Shown here: positions 1 through 64,000 of the stretch, in pieces | Layout: each line of letters starts with the position of its first letter | Position numbering within the stretch: the stretch's first letter is position 1 | Source: Podarcis muralis | Lineage: Eukaryota | DNA: 64,000 bases | Assembly (NCBI RefSeq): GCF_964188315.1 | Contig: NC_135667.1 | Coordinates: 11,346,001 to 11,410,000 of the forward strand | Direction: 5' to 3' | Translations under genes and position numbers: made by a program | The notes under the pieces: model-generated | The model's database searches: none | What the model was told of the DNA's origin: nothing | What the model saw: only the letters and a program-made list of their open reading frames with translations

Positions 1-311
1 GCTCAGCTGCAATAATGATGATAATGAAATACATTAGCAATGGAAACATCCCTGAATGCAGATTTTACAACTTGAGACCCTTGTCTCCAGAGAGAGGCTA
101 ACTCAGTCAAATATAGATACGTAAATTTGGGATGAGTAAAACAATAGCATGTCATGGGGCAGGCCTACCTATGCATCAACACCCCTCCTCGTTGCATCAC
201 AAACATGCCCACTTCTGGTACCCAAAATCCTATAGAGAAGTTCAGATTTTAGCCTTGTTGGTCACTATTCCTATTTCTGGGTACTGGGTCCAGCACATCC
301 TTTTTCTTTCT

Positions 312-724
312 TTTCCGAGCACAATTCAAAGTGTTGGTGCTGACCTTTAAAGCCCTAAACGGCCTCGGTCCAGTATACCTGAAGGAGCGTCTCCACCCCC
401 ATCATTCTGCCTGGACGCTGAGGTCCAGCGCTGAGGGCCTTCTGGCGGTTCCCTCATTGCGAGAAGCAAAGCTACAGGGAACCAGGCAGAGGGCCTTCTC
501 GGTAGTGGCGCCCGCCCTGTGGAACGCCCTTCCAGCAGATGTCAAAGCGATAAACAACTACCTGACATTCAGAAGACATCTTAAGGCAGCCCTGTTCAGG
601 GAAGTTTTTAACGTGTGATATTTTACTGTATTTTTGGTTTTTATGGAAGCTGCCCAGAGTGGCTGGGGAGGCCCAGCCATATGGGCGGGGTATAAATAAT
701 AAATTATTATTATTATTATCATTA
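312..724 (+). mobile_element. L2-clade LINE, 5'-truncated 3' fragment (ORF2 C-terminus, 3' UTR, (TTA)n tail)
   Basis: ORF 331-618 reads LTFKALNGLGPVYL...RAFSVVAPALWNALP...FRRHLKAALF, typical of the L2 ORF2 C-terminus; nearly identical to 6570-6697; ends in (TTA)n at ~700-724. Confidence 0.85.
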
Positions 725-955
725 TTTCTTTTTCTTTTTATTATTATTAAAGATTTCTTAGTTTACAAAAGTATGTGCAAATTCTCTTTTTCAAATTACA
801 TTTTCTACAGGTCATTTCATTTGTTGAGACTTTAGTGTTAAATTAGGAAGAAAAAAAAAGGGAGGGGGGAGAAAGGTGGAGGGGACCATGGAGGGTGGGG
901 TTGGGGTTGGGTGGCAATGTTTCTCTTCTGCTTAATGTATGTGTGGGTTTTGTGT
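725..955 (-). mobile_element. Probable L1/Tx1-type 3' UTR fragment with A-rich tail
   Basis: The minus strand has a C-rich tract, a T run, then ...ctttaataataataaaaagaaaaag (AATAAA plus A-rich tail). No coding sequence confirms the family. Confidence 0.35.
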
Positions 956-3900
956 TAAAACACCCGCCCACCCCACTCACTCATGAAAACAACGCTCACC
1001 ACAGCCAATCACAAACGAGCAACCACAACCTAGGCCAACCCCAACCTCTATCACCACCACAGGAACACAAGCGAATAGCAAGAGAACCTACACGAACGAC
1101 GCTGACACAAAAGTCCAGCACATCCTTACGCCCACACAGCTGCAGCAGTTGCTCTAGTCAGTGGTTGGATAGGTAAACTCCGCATTGATCACTATCTTCT
1201 TGGGGGCAGAGCTGGCCCAAGACATTTTGGTGTCTGAGGTAAGCCACAAAACGGCATCCCCATCCTCTCCTGGCAAGAAGGAATGAGTGAAGATCTCCAT
1301 CAGGAACAAGTGGGTAATAAAGATCTGCATTGGGATCTGCTGCCCCTGTGGATCTTGCCGCCAGAGGTGGTTGCCTCACCTTGTCTCATGGGAGGGCCAG
1401 CCCTGCTTGGGAATCATGCAACACACTGTTATCTTCTATCCCTTTATTTTCCCCTTGTGGTGTAGGAACCTATTACTATGAGTTTGAATGCATGAGGATA
1501 TTACTTTAAATGCACCCATAGTTCTATATATTCTGCACCATACTAATCAATCTATTATTAAAAGATCATTTATTCTTTTGTAATAAACCAACTCAGTGGG
1601 GAACAGTCCAATTTGTGAGAGCTTATTTTTGGGCATGAGATAATTTGGGCCTATTCTCAGAGATGCGTCCAGTTGACTCTAGTAAAAGATCTCACAAGCG
1701 AGTTTGTTTTAGGGTTTAGGTAGGTTGCACACACACATGGGGATTTACACTTTTAGGACCTCATGTTCCTACATTGATACCAACAACATAAGTGAAACTA
1801 CAAACATCTCTGTTGATTACATATTTCTCTCTATCAGCTGCTCTCTATTGTTGAATTCAGGCCTTTCCAAAATAATGTAACTTTGTAAATTTAGTTTTTT
1901 AAATTCATATATCACTTAGTCAAAAAAATACTATAATACATATATTTTCTCTACTTCTCATTCATATCAGCTATCTAATCAGAATAGCTATAGAATAATG
2001 TTGATGTTTCTCTTTCTCTTTCGGAGTTTCAGTTTCTTGAGTTGAAGCTCATGTTTCCCTCATTTGGTCAGAATGGGCTGCAAAAATAACATGCAACCAT
2101 TTTGCAGTCCAGAAAAAAAGACAAAACTGCTGAAATAGTTTCATTTATTCTCATTTTTTGACGTTTCACTGTAGAATACAAAGAAAAACACCATGGGACC
2201 TCAAATTCTAATATTATTTATATCTTTCTTTGTATTAGATGTTCTCTGGTGTTCAGCTCAGGCCTCACTACAATAATGTAGCATTTGGGGAAAAAGATGC
2301 AAGCCAGTAATCCAGCACTAGAAGCCAAGATGGAGAAAATCTCCGCAGCCACCATGTATTTTCCTCTGATGCTCAGGTAAGTTGGAATAAAGGAGATCCA
2401 AACACTGCAGAAAACCAGCATGCTGAAGGTGATAAACTTGGCTTCATTGAAGCTGTCCGGCAATTTCCTGGCTAAGAAAGCCACAGCGAAGCTGAGAATG
2501 GCCAGAAAGCCCATGTAGCCCAAAACACAATAGAACATGAGGACTGACCCTTCATTACATAAGAATATAATTTCTTCACTCATTGATTGCATGTCCAAAT
2601 CTGGGAAAGGGGGAAAAGTTGTCAGCCAAAGACCACAAAGCCCTACTTGAATTTTAGAGCAGGAGAGGACAATGGAATAAGCCAGTTTTTTGCCTATCCA
2701 CTTCCTGATTGTGGATCCTGGCTTGGTAGCCATGAATGCCAAAACCACTGATATGGTTTTGGCCAAGATACTGGAGAGGGCCACAGAGAAGACGATGCCA
2801 AAACTTGTTTGCCGGAGTGGGCAGGTTGCCTCCTTAGGTGTTCCAATGAACATCAAGGAGCAGAGGAAACACAAGAGGAGGGACACAAGGAGAATGTAAG
2901 TGAGGCTTCTGTTATTGGCTTTGACGATGGCAGTGTCCCGGTGTTTAATGAAGATGCCAAACACTAGAGCTGTGATCAGAGACAACAGTAGTGCCGAGAA
3001 AGTTGAAATGATGGCCAAAGTTTCATCAAAGCCAAGAAAGTTTGGCATTTTAGGAATGCAATTATCCTGGTCTTGGTTAGGATACTTATTTGCTGGGCAA
3101 CTGATACATGTTCCCATGTCTGAAAAGACAAATGATTAGGAGAATTTGAAACTATGAAGAAAATTCTTAAGAATTTTTGTCATCAGGAGTTCACCTAGCT
3201 AATGTTCTTTACCGGTGTAGCTTTCAAAACTTCTAGCCCAAAGACTTTTGTCTGAGATATTTCAAAATTAATCTCAAATCTATATCAAATCTGGAATTTC
3301 TACATAGAATACATCTCTATGTGTTAGTGGTCCTCCTCCTCTTTCTTAGAATCACAAGCTGTTATAGTGAAATGAGAGCATTATCACAGCTAAAATCTTC
3401 TGAACTGAGAGAGGTCCACTGAATGAGACCTTCACTCTCTCCCCAAACTGCCTCCTTCTTAGAGAAGTGACCACCACTTCTATTCCATTGTAATTTAGTA
3501 GAATTTCCATGTAAAATGTATTACCTCCCTTTCTTCAGGATGTTTTAAAGATTATATTGCAAACAATGAGGACAATACAGACATCAAAATTTTAATCCTT
3601 TTGCCTCCATACTTTTAGTGACAACAAAAATTTAAGGACTTAAGAGTTGGCTAAATAAATGGTGTAGTTTGGTCTTAGCATGACATTTCTCACCCTTTTC
3701 ACTTGAGTATGTCCCGCTGGGACATGGATCACAATCATAGCAACAGAATTTACTTGTCTCCTTTTTTTTCTTCCCGTAACCAGGACGTCAGTTGTCATTA
3801 CATACTGACAGGGGTGGCACCTATCCAAATATATAGGAATAATTTAGTTTTTAATAAAATATTTTATGGGACTTAATCTAACACCAGGGGTCTATCAGCA

Positions 3901-3990
3901 AAAGGAGAGATTGATAACATGAAACATAAGATCCATATGTGCACAGGTGGCACATGGAATAGGATAAAAAGCTGTTGTTAAGCATCATAC

Positions 3991-4663
3991 GAGCCCAATA
4001 TGATTTGAGTATACATATTTGGCATAGCTATACATACAACTTTATTAGAATTCAATAAACTGGCTATGCCAGTTTTAGGAACCACAGCTGTTTCCTTCAG
4101 GAATGTCACTTGGTGTCCTTATGATGCAAATCAAGAATTTGGGAATTGGAGGTACTATAGTATAAGGGTTCTGCTCGTACCTGCAGGGTTGTTACTAGGA
4201 AGTAATACTAGGAGGGTATTGCTTAGTTGCATGTCTTTGGGGCTGTGTTGGCCCACAAGGTTTCAGGTTCAGTCATCTTTATGATTCAACATTTATATGG
4301 AATAGCGGCTATCTTCTAGGAATCTGGAGCACAGTGTCACAAGTATACTGATAACCTGCATCTCTATCTTGGCTTTCTGTAGGAATTAGGAGAAGCAGTG
4401 AAGGTGTGGAACTGCTGTCTGAAGGTTGTGTTGGATAGGATGGTGGCTGAATCCAAAGTCCAAAGTGCTTTGGGTGAGTGTTTTCTGTGTCTCAGAATTA
4501 TGTGAAGGATCTCTTCTGGGAGGGATGGCACTAAATCTGAAGGAAGAAGTTTATAGGTTGGAACTACTTTGAGATTCCAACTCATCACTAAGGTCTCAAG
4601 TGGCTTCTGTGGCTGGGCTGCTTATGCCCATCTTAGGTTTATACACTAGCTGCAGCTATGCCT
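3991..4663 (+). mobile_element. Degraded insertion in gene A intron 4, partly L2-like
   Basis: Flanked by direct repeat agcatcatac (3981-3990 and 4664-4673); gene B has one copy at ~17842. Internal tatactgataacctgcatctctat resembles the L2 RT YADDxQLY motif. Confidence 0.5.
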
Positions 4664-6111
4664 AGCATCATACAAAATCCAGGATATTATAATGTTCATT
4701 TTAAGCCCAAGCAATGCTGCAACCATCGTAGGATTCTATTAGATTCCACAAAGTGGAGATCTCCCTCTGGGACTTCACATAAAAGAATGCCTGACAACAG
4801 TATCTGATAGCCGTTGGTCCTTAATGTGAGATGTCTTCTGAGCATGTTGCTCTTTTTCGTATTGTGTCTCATATGTTTGTTTAGTGTTAGACCTTACAGT
4901 ATTCCTTAAAGTATATTGCTTACTGCTTGTTGGCTTACCAATATACAATAAATAGAAAGACAATATCCCCATATTATTCAATATAATATCTAATTCAAAG
5001 CAAAGTGCAATCAACCTCAGCTGGGCAACAAGTAGGCTCTTTTAAACTAACCTGCAAGCATGTTCCCACAAGTAAAGCCAATTGTTCAAATAGAGATTCT
5101 CTCCATTAAAATACTATCCATCTAGATAGGAATTTCCTCTTCTTCAAGACTAATTTTCTCTCCCAGTAAAATTCACATTTAATCAGGTGCTAAGTGAAAA
5201 AAGCCTCCAGGTTTCCATTGCATCCCATTTTATTTGGATAACCATGAATATTGGCATTTGAGCAATTTATTTCCTCACCTGAGTCAATCCCCTGTGCCAC
5301 TTAATCTGTCCATCATTAATGGTGAGCTCTTTCCCTGGAGGGGCCTGAGGATCCAGCCTTCCCACTTTGACCCTGATGTAGGATCTATTTGGGAAAGTGA
5401 TCAAATTTGTAATATCATAACCAGCTGCTAATTCTCCACGTTCATTTAATGTAATTTCATCACCAACAGAGTTGTTGAATGAGATCTTCTGTAGGAATGA
5501 GTGGAGCTAGGTGGAAAGAGAATCAAAAGGTCTATAAAGTATTATAACGTTCTGATTAAGATTGTTGAATAGCTTTTCTAGATGCATTCAAGATCTTTAT
5601 AACTAAGGGTTATAAAGTTTTAATTCAAAGTATAGTTTATGGTAGTGTAGAATTGGTAGAACCATTCTTCTGCAAATGAAGGAATTTATACCACACACAC
5701 CACACATGGAGGAAAAGTTACATGCTGTCATGTCAAAAGACTTCTTTTATGCCCCCTTTCCATTTCACTTTTTCATCAGTACTGTGTGATGATATGTTCT
5801 TGCATAATTGGGACCGGTCAGGGAAATATTAGAATCTTTGCAATTGCTTCTCCTTGCCAATATCTCACTTCTAAGAGGAAGATGGTCTAAGGATCATATT
5901 TGGAGTGGACATGACAACTGAGGGGTTTAAAAAAGTTAATGTTATGACAAAACCTCCCAATGATTTATGTTCTGCTTAATGAGCATAGCCTGCAACTCAG
6001 TAGGCATCTTCTTTTAGATTTGAGGGGGCCATTCAAAAGTCTCCATTACAGAAATCAGGTAGGATATGTTGAAGGAAATTCTTTGTAAGCAGGTATTTCT
6101 GTCACTTCCTG

Positions 6112-6697
6112 GCAGTTGGAGGATGGATGGCAGCTAATGGATTGAGGTTGAATCCCGACAAGACAGAAGTACTGTTTTTGGGAGACAGGAAGCAGGCTGG
6201 TGTGCAGGACTCCCTGGTCCTGAATGGGGCAACTGTGCCCCTGAAGGACCAGGTGTGCAGCCTGGGAGTCATTTTGGACTCACAGCTGTCCATGGAGGTG
6301 CAGATCAATTCTGTATCCAGGGCAGCTGTCTACCAGCTCCACCTGGTACAGAGGCTGAGAGCCTACCTGCCCGTGGACTGTCTTGCCAGAGTGGTACATG
6401 CTCTAGTTATCTCCCGCTTGGACTACTGAAATGCGCTCTATGTGGGGCTACCTTTGAAGGTGACCCAGAAACTACAACTAATCCAGAATGCGGCAACTAG
6501 ACTGGTGACTGGGGGCCTCCACCGAGACCACATAACACCGGTCTTGAAAGACCTACATTGGCTCCCAGTACGTTTCCGAGCACAATTCATAGTGTTGGTG
6601 TTGACCTTTAAAGCCCTAAATGGCCTCGGCCCAGTATACCTGAAGGAGCGTCTCCACTCCCATCGTTCTGCCCGGACGCTGAGGTCCAGCGCTGAGG
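6112..6697 (+). mobile_element. L2-clade LINE internal ORF2 fragment lacking both ends
   Basis: ORFs 6127-6429 (WMAANGLRLNPDKTEVL...LGVILDSQLSME...HALVISRLDY) and 6442-6720 (LQLIQNAATRLV...LHWLPVRFR..FKALNGLGP) match L2 RT C-terminal motifs. Confidence 0.88.
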
Positions 6698-6743
6698 TTT
6701 TGAACAATCTCTCTGGATGACAATAATTAAGCCCACTATTCTT

Positions 6744-7093
6744 GAGACTCTTGAGAGTCCCATAGACTGCAAGAAGATCAAACCTACCCATTCTTAAGGA
6801 AATCAGCCCTGAGTGCTCACTGGAAGGACAGATCCTGAAGCTGAGGCTCCAATACTTTGGCCACCTCATGAGAAGAGAAGACTCCCTGGAAAAGACTCTG
6901 ATGTTGGGAAAGATTGAGGGCACAAGTAGAAGGGGATGATAGAGGACAAGATGGTTGGACAGTGTTCTCGAAGCTAGGAACATGAGTTTGACCAAACTGC
7001 AGAAGGCAGTGGAAGACAGGAGTGCCTGGAGTGCTCTGGTCCATGGGGTCACAAAGAATCGGACACGACTAAACGACTAAACAACAACAACAA
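6744..7093 (+). mobile_element. Bov-B (RTE clade) LINE 3' fragment with (CAA)n tail
   Basis: gagactcttgagagtcc...ggtccatggggtcacaaagaatcggacacgactaaacgactaaacaacaacaac is the recognisable Bov-B 3' end; absent from the matching intron of gene B. Confidence 0.9.
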
Positions 7094-7240
7094 ACGAATT
7101 TATTGAGAAGCTTCAGTTTGTTATTCTAGGATGCGCCTCCTACCCCATATTACTTTTTTTTTAAAGGTATATTGGGAACTTAGAGATACTTTTTCAATAT
7201 TGACAGTTTGAATAATTAGTTATATCTAGTGCAATGCGAA

Positions 7241-7604
7241 CAGGGACGCGGGTGGCGCTGTGGGTAAAAGCCTCAGCACCTAGGGCTTGCCGATCGAAAG
7301 GTCGGCGGTTCGAATCCCCGCGGCGGGGTGCGCTCCCGTTGCTCGGTCCCAGCGCCTGCCAACCTAGCAGTTCGAAAGCACCCCCGGGTGCAAGTAGATA
7401 AATAGGGACCGCTTTCTAGCGGGAAGGTAAACGGCGTTTCCGTGTGCGGCTCTGGCTCGCCAGAGCAGCGATGTCACGCTGGCCACGTGACCCGGAAGTG
7501 TCTTCGGACAGCGCTGGCCCCCGGCCTCTTGAGTGAGATGGGCGCACAACCCCAGAGTCTGGCAAGACTGGCCCGTACGGGCAGGGGTACCTTTACCTTT
7601 ACCT
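7241..7604 (+). mobile_element. Sauria SINE (Squam1), full length
   Basis: tRNA-derived head with A box (tggcgctgtgg) and B box (ggttcgaatcc), (ACCTTT)n tail, 14-bp TSD tagtgcaatgcgaa (7227-7240 and 7605-7618); empty site in gene B at ~19893. Confidence 0.93.
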
Positions 7605-10600
7605 TAGTGCAATGCGAAATGACTCTACTGCCTCATTTCACCAATGGCTTCCTTCTCTGCAAATTAAGAGTTGATTTTTCTGATGCTGTTGCTGGTGTTG
7701 GCAGCACAGAGAAGGTTTTTCAAAGTTTGTATGGGTGAGTCAGAAAGTTCTTAAGAAACTCAAAGAGGGAAGGGAATTGCCTATATTATTTCTTATCCTT
7801 ACATAACATCACAAGGTGGCCAAGTGGAGAATGTGTTTGATTTTAATTTGCTTTCTCTTTTTAGCTTATGGCATCCCTATACTTTGCATACAATCAAAAG
7901 GTAGGAAAAGTAAAAAGAAGACAGGCACACCTTCCTAGCAAATATATTTAAACAATTATGCCACATCCAACCAAACCTGGTTTGGATTTCTGTTACTACC
8001 CACCCCATGGTTACTATGCACCCCAAAGCTATAAAAATTGTCTAATTAAATGTCATTTGAAATATTGGAAAACACTACTACTATCAAGGCAGTGCACAAT
8101 AGAGAACACTTTGTAAACCAAACTTTTTTTTTTATAGCAAACACTACCTTCCAAGGCTCTATATTCTGAGGAGATCGTCTCCCTGCAGCCTCCATTCTTC
8201 TGTGGTTGGATGCAGCCAAGTGCCTATGTAAGGCATGTGCCAAAGCAGAGACAGCATTATAGATACTGTAGCTGTGGCTGGTCATGCTCATTTCAAAAAA
8301 TGGCGCAGGAAGGCTCTCCAGCCTTTCCTCTCCAGTACAAGGCTTAGCTTTGTATATTGACTTAGTAGAGTCTGCAAATGAACAATCAAATGCTTGTTCC
8401 CAGAAACCTGTGATGAAGCCATCTCCCTCTTCCCAGGAAGGATTTACATTCTGCAGAAAATATCGGAAGTCATGAATTTCCTTGGAATGAATTGCAAAGG
8501 AGATAGCACCATGGAACATTTGTATATTAACATCAATAAGTTTCTGAAGAACGTATAATATGAAGTCGATTTGAGCTGTGGTAATCCATACTTTCCCTTC
8601 AGGTAAGTTCTTTTTGGACTGGGAAAGTATGAACTCAGTTAACTTCATTATAGTTAGAGCAGTTGACAACCATATAATAGATGCACTTTCTCCATATACA
8701 ACAACTGCATTTGCTTTGCTTGTGATGAAAGTTGGGGACAAAATCCTTGTATCATCCACCATATGAAGTATGTTATCTTTGAAACGCACATGGTATTCAA
8801 CTCTTTCTGTGAATGCTGAACAGATCCCATTTTTGAAAAACATTGGTTCAATGGTATTCAAGAAACGTTCTCCAGCTTCATTAGCTGGAGTGATGAGCCC
8901 AACCCATTTCCATCCAAAATGCAGAAGCAACTGGATAATTCCTTGATACTGAAGAGCTTCTTCAGGAGCCATGTGGTAAAAGGAAGGGAACTTAATGTGA
9001 TCATTCATGGATGCTTCAAATGAACCATATGAAATCTGAAGAATAAAAAAAGAGAACCATTCCAAATGGATGGAACAATTCATAATAAACATATTTATCC
9101 CACATGTCGCAAATTTACTGACCTTGCTCAATTTCCTATATCATATGGAGAGCATTTCTAGTTAACATGTCCTGATCTTATATGATCCACTGATAATATT
9201 TTCCCCAGACCTTATATGATTCCATCTGGTTGCCCCATTTACCACCTTGGCACTTTTGAATCAATCTTCCCTTACACACATTAAGCACACATCCTTTGTG
9301 ATCTTGTCCCTCTCATGCACATTGTTAGAGACCCCCATGCTATAACAACAACAAACCCATACATTTCAGTCCCTTTCACTTGTCCCTGTTATGCCACTCC
9401 ATATTTATGAATCAATAGACTCCTACTGAAAAGAGAGCTAAAGAGTGAATTATGGTGTGAAATCTCAATTATCCAGAATGTTCCTACCTGTGGAATTTTG
9501 TAAAGACCCAAGATGTCTGCCATGCACAAGGTGACCTCAGAGCTCAGTCCTCCAATGACTCCTATTACATTTTCCTGGTAGCCACATTTGTAGTTGGGGA
9601 CAAAGCTATGTGTGTTAAACAGCAGATCCAGAGTGGTGCGGTAGGTCATCTTACAGTTACAGTAGCTGTCATAGATGTGGAACCCAAGAGTGACATTGGG
9701 CAAGACCTTGGGATTCTCATTGATCTCATCTATCGCAAACACCAGGGCAAGGATGTGCTGGAAGAACTTTGATGACACGCTGTGAATAAAGTGGCATCAT
9801 TTCATGGGAAAATAAAATAATGCACATAATCTAGTTTTGAGAGGTACAACTTTCAGACTATTGTGGTATATAAGGACTATAAGGAAAGGCAGCAAAGTTA
9901 GTCATGAAGTAAATATTATTGGAAAGATGGTCTTGTTTTGTTCCTTTAGAATGTTTGGATTCCTCTTTAGCCCAAATCTGTTTTTTTAATACCTCAAACA
10001 CATAGATTCTGAAGAGACCTATAGAGAATGGGTGAGAAATTTTCTTGAATTTAACTTCATTTTTTGCATTTCTGACCACGTTGTTCCTTCCCTGTATTCA
10101 GTTTCATCTATAAACATGTGCTTTGTCATATAGTTATGCTACAGTTTTTGAAATTATTGCTGTATCCCTTTGGCAGTAGCTTTCTCTGGAAATGAAAATT
10201 TGCATTAAATGATAATAAAGCTCATGATAGCTGCCATTTTAAATGCAAAGTACCAGGTTTTCAAGAGAATAAAGATACAGCAATGGAGAGTTTCAGATAT
10301 CATATTTCTACCAAGCATGCCTACTTGTGAGCTAGCAATGATGGTTGTGAAAGGCTCTGATCCCATGTTTACAAAATGCTTTGAAACCCTTCTCCATTAC
10401 TAACTTACCTCTGATTCTTTCCAATGAAAATGGACACAACCATTTGATTCCCCCCCCCCCCCAATTCATCAAGGAAACACAGGCTGGCTTTCACTCGCTA
10501 TGAATCCTCATAACACCCACAGTTTTATCTATGTAAGAAGTTTTAGCTATTTAAGTCTCACCTACCTGTGTTGTTCACTTTTTATCTGCAACTGAAAGTA

Positions 10601-10992
10601 CACTAAGTAAAAGTTATTGGTTCTTTAAACTTTAAAAGAGAATGTCTTGCATTGTTTTTATAGGAGAAAAAAGAGAACGAATTAAAGGATCAAACGACCC
10701 AAGGCTGACTTCTGCATGCTCTGGAAATGGGAACTGGAGTCTAATTCCCACAATTTCACTATGTAGCTTCACCATCTGGCAACTTCATTATGTAGCTTTC
10801 AGCAAATACTGAAGAGGCACCTCTCCAAGAGACACTCTCCAAGATTCCCTATTTTACAGGGATGTCCCTGATTAAGAGAAGCCATCCTCATTTATGATTG
10901 GATCCCGGAATGTCCCAGTTTTCCTTAGAATGTCCCTACTTTCATTGGAGAAATGTTGTTTGTGGGGGAGTATGGAGTTATCCGACCCCCGA

Positions 10993-11132
10993 GCCATCTG
11001 AAGGCAGCCCTGTATAGGGAAGTTTTTAAATGTTTAATGTAATATTATGTCTTTACGGTATATATGTTGAAAGCCACCCAGAATGGCAACCCAATGAGTT
11101 GGGTGGGAAATAAATAGTAAAATTCTTCTTAT
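10993..11132 (+). mobile_element. L2 3' end remnant
   Basis: catctgaaggcagccctgtatagggaagtttttaa matches the L2 3' end at 578-612. Confidence 0.6.
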
Positions 11133-11146
11133 TGTTATTGAATAGG

Positions 11147-11498
11147 TAAAAGGTAAAGGTACCCCTGCCCATACAGGCCAGTCTTGACAGACTCTAGGGT
11201 TGTGCGCCCATCTCACTCTATAGGCTGGGGGCCAGCGCTGTCCGCAGACACTTCCAGGTCACGTGGCCAGCATGACAAGCTGCATCTGGCGAGCCAGCGC
11301 AGCACATGGAACGCCGTTTACCTTCCCACTAGTAAGCGGTCCCTATTTATCTACTTGCACCCAGGGGTGCTTTCGAACTGCTAGGTTGGCAGGCGCTGGG
11401 ACCGAGCAATGGGAGCGCACCCCTCCGCAGGGATTCGAACCGTCGACCTTTCGATCGGCAAGTCCTAGGCGCTGAGGCTTTAACCCACAGCGCCACCC
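11147..11498 (-). mobile_element. Sauria SINE (Squam1)
   Basis: Reverse complement of the 7241 element; 14-bp TSD tgttattgaatagg (11133-11146 and 11499-11512). Confidence 0.93.
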
Positions 11499-11970
11499 TG
11501 TTATTGAATAGGATGTCCCTATTTTCATCAGAGAAATGTGGAAGGAAATGAGTCACTGAGTCCTTGAAAGAATGCTAATAGAAGAACAAATGGCAATTGA
11601 GCAAAAGTAAGTAGAAAATAACTTTAACACCAACCCATGTAAACACACATGCACTACTCAATGTTTATATGGGGGACTGGTAATCACATAATTTTATTTA
11701 ATTCTTCTTTTATAAACCCACTTCATTTATGAATAACTGAGTAACTAAGACCAACATTATGTTTTGCTGCAAAGACCTTTCTGAACAGGGGGGAAGCAAT
11801 CAATTAATAATGATACATGACATGAAATAATACAAGTTTTGCCTAGTGAAATTGATAGGTTCATTTTGTTGTATTTTAGCAGCCAGTTCTTATGCAAGTT
11901 CAGGACATTCTCCATTACCTCTTGGGGGAGCAAATTCCACCGTTTAGTTATTTAGTGTGTGCATAAGTAG

Positions 11971-12220
11971 CCTGCCAACCTAGCAGTTCGAAAGCACCTC
12001 CGGGTGCAAGTAGATAAATAGGGACCGCTTACCAGCGGGAAGGTAAACGGCGTTCTGTGTGCTGCGCTGGCTCGCCAGATGCAGCTTGTCACGCTGGCCA
12101 CGTGACCCGGAAGTGTCTCCAGACAGCGCTGGCCCCCGGCCTCTTGAGTGAGATGGGCGCACAACCCTAGAGTCTGGCAAGACTGGCCCGAACGGGCAGG
12201 GGTACCTTTACCTTTTACCT
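11971..12220 (+). mobile_element. Sauria SINE, 5'-truncated
   Basis: Starts at cctgccaacctagcag and ends in an (ACCTTT)-type tail; TSD ataagtag (11963-11970 and 12221-12228). Confidence 0.9.
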
Positions 12221-12249
12221 ATAAGTAGGTTCTGTTGCTTGTCTTGAAT

Positions 12250-12905
12250 TTTTCCACATTTAGCTTCATGGGATTTTCCTATGTTCAAGAATTATGAGAG
12301 AGGAGAAAAAAATTTCTCTATCCACTTTCACCACACCATACATAATCTAGTGCACCTATATAATGTCACCCCTTTCTCACCTTTCTCTGAACTAAAAAGT
12401 CCCAAATGTTTTAACTTTTTCTCATAGACGAGTTGATCTGATCACTTTTTTCCTGCTTTTTCTGAACCATTTCAAGATGTACAATATATCTTTTTAGATA
12501 CGGTGAGCAGAACTGTACACAGTATTCCATAATTGGTTTAATAGCATAATGATTTGCGTAGCTTTGTTTATAGTTCCTTAAGGCTTAAGTGAGGATTCCT
12601 AGCATGGAATTTGTCATTTCCAGTTTCTATACACCAGGTCAGCATTTTCAATGAGCTATTCATTACTGTCCCAGTATCTCATTTGTGGTCAATCACCCCC
12701 AGTTTAAAAACCACAGATTTGTAAGTGAAATTAAGGCTTTTTTGCCCAAAGGTACATCACTTCACAAACTGGACTGCACATCGGATTTGTCATTTTGCTG
12801 CCCATATATCCCATTGTGAAAGATCTCTTTTGAGCTCTTCACAATCCATTTCTTTTTTAAACACCCTGAAAAATTTGGTTGCATCAGCAAACTTGCCTGC
12901 TTCAC
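12250..12905 (-). mobile_element. Old CR1 LINE RT fragment in gene A intron 1
   Basis: Minus strand aagtttgctgatgcaaccaa encodes KFADATK (CR1 KFADDTKL); heavily degraded; homologous pieces at ~27770-28015 and ~38800-39370. Confidence 0.6.
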
Positions 12906-13753
12906 TGTCGGTTTTTTGCAACCCCCCCCCCTTCTCCTTCTCTTATGCAATTTTCTCTTTGCAGAATTGAATCACTAAATCTTAAGGATTCCTAATGTCC
13001 AAGTGAGTGGCTTGTATGCACAGATGTTTCTCATACAGTCTATCAAGTCTTTCAAATTAATACAGTCAATTGATTAATACAGTTTATTAATACAATTCTA
13101 AAACTACTCATTCAAAGCAAAGTATATTTCAGCCAAATATTGATATTTAACAAATGTATAAAATCATATTAATTACTATTTACTTACAGAGGGTTGTTAA
13201 TCAAGGCTTCAGAGGGGTGTATATTAAATAAAACATTGGGGAAGACGTAGCGGATATGAGATGCAATCCCACCAATGACAGGGTCACCTGGCTCATACCA
13301 CTCATGTGGAATAGGTACAGGATTAGTTGTGGTAAAATTAGCACTATGCACTTGGCACACCATGTTGGGGAAGAGCAGGAGAAGCAGCAGCAGGAAGGTT
13401 CTACACATGGACTCTTCTTTGCCTCTCTACAATATCATCATTATCATCAGCAGCCTGATTTGAACAGCATGGATTTGGAGGCAGCAGACTCTGCCAGTTC
13501 AGTGCTTAAAGGGACATGCATGCATCTTATCATTAAACACTGTTGCAAATACCTGCCTTGAATGGTAAATAAGATGATGTGATTTGATATATGACCTGTA
13601 CAATCACAGAGCCTGGCCTCTCTCTCCTGCATTATTCTAACTGTCTATGGGACACTGGGAGACTATAAACATTTCAGACTTGTTTGCTGATTCTCCCCTA
13701 CCTCACATTTTGCCTTCTGGAGCATTGGCAAGGTGACTTAATTATTGTCATTT

Positions 13754-13836
13754 TAATAATTGCAGGGGAGACAATCACTTGCAATTTTTTACAGACTCCA
13801 TGGCGAATCATCTTTGGCAGAACTGTCAAGTAAACA
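13754..13836 (-). promoter_or_regulatory. Conserved upstream block, gene A (candidate V2R proximal promoter)
   Basis: taataattgcaggggagac (13754-13772) and gtaaaca (13830-13836), ~350-430 bp 5' of the ATG; the same block precedes genes B, C and D. Confidence 0.5.
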
Positions 13837-14710
13837 TTTGTTGCCTCAGGCAATTCTCAATTAGGAAAAGTAAGATTTTCTAGTTTGCTAGGTAAATCAC
13901 TGAGATCAGATGCCAGCCTCGCAAACTGGCGCACGGCTGGCAGTGAGGTGTGAAGAGCCAAAGTCGAAGCTCCTCCTAAAATATGCACCTGGGTCCATCA
14001 TTCTTTAATTGAACCCTTGACCCTTCTGTGAATCCTCACCAACCCAAAAATATATATGGTAAAATGAACTTCAAGGAAAAAGCAGTCACTATACAATCCA
14101 AAACAGAAAAGCAAAACAGATGAAGAAGGGCTGATACCGAACTGCATCCATTTATAAATGGGACAAACCTCTACGAGTAGAGAAGAAAGAGAAAAAGAGC
14201 TATTACACAGTGGTACCACATATGGTTCATGTGCAGAGGGTCTGACATTCAATACCTAACATCTCCAGGTATTGCAGGAAGAGACCCCAGTCTGAAACCT
14301 TATAAAGCTGCTGTCCATCATTGTAGACAATATGGAACTAAATGCAGTACTGAATTGGTTCAGTATAAACTAGCTTCCCTTCCTTCTCCTCCCTCTGCAG
14401 CTTCCCATAGGAGGGTACCCATGGTGTGCAGGAGAAGCAGAGGAAGAAGAAATGAGGGGTGAGGGGAGAAAGACTTTCTGCTGGCTATCAGGCAATGGCT
14501 TTTCCTACCTGCCTTGCCCCACCCTTCAGCCCTAGGAGCCTTTCACAGACCATGACTTTAGGAACAGCAGAAGCAGACTTTCAGTCATTTGATGTTGCAT
14601 AGCACCCATAGTTTCATTCCTTCACACAGCCCCTATTCATTAACACCTCTATTATGTAGGTCTATTATGCTTGACCTACATTTTGTGTTTGTAACTGGAT
14701 AAGAAGTTGG

Positions 14711-15047
14711 ATGCGGGTGGCGCTGTGGGTTAAACCACTGAGCCTAGGACTTGCCGATCAGAAGGTCAGCGGTTCCAATCTCTGTGACAGGGTGAGCTCC
14801 TGTTGCTCGGTTCCTGCTCCTGCCAACCTAGCAGTTTGAAAGTGCAAGTAGATAAATAGGTAGCGCTCTGGCGAGAAGGAAAACGGCATTTCCATGTGCT
14901 GCTCTGGTTTGCCAGAAGCGGCTTAGTTATGCTGGCCACATGACCCGGAAGCTGTACGCCGGCTCCCTTGGCCAATAAAGTGAGATGAGCACTGCAACCC
15001 CAGAGTCGGTCACGACTGGAGCTAATGGTCAGGGTCCCTTTACCTTT
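14711..15047 (+). mobile_element. Sauria SINE, more diverged subfamily
   Basis: Head gcgggtggcgctgtgggttaaacc, tail ccctttacctt; TSD taagaagttgg (14700-14710 and 15048-15058). Confidence 0.88.
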
Positions 15048-16074
15048 TAAGAAGTTGGCCTAACCTGCAGTGTATCCTGGGTAATCACCCCCTTTGCCTA
15101 TTTCTTTTCCAACCCTCTCTAGCAAGTTGCTGTGTGACAGGGGCCTTAATAATTAAATGACTGTGTACATGACAAAGTGCAGTCAAGGAAGGTTATCTTA
15201 AAGAGAGTCCTCCTGAATGGATTTCCTACCTTAAGGAAGTTTTGGACACCCAACATGACCAGCTATTCTACTCATCCCACATTTAGGTATATATAGTTGA
15301 CTGAGGAATACTCTCTCCATAGGTTCGAACAAAATCTCAGGTTTTGAAATCTGCATTTAGTGATGTTTCCACTGCTAATATATTTCATTATCACCATCAC
15401 TGCAACTCAGCATTTTCAGTCATAAACCAAAACTGTGGGGAACAGTCCAGTTTGTGAGAGGTCATTTCTGGGCATTAGGTAATTTGGACCTATTCTCTGA
15501 GCTGTGCTCAGTTGACTCCAGCAAAAGATCTCACAAGGGAGTGTGTTTTAGGAGTTAGGTAGGTTGTGGACACACATGGGGATTCCAATTTACACTTTTA
15601 AGACCTCATGTTCCTAGATTGATACCAAGAACATATGTTAAACTACAAACACATCTCTCATTTACATATTTCTCTCTGTCAGTTACTCTCTATTGTTGGA
15701 TTCAGGCCTCGCAAATATAACATAGCTTTTTTATTTAGATTCTTAAATAATTCATATATCACTTAATCAAAGAACCCCAACAACTCTAATACTAATACTC
15801 TCTATTCTTCATTCATATTAGCTGTTTAATCAGAATAGCTACAGAGTAATGTTGATGTTTCTCTTTCAGAATTTTACCGACTTTTACTGAAGCTCAGAAG
15901 CTGAGGTGAACATTTGCCTCATTTGATCAGATTGGCCTCTTACAATAACATGCAACAAACAGAGCACAAAAAAGCTGAAATATTTTTATTTGGTCACATT
16001 GTCCTCATCCATTAACATTTTTGACGTTTCAGTGTTGAAAACTAAGAACAATCATGGAAGCATAAATTCTTATA

Positions 16075-19000
16075 TTATTTATATCTTTTTTGTATTAAAT
16101 GCTCTCTGGTGTTCAACTCAGGCCTCACTACAATAATGTAGCATTTGGGGAAAAAGATGCAAGCCAGTAATCCAGCACTAGAAGCCAAGATGGAGAAGAT
16201 CTCCACAGCCACCATGTATTTTCCTCTGGTGCTCAGGTAGGTGGGAATGAAGGAGAGCCAAACACTACAAAAGACCAGCATGCTGAAGGTGATGAACTTG
16301 GCTTCGTTGAAACTGTCTGGCAACTTCCTGGCTAGGAAGGCCACCGTGAAGCTGACAGTGGCCAGGAAGCCCATGTAGCCCAAAACACAGAAGAACATGA
16401 GGACTGAACCTTCATTACAAAGAAATATGATTTCTTCAGTCATTGACTGCATGTCCAAATCTGGAAAAGGGGGAAAAGTTGCCAGCCAAAGACCACAAAG
16501 CCCTACTTGAAGAATGGAGCCAGAGAGGATGATGGAATAAGCCAGTTTTTTGCCTATCCACTTCCTGATTGTGGATCCTGGCTTGGTAGCCATGAATGCC
16601 AAAACCACTGATATAGTTTTGGCCAAGATGCTAGAGAGGGCCACAGAGAAGACGATGCCAAAACTTGTTTGTCGGAGTGGGCAGGTTGCCTGCTTAGGTG
16701 TTCCAATGAACATCAAGGAGCATAGGAAACACAAGAGGAGGGAGATGAGGAGAATGTAAGTGAGGCTTCTGTTGTTGGCTTTAACTATGGCAGTGTCCTG
16801 GTGTTTAATAAAAATGCCCAACACTAGAACTGTGATCAGAGACAACAGTAGTGCCAAGAAAGTTGAAATGATGGCCAAAGTTTCATCAAAGCCCAGAAAG
16901 TTTAGTATCTTAGGAATGCAATTATCCTGGTCTTGGTTTGGATACTTATTTGCTGGGCAAGTGAAACATGTTTCCATGTCTGAAAAGACAAAATGAAATT
17001 ACGAAGAAAATTCTTAAGAATTTTTGTCACCAGGAGTTCAACTAGTTAATGTTCTTTACCAGAGTAGGTTTCAAAACTTCTAGTTCAAAGACTTTTGTTT
17101 GAGATATTTCAAAAATAGATCTCATGCATCAAATCTGGAATTTCTACATAGAGGACATCTCTATGTTTTAGTGGTCCTCCTCCTCTTTTTTGGAATCACA
17201 AGCTCCTCTGTAGTGAAAAGAGAGCAATATTACAGCTAAAATCTTCTGAACCGTGAGGGGTGCAATGAATGAGACATTCATTCTCTCCCCAAACTGCCTT
17301 CTTCTTAGAGGAGTGACCACCACTTCGATTCCATCACAATTTAGTAGAATTTGGATGTAAAATGTATTACCTTCCTTTCTAAATATTTTTTCTTCAGAAT
17401 GTTTTAAAGATTATATTGCAAACAATAAGAACAATTTAAAAATCCATTATTTAACCCTCCCCCACACCAGAATTTTAACGACAACAAAATTTTAAGGACC
17501 TCAGAGTTGACTAAAGAAATTGTGCAGTTTGGTCTATCGTAACATAACATTTCTCACCCCTTTCATTTGAGTACATCCCGCTGGGACATGCTTCACAATC
17601 ATAGCAACAAAATTTACTTCTCTCCTTCTTTTTCTTCTCGTAACCAGGATGGCAGTTGTCATTACATACTGACAGGGGTGGCACCTATCCAAAAATATTG
17701 GAAGATTTTTTTTTAAAAAAATGGTTGGGTGGTATTAACCTAACACCAGGTGATATATAAGGAATAGAAGGACCAATAGCGTGAAACATATGGTCCATAT
17801 TTGCACAGGTAGCACATACAATGGGATAAGAAGCAGCTGCATAGCATCATACAAACTCAAGAGGATTATAATGTTCATTTTAAGCCCAAGGAATGCTGTA
17901 ACAAGCTTAGCATTCTATCTGATGCCACTAACTGATGCCTCTCTTTCTTTTTTCTTTTCCTTCTCCTCCTGCAATGAGGCTACATTTTAATATTTTAATG
18001 TTCCATTATTTTAATGTTGTATTTTATTTTTGTTTTTAAGTTGTAATCATTCTTCTTGTTTTTATTATTGCTTGTAAGCCGCTCTGAGCCCGGCCTTGGC
18101 TGGGGAGGGCGGGGTATAAATAAAAAAAATATATTATTATTATTATTATTAACTGGAGATCTGCCTCACGTATTTCACACACTTTCTGATATCCATTGGT
18201 CCTTCTCAATGTTAGATGTCTTCTGAGCATGTTGCTCTTTTTTGTGTTGTGGTTCATTCGTTTATTTAATGATAGACCTTACAGTATTCCTTAAAGTATA
18301 TTGCTTATTCCTTGGTGGCTTACAAATATGCAATAAACAAAAATGGAATTTCTAAATCGTATACAATATAATATCACATACCAAGCAGAATGCAGTCAAC
18401 ATAAGCTGTTGGGTCTCTTAAACTAATGTGCAAGCATTTTCCCACAAGCAAAGCTAATGGTTCAAATAGAGATTCTCTCCATTAAAATACTATCCATCTA
18501 CATATTAATTTCCTCTTCTTAAAGTCTACTTTTCTCTCCCAGCAAACTTCACATTTAATCAGGTGCTAAGTGAAAAAACGCCTCCTTGTTTTCATTGCAT
18601 CTCATTTTATGTATGTTCCTATGTGATGCCAATAAAGGTTACTTGATTGAATGTTGGTATTTGAGAAATTAATTTCCTCACCTGAGTCAAGCCCCTGTGC
18701 CACTTAATCTGTCCATCATTAATGGTGAGCTCTTTCCCTGGAGGGGCCTGAGGATCCAGCCTTCCCACTTTGACCCTGATGTAGGATCTATTTGGGAAAG
18801 TGATCAAATTTGTAATATCAAAACCAGCTGCTAATTCTCCACATTCATTTAATGTAATTTCATCACCAACAGAGTTGTTGAATGAGATCTTCTGTAGGAA
18901 TGAGTGGAGCTAGGTGGAAAGAGAATCAAAAGGTCTATAAAGTATTAAAACATTCTGATTAAGATTGCTGAATAGCTTTTCTAGATGCATTCAAGCTCTT

Positions 19001-22000
19001 TATAACTAGGGGTTATAAAGTTTTGATTCAAAGTATAATTTGTGACAGTGTAGAATTGGCAGATCCATTCTTGTTTTCTGCAAATGAAGGAATTTATACC
19101 ACACACACCACATATGGAGGAAAAGTTACATGCTGTCATGTTAAAAGACTTCTTTTATGCCCCTTTTCCATTTCACTTTTTAATCAGTATTGTGTGATGA
19201 TATGTTCTTGCACAATTGGGACCGTTCAGGGACATAATAAAATATTTGCAATTGCTTCTCCAGACCAATATCTCACCTCTAGGAGGAAGATGGTCTAAGG
19301 ATCATATTTGGAGTGGACATGACAACTGAGGAGCTTTAAAAAGTTAATGTTATGACAAAACCTCCCAATGATTTATGTTCTGCTTAAGGAGCATAGCCTG
19401 CAACTCAGTAGGCATCTTCTTTTCGATTTGAAGAGGCCATTCAAAAGTCTCCATTACAGAAATCAGGTAGGATATGTTGAAGGAAATTCTTTGTAAGCAG
19501 GTATTTCACTTCCTGCTAAATCAAATGACTGCTGTCTCATTTTTGGCAAACCATTGCTATTCTAATCTATCACTTGAATACACTCAAAAGCAGATAAAAG
19601 AACTTTGGTCAGAAGAATCCATTGGAAGTGTTAAGTCTGGTGATAAATTGTTAAAATGAGCATGAACAGGATCTCTTTATTCACCTGGATAACAGGACAT
19701 TTTAGAAACAAATTTTCAGAGATTTTGAACAATCACTCTGAATATCAATATTTAACCTCAGTACCAGTTAATTGAGAAGTTGCAGTTTGTTATTCTTGGG
19801 CGCTGCCTCTACCCTTTGTGTTTTATTTGAGGTACATTGTGACCTGAAACATATTTTTTCAAAATTGGTATCATGGATAATTAGCTTTATCTAGTGCAAT
19901 GTCAAACTGCTCCACTGCCCCATTTCCCCAATGGCTCCCTTCTCCTCTGAAGAACAAAAGTGTATTTTTTTCTTGCTGCTATTGCTGGTTGTGGCAGTGC
20001 AGAGAAAGCTGGTGAAAAGTTTGCAAAGTTTGGTTGGGTGAGCTTGAAAGCGCTTAAGGAATTCAAAAAGGGAATGGAATTGCCTATTTCCTTTCTTATG
20101 TTAACATCACAAGGTGGCCAAGGGGAGAATGTGCTTTAATTTAATTTTCTTTCTCTTTTAGCTTATGGTACCTAAACGACTAAACAACAACCTTGTTGTG
20201 TACCAAATGCAATAATACGAGTAATTTTTCACTCACTGGATCATCACTTTGTCTTGGTGAGTGGGCCTGCACATTCCTATGACCCTTGTGAACAAAGCTG
20301 TCGGGAGTCTTGTACTCCCAGTAAAGTCACCCAAGCTGGTAAGGTCAAAGGGGAAGAGCTAGACAAAGAATGATCTAAGAAGTCCTCAGTGGCAGAACAG
20401 GTGGATGATAACAAGCAGTATGTTACAATGGCTGTGAAGGTGGATGAAGGCTGCAGCAGATAAGAATCTACCAGTCATCGTGATAACCATGCCATCGGAA
20501 TAAAGCATTCCTGTGAAGACTGTGGATTGGTCAGCGTGCACTGATCTACACACATAAAACAAATTCACACAGGCATCTTCCAAAAACCCATCCCAAACCC
20601 CAAAAGTCCCATGGCAATTGGCAAGTGGTAATGGGGGCAGGACCATGAAATCTGGAAACCCCTAGTCATGAACTGGCACATGGGTGGTGGATACAGATTC
20701 AGTCACTCTGACTCAAGGAATGAGGCAGTTGAGCAGCTCGGCAGCTGTACCCATGACTGAGCATCCCTATTTAGGATCCACTCTTCTCTCCCCAAAAAGG
20801 GGCTAGAAAAGGTGTCCTAAACATAGTCTGCCTCCCTTTTTCCCTGAGTGAATTACTGTGCCCAGTAGGGTCACCACCCAGCAGTCATAAAAGACAATTG
20901 AACTTTGGAACATGAAATATACGGACTTTGTCAGATAACACAGATAATGAATGTCCTGAATGCGGAACTGCATCATTGCAAGAGAGCTGCAACATTTTTA
21001 CATCGATACTGCAGCACTTCAAGAAACTCGAAGAGCAGGTGAGAGTCGACTGAAGGAAGAAAAAGGAGGAAACACATTCTTCTGGAAAGGTCTACCTGAG
21101 CAAGAACGTCGAATACATGGAGTAGGCTTTGCTATCAAAAACAATCTTGTGAAGCTCTTGTCAGAAGTCCCTACCAGCATTAATGAACAACTTTCAACCC
21201 TTCAAATAAAGCTCACAAAAAACCATCAGGCTACTATTCTAAGCACTTATGCATCAACACTGGATGCTGATGAAGACATTAAAGAAAATTTTTACTCTCA
21301 GCTGGATACCATCCTATCGGAGACGCCTAAGGAGGATAAAGTTATCCTCCTGGGTGATTATAATGCAAGAGTTGGGTGAGATTTCAATATGTGGCCTGGG
21401 ACTATTGGGGAAGAAGGAATTGGCAACAGCAACCAGAATGGAATTTTACTTTTGACGATATGTGCAGGGCACAACCTTGTTATTACCAACACACTCTTCC
21501 GACAAAAAAATAAATCTAAAACATATTGGAGACACCCTCGGTTAAGCCACTGGCACCTCTTTGACTATGTACCGGTAATTGTCCGACCTGAAGATCAATG
21601 CGATGTGCTCCTTACCAGAGCTATGACGAATGCCGATGACTGCTGGACAGATCACTGATTACTACACTCCACAATGGCTATCAAGGATAGGCAGGCTTCA
21701 AGGAAGGAAACCAAGGCACAAAATGAACACTCAAGTCCTTCAAGATCCTATTAAGCGGGATTGCTTCCAAGTGACTCTTAAGGACCATCTGCTTTTGGAA
21801 CTCCCTGATAACATCGAGGAACTCTGGGCCAAGCTAAAATCATCCATTATTGCAGCCTGTGAACAAACTATTGGATACCAAACCAAGAAACACCAGGACT
21901 GGTTTGATGAGAATGACAGTGAGATTGAATGCATGATTGACAAGAAAAGGAATGCCTTTCAGATCTGGCAGAGAGAGAGAAACTGTGCCACTAAGAAAAA

Positions 22001-25000
22001 AAAAATCTATGTCAAGGCTAAGGCTGAGGTTCAATGAAGAACCAGAGAACTAAAGAACACCTGGTAGATTAAAAAAGCTCAAGAGATCATTGTAAATCGT
22101 AATGCCTTGTGGACTCTCCTTCTGAAAATTGGCTGCCCAGATGAATTTGTGAACATCATTCAGCTTTTCCATGATAATATGACAGCAACAATCGCAGATA
22201 ACAATGGCCCTCAAAGTGAACCATTCACAGCGGGATCATGTGTTAAACAGGGTTGTGTTATCGCCCCAACTGTATTCATTATTTTCATTTCCATGATCCT
22301 ACACCTTGTTGAAGGGACACTCCCCTCCGGAGTAGAAATCATATGGAAACAGATGGAAAGATCTTAGCGGGCTGAAAGCAAAGAGTAAAGTTACCGTAAC
22401 TTCCATCATAGAGCTTCAGTATGCTGATGACAATGTAATGTGTGCACACTCAGAGGATGACCTACAAACCATCCTAAATATCTTTGCAGAAGTTTGGCCT
22501 ATCACTCAACTTACAAAAAACCAAAGTGCTGCACCAACAAGCGCAAAACAACCTCTCTGCAGCACCACAAATCCAACTCAATGGTGTAACATTGGAAAAT
22601 GTCAATCACTTCTCCTACCTGGGCAGTTATCTCTCCACCAGGGCCAACACTGATGTCTAAATCCAACATTGTCTGAGCTCTGCAAGTGCAGCTTTCTACC
22701 AATTGAAGTGTAGAGTGTTTGAGGGCCAGGACATTCACAGGGAAACCAAAATGCTTGTTTACAAAGCTATTGTTCTACCAACCTTACTGTATGCTTCTGA
22801 AACATGGACCACTTATAAACACCGTCTTGGGAGGACAGGTGAACTAAAGCAAAGATCACCAGTGTTGAAGCAAAGATTCTTCAACATCAACTTTGTTGGA
22901 CTGGTCATGTTGTCTTCCATGCCTGATCATTGTCTTCCAAAGCAACTACTCTATTCTGAATTTAAAAATGGAAAGCAAAATGCTGGTGGTCAACAAAAGA
23001 GGTTTAAAAACTCTCTCAAAGCAAATCTTTAAAAATGTTGTATAAACACCGACAACTGTGAAACACTGGCCTGCAAGACTTCAATTGGAGAACAGCCTTT
23101 ACCAAAGGTGTCATTGGTTTTGAAGACACTCAAGCTCAGGATGCAAGGGAGAAACGTGCCAAGAGGAAGGCATACTTGGCAAATCCACACCAAGATTAAT
23201 TCCCACCCGGAAACCAATATCCCCACCGTGGAAGGACGTGTGGATCCAGAATTGGCCTGCACAGTCACTTACGGACTCGGTGTTAAAACCATGTTTATGG
23301 AAGATAATCTTACTCAGCTATGAGTGATCTCTAAAGAAGAAGAGCAATAATACGACCGAAAGCAGGCCCAATTTCAATAGAAACTTGAATATGACTGTGT
23401 AGGTTCCACTTTTGGTTGAAAGTGATGTATGCGCCTGTGGGACTAGCTCCTCTCACATTGACCGATTCTTTTTACTCCAAGTGGAAAAAAACAGTTAAAT
23501 GATTTTTCCATCAGCGATATCCTAACCCAAGTAAATGATAAAGCAAAAATGAATATTTCACAGAGAATGAGAGATATCAAACTACAAAATCACTTAGCCC
23601 TACCTGATTTATATATTCCGTGCTCAGGACAAACAGATTGGTGCTGGTACTTCCCAAATATTTGACAAATTTGGCTATCCTCAAATTTAGAAGGACATTT
23701 ATGCAAGCTAGATTTCATGTCCTGCCTTCTGATTTATTGGAAGGCAGATATAGAAAGATTTTTCACGGCAAGCAGATCTATCCACGTAAGAGCGGTCAAG
23801 CAGAAACAGCAAACCATATTCTATTCCATTGTAGATTTTATTCAGATTTCAGAGCATCCCTCATAAACCTGCTTGTACAAAAAGTGCCAGGGAGGATAAA
23901 GGAATACTATTTAAATTACCTCCTGTCCAACCAGAATTCTTATGTCACCAGAAATGTAGCTAGATTTGTGCAATAGCCATAAGTAAAAGAAAGCAAAATA
24001 TCACACATCTGCATAAATCGTCATAAACTGGTACAGTTCTTAGTTAAATCTTTTATTATTTTAAACTCTTATGGTGTTTTATTCTACTGGACATGTATTT
24101 CAAGTACACTTAACCACTATATTGCTTGTTAAACCCCATACTGATCATTTTTATTGTTTATGTAGAGAATTATCCATAAATTTTGATTTAATATGCTAGC
24201 TGTTTGCCATAATAAACATTGATTGAGCTTATGGCATTATATCCCAGCAAATGTATTTAAACAATTATGCCACACCAAATTTGGTTTGAATTTCTGTTAC
24301 TATCCACTCCACAGTTACTACCAGCCCCCAAGCTTCAACAATTGTCTAATCAAATGCCACTTGAAATATAGGAACAGCATTCATTCCAACTCTTTAAATA
24401 TCTGCTGTTATTTAGCCACTATTTATAACTACCGTAAATACCAACTCACATAAAATATCAAGGCAGGGCACAATAGTGAACACTTTGTAAACCAAACTCT
24501 TTGTAACAGCAAACACTACCTTCCAAGGCTCTAGATTTTGAGGAGATCGTCTGCCTGCAGCCTCCATTCTTCTGTTGTTGGATCCAGCCAAGTGCCTATG
24601 TAAGGCATGTGCCAAAGCAGAGACAGCATTATAGATACTGTAGCTGTGGCTGGTCATGCTCATTTCAAAAAATGGCGCAGGAAGGCTCTCCAGCATTTCC
24701 TCTCCAGTACAAGGCTTAGCTTTGTATATTGACTTAGTAGAGTCTGTAAATGAACAACCGAATGCTTGTTCCCAGAAATCTGTGATAAAGCCATTTCCAT
24801 CTGCCAAGGAAGGATTTACATTCTGCAGAAAGTATTGGAAGTCATGAATTTCCTTGGAATGAATTGCAAAGGAGATAGCACCATGGAACATTTGTATATC
24901 AACATCAATTTTTTTTTGAAAAATATTTATTACGAAATCAATTTGAGCTGTGGTAATCCATACTTTCCCTTCAGGTAAGTTCTTTTTGGACTGAGCAAAT

Positions 25001-28000
25001 ATGAGCTGAGCTACCTTCATTACGTTGAGAGCAAATGACAACCACATAAGAGATGTACTTTCTCCGTATACAACAACTGTGTTTGCTGCGCTTCTCATGA
25101 AAGCTGGGAAAACAAAACTTGTGTCACGCACCACATCAAGTATGTTACCAGTGAAACGTAGATGGTATTCAACTCTTTCTGTGAATGCTGAACAGATCCC
25201 ATTTTTGAAAAACATTGGTTCAATGGTATTCAAGAAACGTTCTCCAGCTTCGTTAGCAGGAGTGATGAGCCCAACCCATTTCCATCCAAAATGCAGAAGT
25301 AATTGGATAAGTCCCTGATACTGAAGTCCTTCATTAGGAACCATGTGGTAAAAGGAAGGGAGCTTAATTTGATTATTTGTGGCTGCTTCAAATGAGCCAT
25401 ACGAAGTCTGTAAAAGGAAAAGCCCAAGCATTCTGAGTGAAAGAATTCATAACAAACCTATTTATCCCATAGATCTCCAATATACTGATTTTATGGAAAA
25501 CACCCACCCACCCTTACATAAAAAATAAAAACACAGTCTTGCTCATTCCCCTGCCCTGTAGATATTAATTCCCATTATTGCGGAATCAAAGCAGATTCCT
25601 ACCTGTAGATGTTACTTGACTTCAAGTATAGGAGAGCATTTACTCTTTTTTAATTTGCTGCTTTCTGCACCACAAAATTAAAAAGCAGTAAAATACAAAA
25701 ATACCATATCAATCACATCCAGCAAAAAACAAAAGAACTAAAATGAAATTAAACAATACAGAACACCATATAATACTGGCACTGCTAGAAGTGTCTCCCA
25801 AATGCTGAATGACAGAGCAGTAACTAGAAAACATGGTTTTCAATTAGCCGTTGAACGTGAACATTTTGCAGAAACAGCATAGTTCCCAGAAAAAGAATTT
25901 CCCAATTCTTATGGAAAGCATTCCTAGTTAACATGTCCTGATCTTACATGATCCACTGATAATATGTTCCAAGGATGTTATATGTTCCCATCTGGATATC
26001 CCATTTCCCAACCTGGCACCTTTGAAGCAATTTCCCTTACATGTATTAAGCACATGTCCTTTGTAACCTTGCCCCTGTCAGGCAGATTGTTGGAGACCGA
26101 ATGCTATAACAGCAACAAACCCATACATTTCAGTCCCCTTCACTTGTCCCTGTTATAACACTCCAAATTTATGAATCAATATACTCCTGCTGGAAAGAGA
26201 GCTGGAGAGTGAATTATGGTGTGAAATCTCAATTTTTTGATAACCATAATATTCCCACCTGTGGAATTTTGTAAAGACCCAAGATGTCTGCCATACACGA
26301 GGTGACCTCAGAGCTCAGTCCCCCAATGACTCCTATTACATTTTCCTGGTAGCCACATTTGTAGTTTGGGACAAAAGTATATGAGTTAAACAGCAGATCC
26401 AGAGTGGTGCGGTAGGTCATCTTAGCATCATAGTAGCTGTCATAGATGTGGAACCCAAGCGTGACATTGGGCAAGACCTTGGGATCCCCATTGATCTCAT
26501 CAATCGCAAACACCAGGGCGAGGATGTGCTGGAAGAACTTTGATAACACGCTGTGAATAAAGTGGCATTATTTCATGGGAAAATAAAATAGTGCACAAAA
26601 TCTAGATCTGAGACTTTTGGGATATAGAAAAACTATAAAGACTATATTCTTTCCTATGAGCCATAGACATGACCAGTTTATTTTTCACATTTTCTCCACC
26701 TTTCAGCAATGAAACATAGGCTGGCTTTCTCTGTTCTCTTTGCTCCCCGTGAATCCTCACGACATTCCCTTGGCTGGAGTTGACCCAGAGAATGGAGATT
26801 GGAAGCTGTATTTCCCTAGTGTTAGTCTGCTATGCAACTAGAATGCAGGTGGTGTAAATGTCTGTCTGAAACAGGTCCATCAAACGTGTGAGGTAACATT
26901 AGCTCACCAACCACATGGCGGCGGCGAAGAATGCTTACATGGTGGCAGAGCTTTTATGAGTGGTGAATGGGTATCTGTCATCTGACCAAGTTGTGGATCG
27001 AGGGCCCGACCCCCGCTATGTGAAATAAATACACAAGGACACGTGATATAAGGTTAATGGACAAGGAAAGGCCACAACTTTATTGATTACAGCAGTGAAA
27101 AGGTATTGGCTTAGGCATTGGATGACTATAGGAGGTGGGTTTATTCAACAGTAGGTGGAGCCTGTTGATGCCAATCCAACTATAGGCTCACCCCCTGATG
27201 TCACCGAGGGTCGTGCCATGGCCTCCCGCCAAGCAGGCATCGGACGGAATACACGACCGCCAGATTCCTTTAACGGAATAACCCACGGTAGATAGCATAG
27301 GCGATGGCCACACCTAGCCCTTGACACAGCACAACACATGAATCCAATGCCTAACCTACCCACCAATACCACAAAAGTTGTGACGATTGCTACGAGGTAG
27401 GCGAAAAAACCAAAAAGCCTAATGCCAAATGGAAAAATTCCTACCAGGCCCCCCAGACAACCGGGGCGACCAACCTAAGGTCCATAGCAAGGCCAAAAAA
27501 CCTAGACCCTGAGCTAAATGGGAGTGGAGGGTGGGTGACTCACTGAGGGACGACGACGAATGAGGAGGAGGCGGAGCTGGCACCACAGCATTAAGCTGCT
27601 ACACACGCCCCCCGGAGGCACCTGGTTGGCTGCCTCCGGTGGGCGTGGGCGCCAGCCAGGTAAGGAGGGGAGGGGGCTAAGGCTCGGTCTCCCGCCCACA
27701 ACCACTCCCCTCTCTTCCAGGGAGGAGAGTCTTTATCATTTCTCTGGCATCAGTAATGGTGCATGAATGAGCTATCCCAGGAGCTCATTCCTGGTCAGTC
27801 AGCACCAATTCAAACACCATAGATTTATAAGTAAAATTAAGACTTACTTTTTTTTGCCCAAATTCAAATCACTTCACTCATTGAATTTCAGTTGTCATTT
27901 TACTGCTCGTACATCCAGTTTGGAAAGATACATTTGGAGCTCTTTGCAATCCATTTTTGTTATAACCAATCTGAACAATTTGGTCACATCAACAAACTCG

Positions 28001-28501
28001 ACTGCTTCACTTCTTCAGTTTTTATGCCACCCGCCTTCTCCTTCTCTTACTCAATTCTCTCTTTGCAGAATTGAATCACTAAATCTTAAGGATTCCTAAT
28101 GTCCAAGTGAGAGTGTAGACGTGACTTGTATGCTCAGATGTTTCTCATACACTCTATCAAATCTTTCAAGGCTGTCAAATCAATGCAGTTCTAAAACTAT
28201 TCATTCAAAGCAAAGTATATTTCAGTCAAGTATTAGAATGTAAAGCATGAATGAAATAATATTAAGAGCTGTTTACTTACATTGGTCTGTCAATCAAGAC
28301 TTCAGAGGGGTGTATATTAAATAAAAAATTGGGGAGGATGTAGCGGATATGAGATGCAATCCCACCAATGAGAGGGTCACCTGGCTCATACCACTCATGT
28401 GGAATAGGTACAGGATTAGTTGTGGTAAAATGAGCACTATGCACTCGGCACACCATGTTGGGGAAGAGCAAGAGAAACAGCAGCAGGAAGGTTCTACACA
28501 T
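16075..28501 (-). CDS. V2R gene B, vomeronasal type-2 receptor (class C GPCR), intact, 886 aa
   Basis: Exons (all GT-AG): e1 28501-28281 (221), e2 26550-26259 (292), e3 25407-24520 (888), e4 18909-18682 (228), e5 17684-17558 (127), e6 16979-16075 (905); 2661 nt, no internal stop on manual translation. Confidence 0.93.
17985..18152 (+). mobile_element. L2-type 3' UTR/tail fragment
   Basis: gtaagccgctctgag...gggcggggtataaataaaaa...(TTA)n resembles the tail at 645-724. Confidence 0.6.
20169..24225 (+). mobile_element. 5'-truncated RTE-X-like LINE interrupted by a nested RTE element
   Basis: Outer TSD agcttatgg (20160-20168 and 24226-24234), single in gene A at ~7863. ORF 23620-23976 ([21 protein letters not shown]...[13 protein letters not shown]) has an RTE-X-like C-terminus; the element ends aataaacattgattg. 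Clade assignment is from motif memory. Confidence 0.65.
20221..23343 (+). mobile_element. RTE-clade LINE with 5' UTR, degraded and internally deleted
   Basis: AP endonuclease motifs ([26 protein letters not shown]; 20960-21379) and RT pieces ([19 protein letters not shown]; 22107-22367), a (GAA)n tail, and a 12-bp TSD gcaataatacga (20209-20220 and 23344-23355). The N-terminal part of RT is missing near 22088. Confidence 0.88.
26975..27760 (-). mobile_element. LTR-like GC-rich insertion in gene B intron 1 (boundaries uncertain)
   Basis: Absent from gene A; minus-strand AATAAA (caataaagttgtgg at ~27075-27088) and a U5-like GT-rich stretch; no TSD found. Confidence 0.4.
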
Positions 28502-28839
28502 GGACTCTTCTTTGCCTCTCTACAATATCATTATTATCAGCAGCCTGATTTGAACAGCATGGATTTGGAGGCAGCAGACTCTGCCAGTTCAGTGCTTAAA
28601 GGGACATGCATGCATCTTATCATTAAACACTGTTGCAAAGACCTGCCTTGAATGGTAAATAAGATGCAGTGATTTAAAACTTGACCTATATAGTCACAGA
28701 GCCTGGCCTCTGTAACCTGCATTATTCTAACTGCCTATGGAAGACTGGGATACTGTAAATATTTCGGACTTTCTTGTTGATTCTCCCCCCACATTCTGCC
28801 TTTCAGAGTTTTGGCTAGGTGAATTAATTATTGTAATTT

Positions 28840-28917
28840 TAATAATTACAGGGGAGACCATCCCTTTTTGCAATTTTTAAAGGACTCCATGGTGCTTCCA
28901 GAACTGCCAAGTAAACA
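28840..28917 (-). promoter_or_regulatory. Conserved upstream block, gene B
   Basis: taataattacaggggagac (28840-28858) and gtaaaca (28911-28917). Confidence 0.5.
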
Positions 28918-29372
28918 TATTTATTACCTCAGTGAGTTATAGATTAGGAATGGTTCTCCAAAGTCATCTAGTCCAACCTTCTTGCTGATACAATACATCC
29001 ATAGTTATGAAACAATTGATAGACAGGCACCAGCCATTTCCCTAAAAACCCCTCTATCAAAATACAGTATTTTTTAGAGATCAACCAGCCCTAGCCTTCC
29101 CCCAGTTTGCTAATTTGCTACTACTGGGGCTCCTGTACTCTCTCATGTATGCTCAGTAACTTTGTTGGGACACTATTGCTACCCCACTAACTGGATCTTG
29201 GGAACAGTGGTGGAACTGTTCCAGAGCGTAGGGACCCTGGGAAATGAAGTAAACCATGACACCTAGCCACTTTAGAAACAATACATTTTTATTGTCTGAG
29301 GCAATCTGGTACGCATGGGAACCTCTCTGGCAGTGCACTCACTACTGATGGGTGGTCCCAGTGTGTGGTCCC

Positions 29373-29619
29373 AGCCAGTGTGGTGTAGTGGTTAAGAGCG
29401 GTAGTCTGCTAATCTGGGGAACCGGGTTCGCGTCTCCGCTCCTCCACTTGCAGCTGCTGGGTGACCTTGGGCCAGTCACACTTCCTCGAAGTCTCTCAGC
29501 CCCACTCACCTCACAGAGTGTTTGTTGTGGGGGAGGAAGGGAAAGGAGAATGTTAGCCGCTTTGAGACTCCTTAAAGGGAGTGAAAGGCGGGATATCAAA
29601 TCCAAACTCTTCTTCTTCT
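29373..29619 (+). mobile_element. Squam3-type (Ther1/MIR-derived) tRNA SINE
   Basis: A box tggtgtagtgg, B box gggttcgcgtc, CORE-like gctgggtgaccttgggccagtcac, (CTT)n tail. Confidence 0.8.
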
Positions 29620-30029
29620 AATAGTGAATGAAATGTGCTCCAGGTCTTGCTGAACTGCAGCTCCCATCATCCACCCATTTACATCCATTTCTTAAATGAT
29701 TCAGTATATTTAAAGGACATGGTTGGATTGGTGATTAACACAGTGCAATTTCTTTATGGGCTTCTTTGATGTCATAAAAGGCACCTTGAGAGTGTCAGTG
29801 GACAAGCAATGTGGGTCCTTATTGCTGGATTCTCATCATACTTGGGTACTTTCCTGAACAAAAAGTGAATGTATTTATTGCCAGACTGGCTCCGTTCAAC
29901 TGCCTTTAACTTCTGTAGCTTCTGGAGTGGCACAGCCAACTGTAGGCACTGGTTTGGTTGCTAGTGCAATTCGGCACAGGATGAATAACAAGGCCTCAGG
30001 CAAAATTAAACTAGAATTCAATATGCTTT

Positions 30030-30327
30030 ACTAAAAATTTCATTTTCATTTTTTTCATTAGGTTTTCACATAATACATTTTAAGAACACCATATGTTAAC
30101 CATTCTTATTTTTCTGGTTTTTTCCTGTGACTTCCCATATCACTCAATAAGACGTTATATCTCCATTCTCTGTACTGTCCATTCGTTTCTAACATTACAC
30201 AAAGTATAAAATATAAGCCTAAAAATAACATATTCTTGTTGTTCTGTTACTCAAGATATAAATCCATCTCATATTGGACAAGAATCAAAGTATTTTCTTA
30301 AGGAATCCAAAAATGGTTTCCATTCTT
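30030..30327 (-). mobile_element. L1 3' end (last ORF2 codons plus 3' UTR)
   Basis: The minus strand encodes FVEEWKPFLDSLRKYF..., resembling the terminal WKPF motif of reptile/fish L1 ORF2, followed by an AT-rich UTR. Confidence 0.65.
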
Positions 30328-30715
30328 CTACAAACATCTCATTGGTCCGCTCACCTTCTGCAGTGGGCGGTGTTGCGGCCAGACATCCAGGACCTTTAGT
30401 GACCTGGCTGTGGGGCGGAGGGATGCCGCCCGGATCATTCTGACTCCCGGCTGTGTCAGGCCCCCGGCTGTCCAATCAGCACAACCGGGGGCAAGGCTGT
30501 AGGCTGTTTAAACGATGGCGTGGCTCGGGGACACCCTCCTGTTCACCTCCTCACAGGATCTCCCAGCCCACCCTTCCTCTTTTCATGCATTGCTATAGCA
30601 GCGATCTTGTTATAGACAAAAGGGCTCCCCCTACTGGTGTTTTAAGGGGAAAGTTTGACTCTCCTTTGTATTTTTACTCGTTGGGAAAGAAGTAATCATC
30701 CAAAAAGCAGATAGG

Positions 30716-31168
30716 TGTAAAGGTGGTGTTCCGTCTTTGCAGTAAAACTCCAACACACACAGCATGATATTTACAGTCTTTATTACATATATACAAAGAA
30801 CAGCTGCAGTTCAAAATCATGCATCTGAACCTGTTGGGTCAGTTTCGGGGGGTGGCTTCCTTCAATTTTGGCGCCAACAAAGTAGGCATGGAAACCTCGT
30901 GATACGTCTTTGCTCTTTACTTTTCATTTCCCTCCTTGCCTGTGCTGGTGTGAAAGCCCCTCCCCCATTTTCTGACACTGAACTTCCTCCTACTGGCTCT
31001 GGTGGCTTGTAGGGCTCTTCACCATCCCTGACCCCCTGCTCCTTCTGACTACTCCCATCCCCCTGCTCTGCTTCGTGCGTCAGTTCCCTGTCTTCCTCTT
31101 CTGCCAGTTTCTGCTCAGAACCCTCCCCTGCTACTGATGAAACTGCGCGTTCTGGCTCTTCCCTGACA
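30716..31168 (-). mobile_element. Solo LTR (Gypsy-like)
   Basis: TG...CA termini (tgtaa...tgaca), perfect 5-bp TSD atagg (30711-30715 and 31169-31173), minus-strand AATAAA at ~30779-30784. Confidence 0.8.
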
Positions 31169-31784
31169 ATAGGGTGTTATCTGTTTGTGTCCCTCCGTGA
31201 GTAGAAAAGACTTCCATATGTATAGAAGTGAAGGGTCTTAGCTCACTGGCATGTTCTTTTCAAGGTTCTCACAGGACCAGTGGTCAGGGATGATGGGAGT
31301 TGTAGGCCAAAAACATCTGGGGACCCAAGGTTGAGAAAGGCTGAATTAGAGCATAGTAGTGAGCTACCTGTAGATGGGAAGAAGCATCAATCCTGTGGGG
31401 TGGGATGTCTGGCACAGAGGAGAGTCAGGTCGCATCAGGCTTTTACATTCTCCTGATGCTTGCCTAAGAACTCCCACCTCTGATCAGGAGAGTTTCAGGA
31501 GCTCTTGGGAAGATACGTGGGGGGGGGGAGCACACCTGTGGCTGCAACCGAATAAGAGGAAGGGGACATGTAGACATTCATTCACACAATGTTGGATATC
31601 ACCCACAGTTTCATTCATACACACAGTGTCAATTCATTTACACCTCATATATTACTATGCTACATATCAATAAAAGAAATGATAAGGCATTCTCTTCTGT
31701 TATTTAAATCTTTTCAGGAAATTTCATTTCTAGGAAAACCTTGGCAAAATGACAAGGCCAACAAGTCTAAATAGCCTGAATCCC

Positions 31785-31908
31785 AACAAAATGGACTCCC
31801 TTGGGAGGTAGGATGGCCATCTGTCATGGATAGTTTAGTTGAGATTCCTACATTACAGGGATTGGACTAGATGACCATTGAGGGCGGAACTCTACAGTTC
31901 TGTGATTT
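31785..31908 (+). mobile_element. CR1 LINE 3' tail fragment
   Basis: ggattggactagatgacc...ctctacagttctgtgatt resembles the CR1 3' hairpin and (ATTCTRTG) terminus. Confidence 0.6.
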
Positions 31909-31935
31909 GATGAGAAATTACAAACTATTCTGTCA

Positions 31936-34900
31936 TTACATCTTTCTCCGTATCAGCTGCTCTCTGTTATTCAGCTCAGGCCTCACCACAATGATGTAGC
32001 ATTTGGGGGAAAAGATGCAAGCCAGTAATCCAGCACTGGAAGCCAAGATGGAGAAGATCTCCACAGCCACCATATATTTTCCTCTGGTGCTCAGGTATGT
32101 GGGAATAAAGGAGAACCAAACGCTGCAGAAGACCAGCATGCTGAAGGTGATGAACTTGGCTTCATTGAAGCTGTCCGGCAACTTCCGGGCTAAGAAGGCC
32201 ACCGTGAAGCTGATACTGGCCAGGAAGCCCATGTAGCCCAAAACACAATAGAACATGAAGACTGAACCTTCATTACAAAGAAATATGATTTCTTCCGTCA
32301 TTGAGTGCATGTCCACATCTGGGAATGGGGCGGAGGTTGCCAGCCAGAAGACACAGATTCCTACTTGAACAATGGAGCAAGAAAAGACAATGGAATAAGC
32401 CAGTTTTTTGCCCACCCACTTCCTGATTTTGGAATCTGGCTTGGTAGCCATGAATGCCAAAACCACCGATATAGTTTTGGCCAAGATACTGGAGAGGGCC
32501 ACAGAGAAGATGATGCCAAAACTTGTTTGTTGGAGAAGGCAGGTTGCCTCCTTAGGTGTTCCAATGAACATCAAGGAACAGAGGAAACACAAGAGAAGGG
32601 ACACAAGGAGAATGTAAGTGAGGCTTCTATTGTTGGCTTTGACTATGGCAGTGTCTTTGTGCTTAATGAAGATGGCAAGCACAAGAATTGTGATCAGAGA
32701 GAATAAAAGTACAGAGAAAGTTGATACAATGGCCAAAGTTTCATCAAAGCCCAGGAAATTTGGTCTCTTTGAAATGCATTGATCCTGGTCTTCATTTGGA
32801 TACTGACCTGCAGGGCACCTGACACATATTTCCATCTCTGTAAATACAATGTACAAGAAAAATGAAAGAACCATGATTATGTTAAAGGATTTTATTATCA
32901 AAAGAGGGGGAGATTTTTTGAAACCATACATAATTGTGCATAATTGCCAGTCAGTAAGGGGTTAAGAGACACAGGGCTGTAAATTTTTAGAAAAGATTTT
33001 GATATCACATCTTCACTTTTCCAAGAAGGGAGGAAGTACGTATTATTTCCAGATCCCTCCCCACCCCCAACCCCCAATAATATATCAAGCCATAATATAA
33101 GCATTCTCTCTTCCAGAAATTTAAAGGCAACAAAACTGCCCAGAATTTACTAAAATAAATTGTATAGTTTGGTTTACGCTAACACGGCATCTCTCACCCT
33201 TCTCATTTGAGAACATCTCATGTGGACATGGATCACAATCATAACAGCAAAACTTCTCCCCCTCCTTCTTTCTCTTCCCATAACCAGGACGGCAGTAGGT
33301 ATTACATAATGAAAGTGGTGGTTCCTTATATAGGATATGATAAGAAAATGTTTGGGGTAAATTAATCTAACATAAGGTGATTTATTAATAAATAATGTGA
33401 AATGTATAATTCATATTTACAAAGGTGACACGTCCTTTGGAAAAAAAAAAACTTTCCCTTTTCTTCCAGTGAAATACAAATTTAATTATGTATTAAGTGA
33501 AGAACTGCTTTCTTCCCCCTCTCACACCCCATCTTATTGGATAACTATGAATGTTGCCATTTGAGAGCCAGTGCAGTTATTTTCTCACCTGAGTGAAGCC
33601 AATGTGCCATTTGATTCTGTCCGCATTGATGGCGAGCTCCTTGCCAGGAGGGGCCTGAGGATCCAGCCTCCCCACTTTGACCCTGACATATGATCCATTT
33701 CGGAAAGTGACTAAGTTTGTAATATCAAAGCCAGCTGCTAACTCTCCGTATTCATTTAATGTGATTTCATCACCAGCACTATTATTGAATGAGATCTTCT
33801 GCAGGAATGAGTGGACCTAGATGAAAAGAGAACCACAAGGTCTATAAAGGCAGGGGACGGACGGGTGTGTGTGGGACTCCCTAGTCCTGAATGGAGCAAT
33901 TGCCCCCCTAAAGGTTGGGTTGTTAAGAATTTCCCAGACATATCCAGAATACTGCAGTCGGAGGTGCAGATAAATTCTGTGATACAGGTTACTGCAGCAG
34001 CTCCATCTCTACCTATGTTTCCTTGATTCTACATACACCAAGAGATAGCACTCCAGGCCTTCTCCTTAAACGTCACTGCTAAATGCCCCTGTTTGCAAGT
34101 CCTGTTCATGAACTTCTGCTTATGAGCTGCAAAAGAGACTGCAAGCAGTTAAGCAGAACTGAGTAGAAGTGCTTGTTTTCTTATCCATCGCTGTCACTCA
34201 GACCTTCTCCCCACCTCCCTCTGTGGTTTTTTTGTGGTATGTTGTATATTGGGAACAAGGTTACTCTTTCAAAATTGGTAACTCCTGCTTTTGCTTTTGA
34301 GGGTGATGGCAGCAGAGAGGCTGGTTAAAGGTTTGCAAGGCTTGGGTGGTTAAGGCAGACATTTGTGTGTTGGGGAGATTGCATATTTTCTTCTTTACCT
34401 GAGTTTAATACCACAAGGCAGCCAACTGGAGGATGTGCTTGACTTTCATTTTCTTTGCCTCCTGGAATCCCTGCATTTTACTCGTTCACTGTAGCATGAC
34501 CCCCCAACCCCCATAGTCTAATAGATTGGCTCTGTGTGCTGGAGTTACCGTGGAAACCAGAAATTTCCATGGACACTGCATCTGGTTTTGATAAACTACA
34601 GAAAGTCGCAAGGGTCATTTCAGACAGTTTGACGTGCACTCGACTTGGCCAATTTGTGCAGTAGGTAAGAGGAAAAACAGACAGGCACACTTAAGCCACA
34701 AGTTTCTTAACAAAATCCGTGTCCCCAACCAAAACCTGGTTCAGATTAATGTTACTGCCCACTGCCCCTATCGTATAACAATTGTCAGTTTAATTGCCAC
34801 TTGATATTTAGGACGACCCTTAGTTCTAACTGTATAAATTGCAGCTGTTATTTGAGAGCATCTTAAAAAGCAGAGACATCACCTTGCTGACAAACGTCCG

Positions 34901-37900
34901 TATAGTTAAAGCTATGGTTTTCCCAGTAGTGATGTATGAAAGCGAGAGCTGGACCATAAAGAAGGCTGATCGCCAAAGAATTGATGCTTTTGAATTATAG
35001 TGCTGGAGGAGACTCTTGAGAGTCCCATGGACTGCAAAAAGATCAAACCTACCCATTCTTAAGGAAATCAGCCCTGAGTGCTCCCTGGAAGGACAGATCC
35101 TGAAGCTAAGGCTCCAATATTTTAGCCACCTCATGAGAAGAGAAGACGCCCTGGAAAAAGACCCTGATGTTGGGAAAGATTGAGGGCACAAGGAGAAGGG
35201 GATGACAGAGGACGAGATGGTTGGACAGTGTTCTCAAAGCTACTAACATGAGTTTGACCAAACTGCGAGAGGCAGTGGAAGGCAGGAGTGCCTGGCGTGC
35301 TCTGGTCCATGGGGTCATGAAGAGTCGGACTCGACTAAACGACCAAAAAACAACAACAAGTTCTTCAAGTAGTTGCTGTTATTTTCTTGCTTATGAAAAC
35401 ATATGTAATTTAAATTATTTTTATTCATTTTCTAATACCCATTTGGATACCACAACAAGGTTTAATTTTAGTTCTCAAGGTCCATTCTTTTATTTCTTTA
35501 CTGATAGTAAATTGCCAATTCCCATAATATAATCAAGGCAGTGCACAACACTGAACACTCTGTAAACTGAACACTTTGTAACAGGAAACCCTACCTGCCA
35601 AGGTTCCAGATTCTGATGAGAGAGTCTTTCTCCACTCTCTGCTCCTTTGTGGTCGGCTCCAACCAAATACATGAACTGTAAGGCATGTGCCAAAGCATAG
35701 ACAGCATTATAGATACTGTAGCTGTGGCCAGTCATGCTCATTTCAAAAACTGCCGCAGGAAGGCTTTCCAGCTTCTCCTCTCCGGTACATGTGCCATCTA
35801 CGTATTTTGACACAGTGGAGTTTGAAACTGAACAACGAAATGCTTCTTCCCATAAATTGTTGATAAAACCATCTCCATCTGCCCAATAAGGGTTTACTTG
35901 CTGAAGAAAACCTTGGAAGCTTTGAGTATCCTTGGAGTGGATAGCAAAGGAGATAGCACCATGGAACATTTGTAAGTTAAAGCCTAAATCTTTTTGAAAC
36001 ATATCTAATATGAAATCGATTTGAGATGTTGCAATCCATACTTTTCCTTCAGGTAACTTACTATATTCATGATATATTAGCAGATTTATCTTGATTGTCA
36101 TTGCAGCACGTGACAGCCATGAAATAGACTGACTTTCTCCATATATAATAACAGCAGTCGCTTTGCTCATTATGAAAGCTCGTGTGACTAGCTTTGATCT
36201 ACGCTTCATATCATCTATCATATCAAGGATGTTACTGCTGAAACGCTGATGGGACTCAATAGTTTCCGTGAATGCTGAACAGATCTGATTCTTGAAAAGC
36301 ATTGGCTCAATAGTCTGCAAGAAACGTTCTCCAGCTTCATTATCTGTGGTAATGAGCCCAACCCATTTCCATCCAAAATACAAAAGTAACTGGATAATTC
36401 CCTGATACTGAAGTCCTTCATTGGGGACCATGCGGTAAAAGGAAGAGAATTTGATTTGATTATCTGCGGCTCGTTGAAATGAACCATATGAAATCTGGAA
36501 AAAAAGGAAAGAACCAAACTGTTCAAGTGGAAGCAAGAACTCACAACACACCCATTTATCTGAATATAAATCTTCTTTAACCAAATGTACTCATTTTAGG
36601 GACAACACCAATCTCTTTACATAGAAAAATGCACACAAATAATTGTGCTTAATAATTTCTGTAGCTATTCATTCTTAATATTATTGAGTCATCGCATTTG
36701 TACACATTGATTGTCAAGTATTTGGTGCATTTATTATTGCTGGTTGTTACTGCTTTCTGCACTAAGTGGATGACTTAACAAAACTCCAATCTGGAGCTGG
36801 AGCAACAGAAACCACTGATCCTGCTCTTTTGTTCTATAATCCTTCTAGTGATGGTAGAGAGAAGTTGATACTCCATCTATTATGAACTCTCCTGAAAAGG
36901 TATTCTGGTAACTCCAGAAGATCTCCGGAAGAATATGTATGTTGTTGGTTTGTGAGCTCAATAAACCATATATCAGGAAAATACAAAAATAGGATGGCAA
37001 TCATTGCCAGCAAAAGTTAGAGCAACTAAGATGAACTCAAACGATGCAGCAGAACAGCACAAAATAGTCTTCTCAATTAACCTCTGAAAATCAACAATGC
37101 TGAGTAACATCATACATCCCCACGTAGGAAATCTCTGTAAGCCAATACTGACATCATGAATTTACATGGGTAGCTCACAAGCAGCAAGTGCAATGCTTTC
37201 AGAATTGTTGAATGCATCTAGGTGCCCTATTTACCAACCTGGTGCGGGGTGACAAGTCTCATAAAGCCAGGATGCTGAAGTCTTAATTAATGCATGGAGG
37301 GGTTAATGCTATAGAGCAAATTGTTCTGCCAGGCTGGATCCCGTCCCCCCCCACCTCGGGAGGAGGGTAATCAAGCCTATTTTTGTCCTTCAGTCTACCT
37401 GAGAAGCTTAGCATGTAGAGAGGTCTGAGTTAGCTCACATCACATGGCTCTAACAGGCCATACGAATTTAGGGACTTTGACAACTGAAACGAAGCCAAGT
37501 TACTGCCTGTGTTTTCTGACTTGGGGAAAAGGGGACTATTTTGGAACTGTCATATTTTAAAAGTCTTACAGCTTATATTTCAATGCTTTACTTTGCTGCA
37601 TGTTTTGTTGTTTTATTTCTCTGCTGGGATTCTCTCACTAAAGAGTACTTGCCCCAAACCTGCATCTTGCCATCCAGGGAATCCTCCTTTCTATATTTTA
37701 TTTTTTACCTTGCCACCAACACTTAGAACCTTTCAAGCGATCTTACATCACATGCAATGAACATGCATTCTTTGGAACCCTCTTGGACACCCCTACACAT
37801 TGTTGGTTGCCTATGTTATACCTCCCCAATATATGTGTACATTGCAGCCTCTTTTACTCTTTTCATTTCACCAGTCCATATTCAGGAAGCAGCAGATCCC

Positions 37901-39849
37901 TAGCAGAAGAAGAAGGGAAGAGTTTCTCTTCTTTTATTCCCATATTCTACCTAAGATTTCTGCCATGCTCAAGGAGGTCTCTGAGCCAAATCCCCCAATG
38001 ACAGCTGCTCCATTCTTTTGGATCCTACATTACCCCTTTCCATTACCCTTTTCAATTTAACCACTTCAAATTTATGCATCAACAGATTCCTAGTGGAAGG
38101 AGAAAAAAGTGAATTCTGGCATAAAATATCAATTTTGTGAATACCCACCTGTGGAATCTTGTAAAGACCTAAGACATCTGCCATGGATGAGGAGGTGTCA
38201 GAGCTAAGTCCCCCAATGACGCCTACTACTTTTTTCTGAATGCCACATATGTAGTTGGGGACAAAGTGATGTGATTTAAAGAGCAGATCCAGAGTGTTTC
38301 TGTAGGTCGTCCTTGAATCAAAATAGCTATCATAGATGTGGAATCCAAGAGTGACATTGGGCAAGATCTTGGGGTTCTCATTGATCTCATCAACAGCAAA
38401 CACCAAGGCGAGGATGTGTTGGTAGAACTTTGTTATCACCCTGCAAATGAAGTGAGTTACCATTTCATGAGGGAATTAAACAGGGCATGAAATTCAGAAC
38501 TGAAAGATTCACCTGCCTGCCTATCCACCTCTGGCTTGGCTTCTTAAAACAAGCTGTAGGCAATTGACTGAGGAGGTGTGAGGATTGATCAAAGCCTTGT
38601 TGGAGGATGGAGAGACACCACCTGTGGAAAGACCTGTAAAATGTGTTTCCAGGATTGACCCTCTTCCTGTGACACTATTGCTTTAACTGATTTTAATACC
38701 GAAATTTAAAATGTTGTGGCCCACTCTGGCTCTCAATTGATTGGCTGTCTAATGAACACTGCCTAATTAATTTCCCTGAGTTCTAGTATTCTGAGTGAGG
38801 GAGACAACTGTTCCCTACTGACTGTCTCCACATCATACATAACCTTAAACATATTGTCACCTCTAGCATGCCTTTTCTCTAACTTAAAAAGGGGAGATGT
38901 TCTATCCCTTTTATCATTCTGAATGTAATTTCTAAAGCTTTTCTAACAATATTGCTTTTTAGGTGAGATGACTAGAACTGTTCACAGCATTCTAAGTGTG
39001 GTCACACCAGAGATTAGTAGAGCTACATTATGATATTGAAGTTCTGTTTCCAGTCCATTGAGGGCTGCTTGCTAGAATGAATTTACCATTTTCACAGCTG
39101 CTGCACACTGGGTGCACATTTTCACTGAGGTATCCACTACAACTCCAAATTCTCATTCCTGGTCAATTGCCACTAGTTCAAATGCCCAACGTTTATGCAT
39201 AAAATTAATTTTTTTTTTGCCTGAATAAGCCTCATCTTACTCTTGCTTATACTGAATTGCCTTTTCCAGTTTACTGCCCCTGCCCCTAATCTGAAGTCCG
39301 GAAACTGCTTTGTGGTCTCTCTCTCTCTCTCTTTTTAACAACTGACCATTTGGGTATCATCAACAAACTTGACTACCTAACTGCTTGGCTATATGTTACA
39401 GGGCATTTTGTTTGTTTGTTTGTTACCCACTTTTTCTTTTCCTGCTCTCTCTTTTCTGTGTCTTTCCAGAAAAATGTGAAAAACCTTCCAGAAAAACCTT
39501 TTTTTAAAGGTTCTAAAACTCCACCCCCCAAAAAAGTGATCAAAGTACTTTTCTGTAAGATATAAACATATAAAGAAAACATACAATAATGTTAACCACA
39601 ATTTACTTACACTGGAATGTCAATAAAGACCTGAGAAGGGTGTTTCTTGAAGGAAAGCTTGGGGAATAAGTAACGGATAAAAGACACTATTCCACCAATC
39701 ACAAGGTCACCTTCTTCATACCATTCATGTGTAATATCTACAGGATTATTTCTACTGCAAACAACAGTATGCACTTGGGGCACCATGTTGGGAAGCAGCA
39801 AGAGAAGCAGCAGCAACAACATATTGATCACAAATATCCTTCTACACAT
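31936..39849 (-). CDS. V2R gene C, vomeronasal type-2 receptor, intact, 895 aa
   Basis: Exons: e1 39849-39611 (239), e2 38440-38149 (292), e3 36494-35595 (900), e4 33816-33589 (228), e5 33324-33198 (127), e6 32837-31936 (902); 2688 nt in frame, all GT-AG. Confidence 0.93.
34856..35359 (+). mobile_element. Bov-B (RTE) LINE 3' fragment with (CAA)n tail
   Basis: aaaaagcagagacatcacc...gctatggttttcccagtagtgatgtatg...ggtccatggggtcatgaagagtcggactcgactaaacgac is the classic Bov-B 3' region; absent from gene D. Confidence 0.92.
38800..39370 (-). mobile_element. Old CR1 RT fragment in gene C intron 1
   Basis: Minus strand aagtttgttgatgataccc encodes KFVDDT; homologous to 12250-12905. Confidence 0.55.
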
Positions 39850-40147
39850 ATATTCTCCTTTATCTCTCTACAATGTTGTGACTATCGTCAGCCTGACCTG
39901 TATAGGAAAGATTTGGTGACAGCCAACTCTGGCAACGCAGTACATAAATGGATATGTATCCACCTTCTCATTAACTTCAACACTGTCACAAAAAATTCTG
40001 TGAATTCCAAATAAGCTACAGTGATTTCAAATCTGACCAATACAATGAAAAAGGGAAAAATATTGAAATAGCAGAGCCTATTTTGATTTTTTATTTCCCA
40101 TTCTGCCCTTGTGGAGCTTTGCCTGGTGGATTGATTATAATAATTTA

Positions 40148-40231
40148 AATAATTACAGGGGAGACAACCATTTGTGCAATGTTTTTGGATTCTATGGTGC
40201 ATCATCAGTAGGAGAACGGCCAAAGTAAACA
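40148..40231 (-). promoter_or_regulatory. Conserved upstream block, gene C
   Basis: aataattacaggggagac (40148-40165) and gtaaaca (40225-40231). Confidence 0.5.
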
Positions 40232-41702
40232 TATCTGTCACATCACAGAATCATAGACTAGGAAGAGACCTCCAAGGTCATCAAAGTAAAAAAAACCTCA
40301 TTTATGGTCAGGCATCAATCCTCTTACTATAATACTTTGCTTTACACACACTCTCCTATGTAACATTGATCAGACACTTCCATCCACCCTACTAAGTGGA
40401 TATTTTGGGGAAATGAGGGAGAGAGTCATAACCATATCCAGATGTTGGGACCCAAGGCAATACAGTCTAACCCCTTTTGAAAAAACAAACAAAGAATGAA
40501 TCAATGTGGCATACATGAGGACATCTCTGCCATCATTCTCTCACTCTGAGGAAATACGTAATTCAGATGAATGACAGGATGGTCCCATCCATGTAAATTG
40601 TAAACCAATGATAGACAATGTTGTTCACTCTGAATTTTGCTGCATTACAGCTTCCTTCATCCCTGATAATAATGGTCTGTTGTAAACGGATGGAAGTTGT
40701 AGTCCAGCAACAGCTGGAGGGAAACAGATTGACTACCTCTGGTGTAAGGGAAAGTTTCTGGGGTAGAAATAGGCTTCCTCTCTGATGTGATCTTTATCTG
40801 CCAGGGATGTGTCATATAATAGATCCTTTTGAGTCTGGCGCACTTGCTAAGGCAAGAACCATGATTTCCCGACTCCTATGCAAACCTCACATCGGTCCAG
40901 AAATGAGATTCAAGGAGTTTAGATGTCCTGGTTCACCATGAGAGCTTTTAGATTGGTTTGAGGTGTGTCACATGATGCGTCATGTGATGCTGCCTGGCAT
41001 GTGCTGGGTAGGGGCGGAACACACAGAAGGCAATCTCTGTGCTTGCTCATCCCAGCCCCAGCCCGGCTATTGGGCTGCCAGACTGCTGGGCTGCAGCTGG
41101 GACGAGTGAAGCAAGATCATACATGCTTGCCCCAGCTACCACATGACTCCTGGGCTGCCAGGCAGAAGCTGGGGCTGGGGTGTGTAGAGAGCGCCCAGCC
41201 GTGGTGGGGCGTGGCATCCCCCTAAACATGGGGGAAGCTGAAGCCCTATACCTGGTGCCACTGATTGCTCTGAGTCCTTACCAGAGCAGAAAGTGAATCT
41301 CTTCATTGCCTAATTGCCTCCACCTGGTGGTCTTTAACTCCTTTAGTTTCTGGACTCACACAGCCAACCATATACACTGGTTTAGTTGCTAGTGCAATTA
41401 GGCAGAGTGTGAATAACAAGGCTTCAAAGTTGAACTGAAACACAATTAGCTTTTAATACAGGGTGCTTTAGTAATGTGGCAATAGAAACAATGACTGTGA
41501 AGAGATCTTTTTAAAAAAAGAATTTTATTTTAAAACAGTTGAGTAGTTAAACTGAAGAGCTCACAAATATAGCAAGACTCTTCCCAATAAACAGTGCCTA
41601 GATCTGTTCCTCGAATCAGACAACCTACTCTGCCTCACACTGCTATTTATATAGATCTTATTTCTCAACCTTCTCACCAATCAGAAGCATAGTAGAATTC
41701 TG

Positions 41703-43575
41703 GGGGACTTCCGGGTTGGCGCCATCGCCGAATGGCGGATTCCCTCCGAGCTCTGGAGGGAATCTGCTCGGCAGGGGTTGGGTTGTGCTGCGCCGGCGAC
41801 GCGGGGACCCTCAAAAACCATGGGCGCGGAAGCCCGTGGACCTGGTGACTCGGCGGGCACCGTTAGCGCCCCCGACCCGCGAAGGAGCCTTTTTAAAGGC
41901 TACGGAGCGGGTGACGGGGAGCGGCGCGGTGCTGTGAGTCTTCTGCTTCCCCTGCCAAGCGAAGCCGCATGCCATTTGATGGAGAGCGCTGACTTCTTCT
42001 TCTAAAAAATTGGACTAATTAGAAACAAGAACCCGTGAGTAATTGGGAAATTGGACTAAAAATCTTTTTTGGATTCGGTACGAGCGGGGGAGGTGCAAAG
42101 AGGAAGTCCGTCTCCCCCTAATTGTAAACAATTTAAAGCAAGGATTTGATAACTAAGGTCGAGTGAAGAGCCTTTCTTTATTGGAGAAAAATCATTAATT
42201 GCACGGATTGATAGTATAAGTAATTGTGCTGGAGGATGAGCTAACTTTTTGAGTGAAATTGCCACCCCCCCCCGGGACCGGGAGTGATCCGTGAGAGGAG
42301 CCTGCTGAGGAGATACAGAAAATTTTGACAGCTGTCAGATTAGCTGTCAAAGTCGGAAAAATAGAGAACTTTATTTCTGATGTTTTTGCTGGTTAAACTA
42401 GACACAATATAGTTACAAGTTGCTGAAAATAAGAAGGATTGAAACAAACTAACTTGACTTTTGGGCTGGAAAGTGAAAGGAATACCGAACAACCAGAATC
42501 CCTCTAGAGGGGGTTCAGGGACATTACAAGAATGGAAATAGGTTGGAAAATACTAGCTGACCTGGATGAGGTTGCTTTTCTCATGAGAAAGTTGCAAAAG
42601 TTGTATGAGCAAGGTCATGTTTTGTCTACAAGTGATGTAACTTCGAAGTCAATAGCAAATGTATCCACTGAGTTGGAAAAGGATTTGAGCTACAAAACCC
42701 AGGCAGCTGAACAAGAAAATGAACAAGAGGAACAGGAAGGAGGGGCTGCAGAACTGCAGAAGGCAAAGGAGAGCCGGAGGCCTGTCAACATGGATGAAAA
42801 TAAAGATTGGAAGAGGAAAATTTGGTTTGAACTTAAAAAGGAGGAATGGAAAGATCTCCTTTTGTGGGGATCTGAAGATCTATGGACCATAAAGTTGAAC
42901 AAGGTGGAAGTTGGAGCCTTTGGACTATTTGGACTTAAAACGATTAAAGAACAAGATTTTAGCTCCAACTTTAAACAGGGAGGTCTGGCTGGAAGGAACA
43001 TGGACATTATAGGGATAGTGCCCCTCCGAGAGCTGGTGTTAAATACAAAGGACTTACAAAGAAACGGGCAGAGAGGGACTGAGAGAGACTTGAGAGCCTC
43101 GGACGTGAGGTTGCCAGGCTGATAGTAGATGGATTAATGGATATTGGTTTGGGGATCGAAACCGGGGAAGGGAGGGTGGGGTTTGGAAATCCAAAGGGTG
43201 TCTGAATCTTTTTTTTTACATTTTTCTTCTTAATTTTTTGCTGTTATTAGTATAAAGATGGGGAATTCGTGGAAGGGAAATTGGGTCGACCTTAGGAAAA
43301 ATTTTAAGTATAAATGATTGATGTTTATAAGTTAAAAGTTGATATATAAATTGAATTAAATATAATAACAAATTAAGGTTAAAAATTTAGGGTTAAGAAC
43401 TTGTTGGATAAATATTCTGGACATGGAATACAAGAAGGGGAGGTGAGGGGAAGTTCTGGAAAGAAGTTACTGAAAATCTGGAATGTAATGAATGAATTAT
43501 TTTCTTTTTTTCTTTTTGTTTTTTGTGTATATATATTTTTGAAACTTTAATAAATATTATTTTAAAAAAAGAAGA
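41703..43575 (+). mobile_element. Non-autonomous L1-type retroposon with a single short ORF (HAL1-like), copy 1, full length
   Basis: 20-bp TSD agaagcatagtagaattctg (41683-41702 and 43576-43595); GC-rich 5' end ggggacttccggg; AATAAA at ~43549 followed by an A-rich tail; empty site at 53311-53331; second copy from 62256. Confidence 0.85.
42532..43122 (+). CDS. Uncharacterised 196-aa ORF of the HAL1-like element, copy 1
   Basis: Uninterrupted ORF with the same start (acattacaagaATGg) and stop (ccaggcTGAtag) context as 63118-63747; no RT or endonuclease motifs. Confidence 0.6.
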   Translation: MEIGWKILADLDEVAFLMRKLQKLYEQGHVLSTSDVTSKSIANVSTELEKDLSYKTQAAEQENEQEEQEGGAAELQKAKESRRPVNMDENKDWKRKIWFELKKEEWKDLLLWGSEDLWTIKLNKVEVGAFGLFGLKTIKEQDFSSNFKQGGLAGRNMDIIGIVPLRELVLNTKDLQRNGQRGTERDLRASDVRLPG

Positions 43576-44474
43576 AGAAGCATAGTAGAATTCTGCTTAG
43601 GTTCCCATTAGTCCAAACTGTAGCTGGCTCTCTTGTGTATTTTTATGTATCTCATAAGAAGCGTTTCAAGGAAACAATCATTATCCGAAAAACAAACACA
43701 AGATAGGTGACATCCATTCATGAGTAGAAAATACTTCCATGACAAGAGAAGGGAAGAGTCATAGCTCACCAGCATCTTCTTGTGCTGATGATCAAGCTGC
43801 AGGTTGAAAGAGACATTAGTCTTGTGGTGTGAGGTACAAGGCAGGGAGGAGAATTAGGAGGCATCTGGCTTTTAAAGTCTCTGGGGAAGACATACCTGAT
43901 GATCAGATATGTTTCAGAGTAAACACAGCTTTTCCAGCCTGGTGCCTGCTTCCAATTTTGCCTGATATCCGTCTCCAACAGCCCCAGATCAGTTTGCATC
44001 ATACAACCCAAACCAGAGCAACTCAACATGAGTTATCCAAAATCCTCCCAAATAGATTGAGCAACACTCTCACTCACTATAAGGCGGATTTTGATGTTCT
44101 CCTTTCCCTTTCCCCCTCTCTGCAGTTTTCTAAGAATTCCCAAAAACTGCTCAAGAGAGCTTCAGAACATCTTGGGAAAATATGGGGACCACTCGGTGTA
44201 TGCAGGAGAAGGAGAGTATAGGATGGTTATTGTACAATCAGACTTTCACTCATGCAATGCTGGGTATCACATATAGTTTTATTCCATCACAGAGTGTCAA
44301 TTTATTTCCACCAAATATGTTTGTATGCTGAATACAAAGAACATGCTAAAAAAATCTCTTATATTATTCATCTATTTTCAGATATCATTTCTCAGACAAG
44401 TACAGTGAAACTGAACCTGGCCAGAAAGAATACAGAACCTAAATCTCAAAATAAACGACAATCTCTTCTACCAT

Positions 44475-47400
44475 TTAAATCTTTCTCCGTATCAGTTGCT
44501 CTCTGTTGTTCAGGTCGGGCCTCGCCACAATAATGTAGCATTTTGGGGAAAAGATGCAACCCAGCAGCCCAGCACTGGAAGCCAAGATGGAGAAGATCTC
44601 CACAGCCACCATGTATTTTCCTCTGGTGCTCAGATAAGTTGGAACAAATGAAAGCCAAACACTGCAGAAGACCAGCATGCTGAAGGTGATGAACTTGGCT
44701 TCATTGAAGCTGTCCGGCAACTTTCTGGCTAAGAAGGCCACAGTGAAGCTGACAGTGGCCAGGAACCCCATGTAGCCCAAAACACAATAGAACATGGAGA
44801 CTGACCCTTCATTACAAAGAAATATCATTTCTTCAGTCATTGAGTCCATGTCCACATCGGGGAATGGGGGAGAGGTTGCCAGCCAGAAGGCACAGATTCC
44901 TACTTGAACAATGGAGCTGGAGAGGACAATGGAATATGCCAGTTTTTTGCCTACCCATCTCCTGATTGTGGATCCTGGCTTGGTAGCCATGAATGCCAAA
45001 ACCACTGATATAGTTTTGGCCAAGATGCTGGAGAGGGCCACAGAGAAGACAATGCCAAAACTTGTTTGTCGGAGAAGGCAGGTTGCCTCCTTAGGTGTTC
45101 CAATGAACATCAAGGAGCAGAGAAAACACAAGAGGAGGCAGAATAGGAGAATGTAGGTGAGGCTTCTGTTGTTGGCTTTGACTATGGCAGTGTCCCTGTA
45201 CTTAATGAAGATGCCAAGCACAAGAATTGTGATCAGAGAGAATAAAAGTACAGAGAATATTGAAACAATGGCCAAAGTTTCATCAAAGCCCAGGAAATTT
45301 GGTCTCTTTGAAATGCAGTGATCCTGGTCTTCATTTGGATACTGACCTGCAGGGCACCTGACACATATTTCCATCTCTGTAAATACAATGTACAAGAAAA
45401 ATGAAAGAACCATGATTATGCTAAAGAATTTTGTTATCAGAAATGTGGGAGATTTTATAAAACCAAACATAATTGTGCATAACTGCCAGTAAGTAACCCC
45501 TGTTAAGGGACACAGAGCTGTAAGTTACTATAAAGAGTGAGTCAAGCCCTTCACATTTTCTTCAATTCAGGCAGCTGTTTTTTTCTTTGTAGTTCCCTAC
45601 ACATGTTGGATTTTATTCTTAATTGGTATTCAGTAGTTATTACCCAACATGAACTCCACTTTGCATACTGTTTTTCACCCGGAAAAACTTCAAAAACCCT
45701 AGCCAGAATGCTTTCGCCCTAGATGCTTCACAAATAAACCCATGTTACAAATGTGGATAAGCTATATGTTTTCACTGGTGCTTTTCTTTTTTTCTCAGAA
45801 CGTCCAATACTGCATAGTTAAATGAGAGAAATATTACAGCTGAAATCTTGGGAGCAAGAGAGGTGATTTTGACAGGACTTTCACCCTCACTCCCCCAAAT
45901 CCTGCTCCTAAAGAAGGGGCCACCACTTCTATTCCACCCTAAGTTAGTCAATGTTGGTGGGAAAAGTCAAAACAGTGGTACCTCGCAAGACGAATGCCTC
46001 GCAAGACAAAAGGGTTTTTTGTTTTTTGAGCTGCTTCGCAAGACGATTTTCCCTATGGGCTTGCTTCGCAAGACGGAAACGTCTTGCAAGTTTGTTTCCT
46101 TTTTCTTAACACTGTTAATACAGTTGCGACTTGACTTCGAGGAGCAACTCATAGCACGCGGTGTGGTAGCCTTTTTTGAGGTTTTTGAAGACTTTGGTGA
46201 TTTTTGAAACTTTTCCAAAACTTTTCCAATACCGTGCTTCGCAAGACGAAAAAAATCGCAAGACGACAAAACTCGTGGAACGAATTAATTTCGTCTTGCG
46301 AGGCACCACTGTACCTCCCTTTCTAAAATATGTTCTTCCAGATTTGTTAAGGATAACATTATATTGATTTTATCTATAAACCAAGAGAATAATATATCAA
46401 GCCATAATTTAAACATTTTCTCTTCCAGAAATTTAAAGACAACAAAACTGTCCAGAATTTACTAAAATAAATTGTATAGTTTGGTATATGCTAACACGGC
46501 ATCTCTCACCCTTCTCATTTGAGAACATCTCATGTGGACATGGATCACAATCATAACAGCAAAACTTCTCCCCCTCCTTCTTTCTCTTCCCATAACCAGG
46601 ATGGCAGTTGGCATTACATAATGAAAGCGGCGGTTCCTATCCAAAGATATAAGAAAAGGTTAATATTAAGGAAATGTTTGGGGCAAATAAATCTAACATA
46701 AGGTGATCTATCAGTAAATAATGTGAAATTCATATTTACACAGGTGAAAAGTCCTTTGGAAGAAAACTTTCTTTTCCCTTCCAGTGAATTACAAATTTAA
46801 TTATGTATTAAGTGAGGAACTGCTTCCTTCCCCCACTCACACCCCATCTTATTGGATAACTATGAATGTTGCCATTTGAGAGCCAGAGCAGTTATTTTCT
46901 CACCTGAGTGAAGCCACTGTGCCATTTGATTCTGTCGACATTGATGGTGAGCTCCTTGCCAGGAGGGGCCTGAGGATCCAGCCTCCCCACTTTGACCCTG
47001 ACATATGACCTGTTTCGGAAAGTGACTAAATTTGTAATAGCAAAGCCAGCTGCTAACTCTCCATATTCATTTAATGTGATTTCATCACCACCGCTGTTGT
47101 TGAATGAGATCCTCTTCAGAAATGAGTGGACCTAGATGAAAAGAGAACCACAAGGTCTATAAAGGCAGGAGAAGGACAGTTGTGTGTGGGACTCCCCATC
47201 CAGAAGGGAGTAACTGTGTCCCTAAAGGTTGGGAGTCCAGAATTTCCGTAATCTCTAAAAATGTCCAGGGAAATCCGTACGTATGGCAACCCACATTGGT
47301 ATTGCTGTAATATTTTCTTTTTGTGCGAAATTGGCAAAAAAGCTCAATAACTCTTGGTAAAGCTTTTCTGTCTTGATTTTCACTGTTTGAAATATAGCAA

Positions 47401-50400
47401 ACTTCAGTTGTTAAGTATTACTATTATTATTATTTCATCTTATACACTGCCCTATACCTGGAATCTAAGGGCGGTTCACAACAAGACCACAACATATAAA
47501 ATCAAACCAAAAGCACATAATACAATTACGGCACACTTAAGCCACACGTTTCTAAACAAAATCCCTATCCCCAACCAAAACATCGTTCAGATTTATGTTA
47601 CTGCCCACCGCCCCTAGCATATAACAATTGTCAATTTAATTGCCGCTTGATATTTAGGACGACCCTTGGTTCTAACAGTTCAAATAGTAGCTATTACTTG
47701 AGAGATATTAGTGTTTCAAGTTTTATTATTATTATAATATAAAATCAAACCAAAAGCAATAACCCAATAAACCCAACAGGAGTTGCTGTTAGTTTCTTGC
47801 TTATGAAAGCACATGTCATTTAAATTATTTTTATTCATTTTCTAATACCCAACTTGGATACCACAACATTAATTAAGGTGTATTTTTATCGAGGTCTATT
47901 CTTTTATTTCTTTACTTATAATGCATTGCCAACACACATAAAACAATCAAGGCAGTGCACAACACTGAACACTTCATAAACAACACTTTCTAGCAGGAAA
48001 CTCTACCTGCCAAGGTTCCAGATTTTGATGAGAGAGTCTGTCTCCACCGTCTGTTCTGTTGTGGATGGTTCTAGCTGAATACATGATCTGTAAGGCATGT
48101 GCCAAAGCATAGACAGCATTATAGATACTGTAGCTGTGGCCGGTCATGCTCATTTCAAAATATGGTGCAGGAAGGCTCTCCAGCTTCTCCCCTCCGGTAC
48201 ATGTGCCATCAATGTATTTTGACACAGAGGCGTTTGAAACTGAACAACCAAATGCTTGTTCCCATAAATCTTTGATAAAACCATTTCTATCTTCCCAATA
48301 AGGGTTTACTTGTTGAAGAAAACCTTGGAAGCTGTGAGTCTCCTTGGAGTGGATAGCAAAGGAGATAGCACCATGGAACATTTGTAAGTTAAAGTCAAAA
48401 TCTTTTTGAAACTTATCTAATATGAAATCAAATTGAGCTGTTGTAATCCACACTTTTCCTTCAGGTAACTTAATATATTGATGATTTATTTGCAGAATTA
48501 TCTTCATGGTCTTTTCAGTCCTTAACAGCCATGCAATAGTTTGACTTTCTCCGTATATAACAACAGCATTTGCTTTGCTCATTATGAAAACTCGTGTGAA
48601 TAGCTTTGAGAAATGCACCAAATCGTCTACCATATTAAGCATGTTATGTTTGAAATGCAGATGGTATTCAATCGTTTCTGTGAATGCAGAACATATCTGA
48701 TTCTTGAAAAGCATTGGCTCAATAGTCTGTAGGAAACGTTCTCCAGCTTCATTATCTGTAGTGATGAGCCCAACCCATTTCCATCTGAAATACAAAAGCA
48801 ACTGGATAATTCCCTGATACTGAAGTCCTTCATTGGGGACCATGCGGTAAAAGGAAGGGAATTTGATTTGATTATCTGCGGCTCGTTGAAATGAACCATA
48901 TGAAATCTGAAAAAAAGGAAAAGCCAAACTGTTCAAGTGGAAACAAGAAATTACAATGCACCCATTTATCTGAATATAAATCCTATATACCCAAATGTAC
49001 TCATTTTAGGAATGCCATTCTCCTTACATAGAAAAATGCACACAAATAATTGTGCTTATTAATTTCTGTAGCTATTGATTCTTAATATTATTGAGTCATC
49101 ACATTTGTACACATTGATTGTACAAATCCGAGTATTTGGTGCATTTATTATTTTTGATTGTTACTGCTTTCTGCACTAAGTGGATGATTTAACAAAACTC
49201 CAATCTGGAGCTGGAGCAACAGAAACCACTGATCCTGCTCTTTTGTTCTATAACCCTTATAGCAGGGGTCGGCAACACTGTATGTTGTAGCAGGATTGGT
49301 ATCTGAGAGCAGCAAGGAAGTAAAGAATTTCCCTGAGCACCCTGAGTACTTATGAAGTAGTGGGGAAATCAGGCTAATACAAACGCCTCTGTAATATAGG
49401 CACTGGAGAAGGACATGCTGTACCGTTTCTATTTGTCCTAAGTCACAGGGGCATTGCCTCTCCAAGTATTCAATCTTCCTGTATTGACCTTCAATAACAG
49501 CCGAGGGGAGGGCATGACATCGAGCCAGGTTAAAAGCCCTTCGGTGTTTAGGGACTTCGAGTTTAGTTAGATATGCCATAGGGGAGGCAAAGTACCTGGT
49601 GGATTCCTTGGCAAGAAAAGTCCTGGCTAGATCCAATTGGCTCTCTGTGTCTACTACACATGTTTAAAATGAGTGCTTTAGCCTGAACATATCCCATGCT
49701 AAGTAGAAGACCTGGAAAGAAGCCCAGGGATGAGATTTTAGTTGCCACTGCCTGTTTCCACGTGGATTGAAAAATCATCATTCATAGTTGGTGGGGCAAG
49801 GCCATGGGGAAAATAAGGATAGTTTAAGCCAATCATTGAGTCTGGTCACCCACACTCTAGCCTCCACTTTTGTGAAGCTTGTCTCTAGTCTCAGAGAAGC
49901 ATTAGAGACACATTTTGGGACTTGAAGGACTGACCTTAGAAATTTGGATTGCACAAGTTCTAGTGGTGCAAAATCGGAAAAGAGACCCAAGTGGGCACCA
50001 TAGAGAAGTTGTGCTATAGGCTTGGCTTCAGATAATTTGAGTGCTGCTGGTATATAAGGACAACCTCTTGTTTTAAAAAAATTAAGAATTGCTGGTAAGC
50101 TTCTCTGAGCAATTTCAGCAGCATAGTCCCCATGGGCTTTCCTACTGACAGTAGAATGGAAGACTAACCCCAGGTATTTGAAGCAGGAGACCTGCTCAAT
50201 CTTGTGGCCATCTATGCTCCAGGAGCAGCTCCTAGGCCTTTTGGCAAATGCCATGATTTTAGTTTTCTGATAATTAAGTTCTAGCTGGTCCTCCTTACAG
50301 TACTGTATTAATGTTCTCAGAGCTCTTTTGAGGCCAATATGTGTTCTTAAAAGTATTGCTGCATCATCTGCATAGAGCAGGAGAGAGATGTGTCTTTCTA

Positions 50401-52332
50401 TTATGTTTATTTTAAAGGTACAAAAACTGGGTTATAACACTCTGAACTTGGAAACATAATAACTGAAAGTTACAGTAAGTTGCGAAGTAAGGTAACAAAT
50501 TGCTGACACTGTTATTGTATAGAACGCAAGGCCTGGAAGATGGGAGGAGGTCCAATTGACAGTGATAAATTATGGAAAGAGGATTTGACATATATCTATG
50601 CTTTTTTATTTTTTTATATTTTTATAATCTGTTTCTTGTTTTTTACTCTTGTATTTTTGAACTTGTGAACCCATGGAAAGAAACGCAATAAAAAATATTT
50701 ATTAAAAAAAAAAGAAAAAAAAAGAGAGATGTGTCTTTCTGCTAGTTTTGGGGAGTGGACGTTTATGTTTTATAGATGGTCCACCATGGAGATGATATAG
50801 AAATTAAATAAGTGTGGGGCCAGTAGGCAGCCTTGCTTGACACCTTTCTCATGTTATACCTCCCCAATATATGCATACATTGCAGCCTCTTCTACTCCTT
50901 TCATTTAAGCAGTCCATATTCATGAATCAGCAGATTAATAGAGGAAGAAAAAGGGAAGTGTTTATTTTTGCGTGAAATCTCTCCCCCCGCCCCCCAAATT
51001 CTACCTGTGGAATCTTGTGAAGACCTAAGATGTCTGCCATGGATGTGGAGGTGTCAGAGCTAAGTCCCCCAATCACTCCTACTACATTTTTCTGAATGCC
51101 ACATATGTAGTTGGGGACAAAGTGATGTGATTTAAAGAGCAGGTCCAGAGTGTTCCGGTAGGTCATCCTTGAATCAAAATAGCTATCATAGATGTGGAAT
51201 CCAAGAGTGGCATTGGGCAAGATCTTGGGATTCTCATTGATCTCATCAACAGCAAACACCAAGGCCAGGATATGCTGGTAGAACTTTGTAATCACCCTGC
51301 AAATGAAGTGAGTTATTGTTTCACGAGGGGATTAAACAGTGAATGAAATCTAGATCTGAAAGATTCACCTGCCTGCCTATAATGAAAGGGCACAGCCAGA
51401 AAGTTTAGTCATGAATTATTAATATTATTTATTATTGTTATCCAAATTTCTATACCGTCCTTAATCTGAGGATCAGAGGGTAGTTTGCCATAAAAAAACA
51501 ATAGCACCAAAATAGGCATGACCACTTATTTACTATTTTTTTATATTAATTTTTATCAAGGAAGCTCAGATCCCTTTATCCTTGAATCCTAACAACAACT
51601 CCTACCCTGTAGGTGGCCCAAAAAATGGAGATATGAACCAAGAGCTCTTGTGTGCAGGTATGTGTCTGAAGAAACAGAAGACCTGGTGGTTGGAGCACAG
51701 CCATGTAAATCATGGCATCAATCATGTATGTGTGAGACTGTATTAGGACACTGCAATGTGGTAGTAGCGTTGGCACAGAAAGCTTACCTTTCTGCCATGA
51801 CTGTGTCCACAAGTAGCCATCTGACGGAGCTTTTCCAAGTGGTGAATGGAAAATTGTCATCTGGCCAAGAGGGGTGTTTCTTTGACATCTTCAGAAGCCT
51901 GGTGTAATGATTTTAAGGCAATTTAGAGGAAAAATCTCTCAAATTTAGGCAAGTCAAATGGTATGCAGTGGGCTGCCTGTTCCAACTTTACTGAATCCAC
52001 ATTGCCTATTGCTTTTTATAAAATAGGTTCTAAACCCACCCCACCACCGCCCCAAAAGCACACATAAAATAATGTTAACAACCATTTACTTACACTGGGA
52101 TGTCAATAAATTCCTGAGAAGGGTGTTTCTTGAAGGAAAGGTGGGGGAATAAGTAAAAGATATGAGACGCTATTCCACCAATGACAAGGTCACCTTCTTC
52201 ATACCATTCATGTGGAATATCCACAGGAATATTTCTACTGCAAAAAACAGTATGCACTTTGGGCACCATGTAGGGAAGCAGCAAGAGAAGCAGAAGAAGT
52301 AACATATTGATCACAAATATCCTTCTACACAT
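44475..52332 (-). CDS. V2R gene D, vomeronasal type-2 receptor, intact, 895 aa
   Basis: Exons: e1 52332-52094 (239), e2 51296-51005 (292), e3 48906-48007 (900), e4 47131-46904 (228), e5 46636-46510 (127), e6 45376-44475 (902); 2688 nt in frame, all GT-AG. Confidence 0.93.
45973..46311. mobile_element. Tc1/mariner (pogo/Tigger-like) MITE
   Basis: Terminal inverted repeats cagtggtacctcgcaagacgaa and ttcgtcttgcgaggcaccactg, TA at the right flank, internal gcaagac repeats; absent from gene C intron 5. Confidence 0.85.
49280..50330 (-). mobile_element. RTE-X-like LINE ORF2 C-terminal fragment
   Basis: ORFs 49778-50254 ([14 protein letters not shown]...QLLYGA...[10 protein letters not shown]) and 49148-49636 ([21 protein letters not shown]...QCPC...[14 protein letters not shown]-like); related to 23620-23976. 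Confidence 0.7.
50400..50722 (+). mobile_element. 5'-truncated L1-type 3' UTR insertion with poly(A)
   Basis: AATAAA and poly(A) at ~50687-50722; 18-bp TSD agagagatgtgtctttct (50382-50399 and 50723-50740). Confidence 0.8.
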
Positions 52333-52628
52333 ATATTCTCTTTTATCTCTCTACAATGTTGTGACTATCGTCAGCCTGACCTGTATAGGAAAGATTTGGT
52401 GACAGCCAACTCTGGCAATGAAGTATGTAAATGGACATGTATCCACCTTCTCATTAACTTCAACACTGTCACAAAAAATTCTGTGAATCCTAAATAAGCT
52501 ACAGTGATTTGAAATCTGTCCTTTACAATGAAAGAGGGGGAAATATTGAAATAGCAGAGCCTATTTTGATTTTTTATTTCTCATTCTACCTTGTGGAGCT
52601 TTGCCAGGTGGATTGATTATAATAATTT

Positions 52629-52713
52629 TAATAATTACAGGGGAGATAAGCATTTGTGCAATGTTTTTGGACTCTATGGTGCATCATCAGTAGGAGAACA
52701 GCCAAAGTAAACA
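52629..52713 (-). promoter_or_regulatory. Conserved upstream block, gene D
   Basis: taataattacaggggaga (52629-52646) and gtaaaca (52707-52713). Confidence 0.5.
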
Positions 52714-52891
52714 TATCTGTCACATCACAGAATCATTGATTAGGAAGAGACCTCCAAGGTCATCTAGTCCAACCTCTTGACTAAGACAAGAAATTGATAA
52801 GTAAAATAACCCATTTATGGGCAGGTATCAATCCTCTTCCTGTAATACGCTGTTTATACTCTCTCTCCTATGTAACATTGATCAGACACTG

Positions 52892-53177
52892 TGTTATATA
52901 CTGAGTTGAATAGAATCCAAAAGGCAGAAGTCTGATTGGTCCTAGAACAATGCAGCAGTATGATTGGTCCACAGGAGCCACCCAATCCAGCTCCAGGTGG
53001 AAGTGAATCCACAACCTGATTGGCCCACGGGAGAATCCCAGAATTAGCCAATCACATGTGGCCTATTGTGTAAATAATGTATATAAAGCAGATACTTTGG
53101 GGGAACTTCTATTCCTCCTCACCACTATGAGCTGAATAAAGAGCATGAAATCCTCTCTCGGCTTTGAGTATATTTCA
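52892..53177 (+). mobile_element. Short solo LTR
   Basis: TG...CA ends (tgttatat...tatttca), three gattgg and two ccaatc CCAAT-type boxes, TATA (tatataaag), AATAAA at ~53134; no TSD seen. Confidence 0.7.
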
Positions 53178-54159
53178 GTTGGCTAAAACAATTCTAGTGA
53201 ACAGTGCCTAGATCTGTTCCGTAAATCAGACAAGCTACTCTGCCTCACAGTGCTATTTCTATACTTCTTATTTCTGTACCTGTATTTCTATTTCTCTACC
53301 TTTGGCCATTCTGAAGCATAGTAGAGTTCTGCTCAGGTTCCCATTAGTCCAAACTACAGCTGCCACTAGAGTTGCCCTACGTCAGGAATTTCCTGGAGAA
53401 ATAAGTGTCCAGTGAAATTAGTGTCCGGGAGGGAATTTTGGGAAATCTGCAAAATGTACAGGTTTTTGCCAATAGAACCAGGAAGTGTGTGTTTGATTAA
53501 TACCTGTGCTACTTCATGCTTCCTACCTTATTGTCTCTTTTAACTGTTTGTCTTTATTTATATCTCCTTTTATGTTTATGTGAGTAATAATCACTTTTAA
53601 CTATTAGCTTTTATCTCTTTCCTCTCTAAGTCCTATGTGCCTAATTTTATTTGCATGTTTTTATCATATGCTGGTCTGCGACCGTAATAAAATTTGATGA
53701 TGATGATGAGTAACACTTTTTGCCTTATTTGGGTGAATTCCTAAAACAGCTCAAAAGCTCAACAACCTTTGTGTCCAGATTTTTACTTCTTGAAATATGG
53801 AACCCAAGCTGACCCTCTTGTAGATTTTTATCCACTTCAAAAGAAGTGTACTACCGGGCTATAGCTCAGAAAAATCTTATTTTTTTATTAAAGATAGTAG
53901 TGATCAACCAGCAGATTGGAAGAGGCATCAATCCTGTGGTGTGGGGTACAAGGCATGGAGGAGACTCAGGAGGCATCAGGCTTTGACCTTCTCCATGGAA
54001 GACATAGTTGATGATCTGATAGGTCTCAAAGTACAAACAGGTTTTCCAGCGTGGTGCCAGCCTCCACTTCTTGCGTGATATCAGTCCCCAACAGCCCTAG
54101 ATCATTCTGTGCCATACAACCCAAACCAGAGAAAGCCATGGCTACTCCAACTCAATATG

Positions 54160-54515
54160 TAAAGGTAAAGGTAAAGGTACCCCTGCCCGTATGGGCCAGT
54201 CTTGACAGACTCTAGGGTTGTGCGCCCATCTCACTCAAGAGGCCGGGGGCCAGCGCTGTCCGGAGACACTTCCGGGTCACGTGGCCAGCGTGACAAAGCT
54301 GCATCTGGCGAGCCAGCGCAGCACACGGAAACGCCGTTTACCTTCCTGCTAGTAAGCGATCCCTATTTATCTACTTGCACCCGGGGGTGCTTTCGAACTG
54401 CTAGGTTGGCAGGTGCTGGGACCGAACAACAGGAGCGCACCCCGCCGCGGGGATTAGAAACACGACCTTTCGATCGGCAAGCCCTAGGCGCTGAGGCTTT
54501 TACCCACAGCGCCAC
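54160..54515 (-). mobile_element. Sauria SINE (Squam1)
   Basis: (AAAGGT)n start and a reverse-complement SINE body highly similar to 11147-11498. Confidence 0.92.
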
Positions 54516-54820
54516 ATGCCCAAATCCTTCCAAATAAGCATAATTTGGATGGAGACTTGGCTGAATTTAGAGCATGGTCCTGATAGACTGAGCAATGCTC
54601 TCACTCAGTATAAGGCAGCTTCCAATGTTCCCCTTCCCCTTTCCTCTCTCTGCAGATTCCTAAGGACCCCCACTTTTGCTCAGGAGTTTCATAACCTATT
54701 GGGAAAGTGGATGCGAGAGAAGTAGCGTGAAGAAAGGTGTAGAAATTCAAGTAGTTCAATACTATCCATAGCTTCTTTCATACACGTAATCACAGTTCAT
54801 TTACACCTCATATGTAACTA

Positions 54821-55063
54821 CAGCGATATCCTCGGGTTACATACGCTTCAGGTTACATACGCTTCAGGTTACAGACTCCGCAAACCCAGAAATATTACCT
54901 CGGATTAAGAACTTTGCTTCAGGATGAGAACAGAAATTGTGCTCCGGTGGCGCAGCAGCAGCAGGAGGCCCCATTAGCTAAAGTGGGGCTTCAGGTTAAG
55001 AACAGTTTCAGGTTAAGTACAGACCTCCAGAATGAATTAAGTACTTAACCTGAGTTACCACTG
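54821..55063. mobile_element. Tc1/mariner (Tigger-like) MITE
   Basis: TA TSDs on both sides; imperfect TIRs cagcgatatcctcgggtta and taacctgagttaccactg; internal ttcaggtta repeats. Confidence 0.75.
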
Positions 55064-55205
55064 TATGCTGAATACCAATAACATAAATAATAGGACAATC
55101 TGTTCTGTTATTTTGATCTTTTCAGGTAACTACCTTTCTTGGAAAACCACAGTTAAATTATCATACCAACAGTCTACACACAGAAACAGCAAACTATTCC
55201 ATTAT

Positions 55206-58200
55206 TTACATCTTTCTCCGTATCAGCTGCTCTCTGTTATTCAGCTCAGGCCTCACCACAATAATGTAGCATTTAGGGGAAAAGATGCAACCCAGCAGCC
55301 CAGCACTGGAAGCCAAGATGGAGAAGATCTCCACAGCCACCATGTATTTTCCTCTGGTGCTCAAGTATGTGGGAATAAAGGAGAACCAAACACTGCAGAA
55401 GACCAGCATGCTGAAGGTGATGAACTTAGCTTCATTGAAGCTGTCCGGCAACTTCCTGGCTAAGAAGGCCACAGTGAAGCTGATAATGGCCAGGAAGCCC
55501 ATGTAGCCTAAAACACAGTAGAACATGAGAACTGACCCTTCATTACATAAGAATATAATTTCTTCAGTCATTGAGTGCATGTCCACATCTGGGAATGGGG
55601 CAGAGGTTGCCAACCAGGAGGCACAGATTCCTACTTGAATCACAGAGCAGGAAAGGACAATGGAATAAGCCAGTTTTTTGCCTACCCACTTCCTGATTGT
55701 GGAATCTGGCTTGGTAGCCATGAATGCCAAAACCACTGAAATCGTCTTGGCCAAGATGCTAGAGAGGGCCACAGAGAAGACAATGCCAAAAGCCGTTTGT
55801 CGGAGTGGGCAGGTTGCCTTATTAGGCATTCCAATGAACATCAAGGAGCAAAGGAAACACAAGAGGAGGGAGATGAGGAGAATGTAAGTGAGGCTTCTGT
55901 TATTGGCTTTGACGATGGCAGTATCCCGGTGCTTAATGAAAATGCCAAGTACCATAGCTGTGATCAGAGAGAATAAAAGCACAGAGAAAGTTGAAACCAT
56001 GGCCAAAGTTTCACCAAAGCCTAGGACGTGTGGTTTCTTGGGAATGCACTGATCCTGCTCTTGATTTGGATATTGATCCGGAGGACATCTGGTACAGGTT
56101 TCCAACCCTGAAAAAAAAAGGTTGTATGGCTATTGGAAACAATCCAAAATATGCTTAAGGGTTGTTTTTTTGTTAAAAAAAAATCTGGAGTCCCCTTAGC
56201 ATATTGTTTCCACGAGGAAATATTTCAAAACTTCTAGTCCAAATGCTTGTGCTTTTGATAATTTGATTATAAAGTCATGCATGAAATCTGACATTTCCTA
56301 TATGGGGAAAATATGCTTTTAGAGATCCTCCTCCATTTTCTTAGAACCACAGATTAAATGAGAGAAATATTACAGCTGCAATCTTGGCAGCAAGAGAGGT
56401 GATTTTTATCAGATTTAAATCCTGTCCCCAAAGATCCTTGTTCTTAGAGAAATGTCCACCACTTCTATTCCATCGTTCCTTCCCCAAAGATAAGAGTTTA
56501 GTGTCTTCCAGGACAGAATGCATGTACAAATTTTATGTCTTGTTGCATCAAAAGAGAGGGGTGGATCTATACTCATGGTGTATATTGTTAAAATGTGTTA
56601 TTAAAATGTGGCAGCACAGCTGTGAGCCACTGTCAATGAGAAACTGCATTAAACATTAGAGAATGTTACGTAGATACAGCGATGGAAAAGCTTTACATTA
56701 CAAATTAGCTCACATCTTCATGGTATACTCTGTTGAAGGTTAAGATAATTTCTTCATAGTGGCATCTTTTACATAGACAGAAGGGTGATAATTCTACTAT
56801 TGTTAATAAAAAGATAAAGGACCCCTGACAGTTAAGTCCAGTCATGAACGACTCTGGGGTTGTGGTGCTCATCTCGCTCTATAGGCCAAGTTAGCCGACG
56901 TTTGTCTGCAGACAGTTTTTCTGGATCATGTGGCCAGCATGACCAAGCCTTCTCTGGCGAAACCAGAGCAGCACATGGAAAAGTTGTTTATCTTCTCGCT
57001 GGAGTGGTACCTATTTATCTACTTGCACTTTGACGTGCTTTCGAACTGCTAGGTTGGCAGAAGCTGGGGCCGAACAAGGGGAGCTCATCCCATCGCAGGG
57101 ATTCAAACCGCAACCTTCTGATCAACAAGCCCTAGGCTCAGTGGTTTAGACCACAGTGCCATCCGCGTCCCAATACTATTGTTAAGAAACAATATTAATT
57201 AAGACCCTACAAAGCAAACCTCATTGCCGATTTGCTCAGAATTTACTAAAATAGCTTGTATATGGTAATATGGCATCTCTCACCCTTCTCGTTTGAGAAC
57301 ATTCCATGAGGACATGGATCACAATCGTAACAACAGAACTTCTTCCCCTCCTTCTTTTTCTTCTCATAACCGGGAAGGCAGTTGGCATTACATAAGGAAA
57401 GGGGTGGCACCTATCCAAAGAGACACAAAGAAGTTAATATTAAGAAAATGTTTTAGGGGATTCTTCTAACATCAGGTGATCTACCAGTAAGAAGATTACA
57501 ATGTTCATACCTAGATTGACCATTGCTACAACCATCAGATAATTTGATCTCATACACTACTGGTTATTTCTTTTTATGGAACTACAGCCTCCTGCTCTTT
57601 GCTGCTGTAATTTCACTTGATGTCCCCTTAGTGAGCTTCAAGGAGTTGGGATTTGGAGGTAGTGAATTACTGTGGTGTTGCTCCTATCACTTATACCATT
57701 GGAAAAAAGAGAGGCAGCGAAGATGGTGCGCAGATGTATGGGGTTGTTAAGTTAATATCCCAATGGTACTTAACTTTACTTCATAAAAAACAGGGAACTA
57801 CAATACAATGTGTACATAAAATAAGTTGGGACTTTTTTAAGATCACAAAGAAATATATCCAACATTTTTCCAATGAACTTTTTAAAAAATATATGATTTT
57901 GCAGGCAACTAATGCTGACAAGCCTTGGACTGAATAAATCAGAAACATTTGTTAAACTATAGCAGCAAAGATCCTTTTAATACTCTCAATATATGCAAAA
58001 GAATATCTTGATACACAAGGAATTGGGAATGGGATTTAGCAAATATTTAGTTAACAATTCAGGAAGGAAAATAGATGTGGGCATTAAAACGTTCCAAAGG
58101 TGTTTATTAGTGTGAATCGGAAAGAGAACACTCTTAAGTTAATATCCCAATGGTACTTAACTTTACACAGAATTGATTGATTGATTGATTGATTGAGGTA

Positions 58201-59312
58201 TAATGGAATTCAGTAAGATCTAATACATATCTTTTGCCTTTTTAAAATAATAATGCCTTTCTGGACCGAAGTACTGAATATTTCACCTTCAGAAGTCAGC
58301 TGCTGTTGAACTTTCCCCAGTGCTGTTTTTCTTTACCAATATATATTCTCAAAACAAGAACAATCATATTACCACCTTTAGTTCTCGTAAAACTCAGAAC
58401 TGCTTGTGAGGATATTGATGCCTTCTATGCAGTGGGGTACCTAGGCTCCCTTGTGCCCTTGGCAAGAAGATATATCAGTGCCTCCAAAGTCGGGAGGACC
58501 ATGGAAGACTTGGCTGGTTGGCTGGCTTCTCCATCCACTGAGCTCTGCCATGGCAAACAACTATGACAAACAACTGGACTCCTGTACTGAGGCATTGAGA
58601 GGAGCCTGCATGCCTTGCCCACAGCCGATGGAGTATATGGATGAGCAACCAGGCTAGTAGTCACTCCGAGTAAGGCATGATTTGGGGGGCTACCCCTGGG
58701 TCTGGGCCTGGGCCTGTGGCAGGGGCCAACCTGACAAACAATTACGGACATGCCGGCTTCTATCATTCCAACTCGATGCTAGAGTGTCAAGAGGCACTAG
58801 TAGATTACAATGTTAGCAATCTGTCTAATGCTACTAACCGGAAAACTACCTTGGACCAACAAGCATGTTGAACAACACTGTCTGATAGCCATTGGTCCTT
58901 CTTGGTGTGACATGTCTTCTGTGCATATTGCTCCTTTTGATGACGTGGTTCATTTGTTTAATTATTAAAACAATTATTAGTAGCAGCATTATTAGTAGTG
59001 GCAGCAGCAGTTGGGCAGCACCTCCTTTTTCACCTCAAGTGGCAAAACTACATGCCCTCCCACCTCCCACAGTGATTTCCTTACCTGAGTGAAGAGACTG
59101 TGCCATTGGATTCTGTTCCCATTAATGATGAGTTCTTTGCCAGGAGGGGCCTGAGGATCCAGCTTCCCAACTTTGATCCTGACATATGAATTATTTGGGA
59201 AAGTGACCAGGTTTATAATATCAAAGCCAGCTGCTAATTCTCCATGTTCATTTAATGTGATTTCATCCCCAGCACTGTTGTTGAATGAGATCCTTTGTAG
59301 CAATGAGTGGTG
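55206..59312 (-). CDS. V2R gene E, 3' part only (exons 4-6); exons 1-3 presumably lie beyond position 64000
   Basis: e4 59312-59085 (228), e5 57410-57284 (127), e6 56107-55206 (902); GT-AG, in frame, no stops. Confidence 0.88.
56807..57173 (-). mobile_element. Sauria SINE, diverged subfamily
   Basis: Same variant type as 14711-15047; 12-bp TSD tactattgttaa (56795-56806 and 57174-57185). Confidence 0.88.
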
Positions 59313-59489
59313 CTAGGTGGAAAGAGAATCAGAAGGCCTAGAAAATGTTGTAATAGTCTTAAATCCCAGAAGGATTTCAGTTATTTCCCTGCAGGAGTTA
59401 ACCAGTTCAGTTCCCAATGGAGAGCACCCAAATTTCAGTAGCAGATACAGAGAGAGAGGGAAATCATGAATCAGCACAAACCCAGCAGT

Positions 59490-60330
59490 CAAGAGGCCTC
59501 CAGGAAGATACCTAATGGAGGCATAAGGCTATAGGTGTTTTTGACACTGTCAACCATGCTATCCTCATGGACCATCTTGGAGGTCTGGGAGTTGGAAGCA
59601 CTGCTATGCAGTGGTTCTGCTCCTTCCTCCTGGGTCATGTCCAGAAAGTAGTGTTGGGAGTTGGGTGTTTGGACCCCTGGGATCTCATTTGTGGGGTGCA
59701 TCAGGGTTCTGCCCTCTTTCCCATGCTTTTCCACTTCTCATTTAAACTATAACCAGTGAAGGCAGTGAACATCCTGTTTGGGTGTCTGAAGGCAGTTGGT
59801 GGGTGGGTGGTGCCTAATGGATTGAGAGTCAATGCCAACAAGACAGAAGTACTGTTTCTGCGGGACAGGGGGAGGGTAGGTGTGGGGGATTCCCTAGTCC
59901 TGAATGGGGTAACTATCCCCTTAAGGACCAGGGGAGCCATTTTGGACTCACAGATGTCCATGAAGCTGCAAGTCAATTCTGTGTCCAGGGCAGCTGTCTA
60001 CCAGCTCTATCTGGTATTCCAGCTGAGACCCTACCTGCCTGTGCACTGTCTCGCCAGAGTGGAACACGCTCTGGTTATCTCCTGCTTTGAATACTACAAT
60101 GCACTTTATGTGGGGCTACCTTTGAAGTTGACTCAGAAACTAAAACTAATCCAAAACACAGCTGCCAGACTGATGACTGGGAGTGGCTGCCAGGACCATA
60201 TAATACTGGTCTTAAAGGAACTACATAGGCTCCAAGTATGTTTCCAAAATTTTGATGCTGACCTTTGTAGCCCTTAGTGTCTTTGGTCCCGTATATCTGA
60301 AGGAGCAGCTACACCGCTATCATCCAGCCC
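59490..60330 (+). mobile_element. Diverged L2 ORF2 fragment
   Basis: GVHQGSALFPMLF (59567-59752) and VPNGLRVNANKTEVLFL...HALVISCFEYYNALYVGLP (59756-60277); homologous to 6112-6697. Confidence 0.82.
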
Positions 60331-60399
60331 GGAATAATTAACTGCCGAAGTCTAGTCGGGGGGGGGGGGGGGAGACACCAACCTGACAGGTTTTTTGTT

Positions 60400-61130
60400 G
60401 AACAAAGTGCATATAAAAAAAGGTTAGGGAGGATAAAAAGAAATAAATTCTGGGAGAACTGAATAGAAATGAAAAGGAATTGATTTAAAAAACAGGAAAA
60501 GATTCAGTAAAACAGAATATAAAATTGTTAGAGACCGAATTCTCAATGGTAGTGAATCAAGAAATCGAATGGGAGATTAAAATGCTAAGGCAGAAAAAAA
60601 TTGAATTTGCAAACAAACCAGGAAAACTCCTTATTTGGCAATTAAAAAAAGAAACAGGGATTGAATGTATCCTTGAAAAAGACTAATGTAAAAAGGGAAT
60701 GGGTGACCTATAAAGAGTTGCTAAGGGAAGTAGAAGAACAACTAAATCCGAAGACATTTAGTAACAGACTGGTTGCAATATCACCAATTCAATGATGTTT
60801 TTAAAAATTGATTAGTAAAATGGGTTTAGTAAGGAAAGTTCAAGGTTTGAAAAAGAATTATTGGAAAACAATGTGAAGTTGCCTTCCAAAATGTGTAAGT
60901 TATTGCTAGAGTGGCATACTAAAGATGAAGAAATTAAATCAGTAATGAGACAAGGGGCAAAAGATATTGGGCACAATATCCAATTTTCATCTTGGGAAAA
61001 GTTATGGAGGGAGGATTTAAAATTTGCAGCATGCTGTGCATTGAAGGAGAACTAGATGAAATTGATGTATCATTGATATTTTACACTTACAAAATTAGCA
61101 AAGATGTACAGAACGGCTTCAAATGAGTGA
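60400..61130 (+). mobile_element. Degraded, internally deleted L1 ORF2 remnants
   Basis: FANKPGKLLIWQLKK (post-endonuclease motif) at ~60600 and WEKLW...ENxMKLMYHxYFT.xKLAKMY (pre-zinc-knuckle) at 60990-61110. Confidence 0.6.
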
Positions 61131-61740
61131 CTGGGTGGCATGTAAATGATAATTGTTGTTGTTGTTGTTGTTGTTGTTGTATATTCTGGAATCCCTGCAT
61201 TGTGTTGAACACTGTAAAATGACATCATTTCCCTCTCTAGTCAAACAGCCTGGCTCTGTTTGCTCGGATTACCATAGACATTTTCATGCACATTAACAGA
61301 TAATGAGAAACTACAGAAAGCTACAAGCACAGGCACCATCTCTGGGGGCCCCGGGTCCCAGGCCCCCACAAATTGTTCAGCGACGGGGCCAGCCCCTTCA
61401 ATATTCTGCGGCCAGAAGGGCTCTGGTGGGCTCGCCTGCTACAGCAGTGGGCTCCTACGGAGCAGTGGGAGGGGGCAATGAAGCCCCTTAGAGACTCTGA
61501 AGGCCATTAGGAGATACCCTAGAAAGGCCCACGGAGTGGGCAGCTGGGGCTCCTCCCAGTGTGTAACATCACAGGCGCGCGTGACATCACACCCACAATG
61601 TGGGGAGGAACATGGTGCAGGTGGCCCCAAGCTTCATTTTTGACAGCTTCAGATACATTCCACTTGGCCACTTGATGTCATTAACCTCACACAACAAGTT
61701 GTTTAATTCTGTGGCTTGCTCCATGGGGCGGGTTCACATG

Positions 61741-61742
<2 letters not shown>

Positions 61743-61793
<51 letters not shown>
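61743..61793. repeat. (CT)n microsatellite
   Basis: ~25 CT units read directly. Other short repeats: (GTT)n 61153-61180, (GATT)n ~58174-58196, poly-G 60357-60372. Confidence 0.95.
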
Positions 61794-61795
<2 letters not shown>

Positions 61796-61796
61796 G

Positions 61797-62156
61797 TAAA
61801 GGTAAAGGTACCCCTGCCCGTATGGGCCAGTCGTGACCGACTCTGGGGTTGCGCGCCCATCTCGCTTAAGATGCCGGGGGCCAGCGCTGTCCGGAGACAC
61901 TTCCGGGTCACGTGGCCAGCGTGATGAAGCTGCTCTGGCGAGCCTGCACCAGCGCAGCACACAGAAACGCCGTTTACCTTCCCGCTATAAAGCGGTACCT
62001 ATTTCTCTACTTGCACTTAGGGGTGCTTTCGAACTGCTAGGTGGGCAGGAGCTGGGACCGAACAATGGGAGCTCACCCCGCCGCAGGGATTCAAACCGCT
62101 GACCGATCGGCAAGTCCTAGGCGCTGAGGTTTTACCCACAGTGCCACCCGCGTCCC
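61797..62156 (-). mobile_element. Sauria SINE (Squam1)
   Basis: (AAAGGT)n tail and a full reverse-complement body ending ccacccgcgtccc. Confidence 0.92.
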
Positions 62157-62255
62157 ATATATATCAATGACTGTCTAGTTTAAAGGACTATCCCACTGCT
62201 TCTGTGGAATCTTTAAGTGAATCTTGCCTTATGTGTTTGAGAATTCATCTCATCC

Positions 62256-64000
62256 GACTTCCGGGTTAGCGCCATCGACTAATGGCGGATTCCCTCCGAG
62301 CTCCAGAGGGAATCGGCTCTGTAGGAGACGGGTCCTGCCGCGGCGACGACACAGGGACCCTCAGAAACTACAGGCGCTGAAGCCTGTGGACCTGGTGACT
62401 CGGCAGGCACCATTTGCGCCCCCCAACCCGCGAAGGAGCCTTTTTAAAGGCTTCGGAACGGGGGATGGGGTGAGCGGCGCGGTGCTGAGAGTCGACTGCT
62501 TCTCCTGCGGAGTGAAGCCGCATGCCATGGTCGGAGAGCGCTGACTTCTTCCTTTGAACAATCGGACCTCAAAATCAACAACCCGTGAGTAGTACGGAAA
62601 TTGGACTTCAAAGGAAAAATTTTTGAAAGGAAATTGGACTTGAAAGGAAAAATTTCTCTGAATTTGGCACGATCGGGGAAGGCGCAAAAAGGAAGTCCGT
62701 CTCCCCGTCCTGTAAAAAATTCAAAGCAAGGAATAGATAACTAAGGTCGAGAGAACTTCTTCTTCTTTATTGGATAAAAGCCATTAATTTCACGATTTGG
62801 CAGTATAAGTAATTTTACTGGAGGATAAGAGCCAATTTTGAGAGCTGAAGCGCCACCCCCCCGGACCCGGGAGTGATCCGCGAGAGAGCCTGTTGAGGAG
62901 ATATAGAAGAGTTTGACAGCTGTCAAATTAGCTGTCAAAGCTGAAAAAAGAGAACTTTGTTTCTATTGTCTCTGCTGGTTATATTTGTTACAATTTAGTT
63001 ATAAATTGTTGAAAACAAGGAAGAACTGATACAAACTAACTTGACTTTTGGTTTTGAACTGGAAGGAATATTAAGCAACCAGAATCCCTCTAGAGGGGGT
63101 TTTCGGACATTACAAGAATGGCTGAAGGAGGAAAAATTCAGGCTAAATTGGACAGAGTGTTTCTTCTCTTGGGAAAGTTACAAGGCCAAAGTGATGTTTT
63201 GGCTACAAATGTTGCAACCCTGAACTCAACAGTAAATAAACTCATTGAATTTGATAAGGACTTGACTCAGGAAGTTTATGCAGCTGGACAAGAAGACAAA
63301 ATTGAGAACATTGAGAGAGTGGAGAAAGAGATATATGTTGTTCCAGAGGAAAGGGAAGGAGGAGCTGCAATGCTGCAAATGACAAAGGAGAGCCAGAGGC
63401 CTGTCAAGATGGATATAAAAGAAAATAAGAACTGGATGATGAAAATCTGGTTTGAGCTGGAGAATGAAGAATGGAGAGATCTCCTTATGGGGAGATCTGA
63501 AGACCTATGGATTACAAATCTGATCAAGGTGGAAGCTGGAGCTTTTGGGACATTTGGACTTAAAAGGGGCAAGAAACAAGATTTGGGCTCCACTTTTAAA
63601 TATGGAGGTCTGGCTGGAAGAAACATGGACCCTATCGGGACAGAGCTTCTCCGAGATTTGGTGTTTAATATAAAGGACTATCAAAAAAACCGGCAGAGAG
63701 GAATTGAAAGAGAATTAAGAGCCTCGGACGTGAGGTCTCCAGGCTGATAGCAGATAGACTAGTCAATGGACACTCGTTGGGGATCAGAACCGGGAAAGGG
63801 GTGGGGTGGGGTTTGGGAATCCAAAGGGTGTACAATTATATTCTGTTTCTTTTTATTCTGTTTTGTTATTAGTATAAAAATTGGGTAATTCGTGGACGGA
63901 ATTTGGGTCGACTTTAGAAAAGGGTTTTAAGAATGAGCACTGACGTACAAATATTGATGTTTATAAGTTAAAATTGGTTAACTAAAATGAATTAAATATA
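62256..64000 (+). mobile_element. HAL1-like single-ORF retroposon, copy 2 (3' end beyond the window)
   Basis: Collinear with 41703-~43360 from gacttccgggtt through the ORF into the 3' UTR. Confidence 0.82.
63118..63747 (+). CDS. Uncharacterised 209-aa ORF of the HAL1-like element, copy 2
   Basis: Intact ORF; N-terminal heptad-like pattern (L18, V22, L25, V29, L32); ~66% identical to copy 1 over the last ~110 aa (hand count). Confidence 0.6.
   Translation: MAEGGKIQAKLDRVFLLLGKLQGQSDVLATNVATLNSTVNKLIEFDKDLTQEVYAAGQEDKIENIERVEKEIYVVPEEREGGAAMLQMTKESQRPVKMDIKENKNWMMKIWFELENEEWRDLLMGRSEDLWITNLIKVEAGAFGTFGLKRGKKQDLGSTFKYGGLAGRNMDPIGTELLRDLVFNIKDYQKNRQRGIERELRASDVRSPG

Follow-up and report, generated by a model that had tools for sequence, protein, structure and literature searches.

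The question raised by this locus is what kind of L1 relative carries one intact ORF and no reverse transcriptase or endonuclease, and whether that ORF is a gene. The window, which is the whole stretch of DNA analysed here, comprises 64,000 nucleotides of Podarcis muralis and contains two such elements, referred to below as copy 1 and copy 2. Gene-keeping non-autonomous L1 derivatives are known mainly from mammals (HAL1). We conclude that copies 1 and 2 very probably belong to a HAL1-like, non-autonomous, L1-derived retroposon family with a truncated, remodelled ORF1. The positions of their parts are collected in Table 1.

Copy 1 is an insert of 1,873 nt (41703-43575) between TSDs that are identical at 20 of 20 positions. 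The sequence-only reading had described a 1.87-kb unit with a 20-bp TSD, a GC-rich 5' end, an ORF, an AATAAA and an A-rich tail, and all of these were located. After the GGG at the 5' junction the element begins at 41706 with GACTTCCGG, and the step from 41705 to 41706 is the point where RNA reads of other copies depart from the element. The GGG at 41703-41705 probably represents untemplated, cap-derived residues, a reading based on knowledge of full-length L1 and processed-pseudogene insertions. The 5'UTR opens GACTTCCGGGTT...AATGGCGG and is CpG-rich in its first ~300 nt, with a GC content of 65-67% in the first 300 nt of the copy versus 33-40% in the flanks; it also contains conserved inverted repeats and is presumably an internal promoter. 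The GACTTCCGGGTT motif has two matches in the window, where 0.00 would be expected by chance. The 196-aa ORF is the longest in copy 1, the other ORFs on both strands having only 50-105 aa. Shortly after its stop lies a conserved G-run motif, GGGGAAGGGAGGGTGGGG, at 43164-43181, and the poly(A) signal AATAAA is at 43549-43554. No coding capacity for a reverse transcriptase or an endonuclease was found in the 1.87-kb element, and no Pfam domain.

Table 1. Features of the two copies and of the paralogous target site; positions are those of the window.
Feature	Position	Strand	Evidence or remarks
Left TSD, AGAAGCATAGTAGAATTCTG	41683..41702	+	same 20-mer at 43576-43595
Three additional G at 5' junction of copy 1	41703..41705	+	missing in copy 2 and in the compared Podarcis copies
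5'UTR of copy 1, lizard L1 'clade 1' type	41706..42531	+	published 5' consensus, nhmmer, GC
ORF of copy 1, 196 aa	42532..43122	+	translation, alignment, AlphaFold2, dN/dS, simulation, heptads
3'UTR of copy 1	43123..43563	+	AT-rich after G-run; L1 3'UTR homology in last ~200 nt
Short A-rich tail, AAAAAAAGAAGA	43564..43575	+	adjoins right TSD
Right TSD, AGAAGCATAGTAGAATTCTG	43576..43595	+	20/20 match to left TSD; X1 contig
Paralogous uninterrupted target, neighbouring V2R repeat unit	53312..53331	+	flanks 88-92% identical
Copy 2, different subfamily, ends at window edge	62256..64000	+	nhmmer score 1499.8
5'UTR of copy 2	62256..63117	+	
ORF of copy 2, 209 aa	63118..63747	+	followed by start of 3'UTR

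The duplication that flanks copy 1 is a true TSD, because the target is found empty at a paralogous site and in a contig from a separate DNA run. In the V2R intergenic segment at 53312-53331 the 20-mer of the TSD occurs once and there is no insert. The DNA run X1 yielded a contig of 504 nt at single-copy depth (34) that joins 41682 straight to 43576; it omits exactly 41683-43575, with 20 letters common to both sides. The flanks of this contig differ from the window by 2-3%, and the empty form could be either an allele or a very recent paralogous duplicate (97-98% identical). Insertion by L1-type target-primed reverse transcription, as proposed from the letters of the sequence, is borne out by the TSD, the poly(A) signal and tail, the 5' G and the two independent empty sites. 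Either a second individual or a duplicate that is 97-98% identical lacks copy 1, and the family has therefore probably been active in recent times.

Lizard L1 families are usually described as low-copy. The family presented here looks abundant, against that picture. In X1 the summed word depth ranges from 1,200 to 114,000 inside the element versus 34 in the flanks, these values being contig sums and not copy numbers; for the ORF segment it amounts, as a rough figure, to 35-800 times the flank depth. At least 99% likeness to the element was seen in 555 of 1,582 contigs. Transcripts were sought in RNA-seq data, in which 30-54 reads per ~12.7 million match the element, most of them in part, and with a strand that cannot be assigned without the library type. 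These reads are 95-99% alike to the element and therefore derive from relatives of copy 1; some of them enter foreign flanks, a sign of read-through. With RNA-seq reads so scarce and ambiguous, sense-strand transcription driven by the element is not supported. Insertions of the family could serve as polymorphic markers, and one of these lies in a cluster of vomeronasal receptor genes.

A diverged second copy starting at 62256, with an open ORF at 63118-63747, had already been pointed out; it does begin with the same start motif, and its ORF is open over 209 aa. The two copies are 75-82% identical and can be aligned over their entire length, with p-distances of 0.18 in the 5'UTR, 0.23 in the ORF and 0.25 in the 3'UTR. 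Their proteins share 55% overall identity (E 9e-69). Segmental duplication of one insertion was considered as the source of both copies and rejected: the flanks are not homologous, and a paralogous unit occurs without the insert. Searches of the window using nhmmer with the family profile and tblastn with L1 pieces revealed no further copy of the family and no L1 fragment.

The view that the element is an L1 derivative is upheld at both of its ends. The published consensus for the 5' terminus of lizard clade-1 L1 elements is GACTTCCGGTGN8ATGGCG, and their 5'UTR is long, contains CpG islands and is conserved across families (Boissinot & Sookdeo 2016, PMC5381506). The 5' terminus of our element fits this consensus. 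The L1 used for comparison is an internally deleted remnant from P. lilfordi (L003:1349-3486) and is not full-length. Its 5' end aligns with that of the element, and positions 10-829 of the family profile match L003:1371-2240 by nhmmer (E 4.6e-71); the nucleotide homology ends ~25 nt inside the ORF. At the other end, the last ~200 nt of the element, including TTAATAAAtATTATT-An, align to the L1 3'UTR of the same remnant, and blastn on the 3'UTR of the element gave a match of 77% over 52 nt (E 3.8e-05).

In the 196-aa protein the N-terminal part is a heptad helix. Next come an acidic linker and a W-rich block, and the C-terminal tail (...KDxQxNxxRGTERDLRASDVRxPG), which is conserved, leads up to the stop. 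Across the family the ORF is 170-215 aa long. The protein had been called shorter than a typical ORF1p and devoid of RRM and CTD, and both statements hold: it has about half the length of an ORF1p, none of the 19 aligned members matches Transposase_22 or Tnp_22_trimer in Pfam at E<=1, and the family profile finds no L1 ORF1p at E<=10, nor anything else relevant, among the PDB sequences. Pfam searches with both window proteins and the 19 members gave scattered sub-threshold matches, none of them common to more than one member. In the ESM Atlas both window ORFs had low recognition scores and yielded no usable lead. As judged from these sequence comparisons, the protein has lost both RNA-binding domains, the RRM and the CTD. 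They are replaced by a C-terminal half that is specific to the family, largely disordered and almost invariant at its basic end.

Structure prediction by AlphaFold2, based on the alignment of 19 sequences, gave a mean pLDDT of 50 and a pTM of 0.20, with no globular domain. A helix at residues 2-33 reaches block-mean pLDDT values of 75-90, and the remainder is mostly below 50. Hydrophobic residues at a spacing of 3-4 extend over ~36 residues, a pattern conserved across the 19 members. Of the coiled-coil N-terminus that had been suggested, the conserved heptad pattern and the one confident predicted helix stand, and nothing beyond these two. A three-copy complex prediction for residues 1-66 scored 0.02, a value that bears neither for nor against binding.

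The most likely source of the ~36-residue heptad helix is the coiled coil of L1 ORF1p, and this descent is partly shown by one P. lilfordi copy, L004:1501-3150. The N-terminal ORF piece of that copy matches the N-terminus of L1 ORF1p (BLASTP E 1e-08) and in hhalign the family profile recognises its C-terminal piece (96% probability, E 1.3e-09). Given this intermediate Podarcis member, 'HAL1-like with truncated, remodelled ORF1' is a fair label. A protein search for a full-length lizard ORF1p returned solely the internally deleted L1 model P0027, whose N-terminus resembles LINE-1 ORF1 clusters in the ESM Atlas, a weak lead. Direct hhalign comparisons of the family profile with L1 ORF1p N-termini were not significant, and the case for descent from ORF1 is therefore built on a single intermediate, possibly a recombinant. 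The same comparisons are what would be expected if an L1 chassis had captured an unrelated ORF, taken from a host gene or another transposon or formed de novo, with the Podarcis intermediate as a template-switch recombinant. Capture would also agree with the end of L1 nucleotide homology so shortly after the start codon, with the lack of Transposase_22 and Tnp_22_trimer in the 19 members, and with the fact that the family nucleotide profile leaves the N-terminal ORF part of L004:1501-3150 uncovered. However, the ORF occupies the place of ORF1, immediately 3' of the homologous 5'UTR, and the intermediate is collinear with L1 ORF1p N-terminally and, between the W-rich block and the stop, with the family. 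Nor does any host or other protein family match the ORF in Pfam, the PDB or 1.8 billion representative proteins. The coiled-coil region of vertebrate ORF1p is reported to be extremely variable (PMC5381506), and a loss of detectable similarity is therefore to be expected. On balance we consider a captured ORF rather unlikely, and continue with a truncated, remodelled ORF1.

Comparison of the two copies speaks directly to whether this ORF is a gene. In-frame gaps of about 3, 13 and 2 codons had been reported between the two ORFs; the gaps are indeed in frame, with corrected sizes of 3, 14 and 2 codons (9, 42 and 6 nt). In the UTRs just 1 of 17 indels is a multiple of three (Fisher P=0.0035). In simulations, random substitution at the observed divergence left the ORF open in 0.1% of trials. 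Between copies dN/dS is 0.37-0.75 and not the neutral value of ~1, with a bootstrap upper limit below 1 in six of the seven pairs tested; the database proteins among these were ascertained as open, and the window pair is free of that bias. The ORF is thus a real gene under purifying selection in lineages that remain active. These results also bear on the idea that the copies are sporadic, dead-on-arrival derivatives of L1 produced by internal deletion, with ORFs open by chance, no lineage and no functional protein. Such deletions do occur in lizards: an ORF1 N-terminus is fused to ORF2 pieces in L003:1349-3486 and likewise in P0027, a gene model of P. raffonei. They make a highly improbable source for the present family, in which in-frame indels are confined to the ORF, the chance of remaining open is that small and dN/dS is below 1. 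Moreover, the layout and the ORF recur in two subfamilies of the window that have diverged by 18-25%, and also in other genera, and the C-terminal half of the ORF is absent from the compared L1 pieces.

Some 25 distinct relatives of the ORF were found in other lizard samples; at 50% identity there are 11 clusters, and further members besides. A contig of 1,865 nt has the identical 5'UTR-ORF-3'UTR layout, and a P. lilfordi copy has its own poly(A) and a 14-bp TSD with one mismatch. The A tails of L003 and L005 are longer than that of copy 1. From L004:3151 onward the 3' end is rearranged and no TSD can be read. A single sample, ERR14654793, contains three subfamilies, each in a separate 50%-identity protein cluster. 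The proposal of the sequence-only reading, a non-autonomous family encoding its own protein, is corroborated by the lack of RT and EN, by the same layout and separate TSDs in other lizards, and by purifying selection. Several deeply diverged subfamilies within a single genome, together with the members in Podarcis, mark the family as old. No previously described lizard HAL1-like family was found in the searchable literature. Among the 'hypothetical' or 'uncharacterized' proteins predicted from lizard genomes there are already members of the family, as well as chimeric L1 fragments. It is scarcely credible that a host gene, possibly domesticated, was repeatedly retrocopied to give these copies as processed pseudogenes or retrogenes: the ORF is conserved under purifying selection across lizards and two P. 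lilfordi members are annotated as hypothetical proteins, but the supposed mRNA has an L1 5'UTR from the first base and an L1 3' end instead of cellular UTRs, several subfamilies coexist in one sample, the summed depth exceeds that of the flanks by a factor of tens to thousands, another individual or a near-identical duplicate lacks at least one of the insertions, and no intron-bearing parent was seen among the sequences compared.

The element has retained the L1 5'UTR from its conserved first base, together with an L1-like 3' end and its poly(A) signal, and has lost ORF2, with the endonuclease and reverse transcriptase, a single ORF of 170-215 aa taking the place of ORF1. A HAL1-like, L1-derived family of this kind could operate as follows. 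Transcription would proceed from the element's own 5'UTR, and the polyadenylated RNA would be copied into new sites by the ORF2p of autonomous L1 elements via target-primed reverse transcription, with TSDs of 14-20 bp and an A tail as the outcome. There is probably a need for the protein in cis, where it would form oligomers on the RNA that encodes it, or enter L1 ORF1p assemblies via its helix, and so bring the RNA to ORF2p.

More tentatively, these elements may be long-lived parasites of lizard L1 in which ORF1p was reduced to an oligomerisation helix plus a new C-terminal module, conserved, mostly disordered and with an invariant end (...RGTERDLRASDVRxPG), and which hijack ORF2p at the protein level; we regard this as possible, with well under even confidence. 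If it were true, the small protein would either join the ORF1p of autonomous L1 in common assemblies or stand in for ORF1p on the RNA of the parasite itself. Such a strategy would be unlike both Alu and HAL1, and might act as a dominant-negative brake on L1. The interior of the ORF, which stays open but changes more rapidly than the UTRs, would in that case bear the marks of an arms race, fought against L1 or against restriction factors of the host.

The RRM and CTD are thought to be essential for ORF1p function. The lizard family amounts to a natural experiment in which both were discarded and a short ORF is still selected across deeply diverged subfamilies and genera; insertion of the family apparently continues. 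Should mobility depend on the protein, it would show how small a module suffices to reach the L1 machinery, perhaps a coiled coil with a short basic tail. Should it not, selection in a retroposon would be seen to act on translation by itself.

Among known systems, the closest likeness is to HAL1 ('half-L1') of mammals. The summary of earlier work given in PMC5753468 describes HAL1 as encoding ORF1p (Smit 1999; Bao & Jurka 2010) and as having arisen independently several times, and another origin in lizards therefore fits the pattern. Like HAL1, the family derives from L1, is non-autonomous after the loss of ORF2, carries one ORF at the position of ORF1, amplifies as its own lineage and presumably uses L1 ORF2p in trans. 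It differs in its host, a squamate instead of a mammal, and in its protein, which has neither RRM nor CTD but at most a coiled-coil part and the family-specific C-terminal half. The designation HAL1-like in the sequence-only reading is thus appropriate as regards the loss of ORF2 and the distinct lineage; a complete ORF1p (coiled coil, RRM and CTD) is not encoded, and the family is not a strict HAL1. With L1 ORF1p itself the protein shares the position of its ORF directly after an L1 5'UTR, a predicted N-terminal heptad helix and, in one member, significant similarity to the ORF1p N-terminus, whereas it lacks the RRM, the CTD and any Pfam match and is predicted to be mostly disordered.

The lizard L1 elements of 'clade 1' (Anolis L1_AC) resemble the family in the GACTTCCGG...ATGGCG start, a long, CpG-rich and conserved 5'UTR, an A- and purine-rich sense strand, an AT-rich 3'UTR and the presence of several old lineages per genome (PMC5381506). 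The element is, however, ~1.9 kb long versus ~6 kb, it has no ORF2 and no recognisable ORF1p domains, and its 5'UTR of ~830 nt compares with an average of ~1.3 kb in Anolis clade 1 (PMC5381506). Finally, SVA and LAVA of hominoids are likewise non-autonomous elements of 1-3 kb that are mobilised by L1, have TSDs and poly(A), and are still polymorphic. Those elements are non-coding composites of unrelated repeats, whereas the lizard element is L1-derived at both ends and carries an ORF under selection.

Copy 1 and copy 2 belong to a lizard family of non-autonomous retroposons derived from L1, with a single ORF at the position of ORF1. The element has L1-type termini, no enzyme genes, a target-site duplication (TSD), a tail, empty sites and a selected ORF; this structural reading is secure. 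A summary of the features is presented in the table. The insert described in the sequence-only reading, with its 20-bp TSD, GC-rich 5' end, one ORF, AATAAA and A-rich end, was recovered in every part, as was the diverged second copy with an open ORF. The G+C content of the first 300 nt of copy 1 is 65-67%, versus 33-40% in the flanks, and the 5' start motif occurs twice in the window, where chance would give 0.00 matches. The two copies are alignable from first base to last, at p-distances of 0.18 (5'UTR), 0.23 (ORF) and 0.25 (3'UTR), and their proteins share 55% identity (E 9e-69).

Coordinates of the two retroposon copies, their conserved motifs and the surrounding V2R exons
Feature	Position	Strand	Remarks
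Copy 1 insert	41703-43575		1,873 nt
Copy 1 TSD	41683-41702 and 43576-43595		AGAAGCATAGTAGAATTCTG, two identical 20-mers
Copy 1 5' start	41703-41705		Three G, then GACTTCCGGGTTGGCGCCATCGCCGAATGGCGG
Inverted repeat	41733-41765		GATTCCCTCC-N-GGAGGGAATC
Palindrome	about 42318-42346		TTTGACAGCT...AGCTGTCAAA
Palindrome	about 42501-42512		CCCTCTAGAGGG, just upstream of ATG
Copy 1 ORF	42532-43122		196 aa, sole long ORF
G-run motif	43164-43181		GGGGAAGGGAGGGTGGGG, ~40 nt past stop
Copy 1 AATAAA	43549-43554
Copy 1 3' terminus			AAAAAAAGAAGA
Copy 2	from 62256		Same 5' motif as copy 1; extends past window end
Copy 2 ORF	63118-63747		209 aa, open
V2R 7tm_3 exon	2218-3117	minus	ANF_receptor exon upstream
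V2R 7tm_3 exon	16075-16977	minus	ANF_receptor exon upstream
V2R 7tm_3 exon	31936-32931	minus	ANF_receptor exon upstream
V2R 7tm_3 exon	44475-45470	minus	ANF_receptor exon upstream
V2R 7tm_3 exon	55206-56105	minus	ANF_receptor exon upstream

When 1.8 billion representative proteins were searched with a profile, 11 family clusters emerged, and a second search added more. Nearly all matches are unnamed ORFs on Logan contigs of 1-1.9 kb; two have been annotated in Podarcis lilfordi as 'hypothetical' proteins. One contig, L002 (1,865 nt), begins ~30 nt into the 5'UTR and continues through ORF and 3'UTR in the same layout as the window copies, and another, L005, closes with 14 consecutive A, beyond which lies unrelated flank. 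The P. lilfordi genome sequence L003 (OX395132) carries a copy with a broken ORF at 4930-6720, which starts with ACTTCCGGG, ends in poly(A) and has the flanking sequences TAACTGTTTCTATC and TAACTATTTCTATC. Three subfamilies occur in a single sample (ERR14654793), all with open ORFs and with proteins in separate 50%-identity clusters. In X1, a DNA run bearing the same species label as the window, the summed word depth (a sum, not a copy number) is about 1,200 in mid-ORF, 6,000-27,000 in the 3'UTR and about 114,000 in the first 120 nt, versus 34 in the flanks. It follows from these depths that tens to hundreds of repeats of the ORF-bearing unit exist at 95% identity or more, and that the termini are common to far more elements than this unit. 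Two family members lie nested or adjacent at 1501-4690 of L004, another P. lilfordi sequence (OX395126); the second begins at 3151, ~60 nt past the stop codon of the first, and is rearranged in its ORF and 3' end beyond about 4515.

Lizard 'clade 1' L1s have a long 5'UTR with two CpG islands, conserved between divergent families, and the 5' consensus GACTTCCGGTGN8ATGGCG (Boissinot and Sookdeo, PMC5381506). The start GACTTCCGG...AATGGCGG is common to the two window copies and to those of Podarcis. L003:1349-3486 is an internally deleted L1 with a clade 1-type 5' terminus, 3'UTR and poly(A), in which an ORF1 N-terminus ending ...KEKQTNLRIR is joined to a C-terminal piece of ORF2. An nhmmer family profile built from eleven members matches it at positions 10-829 (E 4.6e-71), covering the whole 5'UTR, and the match stops ~25 nt beyond the family ATG. 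The last ~200 nt of the element are alignable with the 3'UTR of the same L1, through TTAATAAAtATTATT-poly(A), and the sense strand is purine-rich, as in L1. The homology of 5'UTR and 3' end to a Podarcis L1, together with the TSD, tail and empty sites, bears out the earlier attribution to L1-style retroposition. The ORF1 part of this L1 is 63% identical to P0027 (LOC128406054), a P. raffonei protein model that continues NLRIRALPE. Both are internally deleted L1s with the ORF1 N-terminus in frame with ORF2 fragments, and one of them has an NCBI annotation as a protein-coding gene, labelled uncharacterized.

Several short motifs are conserved, including two palindromes. The inverted repeat recurs in copy 2, L002, L003 and L004, and its arms co-vary in the Podarcis L1 (ATTCCTC / GAGGAAT); possible roles are a hairpin, in RNA or DNA, and a palindromic binding site for a factor. 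The G-run motif comprises four stretches of at least three G and is by its form a putative G-quadruplex; it is kept in copy 2 (about 63790-63815), in L002 and in the copies from Podarcis. According to the cited review, the mammalian G-rich tract is absent from non-mammalian L1 3'UTRs.

An alignment of 19 members divides the protein into four parts: at the N-terminus a conserved segment, next an acidic linker rich in indels, then a W-rich block that is present or absent depending on subfamily, and lastly a conserved C-terminal tail, ...KDYQQNRxRGTERDLRASDVRxPG, up to the stop codon. None of these 19 members matches Pfam, including Transposase_22 and Tnp_22_trimer, and the family profile matched nothing in the PDB; thus the protein is without the RRM and the CTD of ORF1p, as had been supposed. 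The coiled-coil-like N-terminus proposed earlier agrees with the 3-4 spacing of strong hydrophobic residues over about 36 residues and with an AlphaFold2 helix at 2-33, predicted confidently (block-mean pLDDT 75-90; mostly <50 elsewhere, overall mean 50). Direct comparison of the family profile with the two available L1 ORF1p N-termini was not significant. The family is linked to ORF1p by L004:1501-3150, an element with a 5'UTR that is recognised by the family profile (E 3e-85) and with a frameshifted ORF. The N-terminal piece of this ORF is 36% identical to residues 56-135 of P0027 (E 1e-08), in an alignment extending to the ...KEKQTNLRIR region, and its C-terminal piece matches the family profile from after the W-rich block to the final ...RDLRASDIRLPG (96% probability, E 1.3e-09). 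The coiled-coil part of ORF1p evolves very fast (PMC5381506). In the simplest reading, the family ORF probably started as ORF1, retained its start and coiled-coil part, and lost or replaced everything from the RRM onward. Capture of an ORF from an unrelated source is unlikely, but stays alive because L004:1501-3150 is the sole bridging copy and may be a recombinant.

Whatever its origin, the family ORF is a selected gene. All three ORF indels between copy 1 and copy 2 (9, 42 and 6 nt) are multiples of three, versus one of 17 in the UTRs (Fisher P=0.0035), and after random substitution at the observed divergence an open ORF with an intact ATG survived in 0.1% of 20,000 trials. Pairwise dN/dS among ten ORFs is 0.37-0.75, not the value of about 1 that the sequence-only reading had set against its own claim, and the bootstrap upper limit is <1 in 6 of 7 pairs tested. 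Since pairwise distances contain neutral decay after insertion, these values understate the constraint in the active lineages. The ORF is nevertheless more divergent than the 5'UTR, above all in its first third (67-71% versus 74-89% identity in 100-nt windows): this is a fast-evolving protein within a conserved non-coding frame. Between copy 1 and copy 2, no stretch of the element is more divergent than 42506-42705, which is still in frame. In the linker dN/dS nears 0.9-1 in some pairs, and diversifying selection is possible there.

About five vomeronasal type-2 receptor (V2R) genes stand in tandem on the minus strand of the window (2218-61000); measured against the 7tm exon at 44475-45470, those of the four remaining units are 85-91% identical. 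Copy 1 sits between two units and copy 2 past the last. The target sequence of copy 1 is single and uninterrupted at 53312-53331 in the neighbouring V2R unit, with flanks 88-92% identical, so the insertion is younger than that duplication. A 504-nt X1 contig with a single-copy depth of 34 passes straight from 41682 to 43576, with 20 letters common to both sides and flanks 97-98% identical to the window. This contig is either an insert-free allele or a very recent insert-free duplicate; under both readings copy 1 is young, as the perfect TSD also indicates. Copy 1 and copy 2 have unrelated flanks and are therefore independent insertions from different subfamilies; a segmental duplication is ruled out.

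The element would be transcribed from its L1-type 5'UTR; capped, full-length RNAs would account for the extra 5' G and the uniform 5' ends. The RNA would be polyadenylated at AATAAA and reverse-transcribed at a nicked target by ORF2p from autonomous L1s. We would guess that the protein works in cis, on the RNA that encodes it, which helix-mediated multimerisation, or entry into L1 ORF1p assemblies, might bring to ORF2p. RNA-seq support for expression is weak: 30-54 reads per ~12.7 million fall on the element and none in the flanks, most match only in part, and all are 95-99% alike, which places their origin in related copies. Some cross the 5' boundary (41705/41706) into other loci, and the reads show a strand bias, whose assignment to sense or antisense depends on the library chemistry. 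In three RNA runs (X23, X24 and X37), reads at 42744-42911 and 43416-43499 differ from copy 1 by the same ten or so changes and are strongly strand-biased, which points to transcription of one particular related copy, or a tight subfamily, in all three samples.

No account of a lizard family of this kind turned up in the searchable literature; it may be catalogued already, as an L1-like or unclassified repeat. Mammalian HAL1 is described in PMC5753468 as a non-autonomous L1 derivative of several origins, with ORF1p its only product. The label HAL1-like, suggested earlier, suits the behaviour of the lizard family as a non-autonomous L1 derivative but not the strict definition, as a complete ORF1p is not encoded. 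In contrast to SVA and LAVA, the family is coding and is L1-derived at both ends.
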